The notes beneath the pieces were generated by a model. That model saw only the letters and a list, made by a program, of their open reading frames with translations, had not been told where the DNA came from and did not search any database. From positions 152,896-216,895 of the forward strand of contig JAUSGI010000008.1 in the NCBI GenBank assembly GCA_030649135.1: DNA of 64,000 nucleotides, given 5' to 3'. The position numbers and the translations under genes were made by a program. The first letter of the stretch is position 1. Every line of letters starts with the position of its first letter. This stretch comes from a bacterium (GTDB lineage Bacteria; Patescibacteriota; Minisyncoccia; Phycocordibacterales; Zambryskibacteraceae). Below are positions 1 to 64,000 of the stretch, one piece after another.

Positions 1-9016: not shown

Positions 9017-10237
9017 ATGAGCGAACTGGGAAATAACGACCATCGGCGTATTGGACAAGAACTCGACTTGTTCGTGTTTTCTGATTTGGTAGGAAGCGGA
9101 CTGCCGATGTGGACTCCTCGAGGCACTATTATTCGCCAGGAGCTAGACAATTTCGTCTGGGAGTTACGCTCCCAGTATGACTATTCGAGAGTAACAATTC
9201 CCCACATTACTAAGCGCGACCTTTACGAAACTTCCGGCCATTGGGAGAAATTCGGTGATGATCTTTTTAGAATAGTTTCTCGCGAGGGCAAGGACTTTGC
9301 ACTCAAGCCTATGAATTGCCCTCACCATACTCAAATCTTCGCTCGAAAGCCGCATTCCTATCGTGAAATGCCCCAGCGCTATGCTGAGACAACCATGGTC
9401 TATCGTGATGAGCAGTCTGGAGAACTCGGTGGCCTCACCCGGGTTCTTTCTATTACTCAAGACGACTCTCACGTCTTCTGTCGCGCTTCTCAAATCAAGG
9501 AAGAGTTTCTTAAAATTTGGGATATGGTGGATAAATTTTACAGTACTTTCGGTTTCAGTCTTAGAGTACGTCTGTCTTTTCGTGACCCAGCTACTCCGGA
9601 AAAATATCTTGGCACACCGGAAATTTGGAACCGAGCCGAAGATGAGCTTCGTGAAATTGCAACAGAACGTGGGGCAGATTTCTTCGAAGGCCTGGGGGAG
9701 GCCGCCCTTTACGGACCGAAGCTTGATTTCGTTGCCAAGAATGCCGCGGGTCGCGAATGGCAAGTAGCGACTATTCAACTTGATATGAACCTACCCGAAA
9801 GATTTGACTTGTCATGCATTAATGAGAAAGGAGAGAAGGAGCGTATTGTGATGATCCACTCTGCTATTACCGGGTCGATTGAACGCTGCGTGGCAATCAT
9901 TCTTGAACATTTAGAAGGCACTCTCCCTCTCTGGCTCTCGCCTGTCCAAGTCAAGATACTGCCCATCGGTGAAGCACATTTTGAATACGCAAAAAATGTT
10001 TTTGAGAAATTAAAAGCAGAAAATATTAGGGTAGAATTGGACGATTCAAATGAAAGCCTGGGCAAGAAAATCAGAAATGCCAAAACCGAGAAGATTCCTT
10101 ATATGTTGGTAATTGGAGACAAAGAGGTTTCAGAAAGTAAAGTGACACTTGAGAGTCGTAACGATGAAAAGTTAGGTCAGATTGGAATTGAAGAGCTAGT
10201 TTCTAAACTCAAACAAGAAATAAAAGGGCGAGTTTAG
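9017..10237 (+). CDS. thrS: Threonyl-tRNA synthetase, short form lacking the N-terminal TGS/editing domains
   Basis: Begins at the ThrRS catalytic-core motif DHRRIGQELDLF. Class II core plus a C-terminal anticodon-binding domain. 406 aa. Confidence 0.85.
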   Translation: MSELGNNDHRRIGQELDLFVFSDLVGSGLPMWTPRGTIIRQELDNFVWELRSQYDYSRVTIPHITKRDLYETSGHWEKFGDDLFRIVSREGKDFALKPMNCPHHTQIFARKPHSYREMPQRYAETTMVYRDEQSGELGGLTRVLSITQDDSHVFCRASQIKEEFLKIWDMVDKFYSTFGFSLRVRLSFRDPATPEKYLGTPEIWNRAEDELREIATERGADFFEGLGEAALYGPKLDFVAKNAAGREWQVATIQLDMNLPERFDLSCINEKGEKERIVMIHSAITGSIERCVAIILEHLEGTLPLWLSPVQVKILPIGEAHFEYAKNVFEKLKAENIRVELDDSNESLGKKIRNAKTEKIPYMLVIGDKEVSESKVTLESRNDEKLGQIGIEELVSKLKQEIKGRV

Positions 10238-11703
10238 TTCTTCGGTTTCAGGGTTGGGAAGAGGATGACTTCTTTGATGTTTTTGACACCAGTCAAGAGC
10301 ATCGCTAGGCGGTCAATGCCGATGCCGACTCCACCAGCAGGAGGAATACCGTATTCCATCGCTTCAATGAAATCTTCATCAAGCAGTTGCGCTTCTTTGT
10401 CCCCCTCTTTTTTATTTTTCTCCTGCACTTCGAAGCGCTCGCGCTGGTCAACAGGGTCGTTTAATTCAGAAAAAGCTTTTACCAATTCGATTCCGCCAGC
10501 GTATAGCTGGAACGCATCCACAAGCTTCGGATTATCTTCTTTCTTCTTGGTAAGAGGCAGCATATCAAGAGGATAATCTACCAGGAAAGTGGGCTGAATA
10601 ATTGCTGGTCTGATTTTTTTAAATATTGCATCTAATACCTTCATGGAGCTATGCCTGTCTTCTACATTTGACCCAAGGCGGTCGGCTTCTTTTACTAATT
10701 CAGACAACGACGCCTCTAGAGGATTACCTAGTTCGGTGTGTTCTCTAATGAAATCTCCATACTTCGTAACCTCAAAAGGTTTATTGAAATCAATCTCACG
10801 ACTATCGAAAACAATCTTACCCTGGGAATTACTTAGGAAAACTAGTCTCCTTATCATATCTTCCACAAAAATCCGCTGCTCCGTAGCATTCGAATACGCT
10901 TCATAGAACTCCAGCATTGTGAACTCTGGATTGTGAGTAATATCTATTCCTTCATTTCTGAAATCTCTAGCAATCTCATAAACTTTCGGAAAACCAGCGG
11001 CCAAAAGTCTCTTTAAATAAAGTTCATCAGAAATTCTGAGGTAGAGATCGGTGTCTAGAGCTTTGTGATGAGTCACAAATGGCTCAGCGGAAGCACCGCC
11101 ATAGAGTGGTTGTAGTACCGGAGTCTCCACTTCCAGATATCCTGCCCCATCGAGAATCTTCCTGATTTCTGTAACTACTTTGGTCCTGAAAATAAACCTC
11201 TCCTTAACTTCTAAATTTGAGAGTAGATCCAAATAACGCTTGCGGAAGCGTTCTTCCACATCAGTAAGACCATGCCATTTTTCCGGCAGAGGACGAAGGG
11301 ATTTGGCGAGCATTCTGATTTCTTCTACCAGAATAGTCTTCTCGTCTCTTTTGGTCAGAAAAAAAGTGCCCTTAACTTCCACAAAATCTCCAATATCAAA
11401 AGCCTTCTCAAAAAGCTCGTATAACTCCTCTTTCAGCGGCTCTCCCTTCTTAAGAAAGGCCTGAAAGCGACCTGTACCATCGTAGAAGTCAAAAAAGGTA
11501 ATTTTACCCTGCGCGCGTAACGACATAATACGACCAACCATGTAAAGACTCTTGCCACTTTTGGTGAGCTCGTCAAAACGAGCGATACTTTCCTCGCAGG
11601 TAATATCCCGATGGACGGTAGCAGGGTACGGGTTAATCCCCTGCTCGGTGAGAAAATTCAGTTTGGCTAAACGTGCGGAACGTATTTCTTCTATGGAGGT
11701 CAT
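10234..11703 (-). CDS. lysS: Lysyl-tRNA synthetase (class II)
   Basis: N-terminal OB anticodon-binding domain. Class II motifs FRNEGIDITHNPEFTMLEFY and GGVGIGIDRLAMLL. Confidence 0.9.
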   Translation of the reverse strand: MTSIEEIRSARLAKLNFLTEQGINPYPATVHRDITCEESIARFDELTKSGKSLYMVGRIMSLRAQGKITFFDFYDGTGRFQAFLKKGEPLKEELYELFEKAFDIGDFVEVKGTFFLTKRDEKTILVEEIRMLAKSLRPLPEKWHGLTDVEERFRKRYLDLLSNLEVKERFIFRTKVVTEIRKILDGAGYLEVETPVLQPLYGGASAEPFVTHHKALDTDLYLRISDELYLKRLLAAGFPKVYEIARDFRNEGIDITHNPEFTMLEFYEAYSNATEQRIFVEDMIRRLVFLSNSQGKIVFDSREIDFNKPFEVTKYGDFIREHTELGNPLEASLSELVKEADRLGSNVEDRHSSMKVLDAIFKKIRPAIIQPTFLVDYPLDMLPLTKKKEDNPKLVDAFQLYAGGIELVKAFSELNDPVDQRERFEVQEKNKKEGDKEAQLLDEDFIEAMEYGIPPAGGVGIGIDRLAMLLTGVKNIKEVILFPTLKPKN

Positions 11704-12170
11704 TACTTAATGTCGATAATCTTATACGACATTATACCATTGGGGGTCTCGAAAGAGAAAGATTCACCTTTTGATTTGCCGATGGCGGCGAGACCTAAGG
11801 GAGAATGCATGGAAATTTTGCCGAGATTGGCATCGGCTTCTTCAGAACCAACCATGGTGTAAGATTTACGAGATTTGTCGGATTCTTTTTCCACACTTAT
11901 GACTGAACCAACTGTCACCAAATGCGTGCTTTGGGTCGAAACAATTTTAGCTGATTTTAAAATAACCTCGAGGCGATTAATGCGGTCTTCCAAGATGGCC
12001 TGACTATCACGCGCCTCCTGATATTCCTGATTTTCGGATAAATCTCCGAGAGACTTGGCGTATTCCAAAGCGTCAGCAACCTCTTTGCGTTTTACCGTCT
12101 TTAGAGATTCCAATTCCGTTTCCAGCTCCTTGAACTTCTCTTGGGTCAGGTATTCTTGCTTGATGTTCAT
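11703..12170 (-). CDS. greA: Transcription elongation factor GreA
   Basis: GreA N-terminal coiled coil (LSENQEYQEARDSQ) and a C-terminal FKBP-like domain. Confidence 0.85.
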   Translation of the reverse strand: MNIKQEYLTQEKFKELETELESLKTVKRKEVADALEYAKSLGDLSENQEYQEARDSQAILEDRINRLEVILKSAKIVSTQSTHLVTVGSVISVEKESDKSRKSYTMVGSEEADANLGKISMHSPLGLAAIGKSKGESFSFETPNGIMSYKIIDIK

Positions 12171-12247
12171 GGAGTCAAATTTTAAATTAATTATTGGCAG
12201 ACATCATATCCCACTATCCACCAAAAAACAACCCTCTAGCAAACAGG

Positions 12248-13969
12248 TTATTCGAAATACTCCGGAGCATTGACCGCCATCCAGTCAAAAAGTTGGCGAA
12301 CTACGGAAGTGGCCCCGAGGGTGTTTGTGCTCGGTCCCTTCTCCATCACAACCGCCCAGGCATATTTAGGATTCTCAAACGGAAAAAAACCAATAGACCA
12401 AGAATTGACATAGAGGTTAAGAGAACCCACTTCCGCCGTGCCTGTTTTGGCAGCCACTTGCACAAATGGTACGTTGAGACCAACCGAGGTCCCGTAAGTG
12501 ACACTATCGCTCATGCCGGCGCGTACGACTTTCCAATCTTCGTCACTAAATTGAATGACACGCGCTGCGGACTCTAGGTTGCCACCGAGTACCAATGAGG
12601 GCGTTAGGACGTTACCGCCATTAGCGATTGCGGCCGTGAATCTTGCCGCATTGATAGGAGTGATTTGCGTGCCATATTGGCCGATGGCAGTAATATAGGT
12701 ATCGCCTAGACGCCAGATTTCACCGTTAAATTTGTTCTTCTTCCACTCCGGAGTAGGAATAACGCCCTCTACTTCTCCCAGAAGTTCAATCCCCGTCCTC
12801 TCGGTCAAAGCAAAGAGTTGAAAGTATCTATCCAGGGCGGTTATACCCAATCCTTTTTGGTCACCGAAGCCGCCACCGATAGAATAAAAGTAAGTATCCG
12901 AAGAAACAGCAAGGGCCTCTTTCATATCGGTCCAACCGTGGGCCTTCCAGTCTTTAAAGACAGAGGGTTGGGACGGATTGTATGGATTGGGCACCGTAAT
13001 CGAGCCGGTGCTTAAAATTTGTTTGCCCGGAGAAATTAATTTCTCGTTGAGGGCCGCCAAAGCAACCATGGGCTTTAAAATAGACCCCGGGGTGTAGAGT
13101 CCACCGATGGCGCGGTTGAGAAATGGCTTGGATGGATTGTTAATAAAAAAATTAATAGCCCTTTGGTCTTTTCCCGATGTAAGCATGTTCTGGTCATATT
13201 CGGGAAAGCTCGTCATCGCGATAATCTCGCCAGAACGGACATCCATTAGTACGGCCGCCCCGCCTACAAAACCCTTATCCTTGGACAAAGACTCCATGGC
13301 CGAATAAAGCCTGCCGGTCAAACGAGAGTCGATGGAGAGCACGATAGGATGACCATCTTCCGGCTTTTGGACTATTGACTCCGAAGTAGCCTCGCCAAAA
13401 ACATTTGTCTCTTTTAACTTGAGACCATTGACTCCACTAAGCACATTATCGTAGGCGCGCTCGACTCCATCACGGCCACGATAATGTTCTTCGTAGTAGA
13501 CACCCGCTCGGTCAAAGAGGGGATACTTAAGATAGCCGACCACGTGTGCGAGCCCCTTGATAGGCAGGTAAAGCCTGCCGGCAAAATCACTGTCACCTTC
13601 CTTGACGGCATTCGTGGCCAATTCACGCATATTTCTGTCATAGATTACCCCTCTGTTCGCAAATATGAGAGTTTGCTCCAAACGGTTATGTTCCGAAATT
13701 TGCGCATAGATAGCGCCTTGTTTGATTCCCAAGACCCAAAGCTTCGCAAAGAGAGTAAGTATCAAGAGAGCTAAAACAATCTTCACCACCAAAAAAGTTT
13801 GCTCACCCATCGGCTTCTCTATCCTGCCTTCCAGACGATACTCCTCAAACCCCGGCAAGTTCGTGGAGTCCATAAAAATGTCCTCGGGGTTAATATCGCG
13901 ATATTTTTTTCCTGTCTGCCGAAACAGGTTTAAACTTTTTTTTGTTTTGCGAAGCAGTTGTCTAAACAT
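12248..13969 (-). CDS. mrdA: Penicillin-binding protein 2 / peptidoglycan transpeptidase
   Basis: N-terminal TM, PBP dimerisation and transpeptidase domains. Sits downstream of mreBCD. Start moved to the MFRQLL Met (13969), which overlaps the mreD stop. Confidence 0.8.
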   Translation of the reverse strand: MFRQLLRKTKKSLNLFRQTGKKYRDINPEDIFMDSTNLPGFEEYRLEGRIEKPMGEQTFLVVKIVLALLILTLFAKLWVLGIKQGAIYAQISEHNRLEQTLIFANRGVIYDRNMRELATNAVKEGDSDFAGRLYLPIKGLAHVVGYLKYPLFDRAGVYYEEHYRGRDGVERAYDNVLSGVNGLKLKETNVFGEATSESIVQKPEDGHPIVLSIDSRLTGRLYSAMESLSKDKGFVGGAAVLMDVRSGEIIAMTSFPEYDQNMLTSGKDQRAINFFINNPSKPFLNRAIGGLYTPGSILKPMVALAALNEKLISPGKQILSTGSITVPNPYNPSQPSVFKDWKAHGWTDMKEALAVSSDTYFYSIGGGFGDQKGLGITALDRYFQLFALTERTGIELLGEVEGVIPTPEWKKNKFNGEIWRLGDTYITAIGQYGTQITPINAARFTAAIANGGNVLTPSLVLGGNLESAARVIQFSDEDWKVVRAGMSDSVTYGTSVGLNVPFVQVAAKTGTAEVGSLNLYVNSWSIGFFPFENPKYAWAVVMEKGPSTNTLGATSVVRQLFDWMAVNAPEYFE

Positions 13970-14225
13970 AAGCTCTAAGATTCTCCCGAATAGGTAACAG
14001 CACAATAAGCGCGACCAACGCCGTAAGTGCCAGCGGAGACGCAAGTGAAAACGGCACTTCCATCCCACTACCGTGAATCACGTCAATCAAAAACGCCAGC
14101 AAGATTCCTTCCCAAAAAAACGGGGTAATAATAATGGCGATAAATAAAACCGGTATATAAACCCAGTACGGGAAGACTAGGATAGAAACCAGTACCACTA
14201 CCAAACTAAGGACGTGACGGGTCAT
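13962..14225 (-). CDS. mreD: Rod shape-determining protein MreD
   Basis: Small polytopic membrane protein between mreC and the PBP2 gene. Confidence 0.6.
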   Translation of the reverse strand: MTRHVLSLVVVLVSILVFPYWVYIPVLFIAIIITPFFWEGILLAFLIDVIHGSGMEVPFSLASPLALTALVALIVLLPIRENLRAYV

Positions 14226-14998
14226 GGCGTGACAAACACAAACCGAAGATGAAAGATGTTGGTCGGACTCTTGGCCAGTACTTCTTTAAATGAATCCGTG
14301 GGTTGTACGCCAATCTCTTCCACCACGGCCAAGAGTCGTGAGGTGATGTCAGCGACGAGAATCCTGTCACCCTTTTCAATTGCCACATCACGCGGGAAAG
14401 TCATTCTGAAATTACCCCCACCGGCACCGACAAGCATTATAGGCACTTCATTCCTTTCCAAAACCGCGCTTGTTTCTTCACCACTGGAGGAGAAGAGCTT
14501 TACTTTTGCCGAGCGAGAAAAAACCTCGGAGACTATCCCCAAAGCGGGGCCCTCCGGTAGAGACACCCTGGAACCTACCGTAATAGATTCATTTGAACCC
14601 GCATCAATAATGATGACATCGTAGGGCGTCTGGGGCGGTCGGGTCAGCACCGCTGCCACTACCATATTGAATTCCCCTCTACGACCTACCAACTCCAGAA
14701 GTGTATTTTCTTGAATTCTCTCTTGGGACATGGAAAGAATGTCGAGCTCAAGGGAAGACAACCTTTCTTTAAGCCTGGTATTTTCTTCCACCAGTGCTTG
14801 TTGTAAACTGACAAAAGCGACTCCATTCCGCAAATTCCTGACAATGACATTCTCTGCCTTCCAGACAGGAGACACCATCGAGACTAAAGCCCCATCGAGA
14901 AAAGGGAAGATAATCGCTCCGGATAGGAAAATTGCCACGAGAACGAGTATCCGTTTAAAGTAAGGACGCTTTAATCTATTTTTTGGGAGGTAATTCAC
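14222..14998 (-). CDS. mreC: Rod shape-determining protein MreC
   Basis: N-terminal TM, a coiled coil and a beta-rich C-terminal domain. Follows mreB. Confidence 0.75.
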   Translation of the reverse strand: MNYLPKNRLKRPYFKRILVLVAIFLSGAIIFPFLDGALVSMVSPVWKAENVIVRNLRNGVAFVSLQQALVEENTRLKERLSSLELDILSMSQERIQENTLLELVGRRGEFNMVVAAVLTRPPQTPYDVIIIDAGSNESITVGSRVSLPEGPALGIVSEVFSRSAKVKLFSSSGEETSAVLERNEVPIMLVGAGGGNFRMTFPRDVAIEKGDRILVADITSRLLAVVEEIGVQPTDSFKEVLAKSPTNIFHLRFVFVTP

Positions 14999-16040
14999 CT
15001 TCGTTTTCTACAAGTAAATCTCGGAAACTTTCCAAATCTTCAAGAATAATGCCGGTACCACGTGCCACAGCGGTGAGAGGGTCGGCGGCTACATGCACCG
15101 GTATATGAATCTCACTTTCGATAAGTTCGGCGAGTCCCTTGACCAAGGCTCCTCCGCCGGAGAGATAAACTCCTCTATGCATGATGTCACTCAAAATATC
15201 GGGCGGGGTAGACTCCAATACTTCCTTAATCGTCTCTATGAGACTTTCCATTGATTGAGAAAGGGCGTCGCGGATATCCATGTCGGTAAGAATAATTTCT
15301 CTGGGAAGACCGGAGACCAGGTCGCGCCCTTTGACCGGCATTTCAAGCGGGGCGTGGGTGGGCAAAACCGAGCCAATGGAAATCTTGACCATCTCGGCAG
15401 TCTTTTCCCCCAAGAGCACTTTGAATTGATTACGAACATGAGCAATGATGTCCGAGTTAAACTTATCTCCGGCGATGCGCAAATTTCTGGACTTAACCAC
15501 TCCGCCAAGCGAGATAATGGCGATATCGGAAGTGCCACCGCCTATGTCTATGACCATATTGCCGACAGGGTCATGAATGGGCAGGCGCATGCCAATAGCG
15601 GCCGCCATCGGTTCCTCAATAATATGCACCTCTCCGGCGCCGGCGTTCCTGGTGGCGTCACGCACGGCGCGAATTTCCACATCTGTGATGCCTGACGGTA
15701 CACCAACCACCACTCTTGGGCTAAAAACTTTATTCGAACCTACCGTAGCTCTACTTAAAAGATAGCTAATCATCTCTTCGGTAATCTCGAAGTCAGAAAT
15801 CACGCCGTCTACCAAGGGCTTGATAGCCAAGATATGCCCTGGAGTACGCCCAAGCATTGCCCTGGCCTCTGTACCGATGGCCACAATCTGTCCGGTCTTT
15901 TGATTGACCGCCACCACCGACGGCTCGTTAATTACAATCCCCTTGCCGCGCAGATAGACTAAGGTATTGGCTGTACCAAGATCGATACCGACATCGTGGG
16001 AAAAAAGTCTGCGGAAGTTTTTTATACCGGGAAATTTCAT
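14976..16040 (-). CDS. mreB: Rod shape-determining protein MreB (actin homolog)
   Basis: GIDLGTANTLVY...EPSVVA actin-fold motifs. Confidence 0.9.
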   Translation of the reverse strand: MKFPGIKNFRRLFSHDVGIDLGTANTLVYLRGKGIVINEPSVVAVNQKTGQIVAIGTEARAMLGRTPGHILAIKPLVDGVISDFEITEEMISYLLSRATVGSNKVFSPRVVVGVPSGITDVEIRAVRDATRNAGAGEVHIIEEPMAAAIGMRLPIHDPVGNMVIDIGGGTSDIAIISLGGVVKSRNLRIAGDKFNSDIIAHVRNQFKVLLGEKTAEMVKISIGSVLPTHAPLEMPVKGRDLVSGLPREIILTDMDIRDALSQSMESLIETIKEVLESTPPDILSDIMHRGVYLSGGGALVKGLAELIESEIHIPVHVAADPLTAVARGTGIILEDLESFRDLLVENEGELPPKK

Positions 16041-17257
16041 TACCGTTTAAGTTTGTTAATGATATCCTCAACCTTAAGTTCTTCGGTCTTGCCGGTAGCC
16101 CGCTCTTTAACCTCTAACATTTTTGATACAAGAGCTTTTGTGCCAATTATCACCTGCATGGGAATACCGATGAGGTCAGCATCAGCGAACTTCTCTCCGG
16201 CGCGCATGTCACGGTCATCGTAGAGCACTTCGATACCATGTGAGATAAGCGTCTGGTACGCCTCGTCCGCTAATTTCTTCGCTTCCTCTGTCAGAGAAAG
16301 CAGGTGAACTTGGAAAGGCGCGACCTCCCTTGGCCAGACAATACCTTTTTCGTCGGAGAGCACTTCCACTACCGTGCCCATAAGCCGTCCGAGACCAATA
16401 CCATAAGCACCCATAAATATTGATTTCTTCTCCCCCTTTTCATCTTGGAACTGAAGTCCGAAAGCGTCTGGGTATTTTGAACCATAAGGAAAGATGTTGC
16501 CTACTTCTATTGATTTTCTACCTTCTCCGCCCCTATCTTCGACTTCCTTATTTACCGCCATTTTCTTGCTCTCATCTGTTATATAAATGATGTCTTCACC
16601 CGCTTCAGATAGGGTTTGGAACTCGTCGGTCAAATTTGTGGTAAATGACCCTCCAGCAGCAACCGTACGATAAGTTTTTTCACCCAGACCAACTCGGGCA
16701 AATATCTTTAGATAAGCCCCGGCGCACTTTTCGTAAAATTCTTTGAATTCATCTTCAGTCCGATTGAAAGAATACATATCTTTCATCAGAAACTCCCGCA
16801 CACGCATGATACCACTCTTGGCGCGCAGTTCATTCCTGAATTTAGTCTGGAATTGGTAAGTATATAGAGGTAAATCTTTGTAAGAACTCACAAACTCTGT
16901 GAGCATTGCTGTCATCGGTTCCTCATGAGTGTTAGCGATACCTAGATCGTTGCCATTCGCAAGTTTGGTCTTGAACCAATTGTCTACTACTTTATCGTCC
17001 CACCTGTTCGTCTTCTTCCATATTTCTGGGTCCTGAAGAGTGGTCATGAGAACCTCTTGACCACCTATAGCATTCATCTCCTCGCGGATGATATTTTCGA
17101 TATTCTTCACTACTCGCAGACCTAAAGGTAGATACGAATAGACCCCAGCTAACTCCTTATGAATGAAGCCCGCGCGAGTGAGGAGAATGGCATTCTTAGA
17201 GACTTCGTCCTTGGGCGCTTCCTTGCGCGTCTTGGTAAATAGTTCGCTCTGTCGCAT
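16040..17257 (-). CDS. proS: Prolyl-tRNA synthetase, compact form without INS editing domain
   Basis: N-terminus is collinear with bacterial ProRS (MRQSELFTKTRKE...LTRAGFI...YSYLPLG). 405 aa. Confidence 0.85.
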   Translation of the reverse strand: MRQSELFTKTRKEAPKDEVSKNAILLTRAGFIHKELAGVYSYLPLGLRVVKNIENIIREEMNAIGGQEVLMTTLQDPEIWKKTNRWDDKVVDNWFKTKLANGNDLGIANTHEEPMTAMLTEFVSSYKDLPLYTYQFQTKFRNELRAKSGIMRVREFLMKDMYSFNRTEDEFKEFYEKCAGAYLKIFARVGLGEKTYRTVAAGGSFTTNLTDEFQTLSEAGEDIIYITDESKKMAVNKEVEDRGGEGRKSIEVGNIFPYGSKYPDAFGLQFQDEKGEKKSIFMGAYGIGLGRLMGTVVEVLSDEKGIVWPREVAPFQVHLLSLTEEAKKLADEAYQTLISHGIEVLYDDRDMRAGEKFADADLIGIPMQVIIGTKALVSKMLEVKERATGKTEELKVEDIINKLKR

Positions 17258-17298
17258 CGCACTATTCTACAGAAAAATCAACGTAAAACAAAGTCCGG

Positions 17299-18375
17299 TT
17301 AGAACAGATGACGAACGTCTTGGACGGTTATAACAAGCATCAGGATAATGAGTAGGACAAAACCGACAGTATTCAACATATTAAAAATTCTTGGCGGAAT
17401 AGACCGACGGCTCATTGCTTCAATTCCGACAACCAATAGTCGCCCACCGTCAAGCGCAGGAAGGGGCAAAAGATTAATAACGGTAAGATTAATAGAAAGT
17501 AGGGCGGTAAAAGTCAAAAGGTAAGCCAGTCCCAGTTCCCGTGCATCCCCAACCATACCTACAATGCCCACCGGTCCCGTCACACTGGATAAGTCGGCCC
17601 TGCCACCCATAGCCTCTAAGATAAAGGTACCAATCGCCTGGCCAGTCAATAAAGTTAGTTCAGAAGTAGTTTTGAGTCCATACCAGATGGCTTTATGCGG
17701 GGGCAATTTCACTATACCTATGACATCCATAGAGATACCCACGGCGGGTCTGTCTGGAACGATCCCCTCCTTCGGTACTACAGTCTTTTTAGAGATTTGC
17801 CCACTTCTCTCTACCTCGAAAATAAGTGGTTCCATCGACTGAGCGATAAAAGCGGACACCTCCTCCGGTAAAAGTGAAGCACTAACCCCATTTCTGGAAA
17901 GCGAGACCACCGTATCTCCGGATTTAATACCGACAGAAGCTGCCGGAGAAGCGGGTAAGACAACAGTGATAACGGTATGGGCATTTTCAAGTGGCAAAGA
18001 GAGACTCTCTGGGGCAGGCAAACCGGTAATAAATCCGAGTGAGATTAATAACCACGCAAACATAAAATTTCCCACTACCCCAGCCACCAACACAGACGCT
18101 TGGATGCCGCGGCGCTTGGACTGAAAATTATCTGGAGACAGAATTTCGGTTTTTTCCGCAGGATTTTCTCCGAAGATTTTTACAAAACCGCCAAACGGCA
18201 ACCAATTGAGAGTAAAGGGGGTATCTTTCCAAATAAAAAGTCTTTTAGCGCGGGGTGGGAAACCCAGACCGAATTCGTCTACCCGAATCCCGAATCTTTT
18301 CGCAACCAGAAAATGCCCAAGCTCGTGGACAATAATAAGCGCGCTTAAAATAATGATGAAGATAATAACGGACAT
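17299..18375 (-). CDS. rseP: Site-2 zinc metalloprotease RseP with PDZ domain
   Basis: HELGHF (HExxH), a PDZ region and the C-terminal LDGG motif. The frr-rseP-proS order is conserved in many bacteria. Confidence 0.85.
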   Translation of the reverse strand: MSVIIFIIILSALIIVHELGHFLVAKRFGIRVDEFGLGFPPRAKRLFIWKDTPFTLNWLPFGGFVKIFGENPAEKTEILSPDNFQSKRRGIQASVLVAGVVGNFMFAWLLISLGFITGLPAPESLSLPLENAHTVITVVLPASPAASVGIKSGDTVVSLSRNGVSASLLPEEVSAFIAQSMEPLIFEVERSGQISKKTVVPKEGIVPDRPAVGISMDVIGIVKLPPHKAIWYGLKTTSELTLLTGQAIGTFILEAMGGRADLSSVTGPVGIVGMVGDARELGLAYLLTFTALLSINLTVINLLPLPALDGGRLLVVGIEAMSRRSIPPRIFNMLNTVGFVLLIILMLVITVQDVRHLF

Positions 18376-18384
18376 ATAGTCTGA

Positions 18385-18936
18385 TTACTCCAAAATCTCC
18401 CTTTCTTTCTTCAGGGCCAACTCCTCAAGCTTCTGGTTGGCAGTATCAACCACCTTTTGTAACTCTTGCTTGAACCTAAATTTATCATCTTCGCTGACAC
18501 TTCCATCTTTTTCCTTGCGGTCGATGGTCTCCAAACTCTTCTCGCGTTCCGTACGTATTTTAATACGCGCTTCTTCCAGTTTTTCTTTCGCCACTTTTGA
18601 AAGCATAGCACGCCGTTCACCAGTCAATTCTGGGAAAGAGACTCGTAGACCCGCCGCATCTATAGCCACGGAAAGTCCCAAATTTGACTCTCTGATGGCT
18701 TTATCAATATCCTTGGTAACATCTTTATCCCACGCTGTTATGCGCAAGGTCTTGGGGTCTTCGATAGCGACGGTGGCCAGTTGATTGATAGTCATAGGCG
18801 AGCCGTAAGCGTTTACCGATACCCCGTCGAGGATACTCGGCGTAGCCCGACCGGTACTAAGACCGGCGTATTCCTTCTTGAGCCAGCCGAGTGCCGACTC
18901 ACCCGCTTGCCTAAATTCGGCGAAATCGTATGCCAT
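18385..18936 (-). CDS. frr: Ribosome recycling factor
   Basis: RRF family; LRITAWDKDV...ESNLGLS. Confidence 0.9.
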   Translation of the reverse strand: MAYDFAEFRQAGESALGWLKKEYAGLSTGRATPSILDGVSVNAYGSPMTINQLATVAIEDPKTLRITAWDKDVTKDIDKAIRESNLGLSVAIDAAGLRVSFPELTGERRAMLSKVAKEKLEEARIKIRTEREKSLETIDRKEKDGSVSEDDKFRFKQELQKVVDTANQKLEELALKKEREILE

Positions 18937-18943
18937 AAAATTA

Positions 18944-19552
18944 TTATAGCACCAGGGACAGATGCTCGATGGTTAAACGCGGAGCAAGGACAGGATCACG
19001 CACCAGACGCCTGATACGATAAACACTCTCGACCGGCCCATTTTTTCCTACCCGCTGTCTTAACAACAACAAGAGATTATCGAGAAAAATCGGCAAACTT
19101 TTTTCCTCATCGGCAAAGGTCTTGGCAAATAAGAGGCGGTCTTTGACAGAGGATGCGAGAAACACTTCCGCATCCTTAGACCCAAGAATTTTATGGCCAG
19201 AGATGCGGACAATTTGCATGCGGGAAAGTAAAGTCGGCACAATTAAACTCTCTTCTCTGGTAACAAGAAAGAAGTAGGTATCGGGAAATGGCTCTTCAAA
19301 TGTCTTGAGCAGAGCATTTTGCGCTTCAAGCGTTATGCGCGTTGGGACAATGAGGAAAATCTTTCTGTTGGTTAACGCCTTGCGTGCGGACAATAACTTC
19401 AACTCTCGCGCCTCGTCAATACCGAAAGTCTCTTTTTTAAAAACAAAGAAATCAGGGTTATTGGCAAGTTCAATACCTAGACTGGCATAGAGCGAGCGTA
19501 CGTATAATTCCCCCTCTTCCGCCCCACCGATGAGCAGACTAGCGTGGTGCAA
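18944..19552 (-). CDS. holB: DNA polymerase III delta-prime-like clamp-loader subunit, compact (202 aa)
   Basis: Degenerate P-loop [13 protein letters not shown], then [13 protein letters not shown] and [16 protein letters not shown] (sensor motifs). Confidence 0.55.
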
Positions 19553-20009
19553 GTTTATCGATGTTTAAGAGTTCTACTTCAAAGATAAGGGTCGAATTGG
19601 GAGGAATAGTTCCTACCCCGAGCGGACCGTAGCCGTAGTCTGGGGCGACGGTGAGACGGCGCTTGCCTCCCACACGCATACCGGAGAGTCCGTCATCCCA
19701 ACCGCGAATAACTTCTCCTGTTCCAAGGGTAAAACTAAACGGTATGTTTCTATCAAGAGAACTATCGAAAACCCTTCCATCCGAAAGAGTGCCCACGTAA
19801 TGTACAGTAAGAGTATCCCCCGATTCTGCCACGAGACCCTCTCCCACTACCACTTCTTCCGTCACTATACCCGTCTCTAACGTTCGTGCGTTTAAGTTAT
19901 CAAGAGGAGGGTTAAAGAGATTCATGATGGGACTGGCAAACAAAAGATATGCTAATAAACCCAAACTTGCGGATACGGCAACCCATTGATTTTTGTTAAG
20001 ATGTCTCAT
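19539..20009 (-). CDS. FKBP-type peptidyl-prolyl cis-trans isomerase with N-terminal signal/TM
   Basis: [21 protein letters not shown]...[31 protein letters not shown]. Confidence 0.8.
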
Positions 20010-20059
20010 ATTTTTCTTTATACTTTATAGGCGTACTGTCTATATGATATGATAGCGCC

Positions 20060-20797
20060 ATGAAAGAATCAACTGGGAAAGCGCCCGTCAAAAATATCCT
20101 GACTTTAAGCCGAGAAGAAATGCACATCCTCGCCCGAGAGAGAGTCTCGGAAATCTCGAAAGAATTTACGGAAGGATTCGAATTTCTTGAAGATTACCCC
20201 AAATCCGTCACTTTCTTCGGCGCTAACCAGTCCCAGGAGGATAATCCTTATTACATAAGCGCCCGTGCCCTTGCCTCGCGAGTGGTCAAAGAGCTTGGCT
20301 ACTCGGTGCTCTCCGGCGGCGGTCCCGGTATCATGGAAGCGGCTAATCGAGGCGCCTTTGAAGCCGGAGGGAACTCGCTTGGGCTTCTGATTAAACTCCC
20401 GGAGGGACAGGTGATAAATAAATATATCACCAAGTCATTCGCTTCCTATTATTTCTTTGTACGCAAGGTTTGCCTTTCTTTCTCCGCCGAGGCGTTCATC
20501 TTTTATCCCGGCGGCTTTGGCACCCTCGACGAATTTTTTGAAATTTTGACTCTTATCCAAACAAGAAAAATCGCCAACGTGCCATTAATTTGCGTCGGTT
20601 CCGAATTCTGGAGTAAACTCAAAGATTTTATGAAAAAGGAACAACTTGGCCGTAAAGCCATCATGCCAGAGGACCTCAATCTCTTTCACATCGTCGATGA
20701 CCACGATAAAATTATAGAAATCATCAAGAAAGTACCGGTGCGCATCGGTGTGCCACTAACTAAAGCAAACGCCAAGATAACAGATAGATACGAATAG
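20060..20797 (+). CDS. LOG-family (TIGR00730) Rossmann-fold nucleotide-binding protein
   Basis: GGGPGIMEAANRGA motif and PGGFGTLDE. Confidence 0.8.
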   Translation: MKESTGKAPVKNILTLSREEMHILARERVSEISKEFTEGFEFLEDYPKSVTFFGANQSQEDNPYYISARALASRVVKELGYSVLSGGGPGIMEAANRGAFEAGGNSLGLLIKLPEGQVINKYITKSFASYYFFVRKVCLSFSAEAFIFYPGGFGTLDEFFEILTLIQTRKIANVPLICVGSEFWSKLKDFMKKEQLGRKAIMPEDLNLFHIVDDHDKIIEIIKKVPVRIGVPLTKANAKITDRYE

Positions 20798-20803
20798 GTA
20801 AAC

Positions 20804-20844
20804 ATAAAAAAACCGGCGGGACACCCAGAGTGGGTGTCCGCCGG
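20804..20844 (-). terminator. Rho-independent terminator for minus-strand gene 20859..21335
   Basis: GC hairpin ccggcgggacaccca/tgggtgtccgccgg. On the minus strand it is followed by a T run (an A7 run on the plus strand). Confidence 0.5.
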
Positions 20845-20858
20845 CGCGGCGGTTGCCG

Positions 20859-21335
20859 CTAGCGTTTCGAGTGGAGATAATGCTGATGAGGTAGGCGCTG
20901 GCGCGAGCGACGCTTCCTGCGGTGCGGGGAAGGACCATTTCCCCACGGGTACTCGTGGCCGTTCTGGCGGAACTCGCGAGAGAACATCGTCGCGATCTGT
21001 TGCGCCGCGCCTTTCACATGTGACGGGAAGGTCACGCACTTCCTGCCGACGGCAACACACGAACCGGTGGAAAGCCTCCGCACCCAGTCAGGCATCCCAT
21101 CGGCCGTGTTTGTAGGACGAGGGCTCCACCTGTTGACACCGAACTCGACGTCACAGAGCGCCACCACTACATTCCCACGCACCTTGGCTTCAGCCTCGAT
21201 CACGGACTTCACGACCACCGTTGTACATCCGTGCTCCTTGAGCGCCTCGATCACGAGGGCACTCCTGGGGTTGTGATGCTTGTCGGCCGGTTCGTGAATG
21301 GTAAAGAAGACCAGACCGCCGCTCTGTTCACCCAT
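20859..21335 (-). CDS. Hypothetical alpha/beta protein in a GC-rich segment
   Basis: ORF with beta-alpha-beta periodicity (LVFFTIHEPAD...ALVIEALKEHGCTTVVVKS). No family recognised. GC and codon usage differ from flanking genes. Confidence 0.35.
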   Translation of the reverse strand: MGEQSGGLVFFTIHEPADKHHNPRSALVIEALKEHGCTTVVVKSVIEAEAKVRGNVVVALCDVEFGVNRWSPRPTNTADGMPDWVRRLSTGSCVAVGRKCVTFPSHVKGAAQQIATMFSREFRQNGHEYPWGNGPSPHRRKRRSRQRLPHQHYLHSKR

Positions 21336-21432
21336 CTATCACCTCTCCCAAAGAATTGGACAAAGGGGATAACTGTCCTCTGACAGTCTAGCCCTAGAGC
21401 TTTGAGGGTGTCAAGGCAGAACTAAAACCATT

Positions 21433-21819
21433 TTAAAGTGATACCGGCCAAGGGGTCGGAATGGCGAGAAGCATCAAGACCGCGCCGAGAATGGCTAAGT
21501 TTTTCATAAACTGAATCTGGTCCATCATGCGCGCTTGGCCCTCTTCTTTCCAGAAAGTGTGCATGGTAAATGTCACCGGTATAAAGAAAAGTGCCACAGC
21601 AATGATGCCAGCTGTTACCCGCACTCCGGTGATGATAGTGTAGCCACCAAATAGCAACAGAAGTCCGGAAACAATTACTGCGACCTTCGCCATTGGCACT
21701 TTTTTGGATTCGGTATAGGCAATTAAATCTTTAGTCTTGAACAAATGATTATAGGCGTTGTAAAGCAAGAAACTTCCGAGCAAAAGTCGGCCGATAAAAA
21801 ATAAAATGTCCGTATTCAT
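21433..21819 (-). CDS. DoxX-family membrane protein
   Basis: Four TM helices of DoxX type (LLLGSFLLYNAYNHL...). Confidence 0.7.
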   Translation of the reverse strand: MNTDILFFIGRLLLGSFLLYNAYNHLFKTKDLIAYTESKKVPMAKVAVIVSGLLLLFGGYTIITGVRVTAGIIAVALFFIPVTFTMHTFWKEEGQARMMDQIQFMKNLAILGAVLMLLAIPTPWPVSL

Positions 21820-21881
21820 GTGGTTTAAATAAACTTATAAGTCCTCATATCATAACATTTATAGAGATCAATCGGTTCCAC

Positions 21882-21910
21882 TTGCATTTTATAAACACTT
21901 GTTGTATAAT
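21882..21910 (+). promoter_or_regulatory. Sigma70-like promoter TTGCAT-N17-TATAAT upstream of the SPFH gene
   Basis: -35 TTGCAT at 21882-21887, 17-nt spacer, -10 TATAAT at 21905-21910. RBS AGGAGAAG lies ahead of the ATG at 21979. Confidence 0.5.
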
Positions 21911-21978
21911 TAAGGCAGACAGCAGATAACCTTAGTAAACTTTCCCGCTCAACGTAGCGTAACCACAGGAGAAGAGTA

Positions 21979-23109
21979 ATGACAAATGTGTACGTGGCAC
22001 TCGGTTTCCTCGTTCTATGGACAATCATCTTCGCCTACGCCTCAATTGTCTTGGTGAAGACCGGGTCGATTGCGGTCGTGTTTCGATTCAGGGCGTTCAA
22101 ACGCGTCCTTGAACCCAGGACATTCCCCCACTTCATCATCCCAATCATTGACACCATCGAGAGGTATTCGACCCAGACTCATCAGGAGGAACTCCCGGCC
22201 GAAGCTGACAATATCGATCGGGTAAACGACATCCCCAGTCCCGGGAAAAAACTCCCTTTCCGTGTCCTCATGAAAGGAAAGGGGGAAGCCATCTTCTACG
22301 TGAAGAAGGCCGAGAGCGACGCTACCATCATCCGTACCGACCCACTCACAGCATGGAATCAGGTCCATTTCCAAGACCTTAATGAGCCAAGAAGAAAAGC
22401 TCTGGAGGAGGACTCGCTTCACGCCCCACTCACAGGAGAGATCGCGGTGGTCGTCGAGTGGTATTTGAAGGGCGACGACGAATATTCCATCAAAGACTTC
22501 GTCCAGAACGTCATCCCAGAGGGTGGGCGTAATCGAGAAGAAGAGATCAGGAAGCGTATCGAGGACATGGCATCCAGGACGCTTCAGGAACTCCTTGGAC
22601 CCGTTACTCTCGGTCATGCCCAAGAGATGATGTCTCTCTTCAGCCTACTCATAAAGGAAAGGACAGAGATTCTGGTCGGGGAAAAGGGTGAAGGGAGCAG
22701 ACCCTGGGGCATCCACATTCGTGATGCCTACATCAAGAGCATCCACCCGGGCCGGAGAGTGAACGAGGCCAGAGCGGATGCCGCAGCCGCAGTCAGCCAG
22801 AAGCAAGGAACAATCCGTATTGCCGAAGGTGTGGCAGTGGCAACCGAGCTGCAGGCCGAGGCTGACAAGACGAGGGAGATCAAGAAGGGCGAAGGAGAAG
22901 CCGCCCGGATCAACGCGATGGCTGCTGCGATGAAAGATCCTGACGCGCGCTTCATCGCCCAGCTCGACGTGCTGGAAACGGCCCTGCCGGCTGCCAACAC
23001 CGTGTACGTGGTGCCAAGTGACGGAGGACTCTTCGGCAACCTGCTCGCTCTCGGCAAAGAGGTCGTGAAAAATACGAAAAAGGAGGACAAACCAGAAGAC
23101 AAGAAATAG
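21979..23109 (+). CDS. SPFH/band-7 (stomatin/prohibitin-like) membrane protein
   Basis: N-terminal TM then band-7 core (SIAVVFRFRAFKRVLEPRTFPHFIIPIIDTI). C-terminal Ala/Glu-rich coiled coil. GC-rich relative to the window. Confidence 0.8.
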   Translation: MTNVYVALGFLVLWTIIFAYASIVLVKTGSIAVVFRFRAFKRVLEPRTFPHFIIPIIDTIERYSTQTHQEELPAEADNIDRVNDIPSPGKKLPFRVLMKGKGEAIFYVKKAESDATIIRTDPLTAWNQVHFQDLNEPRRKALEEDSLHAPLTGEIAVVVEWYLKGDDEYSIKDFVQNVIPEGGRNREEEIRKRIEDMASRTLQELLGPVTLGHAQEMMSLFSLLIKERTEILVGEKGEGSRPWGIHIRDAYIKSIHPGRRVNEARADAAAAVSQKQGTIRIAEGVAVATELQAEADKTREIKKGEGEAARINAMAAAMKDPDARFIAQLDVLETALPAANTVYVVPSDGGLFGNLLALGKEVVKNTKKEDKPEDKK

Positions 23110-23185
23110 ACAGGAAGTGTTCGTGTGCCGTCGCCAGCTTTCAGCTGGCGGCGGCACTTTTATTTATAAAATTCTATCACATCTA

Positions 23186-23214
23186 TTGACATAATTGAAT
23201 CAAAGGTGTATAAT
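23186..23214 (+). promoter_or_regulatory. Consensus sigma70 promoter TTGACA-N17-TATAAT
   Basis: Perfect -35 (23186-23191) and -10 (23209-23214) hexamers with 17-nt spacing. AAAGGA RBS and ATG at 23258. Confidence 0.55.
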
Positions 23215-23257
23215 TCTAGTAGATGCTCTCCACAAACTAACAGAAAGGACAGGCGAA

Positions 23258-23767
23258 ATGACGCTACTGGTAATTATCGCCATCGGAATTTTAGGGACGA
23301 TACTGGCTGGCTACACAGCATACCGCCTTCGCGACACGTCGGTCAGGCGCCAGCGGCAGACCAGACGACGTGTACGAACAGAAGATACTGCTGTAGCGGC
23401 TCCGCAACCGACACCGACACCACGTCGTCGCTCCTCACCAGGAGGAAACGGATGTCTGGTGTGGCTAGTCTTAATCGTCGTGATTGTCTTAGGAATCAGT
23501 GCCTACTCGTACTGGTCTTCCAAGGCAACAACGCCGGCGGTGCCTATCGCATCAGACGAGATAACCACCGTGGTGGCCCGGCCGGGACAACCGGCCGAGG
23601 TTGTCGTCCGAAGAGGGTGGCAACTCCAGGTTTGGGATAGGGACCACTCCAAGTTCTCTAGCCGTATGATACGGCGGGGGGAAGACCGGGTGTGGGTCTT
23701 CATCACCAAGAAGGGAGTGGAGTCCGCGGAAATCAAAGTCCGCGTGTACTATGCCCCGCGGAGGTAG
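23258..23767 (+). CDS. Hypothetical membrane protein (2 TM, Arg-rich linker)
   Basis: Start at the MTLLVIIAIGILG Met, which has an RBS. Two hydrophobic helices. Terminator downstream. Confidence 0.5.
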   Translation: MTLLVIIAIGILGTILAGYTAYRLRDTSVRRQRQTRRRVRTEDTAVAAPQPTPTPRRRSSPGGNGCLVWLVLIVVIVLGISAYSYWSSKATTPAVPIASDEITTVVARPGQPAEVVVRRGWQLQVWDRDHSKFSSRMIRRGEDRVWVFITKKGVESAEIKVRVYYAPRR

Positions 23768-23788
23768 GGGGGGGAGAACAGCGCAATA

Positions 23789-23830
23789 CCAAAGGCGCCA
23801 CGACCTCGGAGGTCGTGGCGCTCTTTTCTT
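23789..23830 (+). terminator. Rho-independent terminator
   Basis: Hairpin gcgccacgacctc/gaggtcgtggcgc followed by tcttttcttt. Confidence 0.6.
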
Positions 23831-23858
23831 TAGCCTGAGCTTGTCGAAGGGCCAATTT

Positions 23859-24122
23859 TCAGTTAACCGGATAACGGGCAGGAATACCAAACGTACCAAG
23901 AATTAAGTGGATCAAACCATAAGCAGAAATCATAATGAACATCCCAAAAAGCCCCCAGAAGATTTTCCTCTTCCCCTCGTCACGATTAGTATCGGTAGTC
24001 TGGGATGCAATGAATTGAAAGACACCCCAAAAGAACACCAGAAAAGCGATAGCAAACGCCAAGAGAATCAGAGGGTTCAGTATGAACTGATTAATCTTAC
24101 CGAGAAAAACAGAAATATCCAT
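23859..24122 (-). CDS. Pilin-like small membrane protein, paralog 1 of 6 (VirB2/TrbC-type two-helix topology)
   Basis: TM1 ends ...FFWGVFQFIA. Charged loop TDTNRDEGKRK. TM2 IFWGLFGMFIMISAYG. Paralogous to the next five genes. Confidence 0.55.
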   Translation of the reverse strand: MDISVFLGKINQFILNPLILLAFAIAFLVFFWGVFQFIASQTTDTNRDEGKRKIFWGLFGMFIMISAYGLIHLILGTFGIPARYPVN

Positions 24123-24129
24123 CCACTAA

Positions 24130-24474
24130 CTATAGGCCAATAATCCCCGGAGGTTGGATGTTTGAATTATCAGTAATACCCAAGTTAGTACCGATGAACC
24201 TGACAAGACCCCAGACGGAAACCATGACGAATAGGGCAATGAGGCCCCAGAGCATAATTTTCTTGGCTTCCGTCTTGGACGCCTCATCTCCTTGAGCAAA
24301 GATGAATTTGACCAAACCCCAGAAAAATGCCAGAAGGGCAAGACCCACGACAATTGGCAACGCGAGAGCTACCAAACCTTTAATACTATTAAAGAGTATC
24401 GTTATGTTGCCAAGCGTCTGGGCGAAGGCAAATGCCGGAACAAGCGCCAGAGTCACAAGAATGACTTTTTTCAT
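24130..24474 (-). CDS. Pilin-like small membrane protein, paralog 2 (signal peptide + two-helix core)
   Basis: Signal peptide. Core FFWGLVKFIFAQGDEASKTEAKKIMLWGLIALFVMVSVWG. Confidence 0.6.
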   Translation of the reverse strand: MKKVILVTLALVPAFAFAQTLGNITILFNSIKGLVALALPIVVGLALLAFFWGLVKFIFAQGDEASKTEAKKIMLWGLIALFVMVSVWGLVRFIGTNLGITDNSNIQPPGIIGL

Positions 24475-24570
24475 TTATTTAACTATCTAATATTACTTTT
24501 AATATACCTAAACGGTATGCCTATATGGTACAACAAGGCGCATAAAAGGCAATATGGTTATCCCCCGCAC

Positions 24571-24921
24571 CTATATCACAACAGGCGGGGGTGGAGGAGT
24601 TGTACTTTTAATCTCTAGCTGCACCTGCATGAATTTGATTATCCCCCAGACAGAGACCATGACAAAAAGGGCAATAAGACCCCATTTCATAATCCTCTTG
24701 CCCTCTTCTATTGCTTTCTCGTCTCCACTTACATGGAAGATAAACTTTACCAGACCCCAAAAGAATACCAAGAGGGATAGCCCGGCTAATACTATAATTG
24801 ATGTCTTCGTGAGAGCCCCGATTGCTTCTATGAGAGCCTTGAGACCAGTAAGAGGCGCGGCAAACACAAAACCCGGCAAGAGGAGGGCTACAAGCGCGAA
24901 TATATTTGAATATTTTTTCAT
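24571..24921 (-). CDS. Pilin-like small membrane protein, paralog 3
   Basis: Signal peptide. Core FFWGLVKFIFHVSGDEKAIEEGKRIMKWGLIALFVMVSVWG. C-terminal PPPPP. Confidence 0.6.
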   Translation of the reverse strand: MKKYSNIFALVALLLPGFVFAAPLTGLKALIEAIGALTKTSIIVLAGLSLLVFFWGLVKFIFHVSGDEKAIEEGKRIMKWGLIALFVMVSVWGIIKFMQVQLEIKSTTPPPPPVVI

Positions 24922-24934
24922 CTTAAATTAATAA

Positions 24935-25228
24935 CTACTTATACGGTGGTAAAAGTGGTAAACCGAACGGTCGACTGAAGCCTATGTCTCTATATGCGAA
25001 GGCGAGAATCGCCATAAGAGATGATAGCACAAAAAGCGCTATTAGTCCCCACTTCATTAAATTCTTGCCTTCCTCAACAGCCTTCTCGTCCCCGCCGACA
25101 CGGAAGATAAACTTGACCAGGCCCCAGAGGAACACCAATAAAGCAAGACTCGCGATTACAGGCAAGGCCGTGCGTATCAAGTCGATAAAGATATCCACCA
25201 GACCCTTGAAATCGCTTGGAGGGTTCAT
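24935..25228 (-). CDS. Pilin-like small membrane protein, paralog 4
   Basis: Core FLWGLVKFIFRVGGDEKAVEEGKNLMKWGLIALFVLSS. Confidence 0.6.
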   Translation of the reverse strand: MNPPSDFKGLVDIFIDLIRTALPVIASLALLVFLWGLVKFIFRVGGDEKAVEEGKNLMKWGLIALFVLSSLMAILAFAYRDIGFSRPFGLPLLPPYK

Positions 25229-25578
25229 CTTAGTTTATTAATAGTAGTCTCAATCACTTGCGCAAGCACCCAAGAACCGAGTAAGACCGCAGTACCCACA
25301 GACGTGTAGAGTAACGCCTTGTGGGCGGTCTTAAGATTCGTCTCATTGCCTTGTGCTGTGACATAAAGAAAGCCGGAATAGATGAAAGAGAGTACCGCAA
25401 GTACCCCGCCGATGGGTAGAATAATCTTGTCGATAATTATCCTAAGGAGGGTAAAGAGCGTGCAGTCCGAGCCACAGTTAATCGGGTTCTTTAGGGTTAA
25501 ACCATAAACCGAGACCGTGCCTAGGACAAAAAATATGGAGAATGATATTAGGGCGACGGATAATTTTTTCATGCTCAT
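25225..25578 (-). CDS. Pilin-like small membrane protein, paralog 5 (T4SS TrbC/VirB2-like)
   Basis: Signal peptide, a Cys pair (CGSDC), core GGVLAVLSFIYSGFLYVTAQGNETNLKTAHKALLYTSVGTAVLLGSW. Confidence 0.6.
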   Translation of the reverse strand: MSMKKLSVALISFSIFFVLGTVSVYGLTLKNPINCGSDCTLFTLLRIIIDKIILPIGGVLAVLSFIYSGFLYVTAQGNETNLKTAHKALLYTSVGTAVLLGSWVLAQVIETTINKLR

Positions 25579-25581
25579 GAT

Positions 25582-25890
25582 TTAAGGCGCACCCAAGAGA
25601 GAGTAGCCAGTATTAAGCAAGACACTCGTTATAGTATAAATCAGAAGCCAAGCTCCGAGTATCCACAGGTAGCCGACAAGTACTTTCCGGAAAATCTCTT
25701 TTGCCTTCGTCTTGGCCGACTCGTTACCGCCCGATGTCAGTAGGATAAAGCCAGCGTAGGCAAAAGCGGCGGTAGCAAGAAAAGTGGAGATGACTATCAG
25801 ATTATTTATAAGGTTTTGAGCAAGCAAAATCAGACTGGAGAAGGTACATAGTTTTTCCACACCATCACAGACTATAAGTGTCTTCCACAT
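25582..25890 (-). CDS. Pilin-like small membrane protein, paralog 6
   Basis: Core AAFAYAGFILLTSGGNESAKTKAKEIFRKVLVGYLWILGAWLL. Confidence 0.55.
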   Translation of the reverse strand: MWKTLIVCDGVEKLCTFSSLILLAQNLINNLIVISTFLATAAFAYAGFILLTSGGNESAKTKAKEIFRKVLVGYLWILGAWLLIYTITSVLLNTGYSLLGAP

Positions 25891-25892
25891 AA

Positions 25893-27176
25893 TTATGGTT
25901 TTATTAGCGCTTCAATCTCATTATGGGCATGGTAGACTGCCTCGAGAGTGCGGGCACGGCCACTGGTTACGGATTCTATTGCGTTATGAAAGATTGTTTT
26001 GGTCATCACGGTATCAGGGTCCAGCCAGCCCTTAGACTGAAGCGCCGCATCGTAAAAGACAGACAATGCCGTGTCAGCCGGTCTTACAGATAGGAGGTCG
26101 CGCCGTGCCGGTGGTAGAGAAAGAATCTCGGATAAAGCCCGCGCCACATCTTTTGACACCAATTTGGTGGCGAGGGCAAGTGCGGCGCCGGGATTTAGAG
26201 AACCGCGGGATATGGCCACCCCTCGCAGTCGCCCGAAGGTAACAGTCTTACCGGTGACTCTCGACTGGGGTACGGATGAGACGGCAAAGTTGAGAATGGG
26301 GTTTTTGTTCCTAAGCACGCGAAGTTCTGATGCAAAGCCCAGATAATAAGCGGAATCGCCACTTGTGAAGTGGGTCTGGGCATCAATGAGCGAACGATTC
26401 CAACTATAGTAGACCCTCGTCGGGTTTGAGAATTGGGTGTAAAAACTTAGGGCCGCCTCACCCGGCGAAATTGTCAAACCAAAAGTTTCGGCGATTTGTG
26501 AGCGCAATTCTATTCCGGCCAAACTGGTAATAGGCGTGCCGGCCTGAAGTAGCAGTAGAGCGAGAATGTCTTTGGCATGAGGAATATTTCGCGCCTCCCC
26601 CAGAGCCATGACCGAAGAAATGAGATTACCCGCGGCATCCTTTTTAGATAGATTGGTAGCGGCCGGATATATTTCATCCCAATACACAATAGGTCTGGCT
26701 TGCCCCGCTGCCGTAAGCAAATCTCTATTATAGTAAAGCACCAAGGGGTCTAGAGAGAGAGGAAGAGCGTAGATACCACCCGGGTCAAGGAAGAGTTCCC
26801 CTTCTTCAATGAATACGCTCTTGAAATCTCGCTCATTCACATTGCTGTAAGAAATGAGCGCGAGCTTGGGCTTATTTTTCCAAAGTTTGTCTTGAGTGAG
26901 AATAATCAGGTCAGGGCCAGTTCCCCGCGCCAACGCTTCGGTAAATTCCGCCTCTATTGTGTCAGCTGACTTTTCTTCATAACTTACGGAGAATGCCCGG
27001 TCTTCACCAAGAAGGGATGGGGTAAGTAAAAGATTAAAGTCCTGTGAGGTAATATCTCCCCAGACGGTTAAGGCAACATTCTGGCCACCAGAACCGCGAT
27101 ACAAAGAGAAGGCCGCCACGCCGGCGACAATAGCAACCGCGAAAATCGCTAAGAGAATAATCTGAAACTTTGACAT
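25893..27176 (-). CDS. Membrane-anchored extracellular solute-binding-protein-like protein (MalE/family-1 SBP fold)
   Basis: N-terminal TM anchor. VALTVWGD...GTGPDLIILTQD...LVLYYNRDLL pattern typical of sugar-type SBPs. First gene of the pilin-array operon. Confidence 0.55.
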   Translation of the reverse strand: MSKFQIILLAIFAVAIVAGVAAFSLYRGSGGQNVALTVWGDITSQDFNLLLTPSLLGEDRAFSVSYEEKSADTIEAEFTEALARGTGPDLIILTQDKLWKNKPKLALISYSNVNERDFKSVFIEEGELFLDPGGIYALPLSLDPLVLYYNRDLLTAAGQARPIVYWDEIYPAATNLSKKDAAGNLISSVMALGEARNIPHAKDILALLLLQAGTPITSLAGIELRSQIAETFGLTISPGEAALSFYTQFSNPTRVYYSWNRSLIDAQTHFTSGDSAYYLGFASELRVLRNKNPILNFAVSSVPQSRVTGKTVTFGRLRGVAISRGSLNPGAALALATKLVSKDVARALSEILSLPPARRDLLSVRPADTALSVFYDAALQSKGWLDPDTVMTKTIFHNAIESVTSGRARTLEAVYHAHNEIEALIKP

Positions 27177-27219
27177 ATGTTAATCCTACACTAAAACTAA
27201 AAGAACTAATCCCCATTGC

Positions 27220-27240
27220 TGTCAAAGACCGTCTTTGACA
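27220..27240. repeat. REP-like 21-bp palindrome tgtcaaagaccgtctttgaca (copy 1a)
   Basis: Near-perfect palindrome 11 bp upstream of the RAYT-1 start. Confidence 0.8.
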
Positions 27241-27250
27241 TAATAGGTTC

Positions 27251-27898
27251 ATGGGTAATAGAGACTATAAAAAATTTGCCACTGGAACTATCTTTCATAT
27301 ATACAATAGAGGCAATAACCGAGAAAAAATTTTCCATGATGAGCAGGACTATAAAGCGCTAATATTTAGAATTGGTCTGGCACTAGGATTCGAAGAAAAA
27401 GAACTGTCACATCAATTATGTCACCAACCATATTCAAGAATCAGGATTACAGGCACACATAAAGGAAAATTCAAGCTACACGCTTTTTGTCTTATGCCAA
27501 ATCATTTTCACTTACTTATCGAACAGTGTGAAGATGTGCCTATATCGAAAATTATCTCGAAAATATGTGCAAGTTATGCTAAATATGTAAATAAAAAATA
27601 CAAAAGAGTCGGGCATGTATTTCAGGATAAATTTAAAGCAGTACTTATGGAATCAAATGAACAACTTATGTGGATTTGCACATATATACACATGAATGCA
27701 GTGAAGGACAGTATGGTCAAACATCCAGATGAATATGTATGGAGTAGCTACAATGACTATACAACTGACAGAAATCTGCCAATCATAAATACTGACTTTT
27801 TGATCTCACTATTTGGTGATAAAAATAGTTTCAAAAAAGAGACCCTCCGCCCTTACTCAGATAGCCTGTCAAAGACCGTCTTTGACATTAAGAGTTGA
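27251..27898 (+). CDS. REP-associated tyrosine transposase (RAYT) / IS200-like Y1 HUH transposase, paralog 1
   Basis: YxxxRGN N-terminal motif (FHIYNRGNNREKIF), HUH motif CLMPNHFHLLIE and catalytic Tyr region CTYIHMNAV. AT-rich gene flanked by REP palindromes. Confidence 0.75.
   Translation: MGNRDYKKFATGTIFHIYNRGNNREKIFHDEQDYKALIFRIGLALGFEEKELSHQLCHQPYSRIRITGTHKGKFKLHAFCLMPNHFHLLIEQCEDVPISKIISKICASYAKYVNKKYKRVGHVFQDKFKAVLMESNEQLMWICTYIHMNAVKDSMVKHPDEYVWSSYNDYTTDRNLPIINTDFLISLFGDKNSFKKETLRPYSDSLSKTVFDIKS
27867..27887. repeat. REP-like palindrome tgtcaaagaccgtctttgaca (copy 1b)
   Basis: Identical to copy 1a. Overlaps the last codons of RAYT-1 (KTVFD). Confidence 0.8.
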
Positions 27899-27918
27899 AA
27901 CATATCGGTCTGGATTAT

Positions 27919-28695
27919 TTATTTCAAAACCACCATCAGGTGATCTGAGAAATCGATATAGCCACCCTTTTGATATTCTTTGATTTTCTTAAGGAACTCT
28001 TCAGCCTCTGTATCATTCGGAAAAGAATCAGTATTATGAATAAATCTATAGAAAATCTTGAGGTCAAAACGGCTATTAGTCGTAAGGATATCTCCAACAA
28101 ACATTCTCATCCTTAATCTCTTAACCTCGACCTTAAACCCGAGTTTCTTATAGAAATCAGCGATGTATTCTGCATAATTAAATTCTGGGTAAACCTGTTG
28201 CAACATTATCTTATAGTGATCGCTATCTTCAGGAAGAGTGAGAATAAGCAATTTGCCATCATTATTTAATAAGTCAGGAAGTTTAGAGAGTTGTGCATTA
28301 TAATCTTTTTCATTGAGACCCCAGTAATAGTTTGTGTGGGATGTAAAGACAATATCGTATTTTTTATCAGTTTTAAAAGTAGCAAGACTCCCTGGAAAAC
28401 ATTCCCCAATGTTATTTTCCAGAGTTAAAAATGCTTTGGCTGATGATAAGGCATTTTGATTAGGTTCAAGTAAGTCACAAATGTAGTCTCCTTCAACACG
28501 GTCAAGAATCTGCTTTGTAGTGTGGCCTTCGCCGCAACCAATATCAAGAACGAGTTTATTGGGGGAATTTTGAGTATTTATCTCTTTTACAATTTCAGCT
28601 ACAATCCCAAACCAATCCTCAGCAAAACTACGAATGTAGATATTTTCGTATACATCTGAAAATTCTTTTTCTCCCCAGAAATGCCACTTTGCCAT
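27919..28695 (-). CDS. Class I SAM-dependent methyltransferase
   Basis: Motif I LVLDIGCGEGHTT. AT-rich. Lies between REP copies 1b and 1c. Confidence 0.7.
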   Translation of the reverse strand: MAKWHFWGEKEFSDVYENIYIRSFAEDWFGIVAEIVKEINTQNSPNKLVLDIGCGEGHTTKQILDRVEGDYICDLLEPNQNALSSAKAFLTLENNIGECFPGSLATFKTDKKYDIVFTSHTNYYWGLNEKDYNAQLSKLPDLLNNDGKLLILTLPEDSDHYKIMLQQVYPEFNYAEYIADFYKKLGFKVEVKRLRMRMFVGDILTTNSRFDLKIFYRFIHNTDSFPNDTEAEEFLKKIKEYQKGGYIDFSDHLMVVLK

Positions 28696-28727
28696 AATAT
28701 TTTTTATTTCAGGATAATGTCAAAGAC

Positions 28728-28748
28728 GGTCTTTGACATACACATACA
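28728..28748. repeat. REP-like palindrome tgtcaaagacggtctttgaca (copy 1c, inverted centre)
   Basis: Same arms with centre g instead of c, so opposite orientation. Confidence 0.8.
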
Positions 28749-28783
28749 TTTGAGAATGGAGATTTTTTCACAAGCATAAATAA

Positions 28784-31222
28784 TCAAAAACAAATTAAGG
28801 AAGCTATGCTATCCCCCTCTCTTAATTTCATAATCCTTACTCCCTGAGTCTGGCGACCCAACTCCGGAATCTCTTTGAGCCCAACCCGGACTACCTGACT
28901 CTTTTTGGAAATAGCTATGACTTCGTCTTCTTGGTCGGTCACCACTTGCGAGGCGATAACCTGACCAGTTTTCGGTGTCACTTTAGAAGTGAGAATACCG
29001 GAACCACCCCTGCCTTGTACTTTGTATTCGGATAGTTCCGTGCGCTTACCGTAGCCATTGGCAGAAATGACCAAGAGATGACCCGCTTTCTCTTCTGATT
29101 TGATATGGTGCGCGCCCACGACCAGGTCCCCTTTGCCGAGCTTAATCCCCCTCACTCCTCCCGCGCCACGGCCCATCTCACGAATGGCCGATTCCTTAAA
29201 CCGGATGGACTGGCCTTTTTTCGTCACAATGGACATGTCATCGTTCTTCTCGACCAATTCAACCGATATCAATCTGTCTCCCGGAGAAAGTTTGATGGCA
29301 ATGATGCCGGAAGCGCGCACGTCATGAAAACTTTTAGCCGAGACTTTCTTGGCGGTACCGTTTTCCGTAATCATAAATAGCGAACCACCGATATCCTTCT
29401 TGCCCTTGCCCATCGCCAGAATGGAAGTCACCTTCTCGTCATCAGAAAGTGAAATGAAATTCATCACCGACTTGCCGCGCGTAGCGCGCTTACCCTCCGG
29501 AATGTCATACATCTTGATTTGATAAGCCTTACCCTTGTCGGTAAAGAACAAGAGGTCGGCATGGGTGCTGGCAGTCAAAAAATTGGTGACAAAGTCCTCT
29601 TCTTTGGTATCCAGGTCTACCACTCCTACCCCGCCACGTTTCTGGCGTCTGTATTCATCCGGATTGGTGCGCTTGATGTATCCACCTGATGTTAGAACTA
29701 GCGTATTCTCTTCCTCTGGCACCAAATCTTCGACAGAAAGAATTTTGACTCCCCCTTTGATTACTTTGGTGCGACGCTCGTCACCATACTTATCTTTAAT
29801 ATCTTGTAGTTCAGTCTTGACTACTTTTAAAATTTTAGCGTTCGAGGCCAATAATTCTTTCAGCTCTTTGATAAAAGCTTGGACTTCTTTAAGTTCATCC
29901 TCCACTTTCTGGCGTTCCAGACCGGCCAGTTTCTGGAGCTTCATTTCGAGAATGGCATTGGCCTGCAATTCGGAAAGTTTAAATTCTTTTATCAAACCGG
30001 CTCGGGCGTCGTCAACGCTTGATGAGGCTCGAATGAGTTTGATAACTCGGTCAATGTTGTCGAGAGCAATCGTAAGACCGAGCAGAATGTGTTCGCGTTC
30101 CTCGGCTTTGGCCAAATCAAATGCTGTACGACGCTTGACCACTACCTCTCGATGTTTGAGAAACTCAATGAGCATGCTCTTGAGTGATAGAGTCTGAGGT
30201 ACGCCATCGACCAATGCCACGAGATTGAAGTGGAAAGTTTCCTCGAGTTGGGTATGTTTGTAGAGAGCATTTAAGATTTTCTGCGGTTGACTGCCATTTT
30301 TAAGATCAATAACCACCCGAACGTCTTTAGTCGACTCATCACGCAAACCCTTCACCCCTTCAATCTTCTTCTCTCGCACTAAGTCCGCAATTTTAGGTAT
30401 TAACCCCTCCGCTTTATTTACTCGGTATGGAATCGCGGTGATGATAATCTGATTACCGCCGCCCTTACCTTCCACAATCTCAGCCACACCACGGACCACC
30501 ACTGGCCCTCGACCGGTAGCATAAGCATGGTGAATATCTTTTTCATTAAAAATAATACCGCCAGTGGGAAAGTCTGGGCCCTTTATAAACCCGAGTAAAT
30601 CTTCCGTAGTCGCATCACGATTATCAGCTAGGTGGACCGTAGCATCAATAACTTCCGAAAGATTATGAGGTGGAATATTGGTAGCCATGCCCACGGCGAT
30701 ACCCAAAGTACCGTTGAGTAAAAGGTTAGGCGTTGCCGCCGGTAAAACTACCGGCTCTGACCTTGTACCATCGTAATTGGGTCTGAAGTCTACCGTATCT
30801 TTATCAATATCTTTAAGCATTTCACCTGCCAGACGTGACATCTTCGCCTCGGTGTAACGATAAGCAGCGGCACTATCTCCGTCTATTGAACCGAAATTTC
30901 CTTGTCCGATAACCAAGGGATAACGCATCGAGAAATCCTGTGTCATTTTGACCATGGCTTCGTAGACAGAGGAGTCGCCATGCGGGTGATATTTGCCGAG
31001 CACGTCTCCAACGATGGTGGCGGACTTCTTGGTCTTAGCGCCCGCGTTAAGACCAATCTCATTCATGGCATAGAGAATACGGCGGTGCACCGGCTTGAGG
31101 CCATCACGCACATCAGGCAATGCGCGGTCGGTGATGACCGACATGGCATAGTCGATAAACGACTCCTTCATCTCGCTCGTAATCGGGCGAGAGATAACTC
31201 TGTCTCCGTCCTTATTCGCCAT
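28784..31222 (-). CDS. gyrA: DNA gyrase subunit A
   Basis: [29 protein letters not shown]. Full GyrA with C-terminal beta-pinwheel repeats. Confidence 0.9.
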
Positions 31223-31565
31223 ATACATCTAAAGCGCCATCTCTCATCTCTTTGTATTCAGCTTCCAAGTCTACCGCTTTTAAACCGGACTTGAGCGCTC
31301 CGAAATTCTCCCGAAAGGCTTCGAGACTGGTGCTCAAGTTCATGCGCAATGATTCAAACGGACTTACTTCCGTCTCCGGTTGAGCAGACGCTTCTTGAGA
31401 ACTGCCACTTTCGGCGACAATCTTTGTGTTGGTACTATTAATACCGAAAGTGGCGAGAGACCAAACTCCGAAAATAAAAAGGGTGATAGAGCTTGAAGCC
31501 AGAAAGGCAAATTGCTTCTTATGGCGTTCGGGTTTGGTGTGAAGTGTTGAAAGATATCTACGCAT
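31212..31565 (-). CDS. Hypothetical small membrane protein
   Basis: Single TM helix. No recognisable domain. Confidence 0.3.
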
Positions 31566-31577
31566 ATTCGTTATTTA

Positions 31578-32252
31578 TTATTCTTCTTTAATTACCACAA
31601 TCTCGCCTTCTTTGCCTTCCAAGTCTTTCTTCTTAACCACCAATTTATCGAGTGATTCCATTCTAGCTTGGCCACCTTCTTTTATAAACTGTTCCAAAGT
31701 CTCTTTAGTATAGTACATCGGTATGATAATAGACGGCTCGAGAGAAACGGCAAGTTTATAAGCGGATGCCGCACCCAACATACCTTGTCCGCCGATAGGC
31801 ACAAACAGTATATCGATATCTTCTATCGCTTCGAGAGTCTCATCCGAGAGAGTTGGATTGGCGAGCGCGCCGAGGAAACATAGATTCATCCCTTCGAAGA
31901 AGACGAGATAAATTGTATTTATTTTCTTGGCGGGCTTGCCCGCCGACCCGGTGGCGGGTCCTTCCGAAAGAAAACCCTTTACGAAAACGTCTTTGATTTC
32001 ATACTCGCCCGGACCGTCTATGACGAAAGACTCTTTATCGCCCCCGCCTGCAATGCCTGCGGATGCATGGCGGGCAGGTCGAGAAGTCTGGTCACGCCCG
32101 TTAAAGTCGGGCAGATTCGTAGTAATGAGAGTGACATCAGCGCCAAATCTCGCTGGTTTTAATTTAGAATCTTTCGATATCGGATTGAACGCCAGGGTAA
32201 TATCTCCTTGGGAGATTTTGAAGCATTCCGCGCCGTGATAAGTGATTACCAT
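31578..32252 (-). CDS. MBL-fold metal-dependent hydrolase (COG2220-like)
   Basis: Beta-lactamase-fold periodicity (MVITYHGAECFKI...). No classic HxHxDH motif, so the fold assignment is weak. Confidence 0.55.
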   Translation of the reverse strand: MVITYHGAECFKISQGDITLAFNPISKDSKLKPARFGADVTLITTNLPDFNGRDQTSRPARHASAGIAGGGDKESFVIDGPGEYEIKDVFVKGFLSEGPATGSAGKPAKKINTIYLVFFEGMNLCFLGALANPTLSDETLEAIEDIDILFVPIGGQGMLGAASAYKLAVSLEPSIIIPMYYTKETLEQFIKEGGQARMESLDKLVVKKKDLEGKEGEIVVIKEE

Positions 32253-32321
32253 TGCTCCATTTTAGCATAAAACAGTGCTATTTGCCAGCGTTTTCCGCCT
32301 TGAATTCCCTTCCCTTTCTTC

Positions 32322-32350
32322 TTGACAAAGAGTGTTATATATGATAGGAT
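32322..32350 (+). promoter_or_regulatory. Putative promoter TTGACA-N17-TAGGAT (TGtTATATA nearby) upstream of the LysM gene
   Basis: -35 at 32322-32327. Candidate -10 at 32345-32350. Confidence 0.35.
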
Positions 32351-32427
32351 TCTAGAGGACCTTGGGAGCACCTGCCATACCGGCATGGTGCGCTCGTTAA
32401 CCCAGTTCATTCACAAGGAGACAAGAG

Positions 32428-33564
32428 ATGACACGACGCATTGCTTTGTTCACGCTGGTCGCAATCCTCTGGATTGCTCAGACCAGCCTCGCGCAGGCAC
32501 CCTATCAGGTGAAGGAGGGAGACACCCTCTACGCCCTGAAGGGGATCTACTCGGCTAACCAACCCGAGTGGAAAGCGCTCACGATCGTGAACCCGCAGCT
32601 CGCGGAACCCGGCCGAGCCTTCACCGATACGCAGAAACGATTTATCGTCATCCTGCGCCTGGGTGAACGGCTCAAGGGCCTCGAAATGCTCGGCATAACC
32701 GCCCAGCCGATACTCGTTACCGGGTTCGTAGCGCCAGCGCCGACCACGAAAAACGTCGTCACAGACATCACTGCCAGTGCCGATAGCCACAACAGGTGGC
32801 TCATCGCGCTCATGGCAACAGTGTTGGCGCTCATCATTCCCTACCTGATCTTCCGGTATCTGCCGGAATCGCGTAGGCCGAACCTTCCGTTCCTCGGGAG
32901 GTATAACCCGGCACTCACCACGAACCCTGTCACGGCGGCTCCCCCGATGGTCGCCGGAGGCATCGCCTCTGACAATCATGACGCTATCAGGCGCCAGTTC
33001 CGGGAACAGGCGGCGCGGACGTACGCGTCGACGCACGGCGGTGTTATACCCCAGATGAGTGACATCCGCATCGTCGGCAACATCATCCATGGTACGCTAC
33101 ACGACGTCTGGGAAACCTCAGACGCCAATGGCCGCTGGATTCCCCGCCGCTACAACGGCGAGCCAGGGTTCCAGGCGATGGTCTCGGTCAACAACGCCGA
33201 ACCAGCGCTCCAGACATGGTCACAACCATGTGGCAACGATCTGCGTATCGGGCGACGCTACCGTGGCGGGCGCTTCATATCCCGCCCTGCGGCCGGGACG
33301 ATTCCGGCTCAGGCTCCAGCCACTCCAGTGGCTCCGCTTCGTCCGCACATCGCGGTGGCGCAGGAGCCGGACGGGCAGGTGGTCACCATCACGGTCGGCG
33401 GTATGCGTTACACCACTCATGGCAATGACATCCACGTCAACGTGGATCAGGGGGGCGCTGTGACGGATGTCACAGCGAACGGCCAGATCCGCGTGGCGAA
33501 GGTGCCGAAGCGGACGAAACCACGTGTGGTACGACCGGCGGCGACAGGTACACGCGACAAGTAG
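32428..33564 (+). CDS. Secreted/membrane LysM-domain protein (GC-rich island)
   Basis: Signal peptide, LysM motif YQVKEGDTLYALKGIY, internal TM. About 60% GC versus ~47% background. Confidence 0.6.
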   Translation: MTRRIALFTLVAILWIAQTSLAQAPYQVKEGDTLYALKGIYSANQPEWKALTIVNPQLAEPGRAFTDTQKRFIVILRLGERLKGLEMLGITAQPILVTGFVAPAPTTKNVVTDITASADSHNRWLIALMATVLALIIPYLIFRYLPESRRPNLPFLGRYNPALTTNPVTAAPPMVAGGIASDNHDAIRRQFREQAARTYASTHGGVIPQMSDIRIVGNIIHGTLHDVWETSDANGRWIPRRYNGEPGFQAMVSVNNAEPALQTWSQPCGNDLRIGRRYRGGRFISRPAAGTIPAQAPATPVAPLRPHIAVAQEPDGQVVTITVGGMRYTTHGNDIHVNVDQGGAVTDVTANGQIRVAKVPKRTKPRVVRPAATGTRDK

Positions 33565-33619
33565 TACAAACGCGGCCAGACGTTAATCTGGCAAAGTCCG
33601 GGGAGACTTAACTCCCCAC

Positions 33620-33651
33620 GGGCAGGTCATCGTGACCTGCCCTTTTTCGTT
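33620..33651 (+). terminator. Rho-independent terminator
   Basis: Hairpin gggcaggtca-tcg-tgacctgccc followed by ttttt. Confidence 0.55.
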
Positions 33652-33657
33652 ACAAGT

Positions 33658-33975
33658 TTATACGCGAGGGCGGGCTAAAAAGGCGAACCACATGAAATAG
33701 CGTTCAACATCCGGCAGGAAGCTGTGATATTCCTTTCCCCCCAGAACCGCATCGGCGAAGACTTCTCTCGCTCGGTCAATTTCTGACCTGCGTTTTTTCC
33801 ACCTCTTGTCCATTTGCGTCAGCTCGAAAAGTTCCATGGCTCGTCCCACCGCTCCCCAGAAAGATTTCTCGTCTTTACCTTGCCACTTGGCGGCACGTCC
33901 GACTTCACTACCAATATTACCGAGTTGTTCGGCCAGAGTCAGAGTAAACCACCTTTCTTTCGAGACCGTTGCCAT
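33658..33975 (-). CDS. Hypothetical all-alpha protein
   Basis: 105 aa, helical, no confident family. Confidence 0.35.
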   Translation of the reverse strand: MATVSKERWFTLTLAEQLGNIGSEVGRAAKWQGKDEKSFWGAVGRAMELFELTQMDKRWKKRRSEIDRAREVFADAVLGGKEYHSFLPDVERYFMWFAFLARPRV

Positions 33976-33976
33976 G

Positions 33977-34327
33977 TTACTTAACTATCTTAGTTACGAT
34001 TTCTACAATTTTATTTTGGATTCCAATATCCCCAACACCTCGAGTCTTATTGCCAAGGACTGGCTTAAGATTAATCATTGAATCGAATTCAATAAAATCT
34101 TCCCCAGATTTTTCTAGATATAAGTTGATGCCCCAAGTATCCTCCCCGCGCGAATTTTCTTTTTCAATAAGTTGCGACTGTATATCGACATGGAGTTCCC
34201 CACCAACTCCCAAGATACCTTGCCCGACATCTACTACCGCCTTTATGATATCGCCATAAAGTTCGCGAGCGAGTTCCCTTAGCTCTTCTCTGGAAATTGA
34301 ATCCTTGACTATTCTTGTTTCAACCAT
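33977..34327 (-). CDS. Hypothetical protein
   Basis: 116 aa. Tightly linked to the previous gene (2-nt gap). Confidence 0.35.
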   Translation of the reverse strand: MVETRIVKDSISREELRELARELYGDIIKAVVDVGQGILGVGGELHVDIQSQLIEKENSRGEDTWGINLYLEKSGEDFIEFDSMINLKPVLGNKTRGVGDIGIQNKIVEIVTKIVK

Positions 34328-34362
34328 GGGGATATAATAGCATCAACTTTTGACCTTTTTGT

Positions 34363-35541
34363 TTGATTTTGATATTATGGACCCCGTTCCTTATTAACCC
34401 CCGCTTTCGTTACCCCCCGCGCTTCGGCAAACACTCTATAAAGCGCGAGGACCGGAAACGGCCCATCAATTTGACTACTAATACTGCAGAAGTTGACGCA
34501 TTTCTAACAAGCATCCCCAATCCCCCTTCCATCGATGACCTCGTGGAAGGTCCTGTCATCAGTATTGATAAAGGCGCGGTCTATGTCGACCTGCCGCCTT
34601 TCGGCACCGGTATCATCTACGGTCGCGAGTTTATAAACGCCCGAGACATTATCAAAAAGATTAACGTCTCCGACATTGTCGCCGGCAAAGTGGTCGGCAT
34701 CGGTGGTAAAGAAGGTTATATCGAAATTTCCCTGAAGGAGGCGCGTCAGGCCCTAATCTGGAGCGAGGCTGAGGAAGCTATTCGCGAGAAACGCATATAC
34801 GAGCTTCCTATCACAGATGCCAACAAGGGTGGTCTCATTATTAACTGGCAAGGCCTCTCCGGTTTCCTGCCTGCTTCCCAACTTAAACCGGAACATTACC
34901 CGCGCATCTCCGACGGAGACAAAGACAAAATTCTTGATGAATTGAAGAAACTGGTTGGGGAAAAACTCTCGGTCACCATTATTGGCGCCAGTCCCAAAGA
35001 AGGCAAACTTATTTTCTCGGAGAAAAGTCCCGAGACCAAAGATAAAGAAAATATTGTGGCCCGTTACACTTTGGGCGACGAAATTGTGGGCGAAGTCACC
35101 GGTCTCGTCGACTTCGGTATTTTCATTAAACTGGAAGAAGGGCTGGAAGGGCTGGTGCACATCTCGGAAATTGATTGGGGTCTTGTAGAAAATCCCAAAA
35201 CCATGTTCAGGATAGGTGAAAAAGTACGTGTGAAGGTTATCGAGATTAAGGATGACAAAATTTCTCTCTCTATTAAAGCCTTGAAAGAAAACCCTTGGCG
35301 AGAAGCGGAAAAGAAATACAAGAAAGACGCCATTGTAGACGGTATCATTATTAAATTCAACAAGTACGGAGCGCTTGCTTCAATTGAGGAGGGTGTGGCG
35401 GGCCTGGTGCATATCTCCGAATTTGGTTCGGAAGAAAAACTGCGCGAGAAACTCGAAATGGGCAAGGTCTACACTTTCAAAATCACCCTCTTCGACCCCA
35501 AAGAGCAAAAGATGGCACTCTCGTTCATCGACAAGAAATAA
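34363..35541 (+). CDS. rpsA: 30S ribosomal protein S1 (multiple S1 domains)
   Basis: Repeated S1 motifs (GxV..I..fGaFV-like: GKVVGIGGKEGYIEIS, GEVTGLVDFGIFIKLEEG, etc.). No in-frame ATG near the conserved start, so probably a non-ATG start. Confidence 0.75.
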   Translation: MILILWTPFLINPRFRYPPRFGKHSIKREDRKRPINLTTNTAEVDAFLTSIPNPPSIDDLVEGPVISIDKGAVYVDLPPFGTGIIYGREFINARDIIKKINVSDIVAGKVVGIGGKEGYIEISLKEARQALIWSEAEEAIREKRIYELPITDANKGGLIINWQGLSGFLPASQLKPEHYPRISDGDKDKILDELKKLVGEKLSVTIIGASPKEGKLIFSEKSPETKDKENIVARYTLGDEIVGEVTGLVDFGIFIKLEEGLEGLVHISEIDWGLVENPKTMFRIGEKVRVKVIEIKDDKISLSIKALKENPWREAEKKYKKDAIVDGIIIKFNKYGALASIEEGVAGLVHISEFGSEEKLREKLEMGKVYTFKITLFDPKEQKMALSFIDKK

Positions 35542-35550
35542 TCCATCCCT

Positions 35551-35575
35551 TTGTCAAACACTGGGTGTTAGACAA
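35551..35575. repeat. REP-like imperfect palindrome ttgtcaaacactgggtgttagacaa (copy 2a)
   Basis: Abuts the RAYT-2 stop codon. Confidence 0.7.
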
Positions 35576-36235
35576 CTATAGGATCTTCAAATAATCTAGC
35601 TCTTCTTCTAGAAGTTTTGCTGGACTTGTCCTAGTAAACTCTTGGTATTTGTCTGGGCCTTTGAATTGACCTAGAACGATTTCTGATAAAAGCAGACTTC
35701 CCCATCGATTTTCTTTTATAAAATCTTGATAGCTTGACCAAGGATATTGGTCTTCTTTCTTAAACCACTTCCCAATCTCTCTCGGGTTTCTATGAATATA
35801 GCTAGACAGATATAAAAGCTGATGATCACCTTCTATATGAACCGCACGATAAGGCCCTTGAAAAACATGTCCAGATTTATCATATCTGGTATTGTAATAT
35901 TTGGCATAAGCATTAAGCACTCTCTGCATATAAGCTGCTATGCCTTCTTCTTCAACTTCTTTGACCAATAAGTGGAAATGGTTTGGCATGATACGGAAAG
36001 AAACAAGCTCAACTGTACGCTTTTTAACAATCTCCTCTGTATTATCTAACACCCGGTGTTTGACGAAATCCTTTACTGACCTACCAACCTGTGGAAAAGT
36101 TACTTCTGATTGGAAGTAAAGAATGAGGAAAAGAAATCTGTTGTAGTCTCCTGTATCATGAAAAATAACTTGTTTGTGTACACCCCTATTACACAAATGA
36201 TAATACTCGTTTGGAGACAACCGTGTTCTTCTCAT
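35576..36235 (-). CDS. REP-associated tyrosine transposase (RAYT)/IS200-like, paralog 2
   Basis: YYHLCNRGVHKQVIF, HUH FRIMPNHFHLLVKE, Tyr motif SYIHRNP. AT-rich. Confidence 0.75.
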   Translation of the reverse strand: MRRTRLSPNEYYHLCNRGVHKQVIFHDTGDYNRFLFLILYFQSEVTFPQVGRSVKDFVKHRVLDNTEEIVKKRTVELVSFRIMPNHFHLLVKEVEEEGIAAYMQRVLNAYAKYYNTRYDKSGHVFQGPYRAVHIEGDHQLLYLSSYIHRNPREIGKWFKKEDQYPWSSYQDFIKENRWGSLLLSEIVLGQFKGPDKYQEFTRTSPAKLLEEELDYLKIL

Positions 36236-36245
36236 ATATTCATTA

Positions 36246-36270
36246 TGTCAAATACCCGGTGTTTGACAAA
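36246..36270. repeat. REP-like imperfect palindrome tgtcaaatacccggtgtttgacaaa (copy 2b)
   Basis: 10 bp upstream of the RAYT-2 start. A degenerate third copy lies inside the gene at 36045-36064. Confidence 0.7.
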
Positions 36271-36287
36271 CTTATATATCCTTAATA

Positions 36288-36842
36288 TTACTTGACCGGA
36301 TGGTCAAGTTGATAAATCTGGGTATCGTAGCCTCTGGTTTCTTCGTCATTTCTGGAAAGTCCCAGAGATTCAAGTTCTTTGAATAATTCTTCCCTGACTT
36401 CCTCTGCGTCGATGTCTTCTTCAGTCAGCTTTTCAAGCTCGATAAATGTCCCAAGTTTTTCCACTTCATCCAGACAAATCTCATACGGTCCGAGTTTGCC
36501 CTTCCGACGCATTTTCTTTACCTCGACTACCGGATACCACCCCAGTAGCTCAAGCATATGGTGGACTTGTTTCGGATCTGCCACTTCTGTCTCGCACTCA
36601 ATATTGTCGCTCTCGTTGGAACGCTGCTGTTTGAGGGTAAGCTCAGCAGAATCCTTCAAGTAGCGGATGCGAATAACAATATCTCCCTCCTGTGCCGATT
36701 GGAATTCATTCCTCGAACCCTTGAGAGAATAGACAACATCATGCTGGCTTATCGGTTCTGAAAGAACGCAGCCTTTCTCTTTGAGCTTTTGCTCAATTTC
36801 TTCCAGATTCTTCGCTTTCAGCTTTACTTCTATTTCTCTCAT
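36288..36842 (-). CDS. CYTH-domain protein (class IV adenylate cyclase / triphosphatase-like)
   Basis: N-terminal MREIEVKLKA (ExExK motif) and acidic C-terminal strands. Confidence 0.65.
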   Translation of the reverse strand: MREIEVKLKAKNLEEIEQKLKEKGCVLSEPISQHDVVYSLKGSRNEFQSAQEGDIVIRIRYLKDSAELTLKQQRSNESDNIECETEVADPKQVHHMLELLGWYPVVEVKKMRRKGKLGPYEICLDEVEKLGTFIELEKLTEEDIDAEEVREELFKELESLGLSRNDEETRGYDTQIYQLDHPVK

Positions 36843-36846
36843 GCAG

Positions 36847-37374
36847 TTATTTATTAAATTCCGTCATGGCGCGAGTGAGGCCGTGTTCGACGATAGCTTC
36901 AACCGCTCCTTGTGCGCGTTTGAACACTTTTTTCAAAATCTCTGTTTCAGATTTTTTAAATTCTCCCAAAATATGCTTTTCTACTGCTGCCTCCCCTTTC
37001 GGCTTTTTGATTTTGCCGGAAGGAGTAACCGGTGAAATGCCAATGCGAATACGAATAAACCCTTCAGTCTTGAGAGCGCGGATAACTGACTCTAATCCCC
37101 TGTGCCCGCCCGAAGAACGATTATAAGAAACTTTCAGCGTACCTATGGGTAAATCCAAATCATCATAAATCACGATTAATTTCTCCGCCGCCTTTTTGTT
37201 TTTGACTACCTTGGCGACACCACTTCCCGATTTATTCATAAAGGTATCAAGATGTACCAACTTTATTCCCGTTAATTCTTTTTTTGTCAAATACTCCAGT
37301 GTCAAGCGACCGGTGTTGTGCCGGGTGCGCGCATACTGGTCGCCGGGATTACCTAAACCCACGATGATATACAT
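36847..37374 (-). CDS. pth: Peptidyl-tRNA hydrolase
   Basis: MYIIVGLGNPGDQYARTRHN. Confidence 0.9.
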   Translation of the reverse strand: MYIIVGLGNPGDQYARTRHNTGRLTLEYLTKKELTGIKLVHLDTFMNKSGSGVAKVVKNKKAAEKLIVIYDDLDLPIGTLKVSYNRSSGGHRGLESVIRALKTEGFIRIRIGISPVTPSGKIKKPKGEAAVEKHILGEFKKSETEILKKVFKRAQGAVEAIVEHGLTRAMTEFNK

Positions 37375-37421
37375 ACCGCTATTGTGTCAAATCAAGTTAA
37401 AGAATACAATCTTAGCAAATT

Positions 37422-37955
37422 ATGAATTCTAATTTCTGGAAAGAGCTCATCAAACTTGTTCTCATATCCCTCCTAATAGTAGTGCCGTTCCGTGTCTATA
37501 TTGCTCAACCCTTCTTGGTGGATGGCGCGTCTATGGACCCGACATTCGAGACGGGAGACTATCTCATAGTCGATGAGCTTACCTACCATTTCAAGCAACC
37601 GGAGCGCGGTTCTGTCGTTATCTTCAAATATCCCAAGGACCCCAGAAAATCTTTCATTAAACGTATCATCGGCCTGCCTAACGAAACAGTGACCCTCTCC
37701 GACGGACAGGTCACTATTGTAAACACCGCATATCCGGACGGTTTGGTGCTTGATGAACCGTATGTGGTGTTGAGGAAGTCCGACAATTTGAGTTACACGC
37801 TTGGCCCGGGCGAATATTTCGTCATGGGGGACAACCGCTTGGCGAGTGCCGACTCGCGTATCTGGGGCTCGGTACCGGAGGAAAACATTATCGGCCGACC
37901 TGTTATACGCCTGCTCCCTCCGGCGCTTTTCCCCGGTGATAACTCCAATGATTGA
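37422..37955 (+). CDS. lepB: Signal peptidase I
   Basis: GASMDPTF (Ser box), KRIIGLPNE (Lys box), GDNRLASADSR. Confidence 0.85.
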   Translation: MNSNFWKELIKLVLISLLIVVPFRVYIAQPFLVDGASMDPTFETGDYLIVDELTYHFKQPERGSVVIFKYPKDPRKSFIKRIIGLPNETVTLSDGQVTIVNTAYPDGLVLDEPYVVLRKSDNLSYTLGPGEYFVMGDNRLASADSRIWGSVPEENIIGRPVIRLLPPALFPGDNSND

Positions 37956-39066
37956 ATTCGATAGAGCTCTTGTCACCGCCGCTTACTTCGGTTTCCGCCC
38001 CATCATCGCTCCGAAAATTACCCGGCATGATATTGAATTGACTAGAATTTGCGGAGAGTATCCGCATTATGACGCCATAGAGAAAGCCGCTGTGATACGA
38101 ACGTATCTGGAACAGGACTTCGCTTCCTTACCGCATCCTATTGCTTTGGTTTACGAAAAACCGGCTGCAAAAAAAAGACTGGGCGGCTACGCCCTCCACT
38201 TCATCGGCTCGTCTTCGGGTATAGCGGAGGCAACCTTGATCCAAACCGCGCTGGCTATGCTCTCGGAAGAAGGACATAAAAATTTGAAGGTAGACATCAA
38301 CTGTATCGGCGACCGAGATTCCATAAATACTTACGAGCGGGAACTCGTAAGCTACGTACGTAAGTTCGGCGCCCATTTGTCGGACGAATTAAAACAGAGT
38401 ATGAAATCAGACATCTTCAACCTCTTTAGACTGGAGGCGCCGGAAGCTCTCCTTCTACGTGAAACGGCGCCGTCTTCCATAACCTTCCTGTCTGCGCAAA
38501 GTCGAATCTATTTCAAAGAAGTACTGGAATATATTGAAGCTTTGGGCATAGAGTTCCGTCTGACACCAGAACTCGTGGGCGAACGAAATCACGCTTCTCA
38601 CACTATTTTTGCCATTAAAAACACGGTGGGCGAACATAAAGATATTTTAGCCGTGGGCTATCGTTACTCTCGCATGGCACGTCTCTTCGGGCTAAGGAAA
38701 GAAATTCCCATGGCCGGAGTAAATATTTTTGCCGCATCTTCCGGCAGTACTGGCAAGCGAGTTTACAAAGAATTACCAAAACCGAAATTCTGTTTGGTCC
38801 AATTGGGTCGTGAGGCCAAGATTAAAACTCTCTCGCTCATAGAACTCTTGCGTTTACACCGTATACCACTACATCACCTGCTCGGTAAAGATAAAATAGC
38901 TACCCAACTCTTGAGTGCCGAAAATTTGCGGGTGCCCTACCTCATCATCATTGGACAGAAAGAGGCACTCGACAATACCGCCACCATCAGAAATGTAGCC
39001 ACACGCGCCCAAGATACGGTAAGTATCGCCAACCTGCCACACTTCCTCAAAAATATTACACTCTAG
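37948..39066 (+). CDS. Histidyl-tRNA synthetase-like paralog (class II core-like + HGTP anticodon-binding domain), N-terminally short
   Basis: HFIGSSSGIAEATLIQTALAMLSEEG...LKVDINCIG resembles the HisRS/HisZ dimer-interface region. C-terminal anticodon-binding fold. Motif 1/2 residues are not evident. ATGA overlap with lepB. Confidence 0.55.
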   Translation: MIEFDRALVTAAYFGFRPIIAPKITRHDIELTRICGEYPHYDAIEKAAVIRTYLEQDFASLPHPIALVYEKPAAKKRLGGYALHFIGSSSGIAEATLIQTALAMLSEEGHKNLKVDINCIGDRDSINTYERELVSYVRKFGAHLSDELKQSMKSDIFNLFRLEAPEALLLRETAPSSITFLSAQSRIYFKEVLEYIEALGIEFRLTPELVGERNHASHTIFAIKNTVGEHKDILAVGYRYSRMARLFGLRKEIPMAGVNIFAASSGSTGKRVYKELPKPKFCLVQLGREAKIKTLSLIELLRLHRIPLHHLLGKDKIATQLLSAENLRVPYLIIIGQKEALDNTATIRNVATRAQDTVSIANLPHFLKNITL

Positions 39067-39598
39067 CTTTGAGATACTCGAGCATGGTCTTCTGGTCGGA
39101 AACTTCGAATGGATCGTTGGGACAATTATCCTGCAAACCGGGTTCGATAAAAATCTTTTTTATTTCACCGTCTTCGACATACATACTGTAACGCCAGGAA
39201 CGCAGACCGAATCCCAGGTCATGCTTTTCAACGAGCATACCCATGCCTTTGCTAAAGTCCGCCGAACCATCGGGCAATAATTTCACTTTCTTGATTTTCT
39301 GGTCTTCCTGCCAGGCATTCATAACGAAGGCGTCATTCACACTCAAGCAGATAACTTCGTCGACACCAAGCTTTTTAAATTCATCATAATGAGCTTCGTA
39401 ACCAGGCAAGTGCTGGGAGGAGCAGGTCGGAGTGAAGGCTCCCGGCAGAGCGAACAGAACAATTTTTTTGCCTTTAAATATCTCATCCGAAGTCACATCC
39501 ACCCAGGCAAAAGGATTGTCTCCGCAGACCTTTTTATCGTGAGTATGAGTTTTGAAAGTAACTTTGGGTATCCGTTTAGGTGTGTCCATGTTTGGCAT
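39056..39598 (-). CDS. Peroxiredoxin, Prx5-like (AhpC/TSA family)
   Basis: LPGAFTPTCS peroxidatic Cys motif. Confidence 0.8.
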   Translation of the reverse strand: MPNMDTPKRIPKVTFKTHTHDKKVCGDNPFAWVDVTSDEIFKGKKIVLFALPGAFTPTCSSQHLPGYEAHYDEFKKLGVDEVICLSVNDAFVMNAWQEDQKIKKVKLLPDGSADFSKGMGMLVEKHDLGFGLRSWRYSMYVEDGEIKKIFIEPGLQDNCPNDPFEVSDQKTMLEYLKARV

Positions 39599-39640
39599 TA
39601 TAAACTAAGATATGTTACAGTAGCAAACGCAATGCAGGCA

Positions 39641-39889
39641 ATGGTTAACATCGAGGTGGTCAAGGGAACCAACGAAAATAATTTAAGCGTCCTCCGACGC
39701 TTCACTAAACGCGTCCAGTCTTCGGGTGTTCTGCCACGCGTCCGTTCCAAGCGCTACTCTCAACGCCTGCCATCCAGAAATACCAGGCGCGCCAAGACTA
39801 TTGGCTATCTTAAGAAAAAAGAGATAACCGCCGAACTTATCAAGCTTGGTAAAATAAATGAAGTCAGTAAATTCTCGCGCCGACGCTAG
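39641..39889 (+). CDS. rpsU: 30S ribosomal protein S21
   Basis: VLRRFTKRVQSSGVLPRVRSKRYSQRLPSRNTRRAK matches the S21 pattern (ALRRFKR..EK.GVL). The upstream part of the long ORF is antisense to the peroxiredoxin gene and was rejected. Confidence 0.55.
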   Translation: MVNIEVVKGTNENNLSVLRRFTKRVQSSGVLPRVRSKRYSQRLPSRNTRRAKTIGYLKKKEITAELIKLGKINEVSKFSRRR

Positions 39890-40202
39890 AAATTTCGAGA
39901 AAATAAAAAATAAAGTTCTGGGAAGTGACTACGAACTCTCGCTCGTCTTCGCTTCCGATACACTGACACGGCGTCTTAACCGCACTTATCGCGGCATTGA
40001 TAAGCCGGCAAACGTACTGGCCTTTCCGCTCTCGAAGACAAGCGGAGAAATTTTTATAAATCGTTCACGCGCGAAACCTTTTAGCGTCAAATATCTCTTT
40101 ATACACGGTCTTTTACATTTGAAAGGAATGTCACACGGGGATACAATGGAGCAAGCAGAAAAAAAATTATTACATGGCGCGTCAAATCATAGCGGGCATT
40201 GA
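39858..40202 (+). CDS. ybeY: Endoribonuclease YbeY (rRNA maturation)
   Basis: NVLAFPL...HGLLHLKGMSHGD (H3xH5xH metal motif). Confidence 0.7.
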   Translation: MKSVNSRADARNFEKIKNKVLGSDYELSLVFASDTLTRRLNRTYRGIDKPANVLAFPLSKTSGEIFINRSRAKPFSVKYLFIHGLLHLKGMSHGDTMEQAEKKLLHGASNHSGH

Positions 40203-41376
40203 TATCGGTACTTCTTCAATCAAGGTAGTTATTGCCGAGGGCGTGGTTGAACACGGGCACACGGTGCCCAAAATTATTGGTACCGGTTCGAACGAATCAC
40301 GGGGCGTGTATCGCGGTTACATTACCAATAAAACCGAAGCAGGAAAGTGCGTGGAAGCGGCCGTCCGACGGGCAGAAAAAATTGCGGGCGTCAAGGTTAG
40401 GCGCGCTTATGTCTCTTTTGGCGGTATTGGCCTCGGCAGTATAGTAGCAAACGGCTCGGTAATCATATCCCGCGCCGACCTGGAGATTACCGAGCGAGAC
40501 ATTGCTTTGGCGCTTGAGGCCGCAGAAGCGGCTATCCCGCCCGCCGCTTCCATCAATAAAAAAATCATCAATACCATCCCCATTGAATATAAAATAGACG
40601 GTAAGGCAGTATGGGGCCAGGCCCTGGGTCTCAAGGCGCAAAAGCTTGAGGTTAAGGCACTTTTCATCACCTGTCTCGAACATCATCTAACCGACCTCAT
40701 CAGCACGGTAGAAATGGCAGGCATAGAGGTCGCGGATGTGGTAGCGGCACCGGTGGCTTTAAGCCTGGTCACTCTATCCAAAAAACAAAAGAGGGTGGGA
40801 TGTCTCCTCGCCGATCTCGGTGCGGAAACGTTCTCCGTGGTGGTCTTCGAGAACAACAATCTGCTGTCGCTCGAAGTCTTTCCTATCGGCGGCAACGACA
40901 TTACCAACGATATCGCCCTAGGACTAAAGGTTGCGCTTGAAGATGCCGAGAACGTGAAGCTTGGTTTCGAAAGAAGGATAACCTATCCGAGAAAGAAACT
41001 GGAAGAAATCGTATCGGCGCGACTGGACGATTGTTTCGAACTCATCGAAACGCATCTTAAATCGATTGGTAGGAATGCCTTACTGCCGGCGGGTATCATC
41101 ATAGCGGGCGGCGGTGCCGCCATCGCGAACATAAAAAGTATCGCGGAGAATTCTCTCAAACTCCCCTCTCAAACAGCGGAAGTTTATTTCGGCAACACCG
41201 CCGAAGGTAAGATCAAGGACCGTACTTGGGCAGTGGCTTGCGGACTTGCGATAGTCGGATTTAATACTGATGACGTGGATCGTTCCATAGGTATTAGGAA
41301 CGGCACTCTCATTAGAGAAGGGGGCAAACGTTGGGGCCGAGTTATTTCGCGCTGGATTTCTCAATTTTTACCATAA
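40174..41376 (+). CDS. ftsA: Cell division protein FtsA
   Basis: IAGIDIGTSSIKVVIAEG actin-fold N-terminus. Sits upstream of ftsZ. Confidence 0.85.
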   Translation: MARQIIAGIDIGTSSIKVVIAEGVVEHGHTVPKIIGTGSNESRGVYRGYITNKTEAGKCVEAAVRRAEKIAGVKVRRAYVSFGGIGLGSIVANGSVIISRADLEITERDIALALEAAEAAIPPAASINKKIINTIPIEYKIDGKAVWGQALGLKAQKLEVKALFITCLEHHLTDLISTVEMAGIEVADVVAAPVALSLVTLSKKQKRVGCLLADLGAETFSVVVFENNNLLSLEVFPIGGNDITNDIALGLKVALEDAENVKLGFERRITYPRKKLEEIVSARLDDCFELIETHLKSIGRNALLPAGIIIAGGGAAIANIKSIAENSLKLPSQTAEVYFGNTAEGKIKDRTWAVACGLAIVGFNTDDVDRSIGIRNGTLIREGGKRWGRVISRWISQFLP

Positions 41377-41465
41377 AATAAGAAGATAGCATCTACATTA
41401 AGTCAACTGCTTTTCTTTTCTGCCGCCTCTGATAAGATAGGCGCATCTAAATTTAATTTAAGAGC

Positions 41466-42665
41466 ATGCCACAAATCAAACCAGAGGTAGAATCTTTCGC
41501 CAGAATCAAGGTCATCGGTGTAGGTGGTTCCGGTAAAAATACCGTCAACCACATGATTAACTCCAAAGTGAGGGGGGTTGATTTCATCGCCGTCAACACC
41601 GATGCCCAAGACTTGCATCATTCGCTCGCCAAGAAGAAAATTCATATTGGCAAGAATCTGACGCGTGGACTCGGGACTGGTATGAACCCAGAATTGGGCA
41701 AGCGTGCTGTCGAAGAAACTAAGGAAGAAGTGCAAGAAGCCATCAAGGGCGCGGACATGATATTTATCGCAGCAGGTATGGGTGGAGGGACTGCTTCCGG
41801 CGCCGCACCGGTTATCGCTCGCACCGCCAAAGAAAATGGATGTTTAACTGTCGCTGTTGTGACTAAACCCTTCTTCTTCGAAGGACAACAGCGTATGAAA
41901 ATCGCCGAAGCGGCTATCGAGGAACTCAAACAAGCTGTTGACGCCCTTATTATTATTCCCAATGATCGCCTACTTCAGACTGTAGACAAAGATATCACCG
42001 CCAAGAACGCTTTCGCTATTTGCGACAACATTTTAAGAGAAGCGGTGGAAGGTATCTCGGACCTCATTACCACCCCGGGCATCATCAATATCGACTTCGC
42101 GGATATCCGTTCGGTGATGGAGAATGCCGGAGCCGCGCTCATGGGTATCGGCTCTGCTTCGGGAGAAAACCGCGCCGTGGAAGCGGCCAAGGCCGCCATC
42201 TCTTCCCCTCTCCTTGAAATATCCATCAATGGCGCCAAGGGTGTGCTCTTCTCAATCTCCGGCGGAGACGATGTTACAATGTTTGAAATTCAGGATGCGG
42301 CTAAGGTTATCACCGAGTCGGTTGACCCCAATGCCAAAATTATCTTCGGCACAGTTCGGGATGACAAACTCAAGAAAGGAGAGATTAAGATTACGGTCAT
42401 TGCTTCCAATTTCTCTGACAATTATTCGAGTTCGAGGAAGGCGGCGTCGCTCTTCCAAACTTTTGGCAGCAGCAGCAATAGTAACGAGGAACAGAGCGTC
42501 AAGGGTAAGATTTTTAACGCCGTTCCCCAACCGCACAAAGAAGTTCCCAAACCGGTAGTGGAGGAGAAAAAAACCGAACACAAGCAGGTTCCCCCTCTCA
42601 TAGAAGACAACGACGATGACTGGAGCGCAGTACCGGCATTTCTCAGACGTTCGAAACTTAAATAG
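41466..42665 (+). CDS. ftsZ: Cell division GTPase FtsZ
   Basis: KVIGVGGSGKNTVNHM and GGGTASGAAPVIA tubulin signature. Confidence 0.95.
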   Translation: MPQIKPEVESFARIKVIGVGGSGKNTVNHMINSKVRGVDFIAVNTDAQDLHHSLAKKKIHIGKNLTRGLGTGMNPELGKRAVEETKEEVQEAIKGADMIFIAAGMGGGTASGAAPVIARTAKENGCLTVAVVTKPFFFEGQQRMKIAEAAIEELKQAVDALIIIPNDRLLQTVDKDITAKNAFAICDNILREAVEGISDLITTPGIINIDFADIRSVMENAGAALMGIGSASGENRAVEAAKAAISSPLLEISINGAKGVLFSISGGDDVTMFEIQDAAKVITESVDPNAKIIFGTVRDDKLKKGEIKITVIASNFSDNYSSSRKAASLFQTFGSSSNSNEEQSVKGKIFNAVPQPHKEVPKPVVEEKKTEHKQVPPLIEDNDDDWSAVPAFLRRSKLK

Positions 42666-42706
42666 CTACCAGGTGTTATGGTTTTATAAATATCACTTTC
42701 CCGTAT

Positions 42707-43603
42707 ATGATAAAGGGAATGATATGGAAGGTAATTAAAATATGGTCGTTCATTACCCTTGGCACGTTTGTTGTAGCTGGTATTTGGGGCTATATCATTT
42801 GGCCATTTTTGTTTTCTGATACTATCGTAAAAAATTTAGATACTTTACCAAACGAAGTCGTAGTTCGACCCGCTCAATACGGATTGCCGGAAATCGGTAT
42901 CAAAAGTTTTTCCCTATCACCTGATAATCAGTGGCTATTTGTTATAGGTTTTACTGAGACAGGTGAATACAAATATATTTTGCAGAATTTTCAATCGGGA
43001 AAGATAACATTGATACCAAATAATCAAAAAATGGAGCAGACAGCTCTCTTGAGTCGTCCTGGGTGCTGGGATCAAAGCAGTTCAAAAATATTTATTCAGA
43101 GTCAATTTATAAACACTGCTTTTTCTCTTGACATAGGGTCGCCAACTTTGTGGCAGGAACAAGAGGGCGTCCGTGATATGTTCGGCACACTCAATCAGTG
43201 TCAGACAAGAAACATAGCGTTTGAGATTTCAAATCTTGTACATATAAAAGAGACTAATTCTGGTAAATCAGTGGAAATAACTTCTGCAAAAGAATCGCAG
43301 AAAATTTTAGCGACACACACACTAAATGGTGTCGTGGAAGAAGGCGTAACTATCGGCGACACAGTCATTTCCCCAGATGGAAAGAATTTGGCATATATTT
43401 TTAGTTACAGCAGAGCTGGTTTTGCACCACCTCCAGAGGGATATATCATAAATCTCCGGGGAGAACCTGAACTCAAGTTCTTAGGTTATTCGGTTTATGG
43501 GCCTTTTCAATGGAGTGCGGATAGTAAATATATCTACGCACTAGCTGACAATTCAGAGATTTCAGGAAGGAGATATAGTATAATCCGTTGGAAAGTTAAA
43601 TAA
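42707..43603 (+). CDS. Membrane-anchored PD40/TolB-like beta-propeller repeat protein
   Basis: N-terminal TM. SPDGKNLAY-type repeats. Confidence 0.4.
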   Translation: MIKGMIWKVIKIWSFITLGTFVVAGIWGYIIWPFLFSDTIVKNLDTLPNEVVVRPAQYGLPEIGIKSFSLSPDNQWLFVIGFTETGEYKYILQNFQSGKITLIPNNQKMEQTALLSRPGCWDQSSSKIFIQSQFINTAFSLDIGSPTLWQEQEGVRDMFGTLNQCQTRNIAFEISNLVHIKETNSGKSVEITSAKESQKILATHTLNGVVEEGVTIGDTVISPDGKNLAYIFSYSRAGFAPPPEGYIINLRGEPELKFLGYSVYGPFQWSADSKYIYALADNSEISGRRYSIIRWKVK

Positions 43604-43605
43604 TT

Positions 43606-44532
43606 ATGGCAAACCTTATGTACGATCTAACCATTATCGGCGGGGGTCCCGCTGGCGTTGCCGCCGGTGTTTACGCCGCGCGTAAACGACTTAAAGCTAT
43701 CTTTATCACCGAATCTTTCGGCGGGCAGAGTACCGAATCGTCCGGTATAGAGAATTGGATTGGTACTAAAAATATTTCCGGTTCTGATTTCGGTAAGTCT
43801 CTTGAGGCGCACTTGCGCTTGTACGCCGGCGACTCGGTAGAAATAAAAGCGGGAGAAAGGGTGACCAATATTTCTAAATCAGATGGTGGTTTTAAAATCG
43901 AGACAGCAAGTAATTCTTATACAGCAAAGACAGTACTTATCACTACAGGCAGTACCAGAAGGAAACTTGAGGTTCCCGGAGCTAAAGAGTTTGAGAACAA
44001 AGGCATCACTTACTGTGCCTCTTGCGACGGCCCCCTTTTTGCTGGTCAAGATGTAGCGGTCATCGGCGGAGGTAACGCCGCATTTGAAACAGCTGCCCAA
44101 CTCCTGGCTTATGCTAAGTCGGTGACGCTTATTAATCGAAGTGATGTATTCAGGGCGGATGAAGTGACGGTACAAAAAGTGCTATCTCATCCGAATATGA
44201 AAGCCGTCAAAGGCGCAATACTCAAAGAAATCAAGGGCGGACAGTTTGTGGAGTCCTTGATTTATGAAGAAGGAGGTGTAGAGAAAACTCTGGCCGTTAC
44301 AGGTATCTTTGCCGAAATCGGCCTGGTGCCCACGACCGAGTTTGCCAAAAAATTAATCACTTTAAATAAATACGGACAAATCCCAGTAGACCCGAAAACG
44401 CAAAAGACGGAAATCGATGGGGTTTGGGCAGCGGGAGACTCGACCGATGGCCTCTATCATCAGAATAATATCGCCGCTGGCGACGCAGTCAAGGCACTGG
44501 AGGATATTTACCTGCATTTACACGCGAAGTAG
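43606..44532 (+). CDS. trxB: Thioredoxin-disulfide reductase
   Basis: DLTIIGGGPAGVAAGVYAAR FAD motif, redox CASCDG, NADPH motif VAVIGGGNAA. Confidence 0.85.
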   Translation: MANLMYDLTIIGGGPAGVAAGVYAARKRLKAIFITESFGGQSTESSGIENWIGTKNISGSDFGKSLEAHLRLYAGDSVEIKAGERVTNISKSDGGFKIETASNSYTAKTVLITTGSTRRKLEVPGAKEFENKGITYCASCDGPLFAGQDVAVIGGGNAAFETAAQLLAYAKSVTLINRSDVFRADEVTVQKVLSHPNMKAVKGAILKEIKGGQFVESLIYEEGGVEKTLAVTGIFAEIGLVPTTEFAKKLITLNKYGQIPVDPKTQKTEIDGVWAAGDSTDGLYHQNNIAAGDAVKALEDIYLHLHAK

Positions 44533-44666
44533 TCAGTCATTGACAATAGTAGCTAAATATGATAGTATGAGAGGGTCGAAATTGGGGGCCATAATAGCCC
44601 TAATATGCGAACAAATATATAACCCAATTACTTACTACTATTATCTACGCAATACTCGGTTCAGTC

Positions 44667-44936
44667 ATGCTGGTTAACGGCGTGCTTGTTAACACTGACG
44701 ATATCATCAATCAGGCGAAAGCATCTGTGAATGGAGCCAACATGCACCAGCTCGCTACAGTCATTGAACTTTACTATAGTGACCACGACTCTTATCCGAA
44801 TGTTACCAATGGTAAATCTTTGATCGATACTCTGGAATCGGAAGGATATATTCAGAGCCGACCACTTGACCCAAGTGTCTTCAAGTATGAACCGAAAAAG
44901 AACGGCCAGGATTATTCTCTAAAATTAGTTGAATAA
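44667..44936 (+). CDS. Type IV pilin/pseudopilin-like protein, N-terminally disrupted (possible pseudogene)
   Basis: LATVIELYYSDHDSYP...Y.Y.......YSL resembles the globular domain of ComGC/GspG-type pilins. The hydrophobic pilin-like N-terminus (ITQLLTTIIYAILGSV) is encoded in the same frame upstream but is cut by a stop at 44601. The candidate leader MRGSKLG is in another frame. Confidence 0.4.
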   Translation: MLVNGVLVNTDDIINQAKASVNGANMHQLATVIELYYSDHDSYPNVTNGKSLIDTLESEGYIQSRPLDPSVFKYEPKKNGQDYSLKLVE

Positions 44937-44944
44937 CTAACCAC

Positions 44945-44985
44945 AAAACTCACCCCGATTAATCGGGGTGAGTTTTGTTCGTTTT
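44945..44985 (+). terminator. Rho-independent (bidirectional) terminator
   Basis: 14-bp stem aaaactcaccccga/tcggggtgagtttt with loop ttaa, then gttcgtttt. Confidence 0.6.
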
Positions 44986-45235
44986 GAATAGAAAAACCCT
45001 CGCATCCGGAAGCCGGAGGAGGATATGGGTGGGTGCGCCTAGATCTCGGCGCAAAGAACTTGTGTTTTCAATCATCATTGCTGATGACCGAGAAACGCAT
45101 CGCAGGAGAAGTGAAGTCTGTCTTGGGAAAGCGGCGCCGCCATCCCTAAACATAACCTCACTTCTCCCACATCTGCCCATAGATTACTCCCATGACGGTA
45201 TAGTGTCAATCCCATACCTGTGGATAACTACGACC

Positions 45236-45706
45236 TTATTGGGAAGGCGGTCTGACTTTGCCCCTCGGCCGGCAACGCCTGAGAGCTTTCGCAAATGCAC
45301 TTGCCACAAGCCCGATGACAATGGCTAGCGGTGGCACGAGAAGGCTCGCATAGCGATACTCGAAGATGAAACTCCCGACCGTGACCAACCCCACCCACTT
45401 GAAAACGATGGAAATTCCGTTCACGAAGATAGGTAGGGTACAGTAAACGAGAAACATCCAGAACGCTCCGCCCACAATCCATCTCAGCTTGTAAGCTAAG
45501 TGGTAGAGGGCGTACAGGATAGCTGAAGCGATTAGCAGACCCACCGAAGTGAGCCACAGATGTCTTGTGCCCCCTCCCGCCAGATACGTGTAAGGGAACA
45601 CCACGACGAGACCCACTAGTATCCAGAACAGCCCTATGAGCCACTCCGTGATGGAGTCCGCCGGTGGCCTGGACAAATACCCATTGCTATTCCGTCCTGA
45701 TTTCAT
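45236..45706 (-). CDS. Hypothetical polytopic membrane protein (GC-rich segment)
   Basis: Four predicted TM helices. No family recognised. Confidence 0.4.
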   Translation of the reverse strand: MKSGRNSNGYLSRPPADSITEWLIGLFWILVGLVVVFPYTYLAGGGTRHLWLTSVGLLIASAILYALYHLAYKLRWIVGGAFWMFLVYCTLPIFVNGISIVFKWVGLVTVGSFIFEYRYASLLVPPLAIVIGLVASAFAKALRRCRPRGKVRPPSQ

Positions 45707-45805
45707 CTCGTCCCCTGCCCTTTCTAGTTGGGATGCACTGTTTAGAAGTCGCTATGATTCAATTGTTCTACTACGAATGTAACATCAAACCAATGAGTAA
45801 GTCAA

Positions 45806-45879
45806 GTGCGCGCTGAGGGATTTGAACCCCCGGCCTTGTCTACGTCAAAGACACGCTCTAACCAACTGAGCTAAGCGCG
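45806..45879 (-). tRNA. tRNA-Val (anticodon GAC)
   Basis: Cloverleaf with acceptor GCGCGCT/AGCGCGC, anticodon loop TTGACGT, T-loop TTCAAAT. No encoded CCA. Confidence 0.8.
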
Positions 45880-45896
45880 CAAGCAGAAATATAATC

Positions 45897-46154
45897 TTAT
45901 TCCGCTGGAGAAACTATCGAACCTTCTTTCGCTTTTTGCGGGAACTTAATCGCCGCTTCGTCCCCCTTCTTGGCTGACTCTACACTTTCATGTTCAATTT
46001 GCATTGACTCTACAGCGCAGTCGAATTCTTCGTCCCCGTGGCTGACCTTGATACGGTCACCAACCTTCAAAGACCCCGCCATTTTGACCACTCCCACACC
46101 GATTTTATCGTACCAATGCGTAACCTTGCCGAGTTCTTTTTTAACTTTTGGCAT
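45897..46154 (-). CDS. Hypothetical small beta-barrel protein (EF-Tu domain-2-like?)
   Basis: 85 aa. GVGVVKMAGSLKVGDRIKV pattern. Weak. Confidence 0.35.
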   Translation of the reverse strand: MPKVKKELGKVTHWYDKIGVGVVKMAGSLKVGDRIKVSHGDEEFDCAVESMQIEHESVESAKKGDEAAIKFPQKAKEGSIVSPAE

Positions 46155-46266
46155 ATGTGTTTAAATTTAAATTGATAAAAGGTTTGGGCCAGAAAAAGCT
46201 TTTTAGCTATTTTCAACCATATCTTACTAAAATTAGCCGGATTTGTAAAAACTTGGAAGTTTCGAT

Positions 46267-46341
46267 TGGTGACCCTACCGGGAGTCGAACCCGGCTTCCA
46301 AGCTTGAAAAGCTTGTGTCCTAACCGATAGACGATAGGGCC
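46267..46341 (-). tRNA. tRNA-Glu (anticodon TTC), CCA encoded
   Basis: Acceptor GGCCCTA/TAGGGTC, anticodon stem CAAGC/GCTTG with loop TTTTCAA, T-loop TTCGACT, 3' ACCA. Confidence 0.8.
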
Positions 46342-46399
46342 TCTTACAGAACTGAAGTTATCTTAGCATTTTTGGCTTTAAATGGTATAGTTTTGCTCT

Positions 46400-46486
46400 G
46401 GAAGAGTGGCTGAGAGGTTTAAGGCACCGGTTTCGAAAACCGGCAGGCCCGCAAGGGCCTCGTGAGTTCAAATCTCACCTCTTCCG
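46400..46486 (+). tRNA. tRNA-Ser (anticodon CGA), long variable arm
   Basis: Acceptor GGAAGAG/CTCTTCC, anticodon loop TTCGAAA (as in E. coli serU CCGGTCTCGAAAACCGG), variable arm CAGGCCCGCAAGGGCCTC, T-loop TTCAAAT. Confidence 0.8.
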
Positions 46487-46501
46487 CCCAATTATTTATA
46501 T

Positions 46502-47587
46502 ATGAAAATCCTTGCCATAGAAACTTCGTGCGACGAGACTGCGGTAGCGCTTCTCGAGATAGACGGGGCGCTGGAAAAACCTAATATAAAAGTGTTGGGT
46601 AATACCCTCTTATCTCAAGTAGCACTCCACGAACAGTACGGCGGGGTCTATCCTAACTTGGCAAAAAGGGAGCACCAGAAAAATTTACCGCCTCTCCTAG
46701 AAGAGACGCTTCGCGAGGCCTGTGAGAATCCGGAAAAGCCTGATATAGATTATATTGCTGTCACAAATGGCCCCGGTCTTGAGCCGGCTCTCTGGGTTGG
46801 CATCACTTTCGCGGAAGCGCTTGGCAAGAAATGGAACAAGCTTGTCGTGCCGGTCAATCATATGGAGGGGCATGTCTTCTCCGTATTATTTGAGTCCGGT
46901 GATGCTCTGGCATTGCCGGCTCTCGCGCTCTTGGTGTCTGGGGGACATACCGAATTGGTGCATGTGAAAGATTTTATGAGTTACGAGATTCTTGGTCAAA
47001 CGCGCGATGATGCTGTCGGTGAAGCATTCGACAAGGTGGCCCGCATGCTCGGACTTCCCTATCCCGGTGGGCCGGAAATATCAAAACTAGCAGAAATTGC
47101 TAGAGGAAAAGTTAATTCAGAGACAACGACATTTCGTTTCCCTCGTCCGATGATGCACTCAAAAAATCTCGACTTTTCTTTCTCTGGTCTTAAGACTGCT
47201 GTGCTCTATAAACTCAAATCAGAAAATGGTTCGACAAGCTCACCACAAGTAGGAGATGAAGGATTCAAGGAAGATATGGCTCGGGCATTTGAAGATGCGG
47301 CGGTCGAGGTATTGGTAGACAAGACTCGCAGAGCATTGGTTGAGTTGGGAGACGGGGCAAAGACCCTCATTGTCGCCGGCGGAGTTTCGGCCAATCTCCA
47401 CCTCTCCCGAGAACTCCGTAAACTTGTAGCCGAATTCCCCGACATCACTCTTAAAATACCACCGAGACTTTTGACTACGGACAACGCCATCATGATTGGC
47501 ATTTCGGCCTTTATCAAAATAAGCAGAAAACCCGAGATTCTTAAAGACAAAATGCCAATCACCGCACAGGGTAATTTGTCTTTTTAG
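46502..47587 (+). CDS. tsaD: tRNA N6-adenosine threonylcarbamoyltransferase TsaD (Kae1/YgjD family)
   Basis: MKILAIETSCDETAVAL; HMEGH metal motif. Confidence 0.9.
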   Translation: MKILAIETSCDETAVALLEIDGALEKPNIKVLGNTLLSQVALHEQYGGVYPNLAKREHQKNLPPLLEETLREACENPEKPDIDYIAVTNGPGLEPALWVGITFAEALGKKWNKLVVPVNHMEGHVFSVLFESGDALALPALALLVSGGHTELVHVKDFMSYEILGQTRDDAVGEAFDKVARMLGLPYPGGPEISKLAEIARGKVNSETTTFRFPRPMMHSKNLDFSFSGLKTAVLYKLKSENGSTSSPQVGDEGFKEDMARAFEDAAVEVLVDKTRRALVELGDGAKTLIVAGGVSANLHLSRELRKLVAEFPDITLKIPPRLLTTDNAIMIGISAFIKISRKPEILKDKMPITAQGNLSF

Positions 47588-47608
47588 CGTGTTATCATTG
47601 AGAAACGC

Positions 47609-49672
47609 ATGGATGAGAAGTTTCTTAAACCCTATAACCCCGAAGAAACGGAAAGCCGGATATACGCGCTCTGGGAAAAGAGCGGTTTTTTTAACCCGGA
47701 TAATTTGCCCGAGAGGCACGAGAAACCTTTCACTATTGTCATGCCTCCCCCGAATGCCAACGGCAGTCTCCATTCTGGTCACGTCCTTTTTATAACTCTT
47801 GAGGATATCATCATCCGATTCAAGAGAATGCTGGGTTATAAAGCCCTTTGGATTCCTGGCGCCGACCATGCCGGTTTTGAAACTCAAGTGGTATTCGAAA
47901 AAAAACTGGAGAAGGAAGACCGCTCAAGGTTCGGTATGGATCCTAAGGCTTTGTATCAGGAAATTTTGGCCTTTACCCTTGAGAATAAGAAAAATATGGA
48001 GTCTCAAGTTCGTTCGCTCGGCGCTTCCTGTGATTGGTCTCGCGAAAAGTTTACCTTAGACCAAGATGTGGTGCTAAAGACCCAAGAGACTTTTATAAAA
48101 ATGTTTAATGAGAAGCTTATCTACCGCGGCCAGCGAGCAACCAATTGGTGTTCCAAACATCAAACTTCCCTTTCCGAGGTGGAAACCGAATCGGCTGAAG
48201 AGACTTCTCCTTTTTACTACTTCCAATACGGACCATTTGAAATCGGCACGGTCAGGCCGGAGACTAAGTTCGGCGACAAATACGTTGTTATGCATCCAGA
48301 TGATACTCGGTATGCCCAATACAAACACGGCGACAAACTAGAACTCGAATGGATTAACGGGCCGATTACAGCCACGGTTATCAAGGACGAAGCAGTAGAT
48401 ATGGAGTTCGGTACGGGTGTGATGACTATTACCCCTTGGCATTCGCAAGTGGACCTCGAAATTGCCAAACGCCACAATTTGGATATGGAACAAATCATAG
48501 ATTGGCAGGGCAAGCTCTTACCTATTGCCAGCGAATTCTCCGGCCTGAATATAAAAGTTGCCAGACCGAAAATAGTGGAGAAACTTGAATCTAAGAGACT
48601 CCTCACCCGCATCGACAAAGAATATAAAAATATCATTAAAAAATGTTATAAATGTGGCACTATTATAGAACCACAAGTGAAAGACCAGTGGTTCGTAAAG
48701 ATGGAGCCATTGGCAAAGTTGGCGATTGACGCTGTCAATCGCGAGGAAATTAAGTTTATTCCAGACAACTACGAGAAAATTTTTAAATACTGGATGGAAC
48801 ATCCCATCGATTGGAACATTTCTCGCCAAATTGTCTGGGGTATTCCCATACCGGCATGGTTTCGCACCAATGAGATAGCGGTCGGGATAGAAAAACCTAC
48901 GGGTGAAGGTTGGATTAAGGACTCCGATACATTCGATACTTGGTTCTCAAGCGGACAATGGCCGCTCCTCGTAACCGGCTACCCCGATGGAGACGACTAT
49001 CAGACATTTTACCCGACGGATGTGATGGAGACTGGGCATGACCTCATATTTAAGTGGGTTCCGCGCATGGTTATTTTCGGCCTCTATTTGTCAAAACAGG
49101 TACCCTTCCACACAGTCTACCTGCATGGTCTCGTCAATGATGCCCAAGGTAAAAAAATGAGCAAATCCAAAGGCAACGTGGTCGACCCCTTAGTCCTAAC
49201 CAAAAAATACGGCACCGACGCTCTGCGTATGACTCTCATCGTCGGCAACACGCCGGGAACTGACCTTGCGTTACGCGAAGACAAAATCAAAGGATACAAA
49301 AACTTCGCCAATAAAGTTTGGAATATCGCGCGATATGTGCTCTCGCAAAAAAGAGACGGCGAACTTGATAAAGAACTGGCCGGCGAATTTGACGCGTTAA
49401 CCAAAGATGTAACGGATGATATGGAAAATTACCGTTTCTACATTGCCGCGGAGAAAATTTACGCGTATGTCTGGCACCGCTTTGCCGACGAAATTATCGA
49501 GGAAAGCAAAAAACAATCAGAGCGTGGAGAGACTCTATACTATATCCTTGAGAATTCGCTGAAACTGCTCCACCCATTCATGCCCTTTATCACCGAAGAA
49601 ATTTGGCGGGAAATGTGTCAGGACAAATTATTGATGATAGAACCATGGCCTGTAAATAAAAATGAGTCCTGA
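47609..49672 (+). CDS. valS: Valyl-tRNA synthetase, short (687 aa, no C-terminal coiled coil)
   Basis: PPPNANGSLHSGHVL (HIGH), TRPETKFGDKYV editing-domain motif, KMSKSKGNVVDP, LHPFMPFITEEIW. Confidence 0.85.
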   Translation: MDEKFLKPYNPEETESRIYALWEKSGFFNPDNLPERHEKPFTIVMPPPNANGSLHSGHVLFITLEDIIIRFKRMLGYKALWIPGADHAGFETQVVFEKKLEKEDRSRFGMDPKALYQEILAFTLENKKNMESQVRSLGASCDWSREKFTLDQDVVLKTQETFIKMFNEKLIYRGQRATNWCSKHQTSLSEVETESAEETSPFYYFQYGPFEIGTVRPETKFGDKYVVMHPDDTRYAQYKHGDKLELEWINGPITATVIKDEAVDMEFGTGVMTITPWHSQVDLEIAKRHNLDMEQIIDWQGKLLPIASEFSGLNIKVARPKIVEKLESKRLLTRIDKEYKNIIKKCYKCGTIIEPQVKDQWFVKMEPLAKLAIDAVNREEIKFIPDNYEKIFKYWMEHPIDWNISRQIVWGIPIPAWFRTNEIAVGIEKPTGEGWIKDSDTFDTWFSSGQWPLLVTGYPDGDDYQTFYPTDVMETGHDLIFKWVPRMVIFGLYLSKQVPFHTVYLHGLVNDAQGKKMSKSKGNVVDPLVLTKKYGTDALRMTLIVGNTPGTDLALREDKIKGYKNFANKVWNIARYVLSQKRDGELDKELAGEFDALTKDVTDDMENYRFYIAAEKIYAYVWHRFADEIIEESKKQSERGETLYYILENSLKLLHPFMPFITEEIWREMCQDKLLMIEPWPVNKNES

Positions 49673-50345
49673 AACCATAACATACGCGCTTGCCGGAGGC
49701 GTTCTGCCGGCACTGGTCTGGCTCGCCTTTTGGCTCCGAGAGGATTACCGACACCCAGAACCGCGGGGTCTGATTCTCAAAACATTTCTTCTCGGCATGG
49801 GCGCGGTGATTCTCGTTCTGCCTTTTCAGAAAGTGGTAGATACATGGTTCCCGGGCATGGCACTCCCCGCTATTCTCCTGTGGGTCATCTTGGAGGAAGC
49901 TTTCAAATTCACCGCGGCCTTCTTCGGCGGCCTTAGGACATTGGAGGACAACGAACCGATTGACCCAATCATTTACATGATTACGGCCGCCCTTGGCTTC
50001 GTGGCTTTGGAAAATACACTCTTCATTTTAGGACCGCTCATCGGAGAAGAAGTGACAAAAAGTGTGATTACCGGCAATTTGCGCTTCATCGGAGCCAGTC
50101 TCGTGCACGTCATCTCAAGTGGCATTATTGGAGTCTCCCTTGCGTTATCGTTCTACAAACCAAAGAGAGAGCGTATCATCTTCACTGTTCTGGCCATAGT
50201 TCTGGCCATCGCCTTCCATGCCGGATTCAACCTCGTCATCGTCCATTGGAACAACGCCGGCACCATGCTTGCCTTTGGGTCAGTCTGGATTGGCGCTATC
50301 CTCCTCCTCTTGGCATTTGAGAAAGTAAAAACGATTGCGCGATAG
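49662..50345 (+). CDS. PrsW-family intramembrane protease-like protein
   Basis: Polytopic. ILEEAFKF (EExxK) and FHAGFN motifs. Confidence 0.55.
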   Translation: MSPETITYALAGGVLPALVWLAFWLREDYRHPEPRGLILKTFLLGMGAVILVLPFQKVVDTWFPGMALPAILLWVILEEAFKFTAAFFGGLRTLEDNEPIDPIIYMITAALGFVALENTLFILGPLIGEEVTKSVITGNLRFIGASLVHVISSGIIGVSLALSFYKPKRERIIFTVLAIVLAIAFHAGFNLVIVHWNNAGTMLAFGSVWIGAILLLLAFEKVKTIAR

Positions 50346-50371
50346 GAAGTATAGGATATAATTAAACCGTC

Positions 50372-50833
50372 ATGCAAAATAAAAGATCTTTTTTTGAAAG
50401 GCTCACGGGCGCAGTGCGACTCGACGAAGAAAGAGAGCAACCGGAAGAAGAGAGTCACATCGGCACAAACGCCAAACAAAATATATTTGAGGAAAGCGAG
50501 GAGGAAGCCCAGCTCACCGTGGACGTTTACCAAACACCTTCGGAAATTATCATCAAGACTATGGTCGCCGGGGTTAAACCGGAAGACCTTGACGTATCGA
50601 TTACCAGAGACTCCGTCACTATTCGCGGTAAACGAAGCGAAGACAGAACGATATCGAACGACGAATATTTCCACCACGAGCTTTATTGGGGTTCCTTTGC
50701 CAGAGCCATAACCTTACCGGAAGAAATTGATGTCGACGGAGCAGAGGCAGTCGAGAAACACGGTATGCTCGTCCTCCATCTGCCTAAACTCGATAAAAAT
50801 CGCCAAGCTAAACTTAGGGTTAAGGGGAGTTAG
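50372..50833 (+). CDS. Hsp20/alpha-crystallin small heat-shock protein
   Basis: Alpha-crystallin domain (VDVYQTP..., SITRDSVTIRGKR, GMLVLHLPK). Confidence 0.85.
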   Translation: MQNKRSFFERLTGAVRLDEEREQPEEESHIGTNAKQNIFEESEEEAQLTVDVYQTPSEIIIKTMVAGVKPEDLDVSITRDSVTIRGKRSEDRTISNDEYFHHELYWGSFARAITLPEEIDVDGAEAVEKHGMLVLHLPKLDKNRQAKLRVKGS

Positions 50834-50835
50834 GG

Positions 50836-50908
50836 TGCCAAGACCCAGGTTCGAACTGGGGACCCTTCCCTCTTCAGGGGAATGCTCTACCAACTGAGCT
50901 ATCTTGGC
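50836..50908 (-). tRNA. tRNA-Phe (anticodon GAA)
   Basis: GCCAAGATAGCTCAGTTGGTAGAGC...CTGAAGA...GGTTCGAACC...TCTTGGCA. Confidence 0.85.
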
Positions 50909-50928
50909 ATTGTAAACCGCAAAACAAT

Positions 50929-51156
50929 TTACTGATTAAGAAGTTCTTTCACACTGTTGAAGTTCTCTAATGATTGATCAAGAAACGGTTGTAGATAAAA
51001 GTAACCAACCACTAGAGGTACTACTATAATAGCCACTTTTATGAATCCCCAGAGAATGGCCCAGCGTGCCGCTCTTTGCATCTTGCGCAGAATCTGATTA
51101 TTTTCTTCGGCTAGCTTTAATGAGCGTTCCAGGAGCACTTTTTCTTCGGGATTCAT
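50929..51156 (-). CDS. Hypothetical small membrane protein
   Basis: 75 aa, one TM. Confidence 0.3.
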   Translation of the reverse strand: MNPEEKVLLERSLKLAEENNQILRKMQRAARWAILWGFIKVAIIVVPLVVGYFYLQPFLDQSLENFNSVKELLNQ

Positions 51157-51216
51157 AGATAAGTATTATAGCTAAATATCGGTTTTTTTCAAATTTCGTG
51201 TTATATTTCGAGCATC

Positions 51217-51288
51217 GCCGCCGTAGTTCAACGGATAGAACAGCGCCGTCCTAAGGCGTTAATGTAGGTTCAATTCCTGCCGGTGGCA
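51217..51288 (+). tRNA. tRNA-Arg (anticodon CCT)
   Basis: GCCGCCGTAGTTCAACGGATAGAAC...GTCCTAA...GGTTCAATTCC...CGGTGGCA. Collinear with E. coli argW-type tRNA. Confidence 0.75.
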
Positions 51289-51294
51289 CCCAAT

Positions 51295-51537
51295 TTATGC
51301 AGGGATACCCAGTAATTTAGTGAGGGTGTCCTTATCGAAGCCGACGACTATGTCCTTGCCGTCAATCACTATGACCGGTACGCCCATTTGTCCGCTTTTT
51401 GTAATCATTTCCGTCCGCTTGGCCGTATCCGCGCCGACATTGTAATCGGTAAAAGGAATATTATTGGCTGTGAAAAATTCTTTAGCCATATGGCAGAAAT
51501 GACAACTTTCTGTTGAATAAATTTCTACTTTTTTCAT
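51295..51537 (-). CDS. Glutaredoxin/NrdH-like thioredoxin-fold protein
   Basis: MKKVEIYSTESCHFCHMAKEF (CxxC) ... GVPVIVIDG. Start at internal Met with ATGA overlap to the upstream gene. Confidence 0.7.
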   Translation of the reverse strand: MKKVEIYSTESCHFCHMAKEFFTANNIPFTDYNVGADTAKRTEMITKSGQMGVPVIVIDGKDIVVGFDKDTLTKLLGIPA

Positions 51538-51917
51538 TAGTTTCCCATTATAACAAGCCAAAACCTTTTGTACCATGGTAGCGCCGATTTATCGGTCGAG
51601 CTGGAGACCCCTCTCTCGTTAACGATGATGGCGACGTACTCGCCTTCTTCGGTGACACTAAACCTTTCCCTGATTTCATCTTTTATCCCCTCTTCGGTCT
51701 CCAGACGGGCAATGTCGCCCTTAAGTTCTTGCTCCCGAAGAACCAAGTCCTCCGCCCTTGCCGCCAAATTTTTTGAATACGCCGCACTGACCCGTTCTTT
51801 ATTGATCACCCCGACTGCCCCCTTGGCGAGGAAAAAAGCAATCACAGACAGGATAACCAGCGATGGGATTGAATAAATAACGCGCCTGATTTTCTGTTTT
51901 CTCTGGAGTTCCTTCAT
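51537..51917 (-). CDS. FtsB/DivIC-like septum-formation initiator (TM + coiled coil)
   Basis: N-terminal TM then a coiled coil (LVLREQELKGDIARLETEEGIKDEIRERF). Confidence 0.4.
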   Translation of the reverse strand: MKELQRKQKIRRVIYSIPSLVILSVIAFFLAKGAVGVINKERVSAAYSKNLAARAEDLVLREQELKGDIARLETEEGIKDEIRERFSVTEEGEYVAIIVNERGVSSSTDKSALPWYKRFWLVIMGN

Positions 51918-52064
51918 AGTGACCCTTATGGTAACATGGCTAATATGTTATTCGATAAGAAACATAAGAAGAAAATCAGAGTAGTTTGGATGGCGCTCTC
52001 GGTTCTCATGATTTTAAGCATGATTCTCTTATACTCTCCCTTCTTCCAAATATAAAACCCGAAA

Positions 52065-53891
52065 CTAACCACGGCGAATCATCTTGAGAAAAACGTCTTG
52101 GGAAATATTTACTTTCCCGCGCTCCCGCATCTTCTTCTTGCCCTTCTTTTGTTTCTCCCGGAGCTTCATTTTGCGGGTAATATCACCGCCATACATATGC
52201 TGGGTGACATCCTTCTTCATGCCGCTAAGGGTCCGTGAGGCAATAATGCGACCAAGAGCCTTGGCCTGAATCTTCAGCGTAAACATCTGCCTAGGCAAGG
52301 CAGCGGCCAGTTTATCCACATCCGATTCAGACTCTGTCTCAACTTGTCTGCGGGATATTACTTTGGCAAAGGCCGGCACCACTTCATCGGCTATCAAAAT
52401 ATCCAGACGAGTAACGTCCGCCAGTCTTTCACCGGCTAGCGAGTAAGAGATGGAGCCAAAACCGGATGTCGCGCTTTTAAGCTTATCGAAGAAACCTCTC
52501 ATCAGTTCCCGGAGGGGCATTTCAAAAGAGAGTGAGGCGCGCGCCTCACCGAAATTTTCCGTCTCCCCAAGCTCTGCCTCAAACTCATAAAGAAGCTGAA
52601 CCACCGGACTGATAAATGCGGGCGGCACAATGACCGTAGCTTTCACCCACGGTTCCCACACCGAACTTACGAGATGGTCTTCAGGAAAAAATGATGGGGT
52701 ATAAACTTGCCCCTCACTGCCATTTTTGTATACGATTCTATACGTGATACTCGGCAAAGTGATGACCAGGGGCAGATTAAATTCACGTCTCAATCTTTCG
52801 GTGATAATCTCCAGATGAAGCATGCCGAGAAAACCGGCGCGGAAACCCCTACCAAGCACGCTGGAGGATTCTTCTTCGAAAGAGAATGCCGAGTCGGATA
52901 GACGTAGTCGGGAAAGGGCCTGTTTCAAAGCGGTGAAGTGGTCTTGATTCTCCGGGTAAATAGAAGCCCAAACTACAGGAAAGGGCTTCGCATAGCCAGC
53001 CAAGGCGGGACTACCGTCGGTGCTCGCGGTAATCGTATCGCCAACAGAAGCGATTCCGGGCTCCTTGATGCCTGTGACAATGTAACCTATTTCCCCCGAT
53101 ACCAGTTCCGATACCTTCTTCTCCTCCGGGGTAAACACACCAACTTCTAGAGACTGAAACTCTTTGTCCGCCACTTTGAACCTTAACTTATCACCCGACT
53201 TCACAGACCCGCTAAAAACACGCACAAAGACAATAACCCCTCGGTGATTGGAATACTGGAAATCAAAAACCAGACTTCTGAACCCCCCCGAGGAAAGACC
53301 TAGGGGAATTCCCCTAGGTCTTTCCTCGGGGAATTGCGGAGAGTCGTGACTGGAGCTGGGCGGCGGTACACGTTTAATGATTTCGTCCAAAAGATTTAAT
53401 ACACCTTCCCCTGTTTTACCGGAAACAAGTAAGACCTCGTTACTATCTATGTGTAAAAGTTTGGAAATCTCTTCCTTGACTTCCGCCACCCGCGCCAGAG
53501 GAGAATCAATTTTGGAAATAACGGGAATAATTTTGAGTTGAGCGACCTCGGCCATCCCTAGCGTCGTTAAGGTTTGAGCTTGCACCCCCTGCGTGGCATC
53601 CACCAGAAGTATCGAACCCTCCACGGCACCGAGAGCGCGCGACACTTCGTAAGAAAAATCGATATGGCCGGGAGTATCTATCAAATTTAAAATATACTCC
53701 CCATATTTCATCCGCACCGGTTGCATCTTTATGGTAATTCCCCGCTCACGTTCAAGCTCCATGGAGTCGAGTACTTGCTCGCGCATGTCCCGCTTGGCTA
53801 TCGTGCCGGTCAACTCAAGCATCCTGTCCGCCAAAGTAGATTTGCCGTGGTCAATATGCGCTATGATGCTGAAATTACGAATCTTATCCAT
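52065..53891 (-). CDS. lepA: Elongation factor 4 (LepA)
   Basis: FSIIAHIDHGKSTLADR G-domain. LepA-specific C-terminal domain ...GGDITRKMKLREKQKKGKK. Confidence 0.9.
   Translation of the reverse strand: MDKIRNFSIIAHIDHGKSTLADRMLELTGTIAKRDMREQVLDSMELERERGITIKMQPVRMKYGEYILNLIDTPGHIDFSYEVSRALGAVEGSILLVDATQGVQAQTLTTLGMAEVAQLKIIPVISKIDSPLARVAEVKEEISKLLHIDSNEVLLVSGKTGEGVLNLLDEIIKRVPPPSSSHDSPQFPEERPRGIPLGLSSGGFRSLVFDFQYSNHRGVIVFVRVFSGSVKSGDKLRFKVADKEFQSLEVGVFTPEEKKVSELVSGEIGYIVTGIKEPGIASVGDTITASTDGSPALAGYAKPFPVVWASIYPENQDHFTALKQALSRLRLSDSAFSFEEESSSVLGRGFRAGFLGMLHLEIITERLRREFNLPLVITLPSITYRIVYKNGSEGQVYTPSFFPEDHLVSSVWEPWVKATVIVPPAFISPVVQLLYEFEAELGETENFGEARASLSFEMPLRELMRGFFDKLKSATSGFGSISYSLAGERLADVTRLDILIADEVVPAFAKVISRRQVETESESDVDKLAAALPRQMFTLKIQAKALGRIIASRTLSGMKKDVTQHMYGGDITRKMKLREKQKKGKKKMRERGKVNISQDVFLKMIRRG
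53286..53331. repeat. Perfect 46-bp palindrome inside lepA, in frame (ccccgaggaaagacctaggggaattcccctaggtctttcctcgggg)
   Basis: The sequence is its own reverse complement. Encodes PEERPRGIPLGLSSGG in the lepA frame. Related to the dnaE element. Confidence 0.85.
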
Positions 53892-53908
53892 AATGATTCC
53901 AGGCAACC

Positions 53909-55585
53909 TTATACTATCTCCGGGTCAGTAGCAACAACGTTTGCTTTCCAGAACTTACCCCGCACCACACCCCAGACTTCATGGAGTTCTCGACTCTTAA
54001 GCGCAAATAAAATCGTAACGCCCACGGCCATAGCAAATAGCCCTGCCCAAAAACCTTGCAAGAAAATACCCACAAGGGAGGTTGTATCGAGTAAGCGGGC
54101 AAAGATGTTTAGCCCAAGGTAAGCGGTTGCTCCCATGATGACAGAGGACCCCAAACCTTCGAACAATGTCCGAGTAACCCCGCGCGAGAAACCCCGAAAG
54201 AACTTCTCAAATGTCATCCAGTGGAGCAGACCGTTAATAATAGTGGCAATAGAGAAACCCAAAGGTAACATCAGGACGGCCGTACCGGACAAATCTTCAA
54301 CCTTGAGAAGCGCGCTGATAAAATAACGGAACTCCGCCGACCAGTAGAAAATTTTCACCAACCACCAAGTACCCATCACCATGACAGTAGTGGAGATAAG
54401 ATTGAGAAAAAACGGCTTTCTGGTAAAACCGGCGGAATAAAACCCTCTGATAAAAAGTAAGAGGAGACACTGGAACACGGAGGAGAGAGCGAAGAGCGCC
54501 AAAGCGGCCGCGGTCAAGCGGGTCGCATCCCAATCGAAAAGCCCCGAACCAAGAACGACTCTGACAATTTGCGCGCGCAGCACAATAAGGAGCGCCGAGA
54601 CGGGTAGCGACCAGAAGATGATAAATCTCGCGGTAGTCGCCATCTGCTGTTTAAAAGCCTCGAGATTATTCTCTCTGAAACGCCTGGAAAGAGTCGGGAA
54701 CGCCGCCAGAGAATATGAGACACCGATAATAGAGAGGGGTACGGATTGAAGATTTATGGAAAACGAGAGAATGGCGATGGAACCTGCCGTCATCAAGGAT
54801 GCCAAAGATACCAGACAAATCAGAGCGATGGAACTCATCGACAGGGTTAGCGTCCTGGGCAGGGAAATCCTGACCACTTGAGCAATGAGTGCGAAGTCAA
54901 ATTTTAGCGAAAACCGCGGGAACAGACCCGCCCTGACCACAAACGGCACCTGTATCAAGGCATGCAGGCTCGCCCCCGCAACCACGCCAATGGCCACACC
55001 TATAATACCCAGCCGTTCGGCGAAAAGAATAATACCGACAATGATACCGGCGTTATAAAAGAGCGGGGCCAGAGCGTAGATAGTGAAACGGTTATAAGCT
55101 TGAGTTAGAGAACCAAACAAATTTGAAAATCCCAATATAATTGGCGAGAGCAAAAGCATACGGGAAATAAAAATAGCTTCAGCAAGCGCCGGCCCGGAAA
55201 AGCCCTGAAATAAGAAACCCGAAAGAGCCGGCAAGAGAAAAAATGCCAGACCGGAAACGGTGATAATCAGGATGGAGAAGAAAGAAAAAACATTATTTAT
55301 AAAAGAGCGTAGCGCTTCCAAGCCCTTGGCTTCCCTCTCGATGACAAATGGAACCAGGACCGAAAGCGAGACAACCGAGGCTACTGTGACAAAGAGAAAA
55401 TCCGGAATACGGAAAGCGGCATAATAAATATCGAGCTCTGCCGAAGCGCCGAAGATGTGCGCGAGAAGCCTGTCGCGCAAGAAACCCAACACTTGAGACA
55501 AGAAAGCAAAGAGTCCCAATAAGAGCGCGGCCTGATTGAGAGTCCCGGTCTCCTTATAGAGAAAGCCGATAATCTTGCGAACCAT
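53909..55585 (-). CDS. murJ: Lipid II flippase MurJ (MviN family)
   Basis: About 14 TM helices. N-terminus LGFLRDRLLAHIFGASAELDIYYAAFRIPDF is MurJ-like. Confidence 0.7.
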   Translation of the reverse strand: MVRKIIGFLYKETGTLNQAALLLGLFAFLSQVLGFLRDRLLAHIFGASAELDIYYAAFRIPDFLFVTVASVVSLSVLVPFVIEREAKGLEALRSFINNVFSFFSILIITVSGLAFFLLPALSGFLFQGFSGPALAEAIFISRMLLLSPIILGFSNLFGSLTQAYNRFTIYALAPLFYNAGIIVGIILFAERLGIIGVAIGVVAGASLHALIQVPFVVRAGLFPRFSLKFDFALIAQVVRISLPRTLTLSMSSIALICLVSLASLMTAGSIAILSFSINLQSVPLSIIGVSYSLAAFPTLSRRFRENNLEAFKQQMATTARFIIFWSLPVSALLIVLRAQIVRVVLGSGLFDWDATRLTAAALALFALSSVFQCLLLLFIRGFYSAGFTRKPFFLNLISTTVMVMGTWWLVKIFYWSAEFRYFISALLKVEDLSGTAVLMLPLGFSIATIINGLLHWMTFEKFFRGFSRGVTRTLFEGLGSSVIMGATAYLGLNIFARLLDTTSLVGIFLQGFWAGLFAMAVGVTILFALKSRELHEVWGVVRGKFWKANVVATDPEIV

Positions 55586-55589
55586 CCAG

Positions 55590-57923
55590 TCAGTTTTTTA
55601 TCGAGTTAGTCAGGAACGTACGTTTACCGACTCTAAGTTCCTTAAGAATTAAACGCACCTGTTCATTATCGGGGTTGGTAATAGCTAGGGCTTCGAATTG
55701 CTCTTGGGCCTTATCCAACTGGCCGAGTTGAGCAAAAGTGAGACCAAGATAATACTGGGCATTGGCATAATCCGGTGCGGACACAAGTGCCTTACTAAAA
55801 GCAGCAATCGCACCGGCGTAGTCTTTCACAGAATACTTCAGTAAGCCCAACTCGAAGTAGATGCCGGGATTATTGGATACCAAGAGAGCCAGCTTCTCCG
55901 CGGAAACAATAGCACTAGTCGTATTTCCATCCTGGATTTCCAGTTGAGCAAGCATCAAGTGGGCATCAGCATAATCCTCTTTGAGAGCAATGGAACTCCT
56001 GATGAAGGAACGAGCCGCCTCTCTATTGCCGCGATTCAGTTCCAATCTGGCCAGAAAAAGGGGTATCTCCGGATTGAGAGGATTTCGTTTGAGAGCTTCG
56101 GAGTAAGCGAGAGAAGCACTCTCATAAGCGCCTGCTATGGAGAGCGGCTTAGGTACCAGAGCGCTATAAATCATGCCGAGCGAGACCCAGTTCTGGTAGC
56201 TAGCCGGATTGATACCAACGGCAGACTTCGCCGCTTCAATACTTTTTCCCAGAGACTCCTCGAAAGTTGCTTGATTGTCTTTCAAAGCTCCGGTAGTAGC
56301 ACTGGCGGCTGTTTGAGCTTTGAGAAAATTGATACGCGAGAGAGCAATATAGTACGTATCTATCGGGGAAAATTTCACCGCCTTATTAAGCTCGTTCTCA
56401 ATCTCCACCAGAGGAGTGCCGGTGATATTGGAAAGGTCAACAGCTTTTTTGAAATAAAAAGCTGACACCGTTTTGTTAAACCCTGTCCAACCAAGGAAAA
56501 GAGCCCCGCAAGCAATCACCGTTATGAGAAGGGTCGAAACAAAACGAAGCTGGGAAGACTCTTTCAAGCGAAAAGTGCGAAGAGAAATAATACCTGACAC
56601 ACCACTTGCCGCTACAAAAAGTCCGGTGAAGATGAAAGCGAACATCAGCACGGTTGCCGAAGGAACGTAGAGAAAACTAGAAACCCAAAGGAAACAGGTG
56701 ATTAAGAAAACAGAGACGAGTGCGAAGCGTTCGGCTCTCGATTCCGGCATACGACCCCAAACTTTGACCCCCAACATGATAAGGAGAACGAAGAAAGTCA
56801 GCCACAAAGCCGTGCCAAGTATGCCGGTAGAAGCTATTTGTGTCGGTATAAAGCCCACACCGAACGGAAACGCCACGGCCCAGAAGGGAGTGGTATTTAT
56901 AGCGACCGGTTTATAGACGAGCCAGTCACGCCCAAAAGTATTGGGACCGGAACCAAGAAACCTTTCTTGGGAAAGCACGGCCTTCGAGATGCCCAGAGTA
57001 GCCGAGAGGGAGGGACGCACATCAATATTCTCGACTTTGAAACTTCTTGATACCCAGTCGCCAAGCGTACCTTGGGTCACGGATAGGTTCGGATTATAGA
57101 GAAAGGCAATGGAAATTATGCCGAGAACCACCGGTAGAAAAGTCGGCTGGAAAAAAAAGTATCTCGACGCTTGTGGTAATACCGGCGCGGCGTCGGAGAA
57201 AGGTTTTTCCATCGTTAAGAAATAGAGCAAGAGGAAAATAGAAGCTCCTAAAGTTAGAACAAATGCGGTGGAGAAATTGAGAATTGCCAAGAGCGCCACT
57301 CCGAGCACAAAGGCGCCATAGACGAGTGTTTTGACAACGAATTTCATCGGAATCATACCGATTGCCAGAGCCGCGAAGCTCGATAGAAGCCCGAAAGAAA
57401 CCGCCAAATCTGTCCAGTTGCCGATAGGATTGCCCATGTTGCCGACAAAGTTCCCCCAAACTAAAAAATCACCGCCCAAGAAGACTTTGATAGCCACAAA
57501 AAGCGCTACGAGTGAAATGGAAATAAGGAAAGCCGCCAATGCCTGGAGAATACGCGAGGTACCGGAAAATATCGTGGCTACCAATATCAAGAGCATGGAA
57601 CCGAAGAGCGTGGAACCGAAGGTCCCCACCTCGAAATTGTAACCAAAAAGCGAAAGTAAAGACGGCGTACTTAAAAAAGCGGACAGGGCATAAATCACAG
57701 GCAAAAGCAGAGCTAAGAGAATCGACAGATGCCATGGCATATTTAACTCCCCTTTTCGCCAAGTCTCCAGGAGAAACACCAGAACCACCGCGATAACACT
57801 AAAAACAAGAAGCGCCGACTTGGCCGCATCCATATTAAGGGCTCCACCTGGGACAAAGAACACCGGTAGAAGGAAGAGAAATACCATAGTGATAAGGAAA
57901 CTGGTTTTGTGTGATGTAGACAT
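55590..57923 (-). CDS. Polytopic membrane protein (O-antigen ligase/Wzy-like) with C-terminal TPR repeats
   Basis: At least 10 TM helices followed by ~300 aa of TPR-like repeats (YANAQYYLGLTFAQLGQLDKAQEQF). Confidence 0.5.
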   Translation of the reverse strand: MSTSHKTSFLITMVFLFLLPVFFVPGGALNMDAAKSALLVFSVIAVVLVFLLETWRKGELNMPWHLSILLALLLPVIYALSAFLSTPSLLSLFGYNFEVGTFGSTLFGSMLLILVATIFSGTSRILQALAAFLISISLVALFVAIKVFLGGDFLVWGNFVGNMGNPIGNWTDLAVSFGLLSSFAALAIGMIPMKFVVKTLVYGAFVLGVALLAILNFSTAFVLTLGASIFLLLYFLTMEKPFSDAAPVLPQASRYFFFQPTFLPVVLGIISIAFLYNPNLSVTQGTLGDWVSRSFKVENIDVRPSLSATLGISKAVLSQERFLGSGPNTFGRDWLVYKPVAINTTPFWAVAFPFGVGFIPTQIASTGILGTALWLTFFVLLIMLGVKVWGRMPESRAERFALVSVFLITCFLWVSSFLYVPSATVLMFAFIFTGLFVAASGVSGIISLRTFRLKESSQLRFVSTLLITVIACGALFLGWTGFNKTVSAFYFKKAVDLSNITGTPLVEIENELNKAVKFSPIDTYYIALSRINFLKAQTAASATTGALKDNQATFEESLGKSIEAAKSAVGINPASYQNWVSLGMIYSALVPKPLSIAGAYESASLAYSEALKRNPLNPEIPLFLARLELNRGNREAARSFIRSSIALKEDYADAHLMLAQLEIQDGNTTSAIVSAEKLALLVSNNPGIYFELGLLKYSVKDYAGAIAAFSKALVSAPDYANAQYYLGLTFAQLGQLDKAQEQFEALAITNPDNEQVRLILKELRVGKRTFLTNSIKN

Positions 57924-57978
57924 GGAAAATGCCGATAAATTATACTTGTTAATACTTTCATCTTAACATATAATGGAG

Positions 57979-58308
57979 TTGGTGTCGGATAGTTGCCCCA
58001 ATGTAAATTGGGGAGGAAAGTCCGAACATTCATTGTGAGATGTCGCACATGTGCAATCTCGCAAAAGGGTAGCAGGTAACGCCTGTCGTCCCGCCTTGGC
58101 GGGATAGAGGTGCGAACAGAAACGACCCGGTTCAGTCCGGCTGCAACGGCAAAATCCTTACCTGAATGCAAGGCCGTGCCCCGAGAGCAATCAAGGGGAG
58201 TGCCGCTAGAGGCCAATAGCGATATTGGTCCCAGATAAATAACTGTCGATTAGTTGCCTACGCGCAAGCTACGGCGTACTGATACAGAATTCGGCTTATA
58301 GACACCCA
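57979..58308 (+). ncRNA. rnpB: RNase P RNA (bacterial type A)
   Basis: Conserved GGAGGAAAGTCCGAACA (P4 5' strand), AGCAGGTAACGCCTG, ACAGAATTCGGCTTATAG (P4 3' strand). P1 pairing is TTGGTGTC/GACACCCAA. Confidence 0.7.
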
Positions 58309-58340
58309 AAGCGCCTCGACATTACGTCGAGGCGCTTTGT

Positions 58341-58362
58341 GACGAGGAAAGACCTCGTGGCG
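58341..58362. repeat. REP-like hairpin gacgaggaaagacctcgtggcg (copy 3a)
   Basis: 19-nt core CCACGAGGTCTTTCCTCGT (reverse complement) identical to copy 3b. Preceded by a separate 13-bp hairpin (58308-58338) at the rnpB 3' end. Confidence 0.75.
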
Positions 58363-58381
58363 TGGTACTATAAACAACATA

Positions 58382-59044
58382 ATGGGAGCAAGGCAAGGAA
58401 GTTTCGCTGCGGGAGAATACTACCACTTATACAATCGCGGTAATAGTAAACAGAAAATTTTTCACAGCAAACACGATTATGAGCGTTTTTTAAAGTTGCT
58501 ATATATTGCAAACTCTTCAGAAAAATTCCACTTCTCCGACATTCAAAATCCATACGAGATAGAAAGGTCTGCCCGACTGGTATCAATAGGAGCGTATTGC
58601 TTGATGCCAAATCATTTTCATCTACTGATGACGCCTGTGAACGACAAAGAAGCTGGGGTAAGTAAATTTATGAAAAAATTAGGCACTGCTTATGCTATGT
58701 ATTTCAATACAAGGTACGAGAGAGTGGGAAGCCTTTTCGAGGGAAAATTTAGATCAGAACATCTTGACTCAGACCGTTATCTCAAATATATATTTTCTTA
58801 TGTACATCTTAATCCTATAAAGATTATGGATAACAAATGGAGGGAACTTGGTATTAAGGACAAAAACAAAGCCTGGCGATTCCTCAATGGATACAAATAC
58901 TCAAGTTTTTATGATTACCAGGATAAACACAGGGAGGAAGAGAAAATTTTGAACAAAGAAAATTTTCCTGGCTACTTTCCCTCTGCACATAAGTTTAAGG
59001 AAGAAATATTTGATTGGCTAAACTTCAGCAACCGAAAGCAATAA
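58382..59044 (+). CDS. REP-associated tyrosine transposase (RAYT)/IS200-like, paralog 3
   Basis: YYHLYNRGNSKQKIF, HUH CLMPNHFHLLMT, Tyr motif SYVHLNPIK. AT-rich. Confidence 0.75.
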   Translation: MGARQGSFAAGEYYHLYNRGNSKQKIFHSKHDYERFLKLLYIANSSEKFHFSDIQNPYEIERSARLVSIGAYCLMPNHFHLLMTPVNDKEAGVSKFMKKLGTAYAMYFNTRYERVGSLFEGKFRSEHLDSDRYLKYIFSYVHLNPIKIMDNKWRELGIKDKNKAWRFLNGYKYSSFYDYQDKHREEEKILNKENFPGYFPSAHKFKEEIFDWLNFSNRKQ

Positions 59045-59067
59045 CCACGAGGTCTTTCCTCGTGGTT
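59043..59067. repeat. REP-like hairpin aaccacgaggtctttcctcgtggtt (copy 3b)
   Basis: 10-bp stem with a 5-nt loop. Inverted relative to copy 3a. Confidence 0.75.
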
Positions 59068-59074
59068 AGCGTGA

Positions 59075-62000
59075 TTAGGGGGCAGGTTCTAGAATCAGTT
59101 CGGGTTCGGGAGTAGGTTCAGGAGCGGGCTCAAGAACGGACTCAGGAGCTGGTTCGACTTCGGTCATCGTAGTCTCTGTACTTGTCCCTGTAGGCTCAGT
59201 GGACGTTGCTACGGACTCCAGTTCTGGTGCTGATATCGGTTCAAGCGTAGGAGAAGATGTTGAAGTCGTGCCACCTGAACTTGCCTGCCCAGAGCTTGTC
59301 GAGGGGGATGAGCTTGCCGGGACAGGCGAGTTGGCAAGTTCAAGCAGGATAGAAAGCTCGGTCTTCGTGACACAGACGTCTTCGATACAAAGCTCTTTGG
59401 TATAAACAGTCTCCGAGCTGATAGTCTTTGCGAACACAACCTGGAGACCATTACCGGAGTCTGCCAACCACTTGCCTACTCTGGATAAAATGTTGGTGAA
59501 GAAACGTTCGGCAAATGATTGTAAGTCCGGTGTGGTGGTGGCAATGGCAGATACATCGAGTACCGATAATATTTTAGTGTTACTGTCATTGAGATTACCA
59601 AAGTCCGTATTCAATTTTGTGATAGCCTCGGTATGGTCGTTTATGCCGATAGTTAGCAAGGCATTCAATTTGTCTGCTTCATCCTGCGCGATTTGCTGCA
59701 TTTGAGGGTCCAAATTCAAGTTCTCGGTCGCCTGTGTAATCATCTGCTGTACCTGGTCTTCTATTTTCATATTGGCAATACGTTCCACTACCAAGGTTTC
59801 GACTTCTTCCACGGCCAGTGATTTATTGCGGCGAGAAATTAAAACTTTAATTTTGCCTTTGCCCGTAGCGAGTGGCTCGAGAGCAATGCCCACGGTGGAG
59901 TCGCCACCGTCGGCACGCATCGCTAATCCTGGCGTAGAAGACGCCGAGGTCAAAGAGTCGCCAATGTTAATCGAGCCATTTTCTGCCGAGACAAAAGCGT
60001 CAACCTGACCAAGCATGCCGATAATGGCATAATGAGACGCATCCGCTTCGACCGCTTTGATATAGTTACCGATAACTGATGGCTTGGTGGAAACTATACC
60101 CATAACATTATTATCTGCGCCACGCTCACAGCGCTTAATCGCGTTGTTTTCTACGACATCAACGCAGACAACTTCTCCAGATTTTAGGTCAACGCTATTG
60201 GTGTAAAAATATTCGGCATAGTCAGCTGCGGGCGAAGTATATGCCCCATCGGCTTTGGTATTGCCGTATGAGTCGACTTTGAAAATAAGACCGGAAGTGG
60301 TGGTAGAGATGACGAAAACATCTCTTAGAACTACTGTGTTATCTACCAAGGATAATTTCGCATAAGGGCTCGTCGTCCCAATACCGACATTGCCGGTGGT
60401 GCTGGCAATGCGCATGGCTTCAGATTCATTATCACGATAGAAGACAACGGCGCCACCGATAGTGAATGTCCCAATGCCTAAAGTTTCATTAGACTGATCC
60501 CATCTAACTCGGGCACCCAGTCCATCACTTACGTTACCAAAATTAATATCCTGCGTCGTGCCGTCAGGTGTTTGGAAAGTCAACCCGGTACTGACATCGT
60601 CCTCAATCATTACTAAAGCGGGGTCTCCGCCGTTGACAGTACCGGTACCGCCAAATATATGGAGCAACGAGTTTGTTTCCGGCGTTGTCGTCCCAATGCC
60701 GACTCTTCCAGAAGAGTCGATACGCATTCTTTCCGTACTACCACCTGTATGTAAGGTGATAACTCCTGAAGAATGGCGAGCAGCGATAGCAATTCCGCCA
60801 GCTCCACCATCTCCACTAGTAGTGTGTAAACTGGCTCCGTTCGCTCGGTTATAGGTAGTGGCGCCAGAGTCATAGGTTGAACCGTACACCATCATAGCAA
60901 GACCGGTAGATCCAGTATCGTTGATTAAGTTCCAGCCGGTTTGAGCGCTACTTAACGTTGATTCAATTGTGGGCTGAATTTGTGCGGTTGAAAATATATG
61001 CAGAAGTTGACTTGGGGTCGTCGTCCCAATCCCCACATTACCCCCCATAAAAAGCCCCGCAATAGGATTCGTGGCAGTTGACGAAGCGACATACGACACA
61101 ATCCCCCCGCCCGAATAAATCCCCCCCAGTCCCGCACTGATTCCTCCGTACACACTCAAGTTTCCTCCCAGCACGCCATTTCCATCCACATGCAAAACGT
61201 TACTTCGTAGCGCTCCCGCATAGAGCGACGGAGTCTCCGTCCCGTTGATGTTTATTATAGTGAACATATCATCCACCCGACTGGTGATGTAGGCGCGATT
61301 ACCTGAAATGGCAATGCCGTTAATGCCGTCAAACCGAGTAGAATCGGTGTCCGAAGTGACAAAGTATGGTCGTGAGGGGTTGGAAATATCAATGACATTA
61401 AAATAGTCCCCCGTTTCGCCTCCGACATACGCGTAATTACCCGCCACCGCAAGGCCAACGGGTACTCCGACATTGTTTATTTGTCCAAGTTTGGTGGTGT
61501 CGGTAAGTGTCCCGGCGATAGTGGGGGCTTTAGGATTGGAAACATCAATAATAGTGAAGGTCGAAGTGGTGGTTGCTACGGTATAGGCGTACCGCCCCGA
61601 GACAACGATATTTTTGGCATTATTTAGATTCGTGGTATCTATCAGAGAACCCACAATGACCGGTGCGTCAGTCCGAGAGATGTCAATGACGGCAAGCGCG
61701 TTTGAGTATGTTCCAATCGCATAGGCATATTTACCCTGCACCGCTATGCCTTGGGCAAAATCGAGGAGCGAGGCACTCGAAACAAAGCCAGATACCACAG
61801 GGGCAGTAGGGTCGGATACGTTAACAATAGTAACCATATCGTCACTTCGGTTTGCAACGTATACATATTGTCCCGAAACCGCAACCTGCATGGGTGTGTC
61901 TAACCGAGTAGCGGAAGACACCACTCCCACTATCTTTGGAACCGTTGGGTTAGAAATATCAATAACCGTCAGACTATCTGCAGTTACCGAACTGACATAC

Positions 62001-63622
62001 GCATAATTGCCCGCCACGGCAAGACCGTTCGCACCATCCATATTCACCGCGTCTGCTACCGACCCCACAATCTGCGGAGTGGAAGAGGAGATATCTATGA
62101 CCGCAAGCGAGTCATTGGTTATGTCCGTAACGTAGGCATAGTTTCCTTGTACGGCAATACCAAAGCGCATATCACCAAGAGTAGTAGCGTTGGTGACGAA
62201 GCCCACCACGCTAGGCGAGGTCGAGGCGCGGTGGAAGATGTTTCCGCCCTCTACGGTAAGTTTAGCGATAGGCGACGTGGTGCCGATGCCAATGTTGCCA
62301 CCGTCAGCCACCACGAATGGATTTAAGGCTCTGTCCCCATTCACATAGAGAGTCGCATAGTTGTTATCGTTATCATAAGTAAGTGCCAGTCCTTTATTGC
62401 TTGAAGCTGCGCTACCAACAATTATAGAAGTATCACCGGATATTCTTCCTTCTCCAAATATCGCCTGGGTTGCGCTATTCGCCGCGACAGAGAGTAGTGC
62501 GGCAGGCGAAGTCGTCCCAATCCCGACGTTGCCGGTTTGGTCAATGATAAATGGCGAGCTATCAGGTGAGGCGATGTCTTCCACGATAAATGCAGGCGCC
62601 CCCCCTGTTCCCGTTTGAGTAATGGATAGCTTACCCCACGGAGTGGTGGTGCCGATGCCGACAGTGCCGGTACTATCAAATCTCATACGTTCTGCATTGT
62701 TTACAAAAATTGCCATATCACTTGCGTTTTCGCTTGCAACTGTTGGGCCGTACGTCAAAATTCCATGGAGCAAGTCATCAGAAGGGAAACCGAAGTATAG
62801 ATTGGCTCGTGCATTGTCCGACGCAGCAATAGTGATGCCTGAGTTGTTTGCTCCCTCAAACAACGCTTCAGACGCATCGACATTCACGGTGGACATGATT
62901 GCGGAACTTGAGACATGAAGGTTGGCAAGGGGGCTCGTCGTCCCGATGCCGACAAAGCCATCTTCATCGATTCGTACTCTTTCAGACAATGTAGCATTGT
63001 TCATTGTGCTAAAGGTCAACCTCCCGTAGGCGCGATTAGTTTTATCAGAAGACCCAGTGATTCTTGCAAGGTCTCTATCAATGTTTGATTCATTGAAGTT
63101 TACATAAGCGATATCTTGATTCGCCGCACTTAGCGGTTTGCTAAGCTGGAGGTTCCCGCCGCTAGCAATCTCAAGCTTTTCTCCTGGCGTCGTCGTCCCG
63201 ATGCCAACATTTCTGCTTGAATCAACAATCAGACCTGTACCTCCTACTGTCAGAAGTGAGGAGTAGAGATTGGTAGAACTGGCAGTAGTGGAGAAAAGAT
63301 TGGTGGTGGTGGCGTTGGTCGAAGTGGAGTAAGTGGCGAAAGTAGAAGAGGCAATTAAACCTAGAGGTGAGCCTTTGAGCCAGAGACCGGTTGATGTCGC
63401 AACTACGTTTTGAGTACCGTAAGTAGTGGGAGTCCAGGCGAAGGTGTTGTCGTCCGCTTCGCAACCGAAGACTCCACCGGCCCAGGTGAGGACGTTGTTC
63501 GATTGGCAAGTGGCAAGACCTGCGCCATTAAAGAGAGCGGTGTAGAGATTGGTGGAAGAAGCAGTAGTACTGAAAAGATTGGTGGAGGTGGCATTCTGGA
63601 AAGTAGAAGAGGATGTTACCAA
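59075..63622 (-). CDS. Giant secreted/surface protein (1515 aa) with tail-fibre-like GIGTT(S/T)P repeats, LVIVD-type beta-propeller repeats and a Pro/Glu/Thr-rich C-terminal tail
   Basis: More than 10 copies of N(V/I)GIGTTxP...KL. (N)YAYV..D..TVIDIS repeats in the middle. Low-complexity C-terminus PAPEPTPEPE. The N-terminal region is repeated upstream. Confidence 0.6.
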   Translation of the reverse strand: MVTSSSTFQNATSTNLFSTTASSTNLYTALFNGAGLATCQSNNVLTWAGGVFGCEADDNTFAWTPTTYGTQNVVATSTGLWLKGSPLGLIASSTFATYSTSTNATTTNLFSTTASSTNLYSSLLTVGGTGLIVDSSRNVGIGTTTPGEKLEIASGGNLQLSKPLSAANQDIAYVNFNESNIDRDLARITGSSDKTNRAYGRLTFSTMNNATLSERVRIDEDGFVGIGTTSPLANLHVSSSAIMSTVNVDASEALFEGANNSGITIAASDNARANLYFGFPSDDLLHGILTYGPTVASENASDMAIFVNNAERMRFDSTGTVGIGTTTPWGKLSITQTGTGGAPAFIVEDIASPDSSPFIIDQTGNVGIGTTSPAALLSVAANSATQAIFGEGRISGDTSIIVGSAASSNKGLALTYDNDNNYATLYVNGDRALNPFVVADGGNIGIGTTSPIAKLTVEGGNIFHRASTSPSVVGFVTNATTLGDMRFGIAVQGNYAYVTDITNDSLAVIDISSSTPQIVGSVADAVNMDGANGLAVAGNYAYVSSVTADSLTVIDISNPTVPKIVGVVSSATRLDTPMQVAVSGQYVYVANRSDDMVTIVNVSDPTAPVVSGFVSSASLLDFAQGIAVQGKYAYAIGTYSNALAVIDISRTDAPVIVGSLIDTTNLNNAKNIVVSGRYAYTVATTTSTFTIIDVSNPKAPTIAGTLTDTTKLGQINNVGVPVGLAVAGNYAYVGGETGDYFNVIDISNPSRPYFVTSDTDSTRFDGINGIAISGNRAYITSRVDDMFTIININGTETPSLYAGALRSNVLHVDGNGVLGGNLSVYGGISAGLGGIYSGGGIVSYVASSTATNPIAGLFMGGNVGIGTTTPSQLLHIFSTAQIQPTIESTLSSAQTGWNLINDTGSTGLAMMVYGSTYDSGATTYNRANGASLHTTSGDGGAGGIAIAARHSSGVITLHTGGSTERMRIDSSGRVGIGTTTPETNSLLHIFGGTGTVNGGDPALVMIEDDVSTGLTFQTPDGTTQDINFGNVSDGLGARVRWDQSNETLGIGTFTIGGAVVFYRDNESEAMRIASTTGNVGIGTTSPYAKLSLVDNTVVLRDVFVISTTTSGLIFKVDSYGNTKADGAYTSPAADYAEYFYTNSVDLKSGEVVCVDVVENNAIKRCERGADNNVMGIVSTKPSVIGNYIKAVEADASHYAIIGMLGQVDAFVSAENGSINIGDSLTSASSTPGLAMRADGGDSTVGIALEPLATGKGKIKVLISRRNKSLAVEEVETLVVERIANMKIEDQVQQMITQATENLNLDPQMQQIAQDEADKLNALLTIGINDHTEAITKLNTDFGNLNDSNTKILSVLDVSAIATTTPDLQSFAERFFTNILSRVGKWLADSGNGLQVVFAKTISSETVYTKELCIEDVCVTKTELSILLELANSPVPASSSPSTSSGQASSGGTTSTSSPTLEPISAPELESVATSTEPTGTSTETTMTEVEPAPESVLEPAPEPTPEPELILEPAP

Positions 63623-64000
63623 AAGATTTTTAATGGTGGCCAGACCAAGAGCATCGATGGAGAAGAGTGTGGTAGTGGAGAAGGCTGCGGTGGAAGAAGA
63701 GATGATGAAGAGATTGGAGTTGTATGTGTCGGTGGCACCGGCATGGAGATTAAAGCGAGCGTAAGGAGAAGAAGTACCGATACCGAAACTATTAGCTGCA
63801 GACAGGTTGGTAGTGGAAGCAGTGATGGCGTTGAAGAGGGTGGCAAAGAAATTGGTCGAAGTAGCGTTGGTCGAGGTGGAGTAAGTGGCGAAAGTGGAAG
63901 AGGCAATTAAGCCTAGAGGTGAGCCTTTGAGCCAGAGACCGGTTGATGTCGCAACTACGTTTTGAGTACCGTAAGTAGTGGGAGTCCAGGCGAAGGTGTT
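63311..64000. repeat. Tandem direct duplication (~138 bp near-identical copies, 552-bp period) in the 5' region of the giant gene, running off the window
   Basis: 63311-63448 and 63863-64000 differ at only a few positions. The 552-bp offset is a multiple of 3 (184 aa). Confidence 0.7.

Follow-up and report, generated by a model that had tools for sequence, protein, structure and literature searches.

A conserved operon of a MalE-like solute-binding protein and six VirB2-like pilin paralogs in Paceibacteria

Seven co-directional genes on the minus strand at positions 23859-27176 of the window (the whole 64-kb stretch of DNA analysed) form one unit, in which the gene for a solute-binding protein (SBP) is followed by those for six small two-helix proteins, designated p1 to p6. 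The operon is real and deeply conserved in ultra-small Paceibacteria (Candidatus Zambryskibacteria-like), and the SBP-plus-array arrangement is far from chance. The locus may well be the form that the patescibacterial VirB2-like pilin array takes in Paceibacteria, comprising six non-redundant subunits and a membrane-anchored MalE-like protein, and we see an even chance that its products would act as subunits of a T4SS-dependent filament or channel with the SBP as ligand- or host-binding partner.

Results

Layout of the locus

Intergenic distances within the unit (Table 1) were, in order, 2 (SBP stop to p1 start), 3, -4 (an ATGA overlap of p2 and p3), 13, 96 and 7 nt; apart from the 96-nt spacer the junctions are tight or overlapping, which is compatible with translational coupling. 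The whole SBP-pilin locus is a single operon, closed by a strong terminator that sits between the end of the array and a convergent gene at 23195-23767. The first-pass annotation of this DNA had described the same seven minus-strand genes, the six small ones encoding 87-117 aa, and these ORFs were confirmed; its range of gaps, 3-96 nt, was nearly right, leaving out the 2-nt gap and the 4-nt overlap. In Pfam scans of all large and many smaller ORFs, the other window genes matched were housekeeping genes only, no phage or toxin genes were seen near the array and, as had been claimed, VirB4, VirB6 and VirD4 were absent from the 64-kb window.

Table 1. Positions of genes and sequence elements at the SBP-pilin locus (window coordinates).
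Feature	Position	Strand	Evidence or remark
Bidirectional intrinsic terminator	23794-23822	both	13-bp GC-rich stem; terminator scan
p6, class B-divergent, 87 aa	23859-24122	-	PF18895 E 1.7e-5, 25.3 bits, just below cut-off
p5, class B, 114 aa	24130-24474	-	PF18895 E 2e-10, 41 bits, best family match of the six
Internal-promoter spacer, p4-p5 gap, 96 nt	24475-24570	-	conserved; precedes p5-p6
Palindrome ATACC-N5-GGTAT	24504-24518	-	A/T-rich leader also in spacer
-10-like TACCAT	24525-24530	-	
-35-like TTGCCT	24547-24552	-	16-nt spacer to -10-like element
Inverted DnaA-box-like GGGGATAA	24558-24565	-	followed by N5 before -35-like element
p4, class B, 116 aa	24571-24921	-	PF18895 E 1.4e-8
p3, class B, 97 aa	24935-25228	-	PF18895 E 7.3e-7
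p2, class A, 117 aa	25225-25578	-	PF18895 E 2.1e-6, above cut-off
p1, class A, 102 aa	25582-25890	-	PF18895 E 5.2e-5, 23.7 bits, just below 26.6-bit cut-off
SBP, 427 aa	25893-27176	-	Pfam SBP_bac_8 2.6e-14 and SBP_bac_1 3.1e-9, both above cut-off
IS200-like Y1 transposase	27251-27898	+	Pfam Y1_Tnp 6.3e-12
Methyltransferase	27919-28695	-	Pfam methyltransferase domains
gyrA	28784-31228	-	split from operon by transposase and methyltransferase (27251-28695) in source genome

Pilin family membership

All six small window proteins matched PF18895 (T4SS_pilin) with E values from 5e-5 to 2e-10, four of them above the curated cut-off, and PF18895 was the top match for 150/150 array proteins from 25 loci, in agreement with the VirB2/TrbC-type pilin identity proposed in the first-pass annotation. 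The TrbC/VirB2 family PF04956 was also matched by 33 of the 150 array proteins (E<=0.01, best E 2.9e-8), while NCBIfam NF045849 gave sub-threshold matches, with E values of 5.8e-6 to 0.024, to all but one of the six window proteins, among them p6, whose match to the NCBIfam Mbov_0395 pilin-like conjugal transfer protein (E 5.8e-6) was below the cut-off of that model. Hydropathy plots indicated two hydrophobic helices in each of p1-p6 and a signal-peptide-like N-terminal segment in p2, p4 and p5 only, which bears out the architecture of two helices and an optional signal peptide described earlier.

The array consists of two class-A pilins (p1, p2) followed by four of class B (p3-p6), with identities among the six window paralogs of 21-57% (mean 33%) and charged-loop motifs that, in alignments and consensus sequences, are conserved beyond mere hydrophobicity. 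The core motif previously ascribed to four genes was found literally in p3 (FLWGLVKFIF..GGDEKAVEEGK.LMKWGLIALFV) and p4 but in looser form in p5 and p6, and the variant motif ascribed to two genes was indeed that of p1 (AYAGF..TSGGN) and p2 (GF.YVTAQGN..K.AH..LLY). A conserved Cys-x6-Cys lies in the N-terminal segment of p1, which, like p3 and p6, lacks a signal peptide; p2 gave the best match of the window proteins to TrbC PF04956, although at E 0.11 this was below significance, and p4 carries a Pro-rich C-terminal tail.

The signal peptide of p5 ends in ..AFAFA, followed by QT. A search with p5 returned 976 homologs at E<=0.001, the best 120 of which all bore PF18895, some under the NCBI name 'pilin'. 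In an AlphaFold2 model, mature p5 comprised a helix at residues 3-41, a loop, a helix at 46-79 and a Pro-rich tail, with a pLDDT of 77.5 for the hairpin. A fold search with this model gave no significant or diagnostic match, an archaeal conjugative pilin appearing only at rank 50 (E 6.3); the folds returned were generic membrane hairpins only, e.g., ATP synthase c and complex I subunit K.

The solute-binding protein

The SBP is composed of an N-terminal hydrophobic helix (residues about 3-28) and a MalE-like family-1 SBP domain and, since it is without cysteine, is not a lipoprotein. Top matches in a PDB profile search were trehalose/maltose-binding proteins (E 1.6e-6), and Foldseek comparison of an AF2 model (pLDDT only 64) identified Thermotoga maritima MalE and MBP at E about 1e-17 and TM 0.6-0.7; the TM-anchored MalE-like solute-binding fold assigned to the first gene in the first-pass annotation is supported. 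Across 83 orthologs the N-terminal helix was conserved as much as the globular domain, with F4, F12 and F23 each at >=90%. The family contained 941 clusters at 50% identity (E<=1e-30), and the best 150 of these were all full length with the same N-terminus.

Linkage of SBP and array in relatives

The SBP and the array were linked in both search directions at about 160 related loci, nearly always beside gyrA. Thus, among 80 genome loci found from the SBP side (SBP identity 38-79%), almost all had 5-7 pilin genes directly downstream. A median of 1 nt separated the SBP stop from the start of p1, the two genes often overlapping by 4 nt, even where SBP identity was as low as 38%. From the p5 side, the SBP was directly upstream in every metagenome locus with room upstream. 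The unit recurred in essentially every related locus with enough sequence. The gene directly upstream of the SBP in relatives is gyrA, as in the gyrA-SBP-pilins synteny of L001-L004; GyrA was the only common large neighbour, in 101 loci, and the wider gene order (gyrA ... Band_7, DoxX, RRF) is conserved as a whole in the clade. The number of array genes ranged from 4 to 8 between lineages, and in Campbellbacteria only p1-p2 were kept next to the SBP; class-B genes were lost in L081. No VirB4-like gene or other T4SS machinery was noted within 8-10 kb of the array at the approximately 160 related loci, and because such machinery is absent near the array both here and in relatives, the case for a T4SS link draws on the family to which the proteins belong and on other lineages. 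Table S1 lists VirB4 for the genomes of L012, L025, L026, L057, L062 and L081 and for most Zambryskibacteria.

These results bear on two other explanations, both of which we consider unlikely. According to the first, the six two-helix proteins (12 TM helices) form with the SBP a heteromeric, T4SS-independent membrane device for unconventional uptake or signalling. The strict SBP-array linkage with T4SS genes consistently absent nearby, a fixed set in which each paralog is conserved as expected of a stoichiometric complex, the conserved SBP TM helix, annotated neighbourhoods devoid of ABC permease or ATPase and the generic hairpins returned for p5 are all in its favour. However, every member belongs to PF18895, a family whose members neighbour virB4 in many Patescibacteria and, in Southlakia epibionticum, are essential along with the T4SS; the matches of array proteins to TrbC/VirB2 and the VirB4-positive status of operon-bearing genomes, where listed, point in the same direction. 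Moreover, a variable gene count, reduced to p1-p2 in Campbellbacteria, is ill-suited to a rigid 12-helix transporter, for which the locus also encodes no energising component.

According to the second, which we likewise regard as improbable, the SBP would serve an ordinary ABC transporter whose permease is encoded elsewhere, and no more than a conserved neighbourhood would connect it with the pilins, which would work with the T4SS. The SBP carries canonical family-1 motifs and, in these and its MalE-like fold, resembles an ordinary sugar-type binding protein; the S. epibionticum array has no SBP, and the clade-wide conservation of gene order as a whole makes synteny alone weak evidence. Against this stand the nearly abutting or overlapping SBP-p1 junction, maintained in distant homologs, the persistence of linkage from both search directions and through local rearrangement (insertion of transposase and methyltransferase in the window, class-B loss in L081), and the unusual conservation of the membrane helix. 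Furthermore, ABC permease or ATPase genes were not adjacent to the SBP in any inspected SBP-array locus.

Orthology and selection by position

Each of the six positions has ancient orthologs, and their order is fixed, as seen from best-hit comparisons across 53 species-level genomes, and the divergence of the paralogs is ancient rather than ongoing. Best hits fell on the same position for p1 (2715/2755), p2 (2756/2756) and p6 (2729/2756) in about 99% of comparisons, for p5 (2626/2756) in 95% and for p3 and p4 in 55-69%; p3 paired for the most part with position 3 but also gave cross-hits to p4 and p5. Pilin orthologs were about as identical to each other as were SBPs. Among close relatives, where mean SBP identity was 70%, p6 was the most conserved position (77%) and p4 the least constrained (58%). 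Values of dN/dS, which were 0.05-0.08 for p6, about 0.08-0.13 for p1 and 0.13-0.26 for p4, ranged from 0.05 to 0.26 over the pilin positions, indicating purifying selection on every one.

The first-pass annotation, which was sound as to the pilin family, the SBP and the lack of a nearby T4SS, had also suggested that the tandem paralogs diversify to provide antigenic or receptor variation, a role proposed for VirB2 paralogs of Bartonella and Anaplasma. This idea has been raised for patescibacterial arrays (PMC12102498), and the low identity among window paralogs is in line with it. The finding that all 53 genomes carry a separate ortholog for each position, in unchanged order and under the constraint described above, contradicts it, as do the confinement of the six genes to one operon and the lack of any sign of switching elements among them. 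We therefore judge antigenic or receptor variation highly improbable; the slow evolution of the pilins, similar in pace to that of the SBP, argues against it and for heteromeric assembly, and the multi-pilin structure offered as an alternative in the same annotation fits the data. The identity of these short, hydrophobic proteins as holins, bacteriocin-immunity or other unrelated membrane proteins, with the Pfam match a hydrophobicity artefact, could draw on the two window proteins just under the Pfam cut-off and on the generic hairpin fold but has almost no standing, given that PF18895 was the top match throughout, that no holin, immunity or phage family was matched, including in a PHROGs search, and that neither the gene content nearby nor the conserved charged loops agree with it.

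A predicted internal promoter before p5

A conserved putative internal promoter with a DnaA-box-like element precedes p5-p6. A gap of 80-120 nt was present before the fifth pilin in nearly all related loci, and the architecture box-N5/6-TTG..-N16/17-TA...T recurred across loci. Exact TTATCCACA was found before the fifth pilin in 25/53 loci and a version with <=1 mismatch in 36/53, compared with about 2.5 expected, while a DnaA-box-like 8-mer, forward or inverted, occurred in 42/53 spacers versus about 0.9 expected; 30 of the 40 exact boxes within 1.16 Mb of loci lay inside arrays. In the window itself, the element has two mismatches to the 9-mer consensus, and the hexamers of the p5 promoter are weak, a generic promoter scan having passed over them.

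Discussion

In the reading that we prefer, pilin subunits, whether or not they have a signal peptide, would enter the membrane in the N-out orientation, and VirB4 and its T4SS partners, encoded elsewhere in the genome, would extract them or build them into a surface filament or channel of heteromeric composition. On account of its separate promoter, p5 is the candidate major subunit; the other positions might provide low-copy initiator, tip or base subunits, and the DnaA-box-like element may tie p5-p6 expression to replication status. The SBP could join the assembly through its conserved N-terminal helix and supply recognition of a ligand or host glycan, serving attachment or else the capture of a compound derived from the host. 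This role in pilin assembly is one that we purely infer, and the S. epibionticum array without SBP indicates that arrays of this kind do not generally include one.

The tandem pilin array as such is already known. Published patescibacterial arrays of VirB2-like genes contain 2-11 members, with PF18895 pilins near virB4 in 1135/1948 assemblies (PMC12102498), and six PF18895 pilins beside a T4SS cluster are essential in Candidatus Southlakia epibionticum ML1 (SEML1_0014-0019; PMC10633639). A PF18895 filament has been observed in no organism, and only the 'potential to elaborate conjugative pili' is stated (PMC12857230). The present array resembles these in its family, in lying on the chromosome of a monoderm whose genome is reduced, in its six divergent two-helix pilins (as in ML1) and in paralog identity, for which the published mean is 25% and the maximum 54%. 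It differs from that of ML1, which is divergently adjacent to T4SS genes and without SBP, in belonging to an SBP operon beside gyrA, far from any virB4 cluster. A literature search found no report of position-specific orthology, class-A/class-B make-up or a DnaA-box-like internal promoter for such arrays; the obligatory SBP partner and the internal promoter seem undescribed before.

With TrbC/VirB2 pilins (PF04956; Agrobacterium VirB2, RP4 TrbC, F TraA), the window proteins share small size, an optional signal peptide, a predicted N-out topology, two hydrophobic helices separated by a short charged loop and a profile link that, among orthologs, is weak but real, although they themselves fall below PF04956 significance. 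The locus is also without the VirB5 tip protein, cyclase and TraX/TraQ-type maturation genes of those systems, which are diderm and use one subunit, as opposed to six different subunits in a monoderm host, where any pilus is a predicted one. PrgF of pCF10 and Mbov_0395-type proteins of monoderm MPF-FATA systems are likewise small membrane proteins of two helices and a charged loop, whose genes lie in the T4SS clusters of monoderms, and in a Campbellbacteria genome three small genes in a row are labelled by the CONJScan PrgF profile (Table S3). However, profile-sequence comparison of the p5 family with pCF10 PrgF was not significant (hhalign E 0.11, probability 0.5%), and PrgF, a single gene within the T4SS operon, lacks an SBP partner.

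For the SBP, two systems offer comparisons. PrgZ/TraC of pCF10, one of the pheromone-binding SBPs of enterococcal conjugative plasmids, is an extracellular solute-binding protein functionally tied to a monoderm T4SS; by annotation it is encoded on the same element as the T4SS, and it captures an external ligand. Unlike the helix-anchored, family-1 (sugar-type) window SBP, it is a family-5 peptide-binding lipoprotein, acts in regulation by passing its ligand on to the Opp permease of the host, and is not adjacent to pilin-like genes. In the archaeal bindosome (the Sulfolobus Bas system), sugar-binding proteins are assembled with small pilin-like proteins. Those pilins belong to an unrelated class (type IV pilin-like, with class III signal peptides) that has no sequence relationship to the present one, and the system requires an ATPase and a membrane platform of the type IV pilus type, so that the likeness is an analogy in concept only, namely of surface substrate-binding proteins organised with several small pilin-like proteins.

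Results

Organization of the operon and its surroundings

Seven co-directional minus-strand ORFs occupy 23859-27176, with the gene for a MalE-like solute-binding protein (SBP) at the head followed by six small pilin-like genes (p1 to p6), and the successive junctions from SBP to p6 measure 2, 3, -4, 13, 96 and 7 nt. The window comes from a MAG of the Paceibacteria (Parcubacteria) that stands near Candidatus Zambryskibacteria. These ORFs are present exactly as the first-pass annotation had described them, and its reading of their products and setting, i.e., T4SS-pilin-type small proteins, a MalE-like fold for the head protein and a window without VirB4, VirB6 or VirD4, was upheld by the profile searches, structural comparison and Pfam scans described below.

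Features of the SBP-pilin operon and other features noted in the window
Feature	Position	Strand	Remarks
SBP	25893-27176	-	ORF, 427 aa
p1	25582-25890	-	ORF
p2	25225-25578	-	ORF
p3	24935-25228	-	ORF
p4	24571-24921	-	ORF
p5	24130-24474	-	ORF
p6	23859-24122	-	ORF
Terminator	23794-23822	both	13-bp stem, bidirectional; ends unit against convergent gene
Inverted DnaA-box-like element GGGGATAA	24558-24565		p5 spacer
-35-like TTGCCT	24547-24552		p5 spacer
-10-like TACCAT	24525-24530		p5 spacer
Palindrome ATACC-N5-GGTAT			p5 spacer, after TACCAT
Band_7/SPFH gene and Pfam-less membrane protein gene	21979-23767	+	directly downstream of array, convergent
Y1_Tnp IS200-like transposase paralog	27251-27898	+	between gyrA and SBP operon
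Y1_Tnp IS200-like transposase paralog	35576-36235	-	
Y1_Tnp IS200-like transposase paralog	58382-59044	+	
Secreted 378-aa protein	32428-33564		no Pfam match
Candidate structured sRNA	44945-45176	-	~230 nt, no convincing ORF
Candidate sRNA promoter	45181-45227		TTATCCACA-N9-TTGACA-17 nt-TAATCT
LVIVD-repeat protein	59075-63622	-	1515 aa, six LVIVD repeats and beta-propeller
ORF	63616-63906		directly upstream of LVIVD-repeat gene

Overall gene order is strongly conserved in the clade, as judged by comparison of the window with related loci L001-L004. The sole common large neighbour of the operon is GyrA, which was found in 101 related loci; in the window, gyrA and SBP are kept apart by two insertions, a methyltransferase gene and an IS200-like transposase gene. 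The transposase is one of three paralogs (approximately 215-220 aa each) that are scattered among housekeeping genes; these may have been domesticated, as in RAYT-like genes, and not be active as IS elements. The gyrA-SBP interval of relatives carries no insertion, and a similar Y1 gene is present elsewhere in the neighbourhood of one of them (L003). On the other side of the operon, the convergent pair of Band_7 and membrane protein genes (the latter coding for 190-337 aa) is kept also in L001-L004, and the genes beyond it (DoxX, LOG-type Lysine_decarbox, FKBP, holB and RRF) follow the same order as in relatives. Compared with a window average of approximately 0.46, G+C content rises to 0.54 at 22001-24000, where the genes for Band_7 and the membrane protein of 190 aa lie, and to 0.57 at 32001-34000, which covers the gene for the secreted 378-aa protein.

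The six small proteins

The T4SS_pilin family PF18895 was the top Pfam match of all six small proteins (E values from 5e-5 to 2e-10). Scores of p2 (28.2 bits), p3 (29.6), p4 (35.1) and p5 (41.0) exceeded the gathering score of 26.6 bits while those of p1 (23.7) and p6 (25.3) were slightly below it. Among 25 related loci, PF18895 matched 150 of 150 array proteins at E of 0.01 or less and TrbC/VirB2 (PF04956) matched 33 of these 150, with a best E value of 2.9e-8; within the window, PF04956 matched p2 alone (E 0.11; 13.2 bits, cut-off 27.9). Sub-threshold matches to the NCBIfam Mbov_0395 model for a pilin-like conjugal transfer protein were also noted for small proteins of the window. Holin, immunity and phage families, which the first-pass annotation had named in part as possible better matches, gave no matches, and holin, phage and defence readings of these proteins were dropped.

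Hydropathy and alignment indicated the same topology for each small protein, a pair of hydrophobic helices with a short charged loop between them, preceded by a signal-peptide-like N-terminus in p2, p4 and p5 but not in p1, p3 and p6. An AlphaFold2 model of mature p5 (pLDDT 77.5) is a helical hairpin, with helices at 3-41 and 46-79 and a Pro-rich tail. A fold search of the PDB with this model returned generic matches and no significant one, a result that is uninformative rather than negative; the conjugative pilin 8dfu appeared at rank 50 (E 6.3). Alignment of the p5 profile with pCF10 PrgF by hhalign was likewise not significant (E 0.11, probability 0.5%).

Paralog identity among the six proteins ranges from 21 to 57% (mean 33%). 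Thus, six contiguous genes of low paralog identity form an array as defined by Quinonero-Coronel et al. 2025 (PMC12102498), i.e., 2-11 pilin genes of low paralog identity in tandem or one non-pilin gene apart. In that study, 3,035 Patescibacteria genomes were searched with PF18895 and PF04956 and 441 VirB2 arrays of 2-11 genes were found in 383 assemblies (paralog identity mean 25%, maximum 54%). The array itself is known biology of a published kind.

The solute-binding protein

SBP matched the Pfam families SBP_bac_8 and SBP_bac_1 (PF13416/PF01547) above cut-off, at 54.1 and 37.7 bits, and a profile search of the PDB gave distant matches to trehalose/maltose-binding proteins. A model of SBP (pLDDT 64) matched Thermotoga maritima MalE and Escherichia coli MBP in Foldseek with E values of approximately 1e-17; the underlying alignment is shallow (at least 68% identity), which allows assignment of the fold and not analysis of the pocket or binding site. 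In monoderms an SBP is normally a lipoprotein that carries a lipobox cysteine, whereas the SBP of the window contains no cysteine, is therefore not a lipoprotein, and has instead a long conserved N-terminal hydrophobic helix. Mean top-residue frequency in this helix equals that of the globular domain (0.60 for each) and exceeds that of the linker that follows (0.42), with F4, F12 and F23 at least 90% conserved. Conservation of this kind is out of the ordinary for a mere anchor or a cleaved signal. The family comprises 941 clusters (50% identity) at E of 1e-30 or less; every one of the best 150 is full length and has this N-terminus. Neither the window nor the annotated loci L001-L004 have a cognate permease or ATPase gene (BPD_transp, ABC_tran) next to SBP.

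Linkage of SBP to the array and order of the subunits

A scan of the genome collection with the SBP alignment yielded 80 species-level loci (SBP identity 38-79%), labelled in source records as Zambryskibacteria, Campbellbacteria, Yonathbacteria and Paceibacterota, among others. With an iterated pilin HMM, 5-7 pilin ORFs were found directly 3' of SBP in nearly every locus with room for them and none elsewhere within approximately 8 kb. SBP stop and p1 start lie a median of 1 nt apart and commonly overlap by 4 nt, with the reservation that ORF starts in related loci are those of the longest ORF, so that some lengths and overlaps are overestimated. In the reverse search of metagenome contigs from p5, all loci with sequence upstream of the array had SBP directly in front of it; P0380, a distant SBP representative, showed no gene context on its contig of 1.4 kb. 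SBP and the pilin array are thus an obligate unit. That SBP is a conserved neighbour and nothing else deserves serious consideration as an alternative; set against it are this close linkage and the conserved helix of SBP.

Some carriers of this gyrA-SBP-pilin locus of the Paceibacteria type bear unexpected labels, 'Nitrospira sp.' for the bin of one contig (L078, JBEBJM010000007.1) and 'uncultured Candidatus Saccharibacteria bacterium' for dozens of MAGs (many CAY*/CAZ* loci), which probably reflect bin contamination and generic mislabelling in source records.

Orthology was assessed from the best match in the other genome among 53 six-gene loci. Best matches fell at the same position in approximately 99% of cases for p1, p2 and p6, in 95% for p5 and in 55-69% for p3 and p4, the rest of the latter being almost wholly other class-B positions. 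Class A (p1 and p2) is marked by the motifs AYAGF..SGGN and AQGN..AH..LLY, with a conserved N-terminal cysteine pair in p1, and class B (p3 to p6) by FFWGL.KFI..GDE...GK..M.WG.IALFVM.S.WG. On these sequence comparisons, each of the six positions is an ancient ortholog group, and their order is fixed. Ortholog identity tracks that of SBP (close-relative means of 76, 69, 68, 58, 67 and 77% for p1 to p6 versus 70% for SBP), and pairwise dN/dS against four close relatives, a check proposed in the first-pass annotation, was 0.05-0.26, values that are approximate since dS is about 1-2.4. Antigenic or receptor variation by diversifying paralogs, which that annotation had suggested and for which an analogy was also put forward in PMC12102498, is contradicted by the fixed ordered orthologs and purifying selection. 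A fixed heteromeric set thus replaces variation as the evolutionary reading.

In the complete Campbellbacteria genome CP011215.1 (locus L081, 8001-10085), SBP is followed by a class-A pair only, p1-like (with the cysteine pair) and p2-like, and then by a convergent Band_7 gene; on this evidence, the tightest core seems to be SBP-p1-p2. In Table S3 of PMC12102498, three consecutive small genes elsewhere in a sister Campbellbacteria genome are labelled 'FATA_PrgF' and lie far from VirB4. Taken with the absence of class B from L081, these labels indicate that the class-B genes may have moved and been scored as PrgF-like.

A putative promoter before p5

The 96-nt spacer upstream of p5 is predicted to be a conserved internal promoter. 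In the more distant subclade it reads TTATCCACA-N5/6-TTGnnT-N17-TAnTATAAT, and among 53 spacers the exact DnaA-box consensus occurs in 25 and a version with at most one mismatch in 36, as opposed to approximately 2.5 expected. Exact boxes number 40 in 1.16 Mb of loci, 30 of them inside arrays. The subclade of the window has a degenerate version in inverted orientation, G[G/T]GGATAA, which keeps the 5-nt distance from the -35 element. A general role of TTATCCACA as a promoter element was rejected, its frequency outside arrays in related loci being about that of chance. The 64-kb window contains no oriC-like cluster of DnaA boxes.

Of the two occurrences of TTATCCACA in the window, one precedes a candidate novel structured small RNA, and the layout of a DnaA-box-like element upstream of -35 is common to this candidate and the p5 promoter of related loci. 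The candidate ends in a 14-bp hairpin and U-run terminator, folds at -114.1 kcal/mol compared with -65.6 +/- 4.7 for shuffled sequences (z = -10.3) and matched no Rfam family.

T4SS genes in the window and in related genomes

Pfam scans of all large and many smaller ORFs of the window revealed no VirB4, VirB6, VirD4 or PrgI, and the combination of VirB4, VirB6, VirB3/PrgI, VirB8 and a hydrolase with pilins that defines a T4SS cluster was not present. Content was mainly housekeeping (DnaE, SMC/RecN-type, PBP2, MreB/C, GyrA, FtsA/Z, MurJ, LepA and several aminoacyl-tRNA synthetases) apart from the three Y1 transposases and the LVIVD-repeat protein, which is probably a large surface protein. Nor was a VirB4-like cluster seen among large ORFs within 8-10 kb of the array in approximately 160 related loci. 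A serious alternative to a T4SS role is that the proteins form an autonomous SBP-dependent membrane complex of 12 helices (6 x 2). Set against this alternative are the PF18895 matches of the array proteins and the listing of VirB4 for genomes with orthologous operons: Table S1 of PMC12102498 records VirB4 in most Zambryskibacteria assemblies and in the operon-bearing genomes of loci L012, L025, L026, L057, L062 and L081 (complete). For L025, the operon scaffold accounts for 463,918 bp of a 482,730-bp assembly, and VirB4 therefore lies either more than 8 kb from the array on this scaffold or on the remaining 19 kb.

Discussion

The preferred reading is that the six proteins together would supply the T4SS of the genome with its VirB2-like subunits. 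According to this proposal, the internal promoter would yield the abundant subunit, p5 and perhaps p6 too, the other positions would supply low-copy components and SBP would serve as a dedicated partner for binding of a ligand or host glycan, retained in the assembly through its conserved helix. Distinct subunits of a single assembly would be expected to form such a set, fixed and ordered and with purifying selection on it. The sequence data establish the pilin family, the operon structure, the linkage, the orthology, the constraint and the conservation of the promoter; that a filament forms, depends on the T4SS, physically includes SBP and is under DnaA control is inferred. A large clade of Paceibacteria has joined a pilin set to a ligand-binding protein, with each subunit under purifying selection, and what had been taken for variable pilins can be recast as a machine of several defined subunits, equipped with a candidate ligand sensor that can be expressed and screened for ligands. 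Should SBP be a bystander, the locus would be one more example of the published class.

The DnaA-box-like promoter suggests a regulatory link to replication, in keeping with reports that T4SS genes cluster close to dnaA, virB4 in Paceibacteria tending toward the vicinity of dnaA/dnaN (PMC12102498).

An extension of the VirB2-like reading, rather improbable, is that a heteromeric filament built by the T4SS carries or docks the MalE-like receptor by its membrane helix. Such a filament would be primed by low-copy p1 to p4 and p6 and consist mainly of p5, and through it Paceibacteria would recognise a host surface glycan or take a host-derived compound in via the T4SS channel. DnaA would gate the major subunit via the TTATCCACA box, which would tie the structure to the replication or host-attachment cycle. 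If true, this would provide the first functional clue to the essential patescibacterial T4SS, and bacteria would have in this structure their equivalent of the archaeal bindosome.

What the T4SS and its essential pilin array do in Patescibacteria has been called completely unknown (PMC11665869). In the searchable library of literature, nothing was found on a link between SBP and pilins, and no earlier description was found of the SBP fusion to the array, of its ordered make-up from two classes or of an internal promoter with a DnaA-box-like element. With respect to known systems, the p5 family has the same topology as MPF-FATA PrgF of pCF10, to which its profile did not align significantly, and the paralog identities of the window are typical of published Patescibacteria arrays. 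The T4SS cluster and adjacent pilins of Ca. Southlakia epibionticum ML1 are essential (Wang et al. 2023, PMC10633639), and the tables of that study list SEML1_0014-0019 as six consecutive PF18895 genes, all essential; unlike the ML1 array, which has no solute-binding protein in its cluster, the operon of the window is headed by one.

Follow-up and report, generated by a model that had tools for sequence, protein, structure and literature searches.

Is the AT-rich DNA that lies between an SBP gene and gyrA in this Patescibacteria genome a mobile element that has arrived recently with a passenger gene, or a resident transposase gene with palindromes of its own? The preliminary description of the locus had proposed a mobile or recently acquired module, made up of a REP-associated transposase, a methyltransferase and three copies of a 21-bp palindrome. 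We followed this up in the window, by which we mean the whole 64-kb stretch of DNA that was analysed, and in homologous loci.

Layout of the locus and identity of the transposase

The whole AT-rich module occupies positions 27177–28783, from the SBP start codon (27176, − strand) to the gyrA stop codon (28784, − strand), and has a GC content of 0.33–0.36 compared with 0.45–0.55 in its flanks. It contains three exact copies of the perfect 21-bp palindrome TGTCAAAGACCGTCTTTGACA. Hairpin 1 (27220–27240, + strand) ends 10 nt 5' of the transposase ATG. Hairpin 2 (27867–27887, + strand) is located between the convergent transposase and methyltransferase genes and, as had been observed, within the last transposase codons (LSKTVFD), the protein ending in ...SLSKTVFDIKS*. 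Hairpin 3 (28718–28738, − strand) closes the cargo slot, 22 nt 5' of the methyltransferase ATG and 45 nt past the gyrA stop. The preliminary description gave the first two copies correctly but placed the third at 28728, 10 nt too high, and the end of the feature at 28748 instead of 28738. It was right that the third copy has an inverted centre: hairpins 1 and 2 have C in the centre on the + strand, while hairpin 3 has G there and is exact on the − strand.

The transposase gene (27251–27898, + strand) is an intact ORF encoding 215 amino acids. The protein scored 46.1 bits against Pfam Y1_Tnp (PF01797; cut-off 23) and 61 bits against NCBIfam REP_Tyr_transpos (NF047646), a match that is below the cut-off of 80 and covers residues 70–165 only. 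Its HUH motif is N84-H85-F86-H87, and the catalytic Tyr lies within Y145-I-H-M-N149. All columns that are invariant among 20 homologues are retained, including H85-F86-H87 and Y145. A profile search of the PDB gave a sole match, E. coli TnpA-REP 4ER8 (E 0.009), with the HUH motif and Y145 aligned to PEHMHCI and Y115 of 4ER8; the profile was needed for this match, because a PDB search with the single transposase sequence found nothing relevant. Foldseek also returned 4ER8 as the best match (E 9e-5), followed by the TnpA proteins of IS608, ISDra2 and IS200, and the top 30 PDB matches were all Y1 transposases; in the AlphaFold model used, the core has a pLDDT of 75–85 and the overall value is 61, the C-terminal third being unreliable. 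The protein therefore has a Y1/HUH fold, is nearest to E. coli TnpA-REP and has intact catalytic residues, which agrees with its earlier assignment to REP-associated Y1 (HUH) transposases. The E. coli residues W94, Q95, E100, H101 and R104, which contact the GTAG guide (Quentin et al. 2018, PMC6006769), correspond to F, Q, A, V and E here, so that only Q is retained. Among homologues of the transposase, C-terminal tails are encoded by the hairpin in two frames. Two paralogues elsewhere in the window scored 44.3 and 31.1 bits against PF01797. In all, there are three RAYT paralogues in the window, and a different palindrome belongs to each of them.

A putative transposase promoter (27216–27244, + strand) spans hairpin 1. 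It consists of TTGCTG (27216–27221), a 17-nt spacer, which is the hairpin itself, and CATAAT (27239–27244), located 6 nt from the ATG, and an mRNA starting from it would be leaderless. A generic promoter scan misses it because the −35 fits at only 3 of 6 positions. We propose it solely from conservation: in 14 homologous loci the hairpin is likewise preceded by TTG and followed by TAAT, with an ATG 10 nt further on, and the remaining homologous loci have TGnTATAAT 5–8 nt ahead of the ATG. The palindrome itself contains TTGACA. At hairpin 3 the scan found TTGACA-18-TATTAT (11/12) as a possible promoter of the methyltransferase gene, which we discounted because its −10 overlaps the methyltransferase ATG.

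The palindrome and its dispersed copies

No copy of TGTCAAAGACCGTCTTTGACA was expected by chance in the window (100 dinucleotide shuffles), and no further copy with up to 3 mismatches was found in the 64 kb. Folded as single-stranded DNA, each of the three copies forms a stem of 9–10 bp closed by a loop of 3 nt, with energies of −7.2 to −8.4 kcal/mol and z scores of −4.5 to −6.2. A longer stem was not supported, since enrichment stops at the first outer pair (57 observed versus 40 expected). The module contains no T-run, intrinsic terminator or known RNA family (Rfam). The SBP start ATGTCAAAG was considered as a half-site target and rejected as a coincidence, because relatives carry ATGTCC or ATGAGT there. 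Viral contigs gave 0 matches to the 21-mer, and a phage origin was set aside.

In about 40 homologous loci (at least 55% identity), two copies of one palindrome flank the transposase gene, and the upstream cognate hairpin is in the same position. The inner stem and loop vary among loci (AGACCGTCT, AGGGCATCT, AGAGACACT, GGATGCCCC and others) and are identical within a locus. The variants are related by compensatory changes, imperfect copies are almost absent, and paralogues at 33–45% identity have unrelated palindromes. The flanking palindromes thus co-vary with the transposase gene across loci. Beside gyrA, about 9 other loci whose slot is filled have a third cognate hairpin; of about 26 filled slots, only about 10 have a perfect one. 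The loop has the same or the inverted orientation relative to the gene about equally often, and the centre base was rejected as an orientation marker, its orientation relative to the gene being inconsistent across loci. Random loop orientation is odd for a strand-specific enzyme of single-stranded DNA, unless either strand serves.

Whether the 21-mer should be called a REP, as it had been, depends on what is meant. It is a transposase-associated repeat, and this part of the claim holds. It is not a canonical REP, which is an extragenic, high-copy, imperfect palindrome with a GC-rich foot: the 21-mer is perfect, low in copy number and mostly intragenic, and its stem foot TGTC has 2 GC of 4. Across the flanks of 121 copies, no tetranucleotide is conserved at the hairpin foot, neither the 5' GT[AG]G nor another; the only preferences are for R at −2 and for Y at +20.

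Beyond the module, about 60 Patescibacteria genomes contain scattered copies of the palindrome in low numbers, at most about 9 exact ones being seen per species-representative genome. Within ORFs of at least 120 codons lie 69 of 118 copies (at least 58% of those sampled). They are read almost exclusively in one frame (69 versus at most 8), as S-K-T-V-F-D, and their hosts include essential genes; DnaE, excinuclease, DNA ligase and aminoacyl-tRNA synthetases are among the kinds of host protein. Several of these intragenic 21-mers replace resident codons inside conserved motifs and leave the length of the protein unchanged; a model of pure insertion was rejected for LigA (L042) and LeuRS (L054). 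Inside essential genes the palindrome remains perfect while its flanks diverge to about 70% identity.

A probably resident transposase and a variable slot

Of 52 informative loci, 47 carry this transposase clade in the interval flanked by the same SBP gene and by gyrA, over GyrA identities of 61–87%; one subclade (L140, L141, L145, L148, L151) is located elsewhere. Pairwise identities of transposase and gyrA are correlated (Spearman 0.54, 528 pairs). Two copies of the clade in one genome were found in none of the sampled genomes, as judged from the stretches around the matches. When the locus was compared in relatives, as the preliminary description had suggested, presence/absence variation was seen: in L194–L197, which represent three related lineages, the whole module is absent and the gap between gyrA and the SBP gene is only 48–225 nt. 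Between empty and filled loci we found no homology in the spacer from the hairpin to the gyrA stop, and neither its length nor its sequence is conserved. Some identities are discordant. L115 shares 79% with the window in the transposase, 70% in GyrA and 44% in SBP; the corresponding values for L116 are 67%, 87% and 77%. Such discordance in places is compatible with horizontal replacement.

The low GC of both genes relative to their neighbours, pointed out beforehand, was confirmed by computation: the transposase gene has 34.1% and the methyltransferase gene 35.3%, compared with 50% for SBP and 48% for gyrA. The GC3 values are 0.32, 0.33, 0.50 and 0.51, respectively, and the mean GC3 of the window's ORFs with 300 or more codons is 0.51 (sd 0.07). 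However, the transposase gene is AT-rich relative to gyrA by GC3 in 32 of 33 loci, and so is the syntenic paralogue in the window. Low GC is therefore a trait of the family and carries no date stamp, and for the transposase we rejected it as proof of recent transfer.

The cargo gene (27919–28695, − strand), convergent with the transposase gene, encodes a class I SAM-dependent methyltransferase of 258 amino acids. The reading as an oppositely oriented class I enzyme was correct, with matches to Pfam Methyltransf_12/25/23, which are generic class I domains only. Membership in a DNA or rRNA methyltransferase family, which had been raised, found no support: Pfam RrnaAD gave 21 bits (cut-off 24), NCBIfam Erm and RlmA gave 15–17 bits (cut-offs 212–303), and all NCBIfam equivalogs were far under their cut-offs. 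The model of the protein has a pLDDT of 88, with BioC, Tam, JHAMT and UmaA as top Foldseek matches, and by predicted structure it resembles small-molecule enzymes (BioC- or trans-aconitate-methyltransferase-like) and not DNA or rRNA enzymes. Small carboxylate or lipid-like compounds are the candidate substrates that this fold suggests. It has 217 homologues in Patescibacteria at 60–84% identity; the closest (L110–L113) lie in DNA of 31–37% GC with no hairpins nearby. We rejected the methyltransferase as a recurrent passenger, with 0 homologues in 105 palindrome-containing loci and L110–L113 free of hairpins.

In syntenic loci with conserved outer genes, the slot between hairpin 2 and gyrA contains either no gene or a single one. 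The families found there are Methyltransf_11 (6), NUDIX (2), cupin (2), DUF6122 (2), GTP cyclohydrolase II, GrpB, RraB and isochorismatase, among others. Homology of the window to its relatives L106–L108 stops at 27887, the last base of hairpin 2. The content of the slot turns over while both outer flanks are conserved. The cargo shares its strand with gyrA, and part of the slot variation could therefore be ordinary gene flux downstream of gyrA. Of the proposed mobile or recently acquired module, the variable methyltransferase slot thus stands, and recent arrival of the transposase does not, given its AT-rich family trait and the same site in 47 of 52 loci.

Interpretation and comparison with known systems

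We regard the locus as a REPtron-like system, a variant of known REP-RAYT, in the tiny-genome Patescibacteria. In our view it is probably the Paceibacteria version of a REPtron, in which the gene and its cognate palindromes occupy a conserved SBP–gyrA site together with a one-gene variable slot. From the sequences compared we infer how it may work. The RAYT-type HUH/Y1 protein would be a single-strand DNA endonuclease-ligase. It would bind the palindrome once this is extruded as a hairpin on single-stranded DNA, and would cut and rejoin beside it by the HUH-Tyr mechanism. This activity would keep the palindromes perfect and seed new copies, and the slot gene could be exchanged through breakage and joining, or through recombination, at the hairpins. 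The protein may also repress its own gene, because the upstream hairpin sits in or against the promoter. The methyltransferase would be cargo, outside the proposed mechanism.

A bolder reading takes the domesticated Y1/HUH protein and its palindrome as a genome-editing system with an integron-like HUH slot and in-frame writing of 21 bp into genes, the writing proceeding partly by codon conversion without change of length and the copies being kept perfect for long. We consider it possible but rather doubtful; if true, it would imply a host-level function, such as gyrase sites or replication-linked processing. Recent insertion of an autonomous IS200/IS605-type IS or small transposon between gyrA and the SBP gene, with the methyltransferase as passenger, is unlikely. 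The empty site in L194–L197, the module GC3 of 0.32–0.33 compared with 0.51 in host genes, the break of L107 homology at hairpin 2, the relatives of the methyltransferase in genomes of 31–37% GC and the transposase/host identities that are discordant in places would all fit such an event. Against it, the clade keeps to this one site in 47 of 52 cases over GyrA identities of 61–87%, 32 of 33 loci show the AT offset, as does the syntenic paralogue, and no sampled genome showed multiple copies. Moreover, the two ends carry one and the same perfect palindrome, in either orientation, and not distinct LE and RE imperfect hairpins with cleavage tetranucleotides, and the protein has 215 amino acids compared with 125–150 in the solved TnpA chains among the fold matches.

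Could the location reflect target choice and not vertical descent, as for an element that repeatedly targets the site downstream of gyrA (compare Tn7 and glmS)? The conserved location, presence/absence among near relatives, discordant alleles and variable cargo are what such an element would leave, but the identities of transposase and gyrA are positively correlated, the distance from hairpin to gyrA stop and its sequence are not conserved, the subclade L140, L141, L145, L148 and L151 is located elsewhere, and no targeting protein is encoded, which together make this explanation quite unlikely. Most improbable is that the palindromes serve as a host operator, bidirectional terminator or mRNA stabiliser beside an inert relic of a transposase. 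The hairpin co-varies with the adjacent gene in about 40 loci and differs for paralogues, the transposase retains every invariant catalytic residue, dispersed copies are mostly inside ORFs, and neither a T-run terminator nor an Rfam match was found, even though hairpin 2 separates two convergent genes, start codons follow closely on hairpins 1 and 3, and TTGACA is part of the palindrome.

Genome size in Patescibacteria is about 1 Mb at most. Most descriptions of REP-RAYT systems come from Proteobacteria and from other large genomes. Non-IS Y1 genes are enriched in genomes larger than 5 Mb (Quentin et al. 2018, PMC6006769), and RAYTs occur as one copy per genome, are housekeeping-like and are transmitted mainly vertically (Bertels et al. 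2017, PMC5581495). Our full-text searches found no literature linking REP-RAYT to the Candidate Phyla Radiation, and literature searches for the 21-mer motif or its peptide gave no matches. On the REPtron-like reading, one locus with many cargo genes provides a clean natural series in which a possible role of Y1 enzymes in gene exchange can be examined, and a palindrome that overwrites conserved codons is relevant to the unsolved problem of REP spread. There are practical consequences as well. The palindromes of this system break short-read assemblies, as in a Logan contig of the same locus, which stops within the transposase gene, and they add false 'insertions' to alignments of Patescibacteria proteins.

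Like IS200/IS605 elements (IS608, ISDra2), the system has the Y1 catalytic fold and subterminal DNA hairpins, here putative recognition elements, and some members of that family carry passenger genes. They are mobile and multi-copy, and their left and right ends are distinct and have imperfect hairpins as well as tetranucleotides for guiding and cleavage, whereas here the palindromic ends are identical in either orientation and the gene is apparently single-copy and syntenic. Neither distinct imperfect-hairpin ends nor several copies per genome were seen at the sampled loci. Their TnpA proteins have about 125–150 amino acids in solved chains; the 215-residue protein has about 30 additional residues inserted between helix 1 and strand 2. 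Short in-frame palindromes in the same kinds of host gene also characterise intragenic REPs and Rickettsia palindromic elements (Di Nocera et al. 2013, PMC3733652). In those families the intragenic copies are a minority and are insertions that add 20–30 or more residues (PMC3733652), while here single 21-mers dominate, one frame is almost exclusive and several copies replace codons without change of length. The CGTC/TGTC-tagged families described there have no dedicated transposase; the palindromes found here, which start with TGTC, have one. HIP1 in cyanobacteria (PMC5861425) and the DNA uptake sequences are likewise maintained in coding sequence, by selection or molecular drive, at orthologous positions with length unchanged, but they are 8–12 bp long, hyper-abundant and have no link to a Y1 transposase, compared with a low-copy motif of 21 bp here. 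Integron attC cassettes also are single, promoterless-looking, unrelated genes delimited by folded-DNA sites at a fixed chromosomal place beside a recombinase gene. The integron has the tyrosine recombinase IntI and arrays, and the present locus an HUH/Y1 enzyme and 0–1 gene, and we draw the likeness as an analogy only, from the different genes at the same hairpin-bounded slot.

The REP-RAYT systems (REPtrons) of Escherichia, Pseudomonas and Stenotrophomonas have in common with the present one an apparently single-copy Y1/HUH gene with its own short palindromes on both sides, palindromes specific to each paralogue within one genome, copies dispersed in the genome, and an inheritance that here too seems to be largely vertical, with occasional horizontal replacement. 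They differ in the GT[AG]G tag and the E. coli residues that read it, which are not conserved here, and in copy number, with hundreds in E. coli compared with at most about 9 exact copies per genome. The palindrome here is perfect, 21 bp long and AT-rich in its stem, 58% or more of the sampled copies are intragenic, and the gene is fixed beside gyrA across a class-level clade, with a one-gene variable slot within its frame of hairpins.

The module between the SBP gene and gyrA

Two exact copies of the 21-mer TGTCAAAGACCGTCTTTGACA lie at 27220-27240 (hairpin 1) and 27867-27887 (hairpin 2). Hairpin 3 is the same palindrome with its centre base complemented; it occupies 28718-28738, and the preliminary description, which had the three copies right, placed its start 10 nt too far at 28728. 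No further copy with up to three mismatches was found across the 64-kb window, and none is expected there by chance. Folded as single-stranded DNA, each copy is a hairpin of 9-10 base pairs closed by a loop of 3 nt; folding energies run from -7.2 to -8.4 kcal/mol and z-scores from -4.5 to -6.2. The transposase ORF, tnp (27251-27898, plus strand, 215 aa), matches Pfam Y1_Tnp. It is convergent with an ORF of 258 aa (27919-28695, minus strand) that matches generic class I SAM-methyltransferase domains. To either side, both on the minus strand, lie an SBP_bac_8 gene (25893-27176) and gyrA (28784-31228). As the preliminary description had also noted, both module genes are low in GC: no other stretch of the window is as AT-rich as the module (GC 0.33-0.36), whose two genes have a GC3 of 0.32 and 0.33 versus a mean of 0.51 for the long ORFs of the window. 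After the SBP gene comes an array of small T4SS_pilin-like genes (25225-25890), which is kept in L106 and L195-L197, all relatives. An independent short-read assembly of the window locus, Logan contig SRR13727527_526898 (L109), has gyrA, methyltransferase and tnp fragments that are 100% identical; it stops within the transposase gene, which fits repeats breaking assemblies.

The RAYT-type, IS200-like assignment of the transposase is borne out by its fold and catalytic motifs. A PDB profile search gave E. coli TnpA-REP (4ER8) as the sole match, with the HUH and Tyr motifs both aligned, and the predicted model (core pLDDT 75-85, overall 61) matched 4ER8 best, followed by IS608, ISDra2 and IS200 TnpA. 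N84-H85-F86-H87 and Y145-I-H-x-N149 are invariant among 20 aligned homologues. The protein scores 61 against the NCBIfam RAYT equivalog, below the cut-off of 80, and the residues with which E. coli TnpA-REP reads the GTAG tag are not kept. At least 4,930 homologues were found at E <= 1e-5, mostly Patescibacteria proteins of about 208 aa, some with the JGI label RayT. Among 1.84 billion cluster representatives, a search with the profile returned 15,856 relatives at E <= 1e-10; because only one representative was close (1e-103, then 1e-57), the clade is essentially one 50%-identity cluster.

The methyltransferase is identical to P0121, a protein annotated on an NCBI MAG contig, and 217 homologues of it, at 60-84% identity, come from Patescibacteria. 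Of those whose context could be read, the four closest are in DNA of 31-37% GC, at other loci and without hairpins, and no homologue occurs among the 105 loci that carry the palindrome. Its predicted model (pLDDT 88) resembles BioC, trans-aconitate methyltransferase and juvenile-hormone-acid methyltransferase, with UmaA/CmaA and phosphoethanolamine methyltransferase as further fold neighbours. A match to known rRNA or DNA methyltransferase families had been proposed as a check; none reaches threshold. We treat the gene as cargo.

Cognate hairpins and locus conservation

Scanning metagenomes with the alignment of the family yielded 80 loci. About 40 of these, with 55% identity or more, have one hairpin that ends 10-24 nt upstream of the ATG and another placed at the stop codon or just past it. 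All of them keep the outer stem TGTCAA…TTGACA; the inner stem and loop vary by locus (AGACCGTCT, AGGGCATCT, AGAGACACT, GGATGCCCC, GGACCGTCC and others). Comparison establishes that gene and hairpin co-vary: the two copies of one locus agree, direct or as reverse complement about equally often, the variants are themselves perfect and differ by compensatory pairs, and relatives at 33-45% identity have quite different palindromes, as do the two other Y1 genes of the window. In 771 kb of palindrome-containing DNA there were 115 perfect copies versus 3 with one mismatch, always at an outer base, in a sample that the exact-match search biases towards perfect copies. By these sequence comparisons, the palindrome is the predicted cognate site of the transposase gene. 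In 14 loci, the window included, the hairpin forms the 17-nt spacer of a promoter-like layout: TTG(n)TG, hairpin, CATAAT, 6 nt, ATG. The remaining loci have TGnTATAAT 5-8 nt upstream of the ATG. This arrangement suggests putative leaderless tnp transcripts starting beside the protein's own predicted binding site; a generic promoter scan gave no statistical support for the hairpin-spacer layout.

The preliminary description took the module for a probable recent acquisition. A recent one-off insertion does not agree with the synteny of the locus: 52 loci of the clade were informative (50% identity or more, read as stretches around matches, not all independent, many from related populations). In 47 of them a homologue of the window SBP gene and/or gyrA adjoins the transposase. 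Both do in 31 of those 47, arranged as SBP(-), tnp(+), [one gene(-)], gyrA(-). Across these loci, identity to the window's GyrA is 61-87%. Pairwise identities of tnp correlate with those of gyrA (Spearman 0.54, 528 pairs), and tnp evolves fast: gyrA identities of 90% or more go with 66-87% for tnp. In some cases the identities to the window are discordant: L115 (tnp 79%, GyrA 70%, SBP 44%; GGGGCATCC) and L116 (tnp 67%, GyrA 87%, SBP 77%), both of different hairpin type, and L106-L108 (tnp 84%, SBP 75-76%, GyrA not seen), of the same type. Homology between L106-L108 and the window stops precisely where hairpin 2 has its last base. After that hairpin, L107, whose order is SBP, hairpin, tnp, hairpin, encodes at 1989-2972 an unrelated, basic, Cys-rich protein of 327 aa, which has no homologue in the window and no Pfam hit on record; its gene is possibly another mobile element. 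In three related lineages (L194, L195 and L196/L197; GyrA 88-92%, SBP 68-79% identical to the window), gyrA is followed directly by SBP after a 48-225 nt spacer; relatives therefore differ in having or lacking the module.

Low GC had been read as a further sign of recent acquisition. Transposase GC3 is below that of gyrA in 32 of 33 syntenic loci (L020-L152), by 0.16 on average and up to 0.37 (L132, 0.30 vs 0.67, for example), the two correlate (r = 0.68), and the window's syntenic Y1 paralogue has a GC3 of 0.32. The AT-richness therefore belongs to these genes as such and gives no date for their acquisition. Expression control, mutational bias and recurrent replacement are possible causes of the low RAYT GC3.

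Variable slot, dispersed copies and other palindromes

The slot between the 3' hairpin and gyrA is a site of turnover. It is nearly empty in about 15 syntenic loci (6-145 nt from hairpin to gyrA stop); filled slots span 260-970 nt and hold a single gene, which with few exceptions shares the strand of gyrA and converges on the transposase gene. Their families are Methyltransf_11 (6 loci), NUDIX (2, mutually unrelated), Cupin_2 (2), DUF6122/YdjM (2), GTP cyclohydrolase II, GrpB, RraB, isochorismatase, PsbP-like, lycopene-cyclase-like and a GATase fragment; the slot of the window holds the 258-aa methyltransferase. About 10 filled slots, the window's included, have a perfect third hairpin beside gyrA. 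In L121, L122, L127 and L134 the outer genes are all orthologous and the slot gene differs, so turnover is confined to the hairpin-bounded interval.

The 21-mer is not unique to the locus, a possibility that the preliminary description had raised against its own reading. Its core 19-mer occurs in 105 stretches (L001-L105) from about 60 species-representative genomes, almost all Patescibacteria, with up to 9 copies seen per genome. The full 21-mer is invariant; of the bases flanking it, the first outer pair alone shows a tendency to be complementary. Intragenic copies keep to one reading frame: 69 of 118 distinct copies lie inside ORFs of 120-980 codons, all in the frame S-K-T-V-F-D, a peptide that is the same on both strands and has the centre base as the third position of Thr. 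The frame C-Q-R-x-S-L-T accounts for at most 8 of the 118, and 9 supply a stop (VKDRL*), mostly the transposase's own. Host genes include LeuRS, ThrRS, UvrC, LigA, PGK, IscS-like proteins and reverse transcriptase (RT). In 14 orthologous groups, 21/21 bases are kept and the ±45-nt flanks average 70% identity. LigA of L022 is a true insertion (+6 aa). Resident codons are replaced without length change in L042 (LigA), L054/L088 (LeuRS), L013/L017/L097 (RT) and L032/L105. The L042 sequence M-S-K-T-V-F-D-K-L-N aligns gap-free, within a conserved motif, to Bacillus M-P-K-A-S-F-L-R-L-N, keeping the conserved M, K and F; the LeuRS site equals six hairpin-free orthologues in length. The all-or-nothing mismatch spectrum would be in keeping with short-tract conversion of proto-sites, a process that has been discussed for HIP1 and for uptake sequences. 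Some palindrome contigs come from MAGs labelled non-Patescibacteria: L051/L089 (Simkania), L017 (Bacteroidota), L043 (Prevotella), L085, L090 and L103. The Paceibacteria SBP-tnp-gyrA locus is present on L051/L089, and L017 shares a reverse-transcriptase gene with Nomurabacteria contigs; such labels are probably mis-binning.

The other Y1 genes and palindromes of the window show the same biology. The second Y1_Tnp gene (35576-36235, minus strand, 219 aa) shares 30% identity with the first and is in synteny with the tnp-S1 locus of relatives L194-L196. It is flanked, in the region 35552-36268, by imperfect TGTCAAAYAC…TTTGACA-type hairpins, TGTCAAATACCCGGTGTTTGACA (36246-36268) and TGTCAAACACTGGGTGTTAGACA (35552-35574), and has an in-frame internal copy at 36043-36065 (…FVKHRVLD…). 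Its upstream layout is again hairpin, TAAT, 6 nt, ATG. A CYTH-domain gene (36288-36842) lies just upstream of its 5' hairpin; at this position L194 and L195 have pth directly and L196 a small DAGK-like ORF. Judged by placement, the CYTH gene may mark another variable slot beside a RAYT hairpin. The third Y1_Tnp gene (58382-59044, plus strand, 220 aa, 31% identical to the first) has CACGAGGAAAGACCTCGTG on either side in inverted orientation, at 58341-58359 and 59046-59064. Two 46-nt perfect palindromes are inverted dimers of a unit related to its hairpin. One (TCCCCTAGGAAAGACCTCGGGGT / ACCCCGAGGTCTTTCCTAGGGGA, 8217-8262) is in frame in an ORF (5179-9006, plus strand) named DnaE-like from sequence motifs, reading …VKDN-VPLGKTSGYPEVFPRGY-KIRFGL…. 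The other (53286-53331) is in frame in EF4/LepA (lepA, 52065-53906, minus strand; …PQFPEERPRGIPLGLSSGGF…), which has 18 extra residues at the palindrome linker versus Thermus EF4 (5IMQ). In many genomes (window 28784-36235, L114-L152, L194-L196), the first RAYT clade and the second paralogue lie within a few kb of gyrA. E. coli REPs have been reported as gyrase targets, in work cited in PMC3733652, and a functional RAYT-gyrase link is conceivable.

Proposed mechanism and known systems

All results are computational, from comparison of sequences and predicted structures, and the proposed mechanism follows TnpA-REP and IS608 biochemistry (4ER8 and related structures; Quentin 2018, PMC6006769). 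The protein is predicted to bind the hairpin on single-stranded DNA, where HUH-Tyr chemistry would cut and rejoin next to it; the enzyme may help to keep and spread the palindromes and to exchange the slot gene. No conserved flank marking a cut site was found around the palindrome copies.

In the literature we found no description of a REP-RAYT system in Patescibacteria, of the fixed gyrA linkage and one-gene variable slot, or of single-frame dominance and codon replacement without length change. Intragenic in-frame REPs are already known, from host genes of the same types (Di Nocera 2013, PMC3733652; Quentin 2018, PMC6006769), so the in-frame palindromes are not new in kind. The window system falls outside both the canonical REP definition and the NCBIfam RAYT equivalog, but it appears to work like a REPtron and has the architecture that defines that family, a RAYT gene bracketed by its own palindromes.

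Follow-up and report, generated by a model that had tools for sequence, protein, structure and literature searches.

What does a Y1-type enzyme gene do with three copies of one palindrome, one on either side and one inside its own reading frame? The question is raised by gene B, which lies in a stretch of 64,000 nucleotides (64 kb; hereafter the window) from a member of the Patescibacteria and was described in an initial annotation as a RAYT/IS200-like transposase gene bracketed by its cognate palindromes. The best explanation, held at a probability of about 0.6, is that its product is a RAYT-kind nuclease-transferase of class 2 (Y1/HUH), active on single-strand DNA, that recognizes one specific 23-nt palindrome with 10-bp arms and a 3-nt centre, and that three copies of this palindrome are built into the gene itself.

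The gene and its palindromes

The gene is read from the minus strand, and its palindromes, denoted UP, INT, and DOWN, are given as they read on the coding strand:

36246..36270, minus strand: UP palindrome, TTTGTCAAACACCGGGTATTTGACA, at an orthologous position in 61 loci
35576..36235, minus strand: gene B, a RAYT-like Y1/HUH gene of 219 aa plus stop, 37% GC
36043..36065, minus strand: INT palindrome, CGTCAAACACCGGGTGTTAGATA, in the reading frame at codons 57-64
35551..35575, minus strand: DOWN palindrome, TTGTCTAACACCCAGTGTTTGACAA, with a solo hairpin at the corresponding site of the related contig L204

Inspection of the window sequence confirmed the palindromes on 35551-36270 where the initial annotation had placed them, except that the internal copy, given as 36045-64, is present but actually spans 36043-36065. 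At up to 3 mismatches, the sole matches to TGTCAAACACCGGGTGTTTGACA in the 64 kb are 35552-35574, 36043-36065, and 36246-36268, and chance matches in shuffled sequence amount to 0.00. Within the window, B-type copies are thus found only at the gene, rather than randomly spread. The gene is AT-rich, as described, with 37% GC against 47% for the window. The DOWN palindrome abuts the stop codon (0 nt), since the open reading frame spans 35576-36235, and the UP palindrome lies 10 nt from the ATG (36233-36235), in agreement with the distances first reported. Beyond DOWN, the stop codon of the convergent S1 gene is 9 nt away.

The UP stem has arms of 10 bp, in which one position is a C-A mismatch, and a loop of 3 nt. 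INT, with 2 mismatches and one G-T pair between its arms, is the most decayed B copy in the window and translates as VKHRVLD (V58-K-H-R-V-L-D64). The three copies fold weakly as single-stranded DNA (-4.4, -2.8, and -7.0 kcal/mol), and a search of Rfam found no family on 35000-37000, even at E <= 1. Every copy carries private mutations and no solo B-type copy occurs in the 64 kb, which makes the B system look quiescent here.

The window carries three paralogs, A, B, and C (27251-27898, plus strand; 35576-36235, minus strand; 58382-59044, plus strand), which share 30-38% identity and each have a palindrome of their own. The 27220 family, TGTCAAAGAC-N-GTCTTTGACA, is present in three copies; it has the TGTCAAA foot in common with the B family and differs from it in stem top and loop length, so the arms are indeed related but distinct, as first proposed. 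The C-type family of the window forms 46-nt doublets, and most B-type copies stand alone. In paralog A, no internal palindrome copy turned up in a pattern search that allowed up to 3 mismatches; the internal-copy check of paralog C was a 2-mismatch core search. Intragenic palindromes elsewhere in the window lie in-frame in dnaE and lepA. The earlier claim that each paralog has its own repeat variant holds for the window paralogs and extends to four same-MAG pairs elsewhere (L004/L016, L008/L038, L047/L048, and L026/L078). These repeats are not canonical REPs, for they are perfect 23-mers without a GTAG foot.

The encoded protein

The catalytic motifs of the protein are encoded at:

35972..35980, minus strand: HUH motif codons H86-F87-H88, invariant, aligning with H59/H61 of 4ER8
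35798..35800, minus strand: codon of the predicted catalytic Tyr146, motif YIHRNP, the class-2 "Y---NP" signature

Pfam Y1_Tnp (PF01797) matches the B protein at E = 2.4e-11 (44 bits against a cut-off of 23). The HUH motif (NHFHL) and the Tyr of YIHRNP are invariant across 122 sequences, and Y---NP is the signature of class-2 TnpA_Y1 proteins, Y---Q being that of class 1 and the IS200 transposases (PMC6006769). An AlphaFold2 model built on the 122-sequence alignment (pLDDT 89.7) has as its best Foldseek match in the PDB chain 4ER8_A (E = 5.6e-6, TM 0.68 on the target), which is E. coli TnpA_REP bound to a REP hairpin. By sequence, a 20-sequence profile found nothing in the PDB at E <= 0.01, and the 122-sequence profile gave weak matches, with a 4ER8 alignment at E = 0.012 in which the HUH and Y motifs serve as anchors. 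Against the NCBIfam equivalog model REP_Tyr_transpos (NF047646) the protein scores 37.1 bits, below the cut-off of 80; this score and the weak 4ER8 alignment are counted against the best explanation. The protein further has a two-helix insert and a helical tail, and no HTH family was matched in Pfam at E <= 0.01. Domain match and predicted fold together support a class-2 Y1/HUH enzyme of the RAYT kind, in line with the RAYT-like identity first suggested.

The internal copy across orthologs

In 49 of 61 analyzable Parcubacteria ortholog loci, UP, INT, and DOWN occur together, and the layout was found again in L002 with a separate tool. The palindromes at these orthologs are of the type TGTnnAACAC...GTGTTnnACA, with loops that flip freely and 31 stem variants among the loci. 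The B core is often nested within longer, locus-specific palindromes, and tandem half-arms with an 11-nt period are present. Copies within a locus differ by 0.84 (UP-INT) and 0.55 (UP-DOWN) stem mismatches; between loci the figure is 5.2 (permutation p <= 1e-4).

INT keeps one position (nt 165-192, in most cases 171) across 49 species whose proteins are 50-75% identical. Its helix is 96.5% paired across orthologs, with compensatory changes on both sides in 8 of 10 pairs, and pairs as well as the extragenic copies do (24 of 49 are perfect). The palindrome sets the encoded peptide, through K-F, Q-L, and V-D/N/H pairs and a residue that is R or S according to how the loop is turned; this peptide belongs to an insert of two helices that lies between helix A and the HUH strand. 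By sequence comparison, INT is a conserved, covarying part of the architecture across a clade rather than a chance relic, which corrects the initial annotation. Mismatches of the G-T and A-C kinds number 31 and 14 in the transcribed copies and 8 and 10 in UP; this excess is suggestive of pairing at the RNA level, a sign not adopted here because a transcription-linked C-to-T bias also explains it.

Conservation need not mean a role. INT could be an old in-frame palindrome insertion in a tolerant surface insert, kept like the outer copies by templated correction or gene conversion, and we regard this as possible though doubtful. The same palindrome stands in-frame in ligA, pheT, truB, tsaD, and other genes, so such insertions are tolerated; the peptide is dictated by the palindrome; INT is the copy that has decayed most in this window; it is absent in basal lineages and one inner clade; and REPs within tnpA_REP genes are known in subclass 2.4 (PMC6006769). 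Such an origin sits poorly with a single codon position held in 49 species, and with pairing that tracks the 31 stem variants. Moreover, identities of 23 bp are short for ordinary homologous recombination, so the likeness of the copies has to be maintained by selection or by some active process linked to the enzyme.

Residue-base covariation

Two residues of the protein change together with the stem:

35912..35914, minus strand: codon of Asn108, candidate reader of stem pair 9:15, aligning with K82 of E. coli TnpA_REP
36089..36091, minus strand: codon of Gln49, candidate reader of stem pair 4:20, from residue-base covariation

In the 10 loci where stem position 9 is G, residue 108 is T, and in the 50 loci with another base there it is never T; no locus breaks this rule, and about 7 independent changes are counted on neighbor-joining trees of MAG-derived sequences. 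In terms of stem pair 9:15, A-T goes with N, G-C with T, and C-G with D. Lineages that lack INT follow the rule too, as do 16 of 18 metagenome genes. In the weak 4ER8 profile alignment (E = 0.012), residue 108 aligns with K82 of TnpA_REP, the critical base-specific hairpin contact (PMC3479197). Residue 49 is Q in 20 of the 23 loci with C at stem position 4 and in 0 of the 37 others; at stem pair 4:20 it is Q with C-G and otherwise N or H. Residues 48, 53, 5, 158, and 20 were considered as further candidates and gave no clean rule. Residues 108 and 49 are therefore candidate readers of stem pairs 9:15 and 4:20, and their covariation lends backing to the earlier proposal that each paralog recognizes its own hairpin.

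Promoter, solo copies, and the question of a duplex operator

The UP palindrome overlaps a predicted promoter:

36242..36269, minus strand: predicted sigma-70-type promoter, TTGTCA-16 nt-(TG)CATAAT, 10/12 matches, the best in the region

Its -35 box is the left arm of UP, and its -10 box stops 6 nt short of the ATG, so that a leaderless mRNA is implied. Among the orthologs, at least 5 of 6 TATAAT bases end 4-10 nt before the ATG in 46 of 61 loci, against 15 of 227 control positions, and in 36 of those 46 loci one arm of UP lies 16-18 nt upstream of the -10 box. The UP copy is thus predicted to supply the -35 box of a leaderless-mRNA promoter. DOWN was considered as a terminator and set aside, as no T-run follows it.

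Copies of the palindrome also occur apart from the gene. A scan of metagenome contigs, ascertained on one exact palindrome variant so that the matches listed are a lower bound, found at least 55 solo copies without a nearby Y1 gene, at least 23 of them inside ORFs. Among the matches listed, intragenic solo copies are always in one of two stop-free frames, and in-frame copies occur in housekeeping genes, including ligA, pheT, truB, and tsaD. The 80 reference loci hold about 10 solo copies in 0.97 Mb. This rarity, with the lack of B-type solo copies in the window, is counted against the best explanation; dispersal of the B type is seen only in genomes other than that of this window. Beside 52 oriented solo copies there is no conserved flanking position that could mark a guide or cleavage motif.

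Palindromes of this kind might instead be read as duplex DNA. They would then be dyad sites serving as operator, promoter, or transcript end, the protein would be a repressor dimer that breaks no DNA, and dispersed copies would be modules resembling promoters or terminators. In favor of this are the perfect dyad symmetry, a TTGACA within the arm, the place of UP at the -35 position, and flanks with no conserved cleavage or guide motif. Two further points are counted against the best explanation: an operator bound by a dimer predicts arm covariation equally, so that covariation cannot tell it from a hairpin, and the 11-nt-period tandem half-arms, which resemble iterons, fit recognition of duplex half-sites. 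A pure repressor, however, would have no need of the HUH and Tyr that are invariant in 122 sequences, and the residue of TnpA_REP to which residue 108 aligns is the one that reads the hairpin. Among the solo copies listed, 23 of 55 are in-frame in housekeeping ORFs, a setting in which a promoter or terminator would do harm. In addition, the free loop flips and the nesting of the core in longer palindromes point to processing at the DNA level. A mere duplex operator is on these grounds quite unlikely.

Residency and mobility

Does the gene itself move? No near-identical copies were found in any genome or window examined, and the search for recent transposition, as identical proteins in different contexts, found none: identical proteins always occur in one genomic context, across 23 contigs each. 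Synteny with pth and an S26 peptidase gene is kept in 13 species, and identity is 63% for the RAYT and 59-66% for its neighbors. The GC content of the gene lies about 8% below that of its flanks in 74 of 74 loci. At the pth-S1 site the cassette shows presence/absence polymorphism, and the syntenic related contig L204 has this site without the cassette and with a lone cognate hairpin. Between genomes whose flanks are 82-86% identical, the cassettes share about 99.6% identity, and the change in identity falls exactly at the DOWN hairpin.

Some of these features would suit an autonomous IS200-like insertion sequence of 720 bp, with the outer palindromes as its ends and single-strand "peel and paste" movement. 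The unit is of about that size, has a single Y1 gene and subterminal hairpins, and fills a gap between convergent genes; the low GC, the presence or absence at the pth-S1 site, and the near-identity of cassettes within diverged flanks are also what such an element would show. We nevertheless consider it very unlikely. No genome or window examined has near-identical copies, and the paralogs are 30-38% identical; each identical protein keeps one context; synteny is held in 13 species with divergence equal to that of the neighbors; and the motif is Y---NP (class 2), not Y---Q. The two ends carry the same perfect palindrome with flipping loops instead of distinct imperfect ends with guides, and solo hairpins spread without the gene. 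In these comparisons, gene B behaves as a single-copy resident gene that is locally and partly syntenic and evolves like its neighbors. Of the label "RAYT/IS200-like", the first half stands and the assignment to IS200-type insertion sequences does not, given the single copy, one context, and neighbor-like divergence.

A proposed mechanism and its significance

On the best explanation, that of a RAYT-kind enzyme recognizing its own palindrome, the protein would bind the palindrome as an extruded hairpin via helix alphaC, as E. coli TnpA_REP does, and would nick and rejoin DNA there, so that solo copies spread. When the UP copy is occupied or extruded, the promoter of the gene may be shut off, an autoregulatory step. 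The DOWN copy may bound the transcript, and the hairpins may mark sites where the cassette is gained or lost. Binding, cleavage, and autoregulation by the B protein are all inferred.

A bolder and unlikely extension is that the cassette is a self-recognizing, self-limiting, homing unit, whose enzyme acts on resident solo hairpins and has the whole gene copied in beside them. Homing would explain the lone hairpin at the empty pth-S1 site, the 99.6% cassette identity with its boundary at DOWN, and the concerted change of the copies. Were it true, residues 49 and 108 would give Y1/HUH enzymes a simple and evolvable code for reading the base pairs of a hairpin.

RAYTs are widespread, and the present family is a compact natural data set of dozens of enzyme-hairpin pairs with 31 stem variants. 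Specificity swaps are directly testable, because two base pairs each have a residue that switches with them, and one of these residues is the structural equivalent of the hairpin-reading K82; knowledge of this specificity could aid the engineering of sequence-specific HUH tags. The ultra-small genomes of Patescibacteria also prove to carry RAYT-type systems, with palindromes in promoters and in-frame in essential genes (dnaE, lepA), which bears on annotation, assembly breaks, and the tolerance of mobile DNA in reduced genomes.

Comparison with known systems

The TnpA proteins of IS200/IS605 elements (IS608, ISDra2) have in common with gene B the fold, the catalytic motifs, a compact element of about 700 bp, and, as a likeness inferred here, a hairpin-recognizing single-strand DNA chemistry. 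Their Y---Q, obligate dimer, distinct imperfect ends with guide tetranucleotides, and multicopy identical elements were not found here.

Palindromic repeats in-frame in housekeeping genes, often of replication or repair, are known as intragenic REPs (PMC3733652). In-frame palindromes in such genes are common to these, to the Rickettsia palindromic elements, and to the present family. The unit here is much shorter (23 nt or a 46-nt doublet), and unlike theirs it is tied to a cognate Y1 gene with residue-base covariation.

HUH initiators with a specific site inside their own coding sequence are found in the gene A origin of phiX174 and the RepC origin of pT181. These sites are phage and plasmid replication origins served by a Rep-type enzyme, and enzyme and site are co-inherited and co-evolve. 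Gene B differs in being chromosomal and of the Y1-transposase type, with no replication role indicated.

Among TnpA_Y1 proteins, subclass 2.4 (Bertels group 4) has REPs inside tnpA_REP that leave the frame intact and lie in a peripheral region of the protein (PMC6006769). Frame-preserving copies inside the gene are thus common to both (Quentin et al. 2018). Here, unlike in subclass 2.4, a single copy occupies a fixed codon position ahead of the HuH motif (58-64 against 86-88), is conserved clade-wide, and covaries with the flanking copies; the motif is FQ instead of WQ, and the hosts of subclass 2.4 are Cyanobacteria and Bacteroidetes. Subclass 2.1, or TIRYT (Di Nocera 2013; Quentin 2018), has in common with the B protein NH[YF]H, FQ, Y[IV]H-NP, a C-terminal W-SS tail, and a length above 200 aa, and some TIRYT repeats are self-complementary, as here. 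This subclass was reported without REP-like hairpins and with GGGG[AT][CG]A[CG] terminal repeats and an HTH/DnaA_C-like tail (Quentin 2018), in contrast to the lack of an HTH match in Pfam and the TGTnnAACAC...GTGTTnnACA repeat here.

The closest likeness is to E. coli TnpA_REP (RayT/YafM) with REP/BIME and to the RAYT-REPIN systems of Pseudomonas (REPtrons). These likewise have a single-copy Y1/HUH gene flanked by cognate palindromes, a repeat family for each paralog, the class-2 Y---NP motif, and vertical, housekeeping-like evolution, and TnpA_REP supplies both the best structural match (4ER8) and the hairpin-reading K82 that aligns with residue 108. A canonical REP has a 5' GT[AG]G (or CGTC) foot beside an imperfect hairpin (PMC6006769, PMC3479197). 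The present repeat is a perfect 23-mer with neither this foot, a 5' GTAG guide, nor a stem bulge, and no flanking position is conserved in the 52 oriented solo copies; that E. coli TnpA_REP needs the GT[AG]G foot and bulge is counted against the best explanation. Inverted doublets of the REPIN kind are not the main form of the B type, which is mostly single. The protein also differs in its 219 aa, its two-helix insert and helical tail, and a score under the equivalog cut-off, and the repeat is low-copy in most genomes, with one copy in the promoter and another in the reading frame. The host phylum, Patescibacteria, is a further difference: our literature search found no RAYT/REP report specific to the candidate phyla radiation, Parcubacteria, or Patescibacteria. 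Our verdict is of a RAYT/REPtron-like system that is new for its phylum, new in its architecture, and known in kind.

Gene B and its three palindromes

Gene B is the sole long ORF between two outer copies of its 23-nt palindrome. A search of the whole 64-kb window for the idealised palindrome TGTCAAACACCGGGTGTTTGACA, allowing at most 3 mismatches, returns three sites, and shuffled sequence returns none.

Gene B and its palindromes
35552-35574, DOWN copy, directly adjoining the gene B stop codon
35576-36235 (-), gene B, 219 aa
36043-36065, INT copy, gene B codons 57-64, peptide VKHRVLD
36246-36268, UP copy, ending 10 nt before the gene B ATG

The initial annotation had placed palindromes at 0 and 10 nt from the ends of the gene, on which the mismatch search and ORF coordinates agree, and the weaker copy it described within the coding region is the INT site. 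No solo B-type palindrome occurs in the 64-kb window. The UP, INT, and DOWN copies of the window each carry private mutations and fold weakly, so the B system here may be quiescent. The GC content of gene B is 37% against 47% for the window, and that of the three window paralogs is 34-37%. Across orthologs, all 74 loci have a Y1 gene of lower GC than the flanking DNA (35.0% vs 43.3%, r = 0.81).

The gene B protein matches Pfam Y1_Tnp (E = 2.4e-11) and scores 37 bits against the NCBIfam RAYT equivalog model, below the cut-off of 80. The HUH motif (H86-F-H88) and the tyrosine of YIHRNP show no variation across 122 sequences, and Y---NP marks class 2, the RAYT type, as Quentin et al. 2018 classify these enzymes (PMC6006769). 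An AlphaFold2 model built from the 122-sequence alignment (pLDDT 89.7) has as its top PDB match 4ER8, E. coli TnpA_REP with a REP hairpin; the transposases of ISDra2 and IS608 come next. Compared with these three enzymes, the gene B protein adds a helical tail and a two-helix insert, ~residues 43-73, that separates helix A from the HUH strand and contains the INT-encoded peptide. Homologs number more than 1100; identity to the best 120 clusters is 62-76%, save for the identical protein P0001, and the source-named ones among them come from Parcubacteria, Paceibacterota, Zambryskibacteria, and other Patescibacteria MAGs.

Paralogs carry distinct repeats

Among the ORFs of the window, all compared by phmmer, gene B has two paralogs, at 30-38% identity. 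The paralog A repeat, TGTCAAAGAC-N-GTCTTTGACA, is present in three copies, and no internal palindrome is found in paralog A at up to 3 mismatches. The paralog C repeat lies inverted at the two ends of the gene, the loops of the two flanks being reverse complements of each other, as in the inverted arrangement of the classical REPtron. Two perfect 46-nt palindromes elsewhere in the window are doublets of the paralog C hairpin.

Paralogs A and C and their repeats
27220-27240, A-type copy 1, 10 nt before the paralog A ATG, centre C
27251-27898 (+), paralog A
27867-27887, A-type copy 2, within the last codons of paralog A (LSKTVFDIKS*), centre C
28718-28738, A-type copy 3, intergenic, ~820 nt downstream of paralog A, centre G
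58341-58360, C-type flank, ACGAGG-AAAGA-CCTCGT
58382-59044 (+), paralog C
59045-59066, C-type flank, CCACGAGG-TCTTT-CCTCGTGG
8217-8262, 46-nt doublet, in frame in dnaE (ORF 5179-9006, +), peptide VPLGKTSGYPEVFPRG
53286-53331, 46-nt doublet, in frame in lepA (ORF 52065-53906, -), peptide FPEERPRGIPLGLSSG

That each RAYT paralog has its own repeat, as first proposed, holds in the window, where the A, B, and C palindromes differ, and among ortholog loci, where paralog pairs from the same MAG also have different palindromes.

A conserved triple architecture

For 80 ortholog loci from species-representative genomes, the gene was located, the best upstream hairpin sought, and its matches elsewhere in the locus collected. 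An upstream hairpin is present in 61 loci and all three copies in 49; one locus, L002, has three perfect copies, confirmed with a second, separate tool. The UP copy ends 8-31 nt before the ATG, INT lies at coding nt 165-192 (mostly 171), and DOWN lies 0-20 nt past the stop or overlaps the last codons. Stems differ within a locus at 0.84 (UP-INT), 0.55 (UP-DOWN), and 0.63 (INT-DOWN) of 20 positions, against 5.2 between loci (permutation p ≤ 1e-4), with 31 distinct stem variants. On a neighbour-joining tree, INT occurs throughout one large clade and is absent from basal lineages and one small inner clade.

The INT helix is paired at 96.5% in 49 sequences, and slid controls reach 28-46%. INT pairs as well as the extragenic copies do. 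Because this pairing is kept with changes on both sides at 8 of 10 pairs, the palindrome dictates the INT-encoded peptide. The coupled residues in that peptide are K and F, Q and L, and V and one of D, N, or H, and a switch of the loop between CGA and TCG flips the middle residue between R and S; all eight combinations of loop orientation are seen. INT may nevertheless be a tolerated passenger, in agreement with subclass 2.4 RAYTs, for which in-gene REPs are known (PMC6006769). This is the less likely reading, however: its fixed position, kept pairing, and tracking of the 31 variants require selection or an enzyme-linked homogenising process.

Several features accompany the copies. The 23-nt core is often nested within a longer, locus-specific palindrome (UP, DOWN, and solo copies, L002-L221), with at least 3 extra complementary bp in 23-28% of UP, DOWN, and solo copies and 4% of INT copies, where ~2% is expected. 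Coding-strand stem mismatches in the 49 loci are G-T rather than A-C in 31 vs 14 cases for the transcribed INT and DOWN copies and 8 vs 10 for the untranscribed UP copy; the G-T excess may reflect mRNA pairing or mutation bias. Additional half-arms in tandem, repeating every ~11 nt, stand beside UP or DOWN in loci L015, L033, L042, L025, L006, and L038; of 20 half-sites, 16 are no more than 150 nt from the gene. One 11-nt half-arm duplication is polymorphic between near-identical strains (L093-L100 vs L092/L101).

The upstream copy and the predicted promoter

The UP copy is part of the gene's predicted promoter, the promoter calls being consensus matches. Of 61 loci, 46 have a TATAAT box (at least 5 of 6 matches) that stops 4-10 nt short of the ATG, against 15 of 227 control positions; in 27 loci the distance is exactly 6 nt. 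This spacing implies a leaderless mRNA. In 12 loci the hairpin adjoins the -10 box and its left arm forms the -35 box at a spacer of 16-18 nt, and in 24 the hairpin lies 15-18 nt upstream of the -10 box, with the right arm (TTGACA or TTGAAC) as the -35 box. For the window's own gene B region, an independent promoter scan ranks the site at 36269..36242 (TTGTCA-16-(TG)CATAAT) first.

Covariation of enzyme and palindrome

A mutual-information screen with follow-up tables yields two clean rules. Residue 108, in the motif QRVL[N/T]AY of the helix after the HUH strand, is N with A at stem position 9 and T with G (10 T/G, 50 non-T/non-G, zero exceptions); a further clade pairs D108 with C9, and the rule is borne out by an independent metagenome set, 16 of whose 18 genes have N. 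For residue 49, in the insert motif F-x-[Q/N]-[IV]-G-R, 20 of the 23 loci that have C at stem position 4 carry Q, and none of the 37 others does. The rules need ~7 changes for residue 108 (on a tree with residues 44-72 and 108 left out) and ~9 for residue 49, on trees that are approximate, and the Fisher p values treat loci as independent of phylogeny. Both rules are also true of lineages lacking INT, and are therefore more than compensation for INT-encoded residues. At the level of sequence, enzyme and palindrome co-evolve.

With the HUH and Y motifs as anchors, a HMMER alignment places residue 108 at K82 of 4ER8, a critical base-specific contact of helix alphaC in the groove of the REP hairpin (Messing et al. 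2012, PMC3479197). The initial annotation expected each enzyme to recognise its own hairpin; the covariation of residues 108 and 49 with stem bases, together with the correspondence of residue 108 to K82, is the strongest support for this. Arm covariation is compatible with a hairpin and a duplex dyad alike, and perfect symmetry and the tandem half-arms would also suit dyad operators bound as duplex DNA. Such operators are nevertheless improbable, since the catalytic residues are invariant, copies lie inside ORFs, loops flip, and residue 108 corresponds to K82.

In the best-supported reading, the RAYT-like enzyme would use helix alphaC and the insert specific to its family to recognise the palindrome, would act on it at the DNA level, and would be coupled to its own promoter by the UP copy. 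The sequences show the architecture, the covariation, and the geometry of the promoter; hairpin binding, nicking, and autoregulation are inferred.

Dispersal and residency

Solo B-type copies are rare in the reference loci (~10 in 0.97 Mb). A metagenome scan for TGTCAAACACNNNGTGTTTGACA returns at least 120 loci; among the matches listed, 34 copies accompany Y1 genes, 55 count as solo (a margin of at least 800 nt to either side, no Y1 gene nearby), and 60 are too close to a contig end for assignment. The 55 listed solo copies comprise 32 intergenic ones and 23 within long ORFs. Those in frame, among the matches listed, include ligA, pheT, truB, mnmA, pyrF, ksgA, tsaD, and a GT4 glycosyltransferase (contigs L119, L120, L122, L129, L137, L156, L157, L167, L215, and others), and exclusively use the two stop-free frames, VKH[RS]VFD 13 times and SNT[EG]CLT 5 times. 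The hairpin occupies an equal protein position across organisms in tsaD (L157, L167) and GT4 (L120, L215). No conserved flanking guide motif is found beside the listed solo copies. Contigs L154, L163, L173, and other metagenome loci start or finish a few bases from the hairpin, a pattern expected of a repeat that breaks assemblies. An autonomous IS200-type element is very unlikely on three counts: copy number, the motif, and the structure of the ends.

As for the gene, it is resident: each of two proteins found on many contigs has one genomic context, and pth and S26 peptidase neighbours are common to 13 species, in which RAYT identity (63%) resembles that of the neighbours (59-66%). Contig L204 (Ga0209542_10032750) shows synteny to the window, with nucleotide identity of 74-81%; its pth-S1 gap is only 63 nt and the cassette is absent. 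A perfect B-type hairpin, to which a further loop and right arm are added, occupies 5088-5126 at a distance of 8 nt from the S1 stop (compare window 35541-36846). This is the position of the window DOWN copy, and the hairpin therefore marks a presence/absence site of the cassette, here with the CYTH gene too.

The CYTH-domain gene (36288-36842, -) lies between pth and the cassette, likewise in L001 and L198; P0026 loci have an unrelated 132-aa gene in its place, and it is absent from L204 and several orthologs where the cassette comes straight after pth. On the other side of S1, L204 carries another Y1 paralog (6364-7005) with a different palindrome (GGTGTCAACCTGCCAGGTTGACACC). Loci L092 and L093 (~3893-4710) are ~99.6% identical over ~810 bp, a stretch that opens with the infB start codon and has the DOWN hairpin as its exact right boundary, against 82-86% in the flanks; L101 combines both backgrounds as a recombinant. 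For this cassette, the pattern means a recent exchange or sweep.

Relation to known systems

What the initial annotation pointed out is already standard for RAYTs. New, and open to testing, are the conserved triple arrangement and the read-out rule of two protein positions. The literature searched yielded no description of RAYT systems for the phylum Patescibacteria. Gene B is filed as a Patescibacteria RAYT-like family with a perfect 23-nt palindrome triple: promoter-embedded, in-frame, and stop-abutting. It differs from canonical REP/RAYT systems in GTAG foot, bulge, and equivalog score, and falls outside IS200, TIRYT/subclass 2.1, and subclass 2.4 by the membership tests for each, while working in the manner of a REPtron.

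Follow-up and report, generated by a model that had tools for sequence, protein, structure and literature searches.

The stretch of DNA analysed here (the window, 64 kb in full) contains, at positions 37948..39066 on the + strand, an intact open reading frame of 372 amino acids plus stop, whose product is identical to the NCBI protein P0001 and which we describe below as a degenerate ortholog of hisS, encoding a likely pseudo-HisRS. Its conserved upstream neighbour is lepB (37422..37955, +), coding for signal peptidase I (Pfam Peptidase_S26). The overlap of these two genes, already remarked in an earlier note on this DNA, amounts to 8 nt at the start codon, the ATG of the degenerate hisS and the TGA of lepB both lying in ATGATTGA, and the sequence GGTGA is found 9 nt upstream of this ATG. 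The 3′ end of the gene overlaps by 11 nt with a convergent peroxiredoxin gene (39056-39598, −). Further downstream follow the conserved neighbours rpsU and ybeY (39641..40202, +) and, after these, ftsA and ftsZ (40174-42665). P0001 carries the NCBI name 'His/Gly/Thr/Pro-type tRNA ligase C-terminal domain-containing protein', and its relatives have been named 'histidyl-tRNA synthetase' by JGI.

The only Pfam family detected in the 372-residue protein is HGTP_anticodon (PF03129; residues 290-369, E 5.8e-11), in agreement with the class II anticodon-binding fold that had earlier been proposed for its C-terminus. Comparison with the HisRS and HisZ models indicated a relationship to HisRS at a score below the curated threshold: the NCBIfam hisS equivalog TIGR00442 gives 94.5 bits against a cut-off of 286.75, i.e., about one third of the required score and over profile positions 127-405 only, and the HisZ model TIGR00443 stays far below its own threshold (12 bits versus 271.65). 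The canonical Parcubacteria HisRS P0269 scores 365.7 bits on TIGR00442. Among proteins of solved structure, the best sequence match is the HisRS of Staphylococcus aureus (1qe0, E 8e-18; query residues 47-368 against residues 83-419), and the closest matches of the window protein in both sequence and fold are HisRS. The fold was predicted with AlphaFold2 using 21 homologs (pLDDT 80.5, pTM 0.79), and the alignments were referenced to E. coli HisRS, PDB HisRS sequences and canonical Parcubacteria HisRS; the E. coli sequence scores 285 bits against the canonical Parcubacteria profile. In these alignments LHFIGS corresponds to the GCEVFG strand of HisRS, as had been noticed before. The protein was also thought to start about 100 residues late, but its N-terminus is shorter than that of HisRS by only about 31-36 residues, since YFGF (residues 13-16) aligns with YYGF (residues 44-47) of a canonical Parcubacteria HisRS. 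The remaining deficit in length is internal and arises from deletions in the loop of motif 2, the helix of motif 3 and the His-loop region.

These deletions affect the elements that activate ATP and histidine. The LRPEGT histidine-binding loop persists as a remnant (HYDAIEKAAVI, 38065..38097, +), in which the canonical MRPEGTA is replaced by ..AIEKA; the position of T85 is occupied by K or R in 66 of the 81 degenerate relatives. Motif 2 of class II synthetases, which binds ATP and A76 through fRxE and an arginine loop, is degenerate (IALVYEKPAAKKRLGGYALHFIGS, 38140..38211, +). Its fRxE strand and loop are approximately nine residues shorter, E131 is replaced by His, and the segment VYEKPAAKKRLGGYALHF stands in place of the motif; where canonical enzymes read FFRHENPQxGRxRELRQFGxE the window protein has VYEKPAAKKRLGGYALH, with no fRxE, and neither E115 nor Q127 is kept in any of the 81 relatives. 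The HisA remnant ELVGERNHASHTIFA (canonical LVRGLDYYTRTVFE; 38569..38613, +) reads LVGERNHASHT versus the canonical LVRGLDYYTRT, so that the catalytic arginine (E. coli R259) has become Gly; this arginine and Y264 are each conserved in 0/81 degenerate relatives. Finally, of motif 3, which binds the γ-phosphate of ATP, the strand is kept and the helix and arginine are lost (EIPMAGVNIFAAS, 38701..38739, +): PxVGxGxGx(D/E)R is changed to PMAGVNIFAAS, which contains no Arg, and the AlphaFold2 model shows a strand at residues 255-260 followed by a low-confidence linker instead of a helix. A lysine is found at the position of the canonical motif 3 arginine in 38/81 degenerate loci, the aligned motif 2 and motif 3 loops of the degenerate relatives are rich in Lys and Arg, and counterparts of E83 and E131 partly persist across the wider family. 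The failure of the first reading to see a motif 2 Arg or a motif 3 is thus confirmed by the alignments, in which motif 2 has neither its Arg nor its Glu and the arginines of HisA and motif 3 are missing, and the active-site check that it had suggested gives 0/81 for each of R259, Q127, Y264 and E115. Among 130 representatives, the His-loop region, motif 2 and the hypervariable motif 3 are the least conserved blocks of the family; in canonical HisRS the same regions rank among the best conserved. Intermediate sequences also exist: P0256 and P0262 keep the motif 3 Arg and P0252 keeps HisA, the motif 2 Arg being absent from all three.

Motif 1, which forms the dimer interface in class II synthetases, is represented by the conserved segment VTAAYFGFRPIIAPKI (37972..38019, +) containing YFGFRPIIAP. 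G15 and F16 are invariant in canonical and degenerate sequences alike, and within the Zambryskibacteria group P18 and P22 do not vary either. The gene had previously been titled as lacking both motif 1 and motif 2 signatures; this holds for motif 2 but is wrong for motif 1, because the motif-1-like YFGFRPIIAP is both retained and conserved. The helical insertion domain of HisRS is likewise conserved (38302..38562, +; AlphaFold2 helices at residues 123-198), with FKEVLEY and other columns identical to the canonical consensus; in canonical HisRS this domain clamps the acceptor stem (PMC4357726). The HisB strand (AVGYRYSR, canonical GGRYD; 38650..38673, +) is retained as VGYRYS, its Arg being present in 80/81 and its Tyr in 73/81 degenerate relatives. 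The class IIa anticodon-binding domain (PF03129; 38779..39063, +) contains E339 (38962-38964), R348 (38989-38991) and Q355 (39010-39012), all encoded on the + strand, which align with E388, K397 and Q404 of Thermus thermophilus HisRS. In the complex of the latter enzyme with tRNA(His), it is E386-E388, K397 and Q404 that read the GUG anticodon (PMC4357726). E, R and Q occupy these anticodon-contact positions at all 81 degenerate and all 6 canonical loci. Identity to a canonical Parcubacteria HisRS reaches 51% in the anticodon-binding domain, but only 24% in the C-terminal catalytic segment. Among the 130 representatives, conservation is highest in the anticodon-binding domain, in the insertion domain at its FKEVLEYLE end, in the strand and helix that follow motif 2, and in HisB. 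Every strongly conserved column (85/85) carries the canonical consensus residue, exactly or with a conservative change, and therefore no new signature has evolved.

The chromosomal context shows that the gene is the ortholog of hisS. In sister Parcubacteria the canonical hisS lies in the order S1, pth (−), lepB, hisS, rpsU, ybeY, ftsA, ftsZ, trxB, and the degenerate gene fills the identical slot in the window, in Zambryskibacteria, Taylorbacteria and more distant members. P0269 was the closest canonical enzyme among the representatives searched; its close relatives are the HisRS of Yonathbacteria, Azambacteria and other Parcubacteria. When GTDB was scanned, with one genome per species, for the pattern shared by the anticodon domains, at least 548 relatives were obtained; the best 80 of them come from 80 different genomes and comprise 76 degenerate and 4 canonical sequences. 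Neighbourhoods were counted in 89 sequences (L001-L088 and the window region): lepB is immediately upstream of the gene at 78/81 degenerate and 6/6 canonical loci, and ybeY is located just downstream at 73 of the 74 degenerate loci that contain it and at 4/6 canonical loci, being absent from the other two. Two further canonical loci (L089 and L090) have the same gene order. In a neighbour-joining tree of FtsA and FtsZ all degenerate loci form one clade, the canonical-bearing loci being basal, and the score against the canonical profile declines from approximately 380 to approximately 225 toward Zambryskibacteria. This synteny and single clade identify the degenerate gene as a vertically descended hisS ortholog; its earlier description as a paralog has to be abandoned, because the canonical hisS of sister Parcubacteria fills the very same position. 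The single FtsA+FtsZ clade of degenerate copies points to one ancient in-place loss, and intermediates that have lost different motifs are compatible with selection on catalysis having been relaxed once, long ago, with decay proceeding independently afterwards.

The degenerate family is large and under selection. The best 120 protein matches are 63-100% identical, 328-400 residues long and in many cases labelled Candidatus Zambryskibacteria. Separately, 1.84 billion cluster representatives were searched exhaustively and without a profile, which gave 299 representatives at E <= 1e-30; named members of the family come from Taylorbacteria, Giovannonibacteria and Parcubacteria. Hundreds of 50%-identity clusters are spanned, and the same catalytic losses are seen in nearly all of the best 150 representatives, the exceptions numbering five when judged by canonical-profile score. 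Comparison of the window gene with a 72%-identical Zambryskibacteria ortholog (L001) gave a dN/dS of about 0.08 (pN 0.15, pS 0.71, with dS near saturation). The reading frame is unbroken at all related loci except for the frameshifted GTDB locus L032, with intact frames in about 80 species-level genomes. Domain fusions that could have hinted at a function were sought in longer family members and none was found; nor did the literature searched contain a published description of a degenerate HisRS family.

A second HisRS was searched for by tblastn with the E. coli HisS sequence and with a profile of 120 canonical Parcubacteria HisRS, the latter being run against six-frame translations of the window and of 87 loci (L001-L007 and L009-L088; about 1.4 Mb). 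No second HisRS-like gene was found in the 64 kb of the window or, at these 87 loci, up to 10 kb from the gene, and the gene tables of L089 and L090 list no second HisRS-family gene, bringing the coverage to 89 of the 90 related loci (all except L008). Two other class IIa reading frames of the window, considered as possible hidden HisRS, proved to be ThrRS (512.6 bits, cut-off 383.65) and ProRS (407 bits, cut-off 306.7). Because these two, together with the LysRS (587 bits, cut-off 468) and the ValRS (767 bits, cut-off 704) of the window, all pass their cut-offs, a general erosion of synthetases is not taking place in this genome. Of the 14,232 residues of 31 window proteins, 1.58% are histidine, a normal usage, and His-tRNA(His) is consequently needed. 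Neither hisG nor other histidine biosynthesis genes were found in the scanned reading frames of the window or in the gene tables of the loci obtained by looking up a protein. tRNA(His) genes were sought in all loci for their identity elements and none was present; Rfam detects five tRNAs in the window and no other RNA. Note also that a relocated duplicate of the canonical Parcubacteria type is disfavoured, although weakly, by the position of all eight canonical genes in the ancestral slot and by the origin of the best 80 of at least 548 GTDB matches from 80 separate genomes.

The homology to HisRS, the loss of catalytic residues, the conservation of tRNA contacts and the purifying selection are direct observations, and in our judgement they make it likely that the window protein is a non-catalytic, tRNA(His)-binding pseudo-synthetase, to which hisS has been converted in place. 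A pseudo-synthetase was one of the options offered at first reading, and it is this option that has gained support, because the whole family has lost the catalytic residues and yet the gene is strongly conserved. Judging from its sequence, the protein most likely is incapable of making histidyl-adenylate or of charging tRNA; as the motif-1-like segment, insertion domain, HisB and anticodon domain are kept, it has most likely kept its ability to bind tRNA(His), probably in dimeric form. The following scenario may be proposed. The gene would be a vertically inherited, in-place descendant of hisS in a large clade of Parcubacteria (Paceibacteria) comprising Zambryskibacteria, Taylorbacteria and probably also Giovannonibacteria, in which only the protein has been seen. 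The ancestor of this clade would have stopped needing catalysis by the hisS product, upon which the elements activating ATP and histidine (the N-terminal segment, the LRPEGT loop, motif 2, the arginine of HisA and the helix of motif 3) could have decayed. What purifying selection would have preserved are the motif-1-like segment, the acceptor-stem-clamping insertion domain, HisB, and the anticodon domain with its GUG-reading residues. The resulting non-catalytic role might be that of a sensor, a protecting chaperone, a sequestering factor, or a partner that binds tRNA and presents it to another enzyme. A separate functional HisRS, probably a xenolog, would then be encoded elsewhere in the genomes of the clade; we treat this replacement enzyme as an assumption, since no functional HisRS was found in the window or near 89 of the 90 loci.

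The same searches bear on the possibility, mentioned in the earlier note, that the protein is a divergent but still active HisRS, the sole one in these genomes, working with an unconventional active site. It sits in the hisS slot, there is no other HisRS in the window or at the searched related loci, and histidine codons are in normal use (1.58% of residues). Such a site could combine Lys and Arg residues from the remodelled loops of motifs 2 and 3 with the Arg-Tyr that HisB retains, as the Lys/Arg-rich loops leave room for unconventional phosphate binding, counterparts of E83 and E131 partly persist, and Lys replaces the motif 3 Arg in 38/81 loci. However, these candidate replacement loops vary in both length and sequence, R259, Q127, Y264 and E115 are each retained in 0/81 relatives, the motif 3 helix is deleted in the AlphaFold2 model, and sublineages have lost different motifs, as expected under relaxed selection on catalysis. 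To our knowledge, no active class II synthetase is without both the motif 2 and the motif 3 arginines. We regard an active HisRS as quite unlikely, because conservation within the family is lowest in the regions that bind ATP and histidine. A minor possibility is that the clade has no conventional HisRS at all and that His-tRNA(His) is made by an unrecognised enzyme or route, possibly with the pseudo-HisRS as a scaffold presenting tRNA(His). If true, this would be the first case, extreme endosymbionts apart, of a bacterial lineage without a recognisable synthetase for an amino acid that is always charged directly.

Catalysis and tRNA binding could also be divided between two genes, the window protein acting as the non-catalytic, tRNA-binding subunit that pairs through its motif-1 interface with a catalytic subunit or with a xenologous HisRS. 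The retention of the motif-1-like segment, insertion domain and anticodon-binding domain would suit this arrangement, as would the fact that class IIa synthetases are obligate dimers (PMC4357726). Yet no partner gene occurs within the window or within 10 kb at the searched loci, no gene fusion hints at a partner, and conservation across the family is poor in the N-terminal half, which contributes to the interface; we hold a two-gene enzyme to be unlikely. That the gene is a decaying pseudogene or a functionless relic, as the lost catalytic motifs and the frameshift in L032 could suggest, appears very improbable. A dead relic is rejected because purifying selection is strong: the dN/dS is 0.08, reading frames are intact in about 80 species-level genomes, many columns are invariant, and the family extends over hundreds of 50%-identity clusters. 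Hardly credible, lastly, is the HisZ-like regulator that had been put forward initially, i.e., an allosteric subunit of the ATP phosphoribosyltransferase of histidine biosynthesis: HMM score (TIGR00443, 12 bits against 271.65), domain content (a full anticodon-binding domain is kept), context (no hisG nearby, in the scanned window frames or the gene tables of the look-up loci) and descent in place from hisS all speak against it.

The reading that we prefer, a pseudo-synthetase derived in place from hisS, would make this protein a probable new tRNA(His)-specific binding protein, and it poses the concrete and testable question of what charges tRNA(His) in this clade. It also has practical consequences for genome annotation, as the pipeline label 'histidyl-tRNA synthetase' (used, e.g., at JGI) may overstate the translation capacity of these genomes, and marker sets based on hisS would treat the clade inconsistently.

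Among known systems, bacterial HisRS (TIGR00442; T. thermophilus 4RDX, P0269) is the best match in sequence and fold. It shares with the window protein the order of class II core, helical insertion domain, linker and class IIa anticodon-binding domain, the chromosomal slot, the HisB strand and the anticodon-contact residues; unlike it, the window protein is without the motif 2 Arg and Glu, Arg259, Q127, Y264, and the motif 3 helix and Arg, and it has a shorter N-terminus and internal deletions. HisRS is its closest family, although the catalytic features by which this family is defined are missing from the window protein. HisZ, a paralog acting together with HisG in histidine biosynthesis, typically has no functional anticodon-binding domain, whereas the window protein is a hisS ortholog in which the anticodon-reading residues are kept. 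By analogy, the closest functional counterpart would be the HisRS-like domain of Gcn2 (8T7T, 9C9Q; PMC11363354). This domain is part of a multidomain eukaryotic eIF2α kinase and is not specific for tRNA(His), whereas the window protein is bacterial and free-standing, with 372 residues, no extra domains and conserved His-anticodon contact residues. POLG2, the GlyRS-like accessory subunit of DNA polymerase γ, differs in its parent synthetase, in its ligands (the DNA polymerase and DNA) and in its eukaryotic origin. The known pseudo-enzymes derived from synthetases (HisZ, the HisRS-like domain of Gcn2 and POLG2) represent an added copy or domain and not the replacement of a working synthetase. 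What would be new here is the in-place conversion of the ancestral hisS itself, throughout a large clade of ultra-small bacteria, with the pseudo-HisRS keeping exactly those parts that touch tRNA(His).

In the window, the hisS-like gene, a degenerate hisS ortholog, is followed on the opposite (minus) strand by a peroxiredoxin gene (39056-39598), which lies between it and rpsU; the two genes are convergent and overlap by 11 nt. A peroxiredoxin gene at this position was also found in the Zambryskibacteria loci L001, L002 and L008, and was not found in L003-L007, L089 and L090, which comprise canonical loci with an intact hisS and more distant degenerate ones, these loci having been fetched by protein look-up. 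On the other side of the slot, the S1 gene and pth are separated by an IS200/Y1-type transposase-like gene (35576-36842, minus strand) and a CYTH-domain gene, and no comparable insertion is present between S1 and pth in the related loci L001 and L002. A second IS200/Y1-type transposase-like gene is found at 27251-27898 (plus strand).

Among the related loci of GTDB genomes, the degenerate hisS ortholog of L032 (JBBUES010000009.1, 4090-5332) is split over two reading frames, owing to a frameshift or to an error in the assembly. Many of the GTDB records with this Parcubacteria-type locus (L009-L088) bear the title 'uncultured Candidatus Saccharibacteria bacterium', and one (L036) is entitled 'Nitrospira sp.'; the likely explanation is that such titles are generic or taxonomically wrong, or that the contigs were mis-binned.

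Three other synthetase genes of the window also encode short proteins. The ThrRS product (9017-10237, plus strand) has only 406 aa and aligns to positions 169-564 of TIGR00418 (512.6 bits), thus retaining the catalytic core and the anticodon-binding domain and missing the N-terminal TGS and editing domains. The ProRS (16040-17257, minus strand) is minimal (405 aa), and since bacterial proS models match it in two pieces, it appears to lack the inserted editing (INS) domain. The ValRS (47609-49672, plus strand; 687 aa) covers positions 2-700 of a profile of 860 positions and therefore is without the C-terminal part.

The highest GC content of the window (0.567) occurs at 32407-33564, where long ORFs overlap on both strands; neither a Pfam match for its 378-aa plus-strand ORF nor an Rfam match for the stretch was obtained. 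Finally, a single ORF at 3399-4319 (minus strand) carries a NusB domain (residues 10-139) and a NUDIX hydrolase domain (residues 171-288), which is an unusual fusion.
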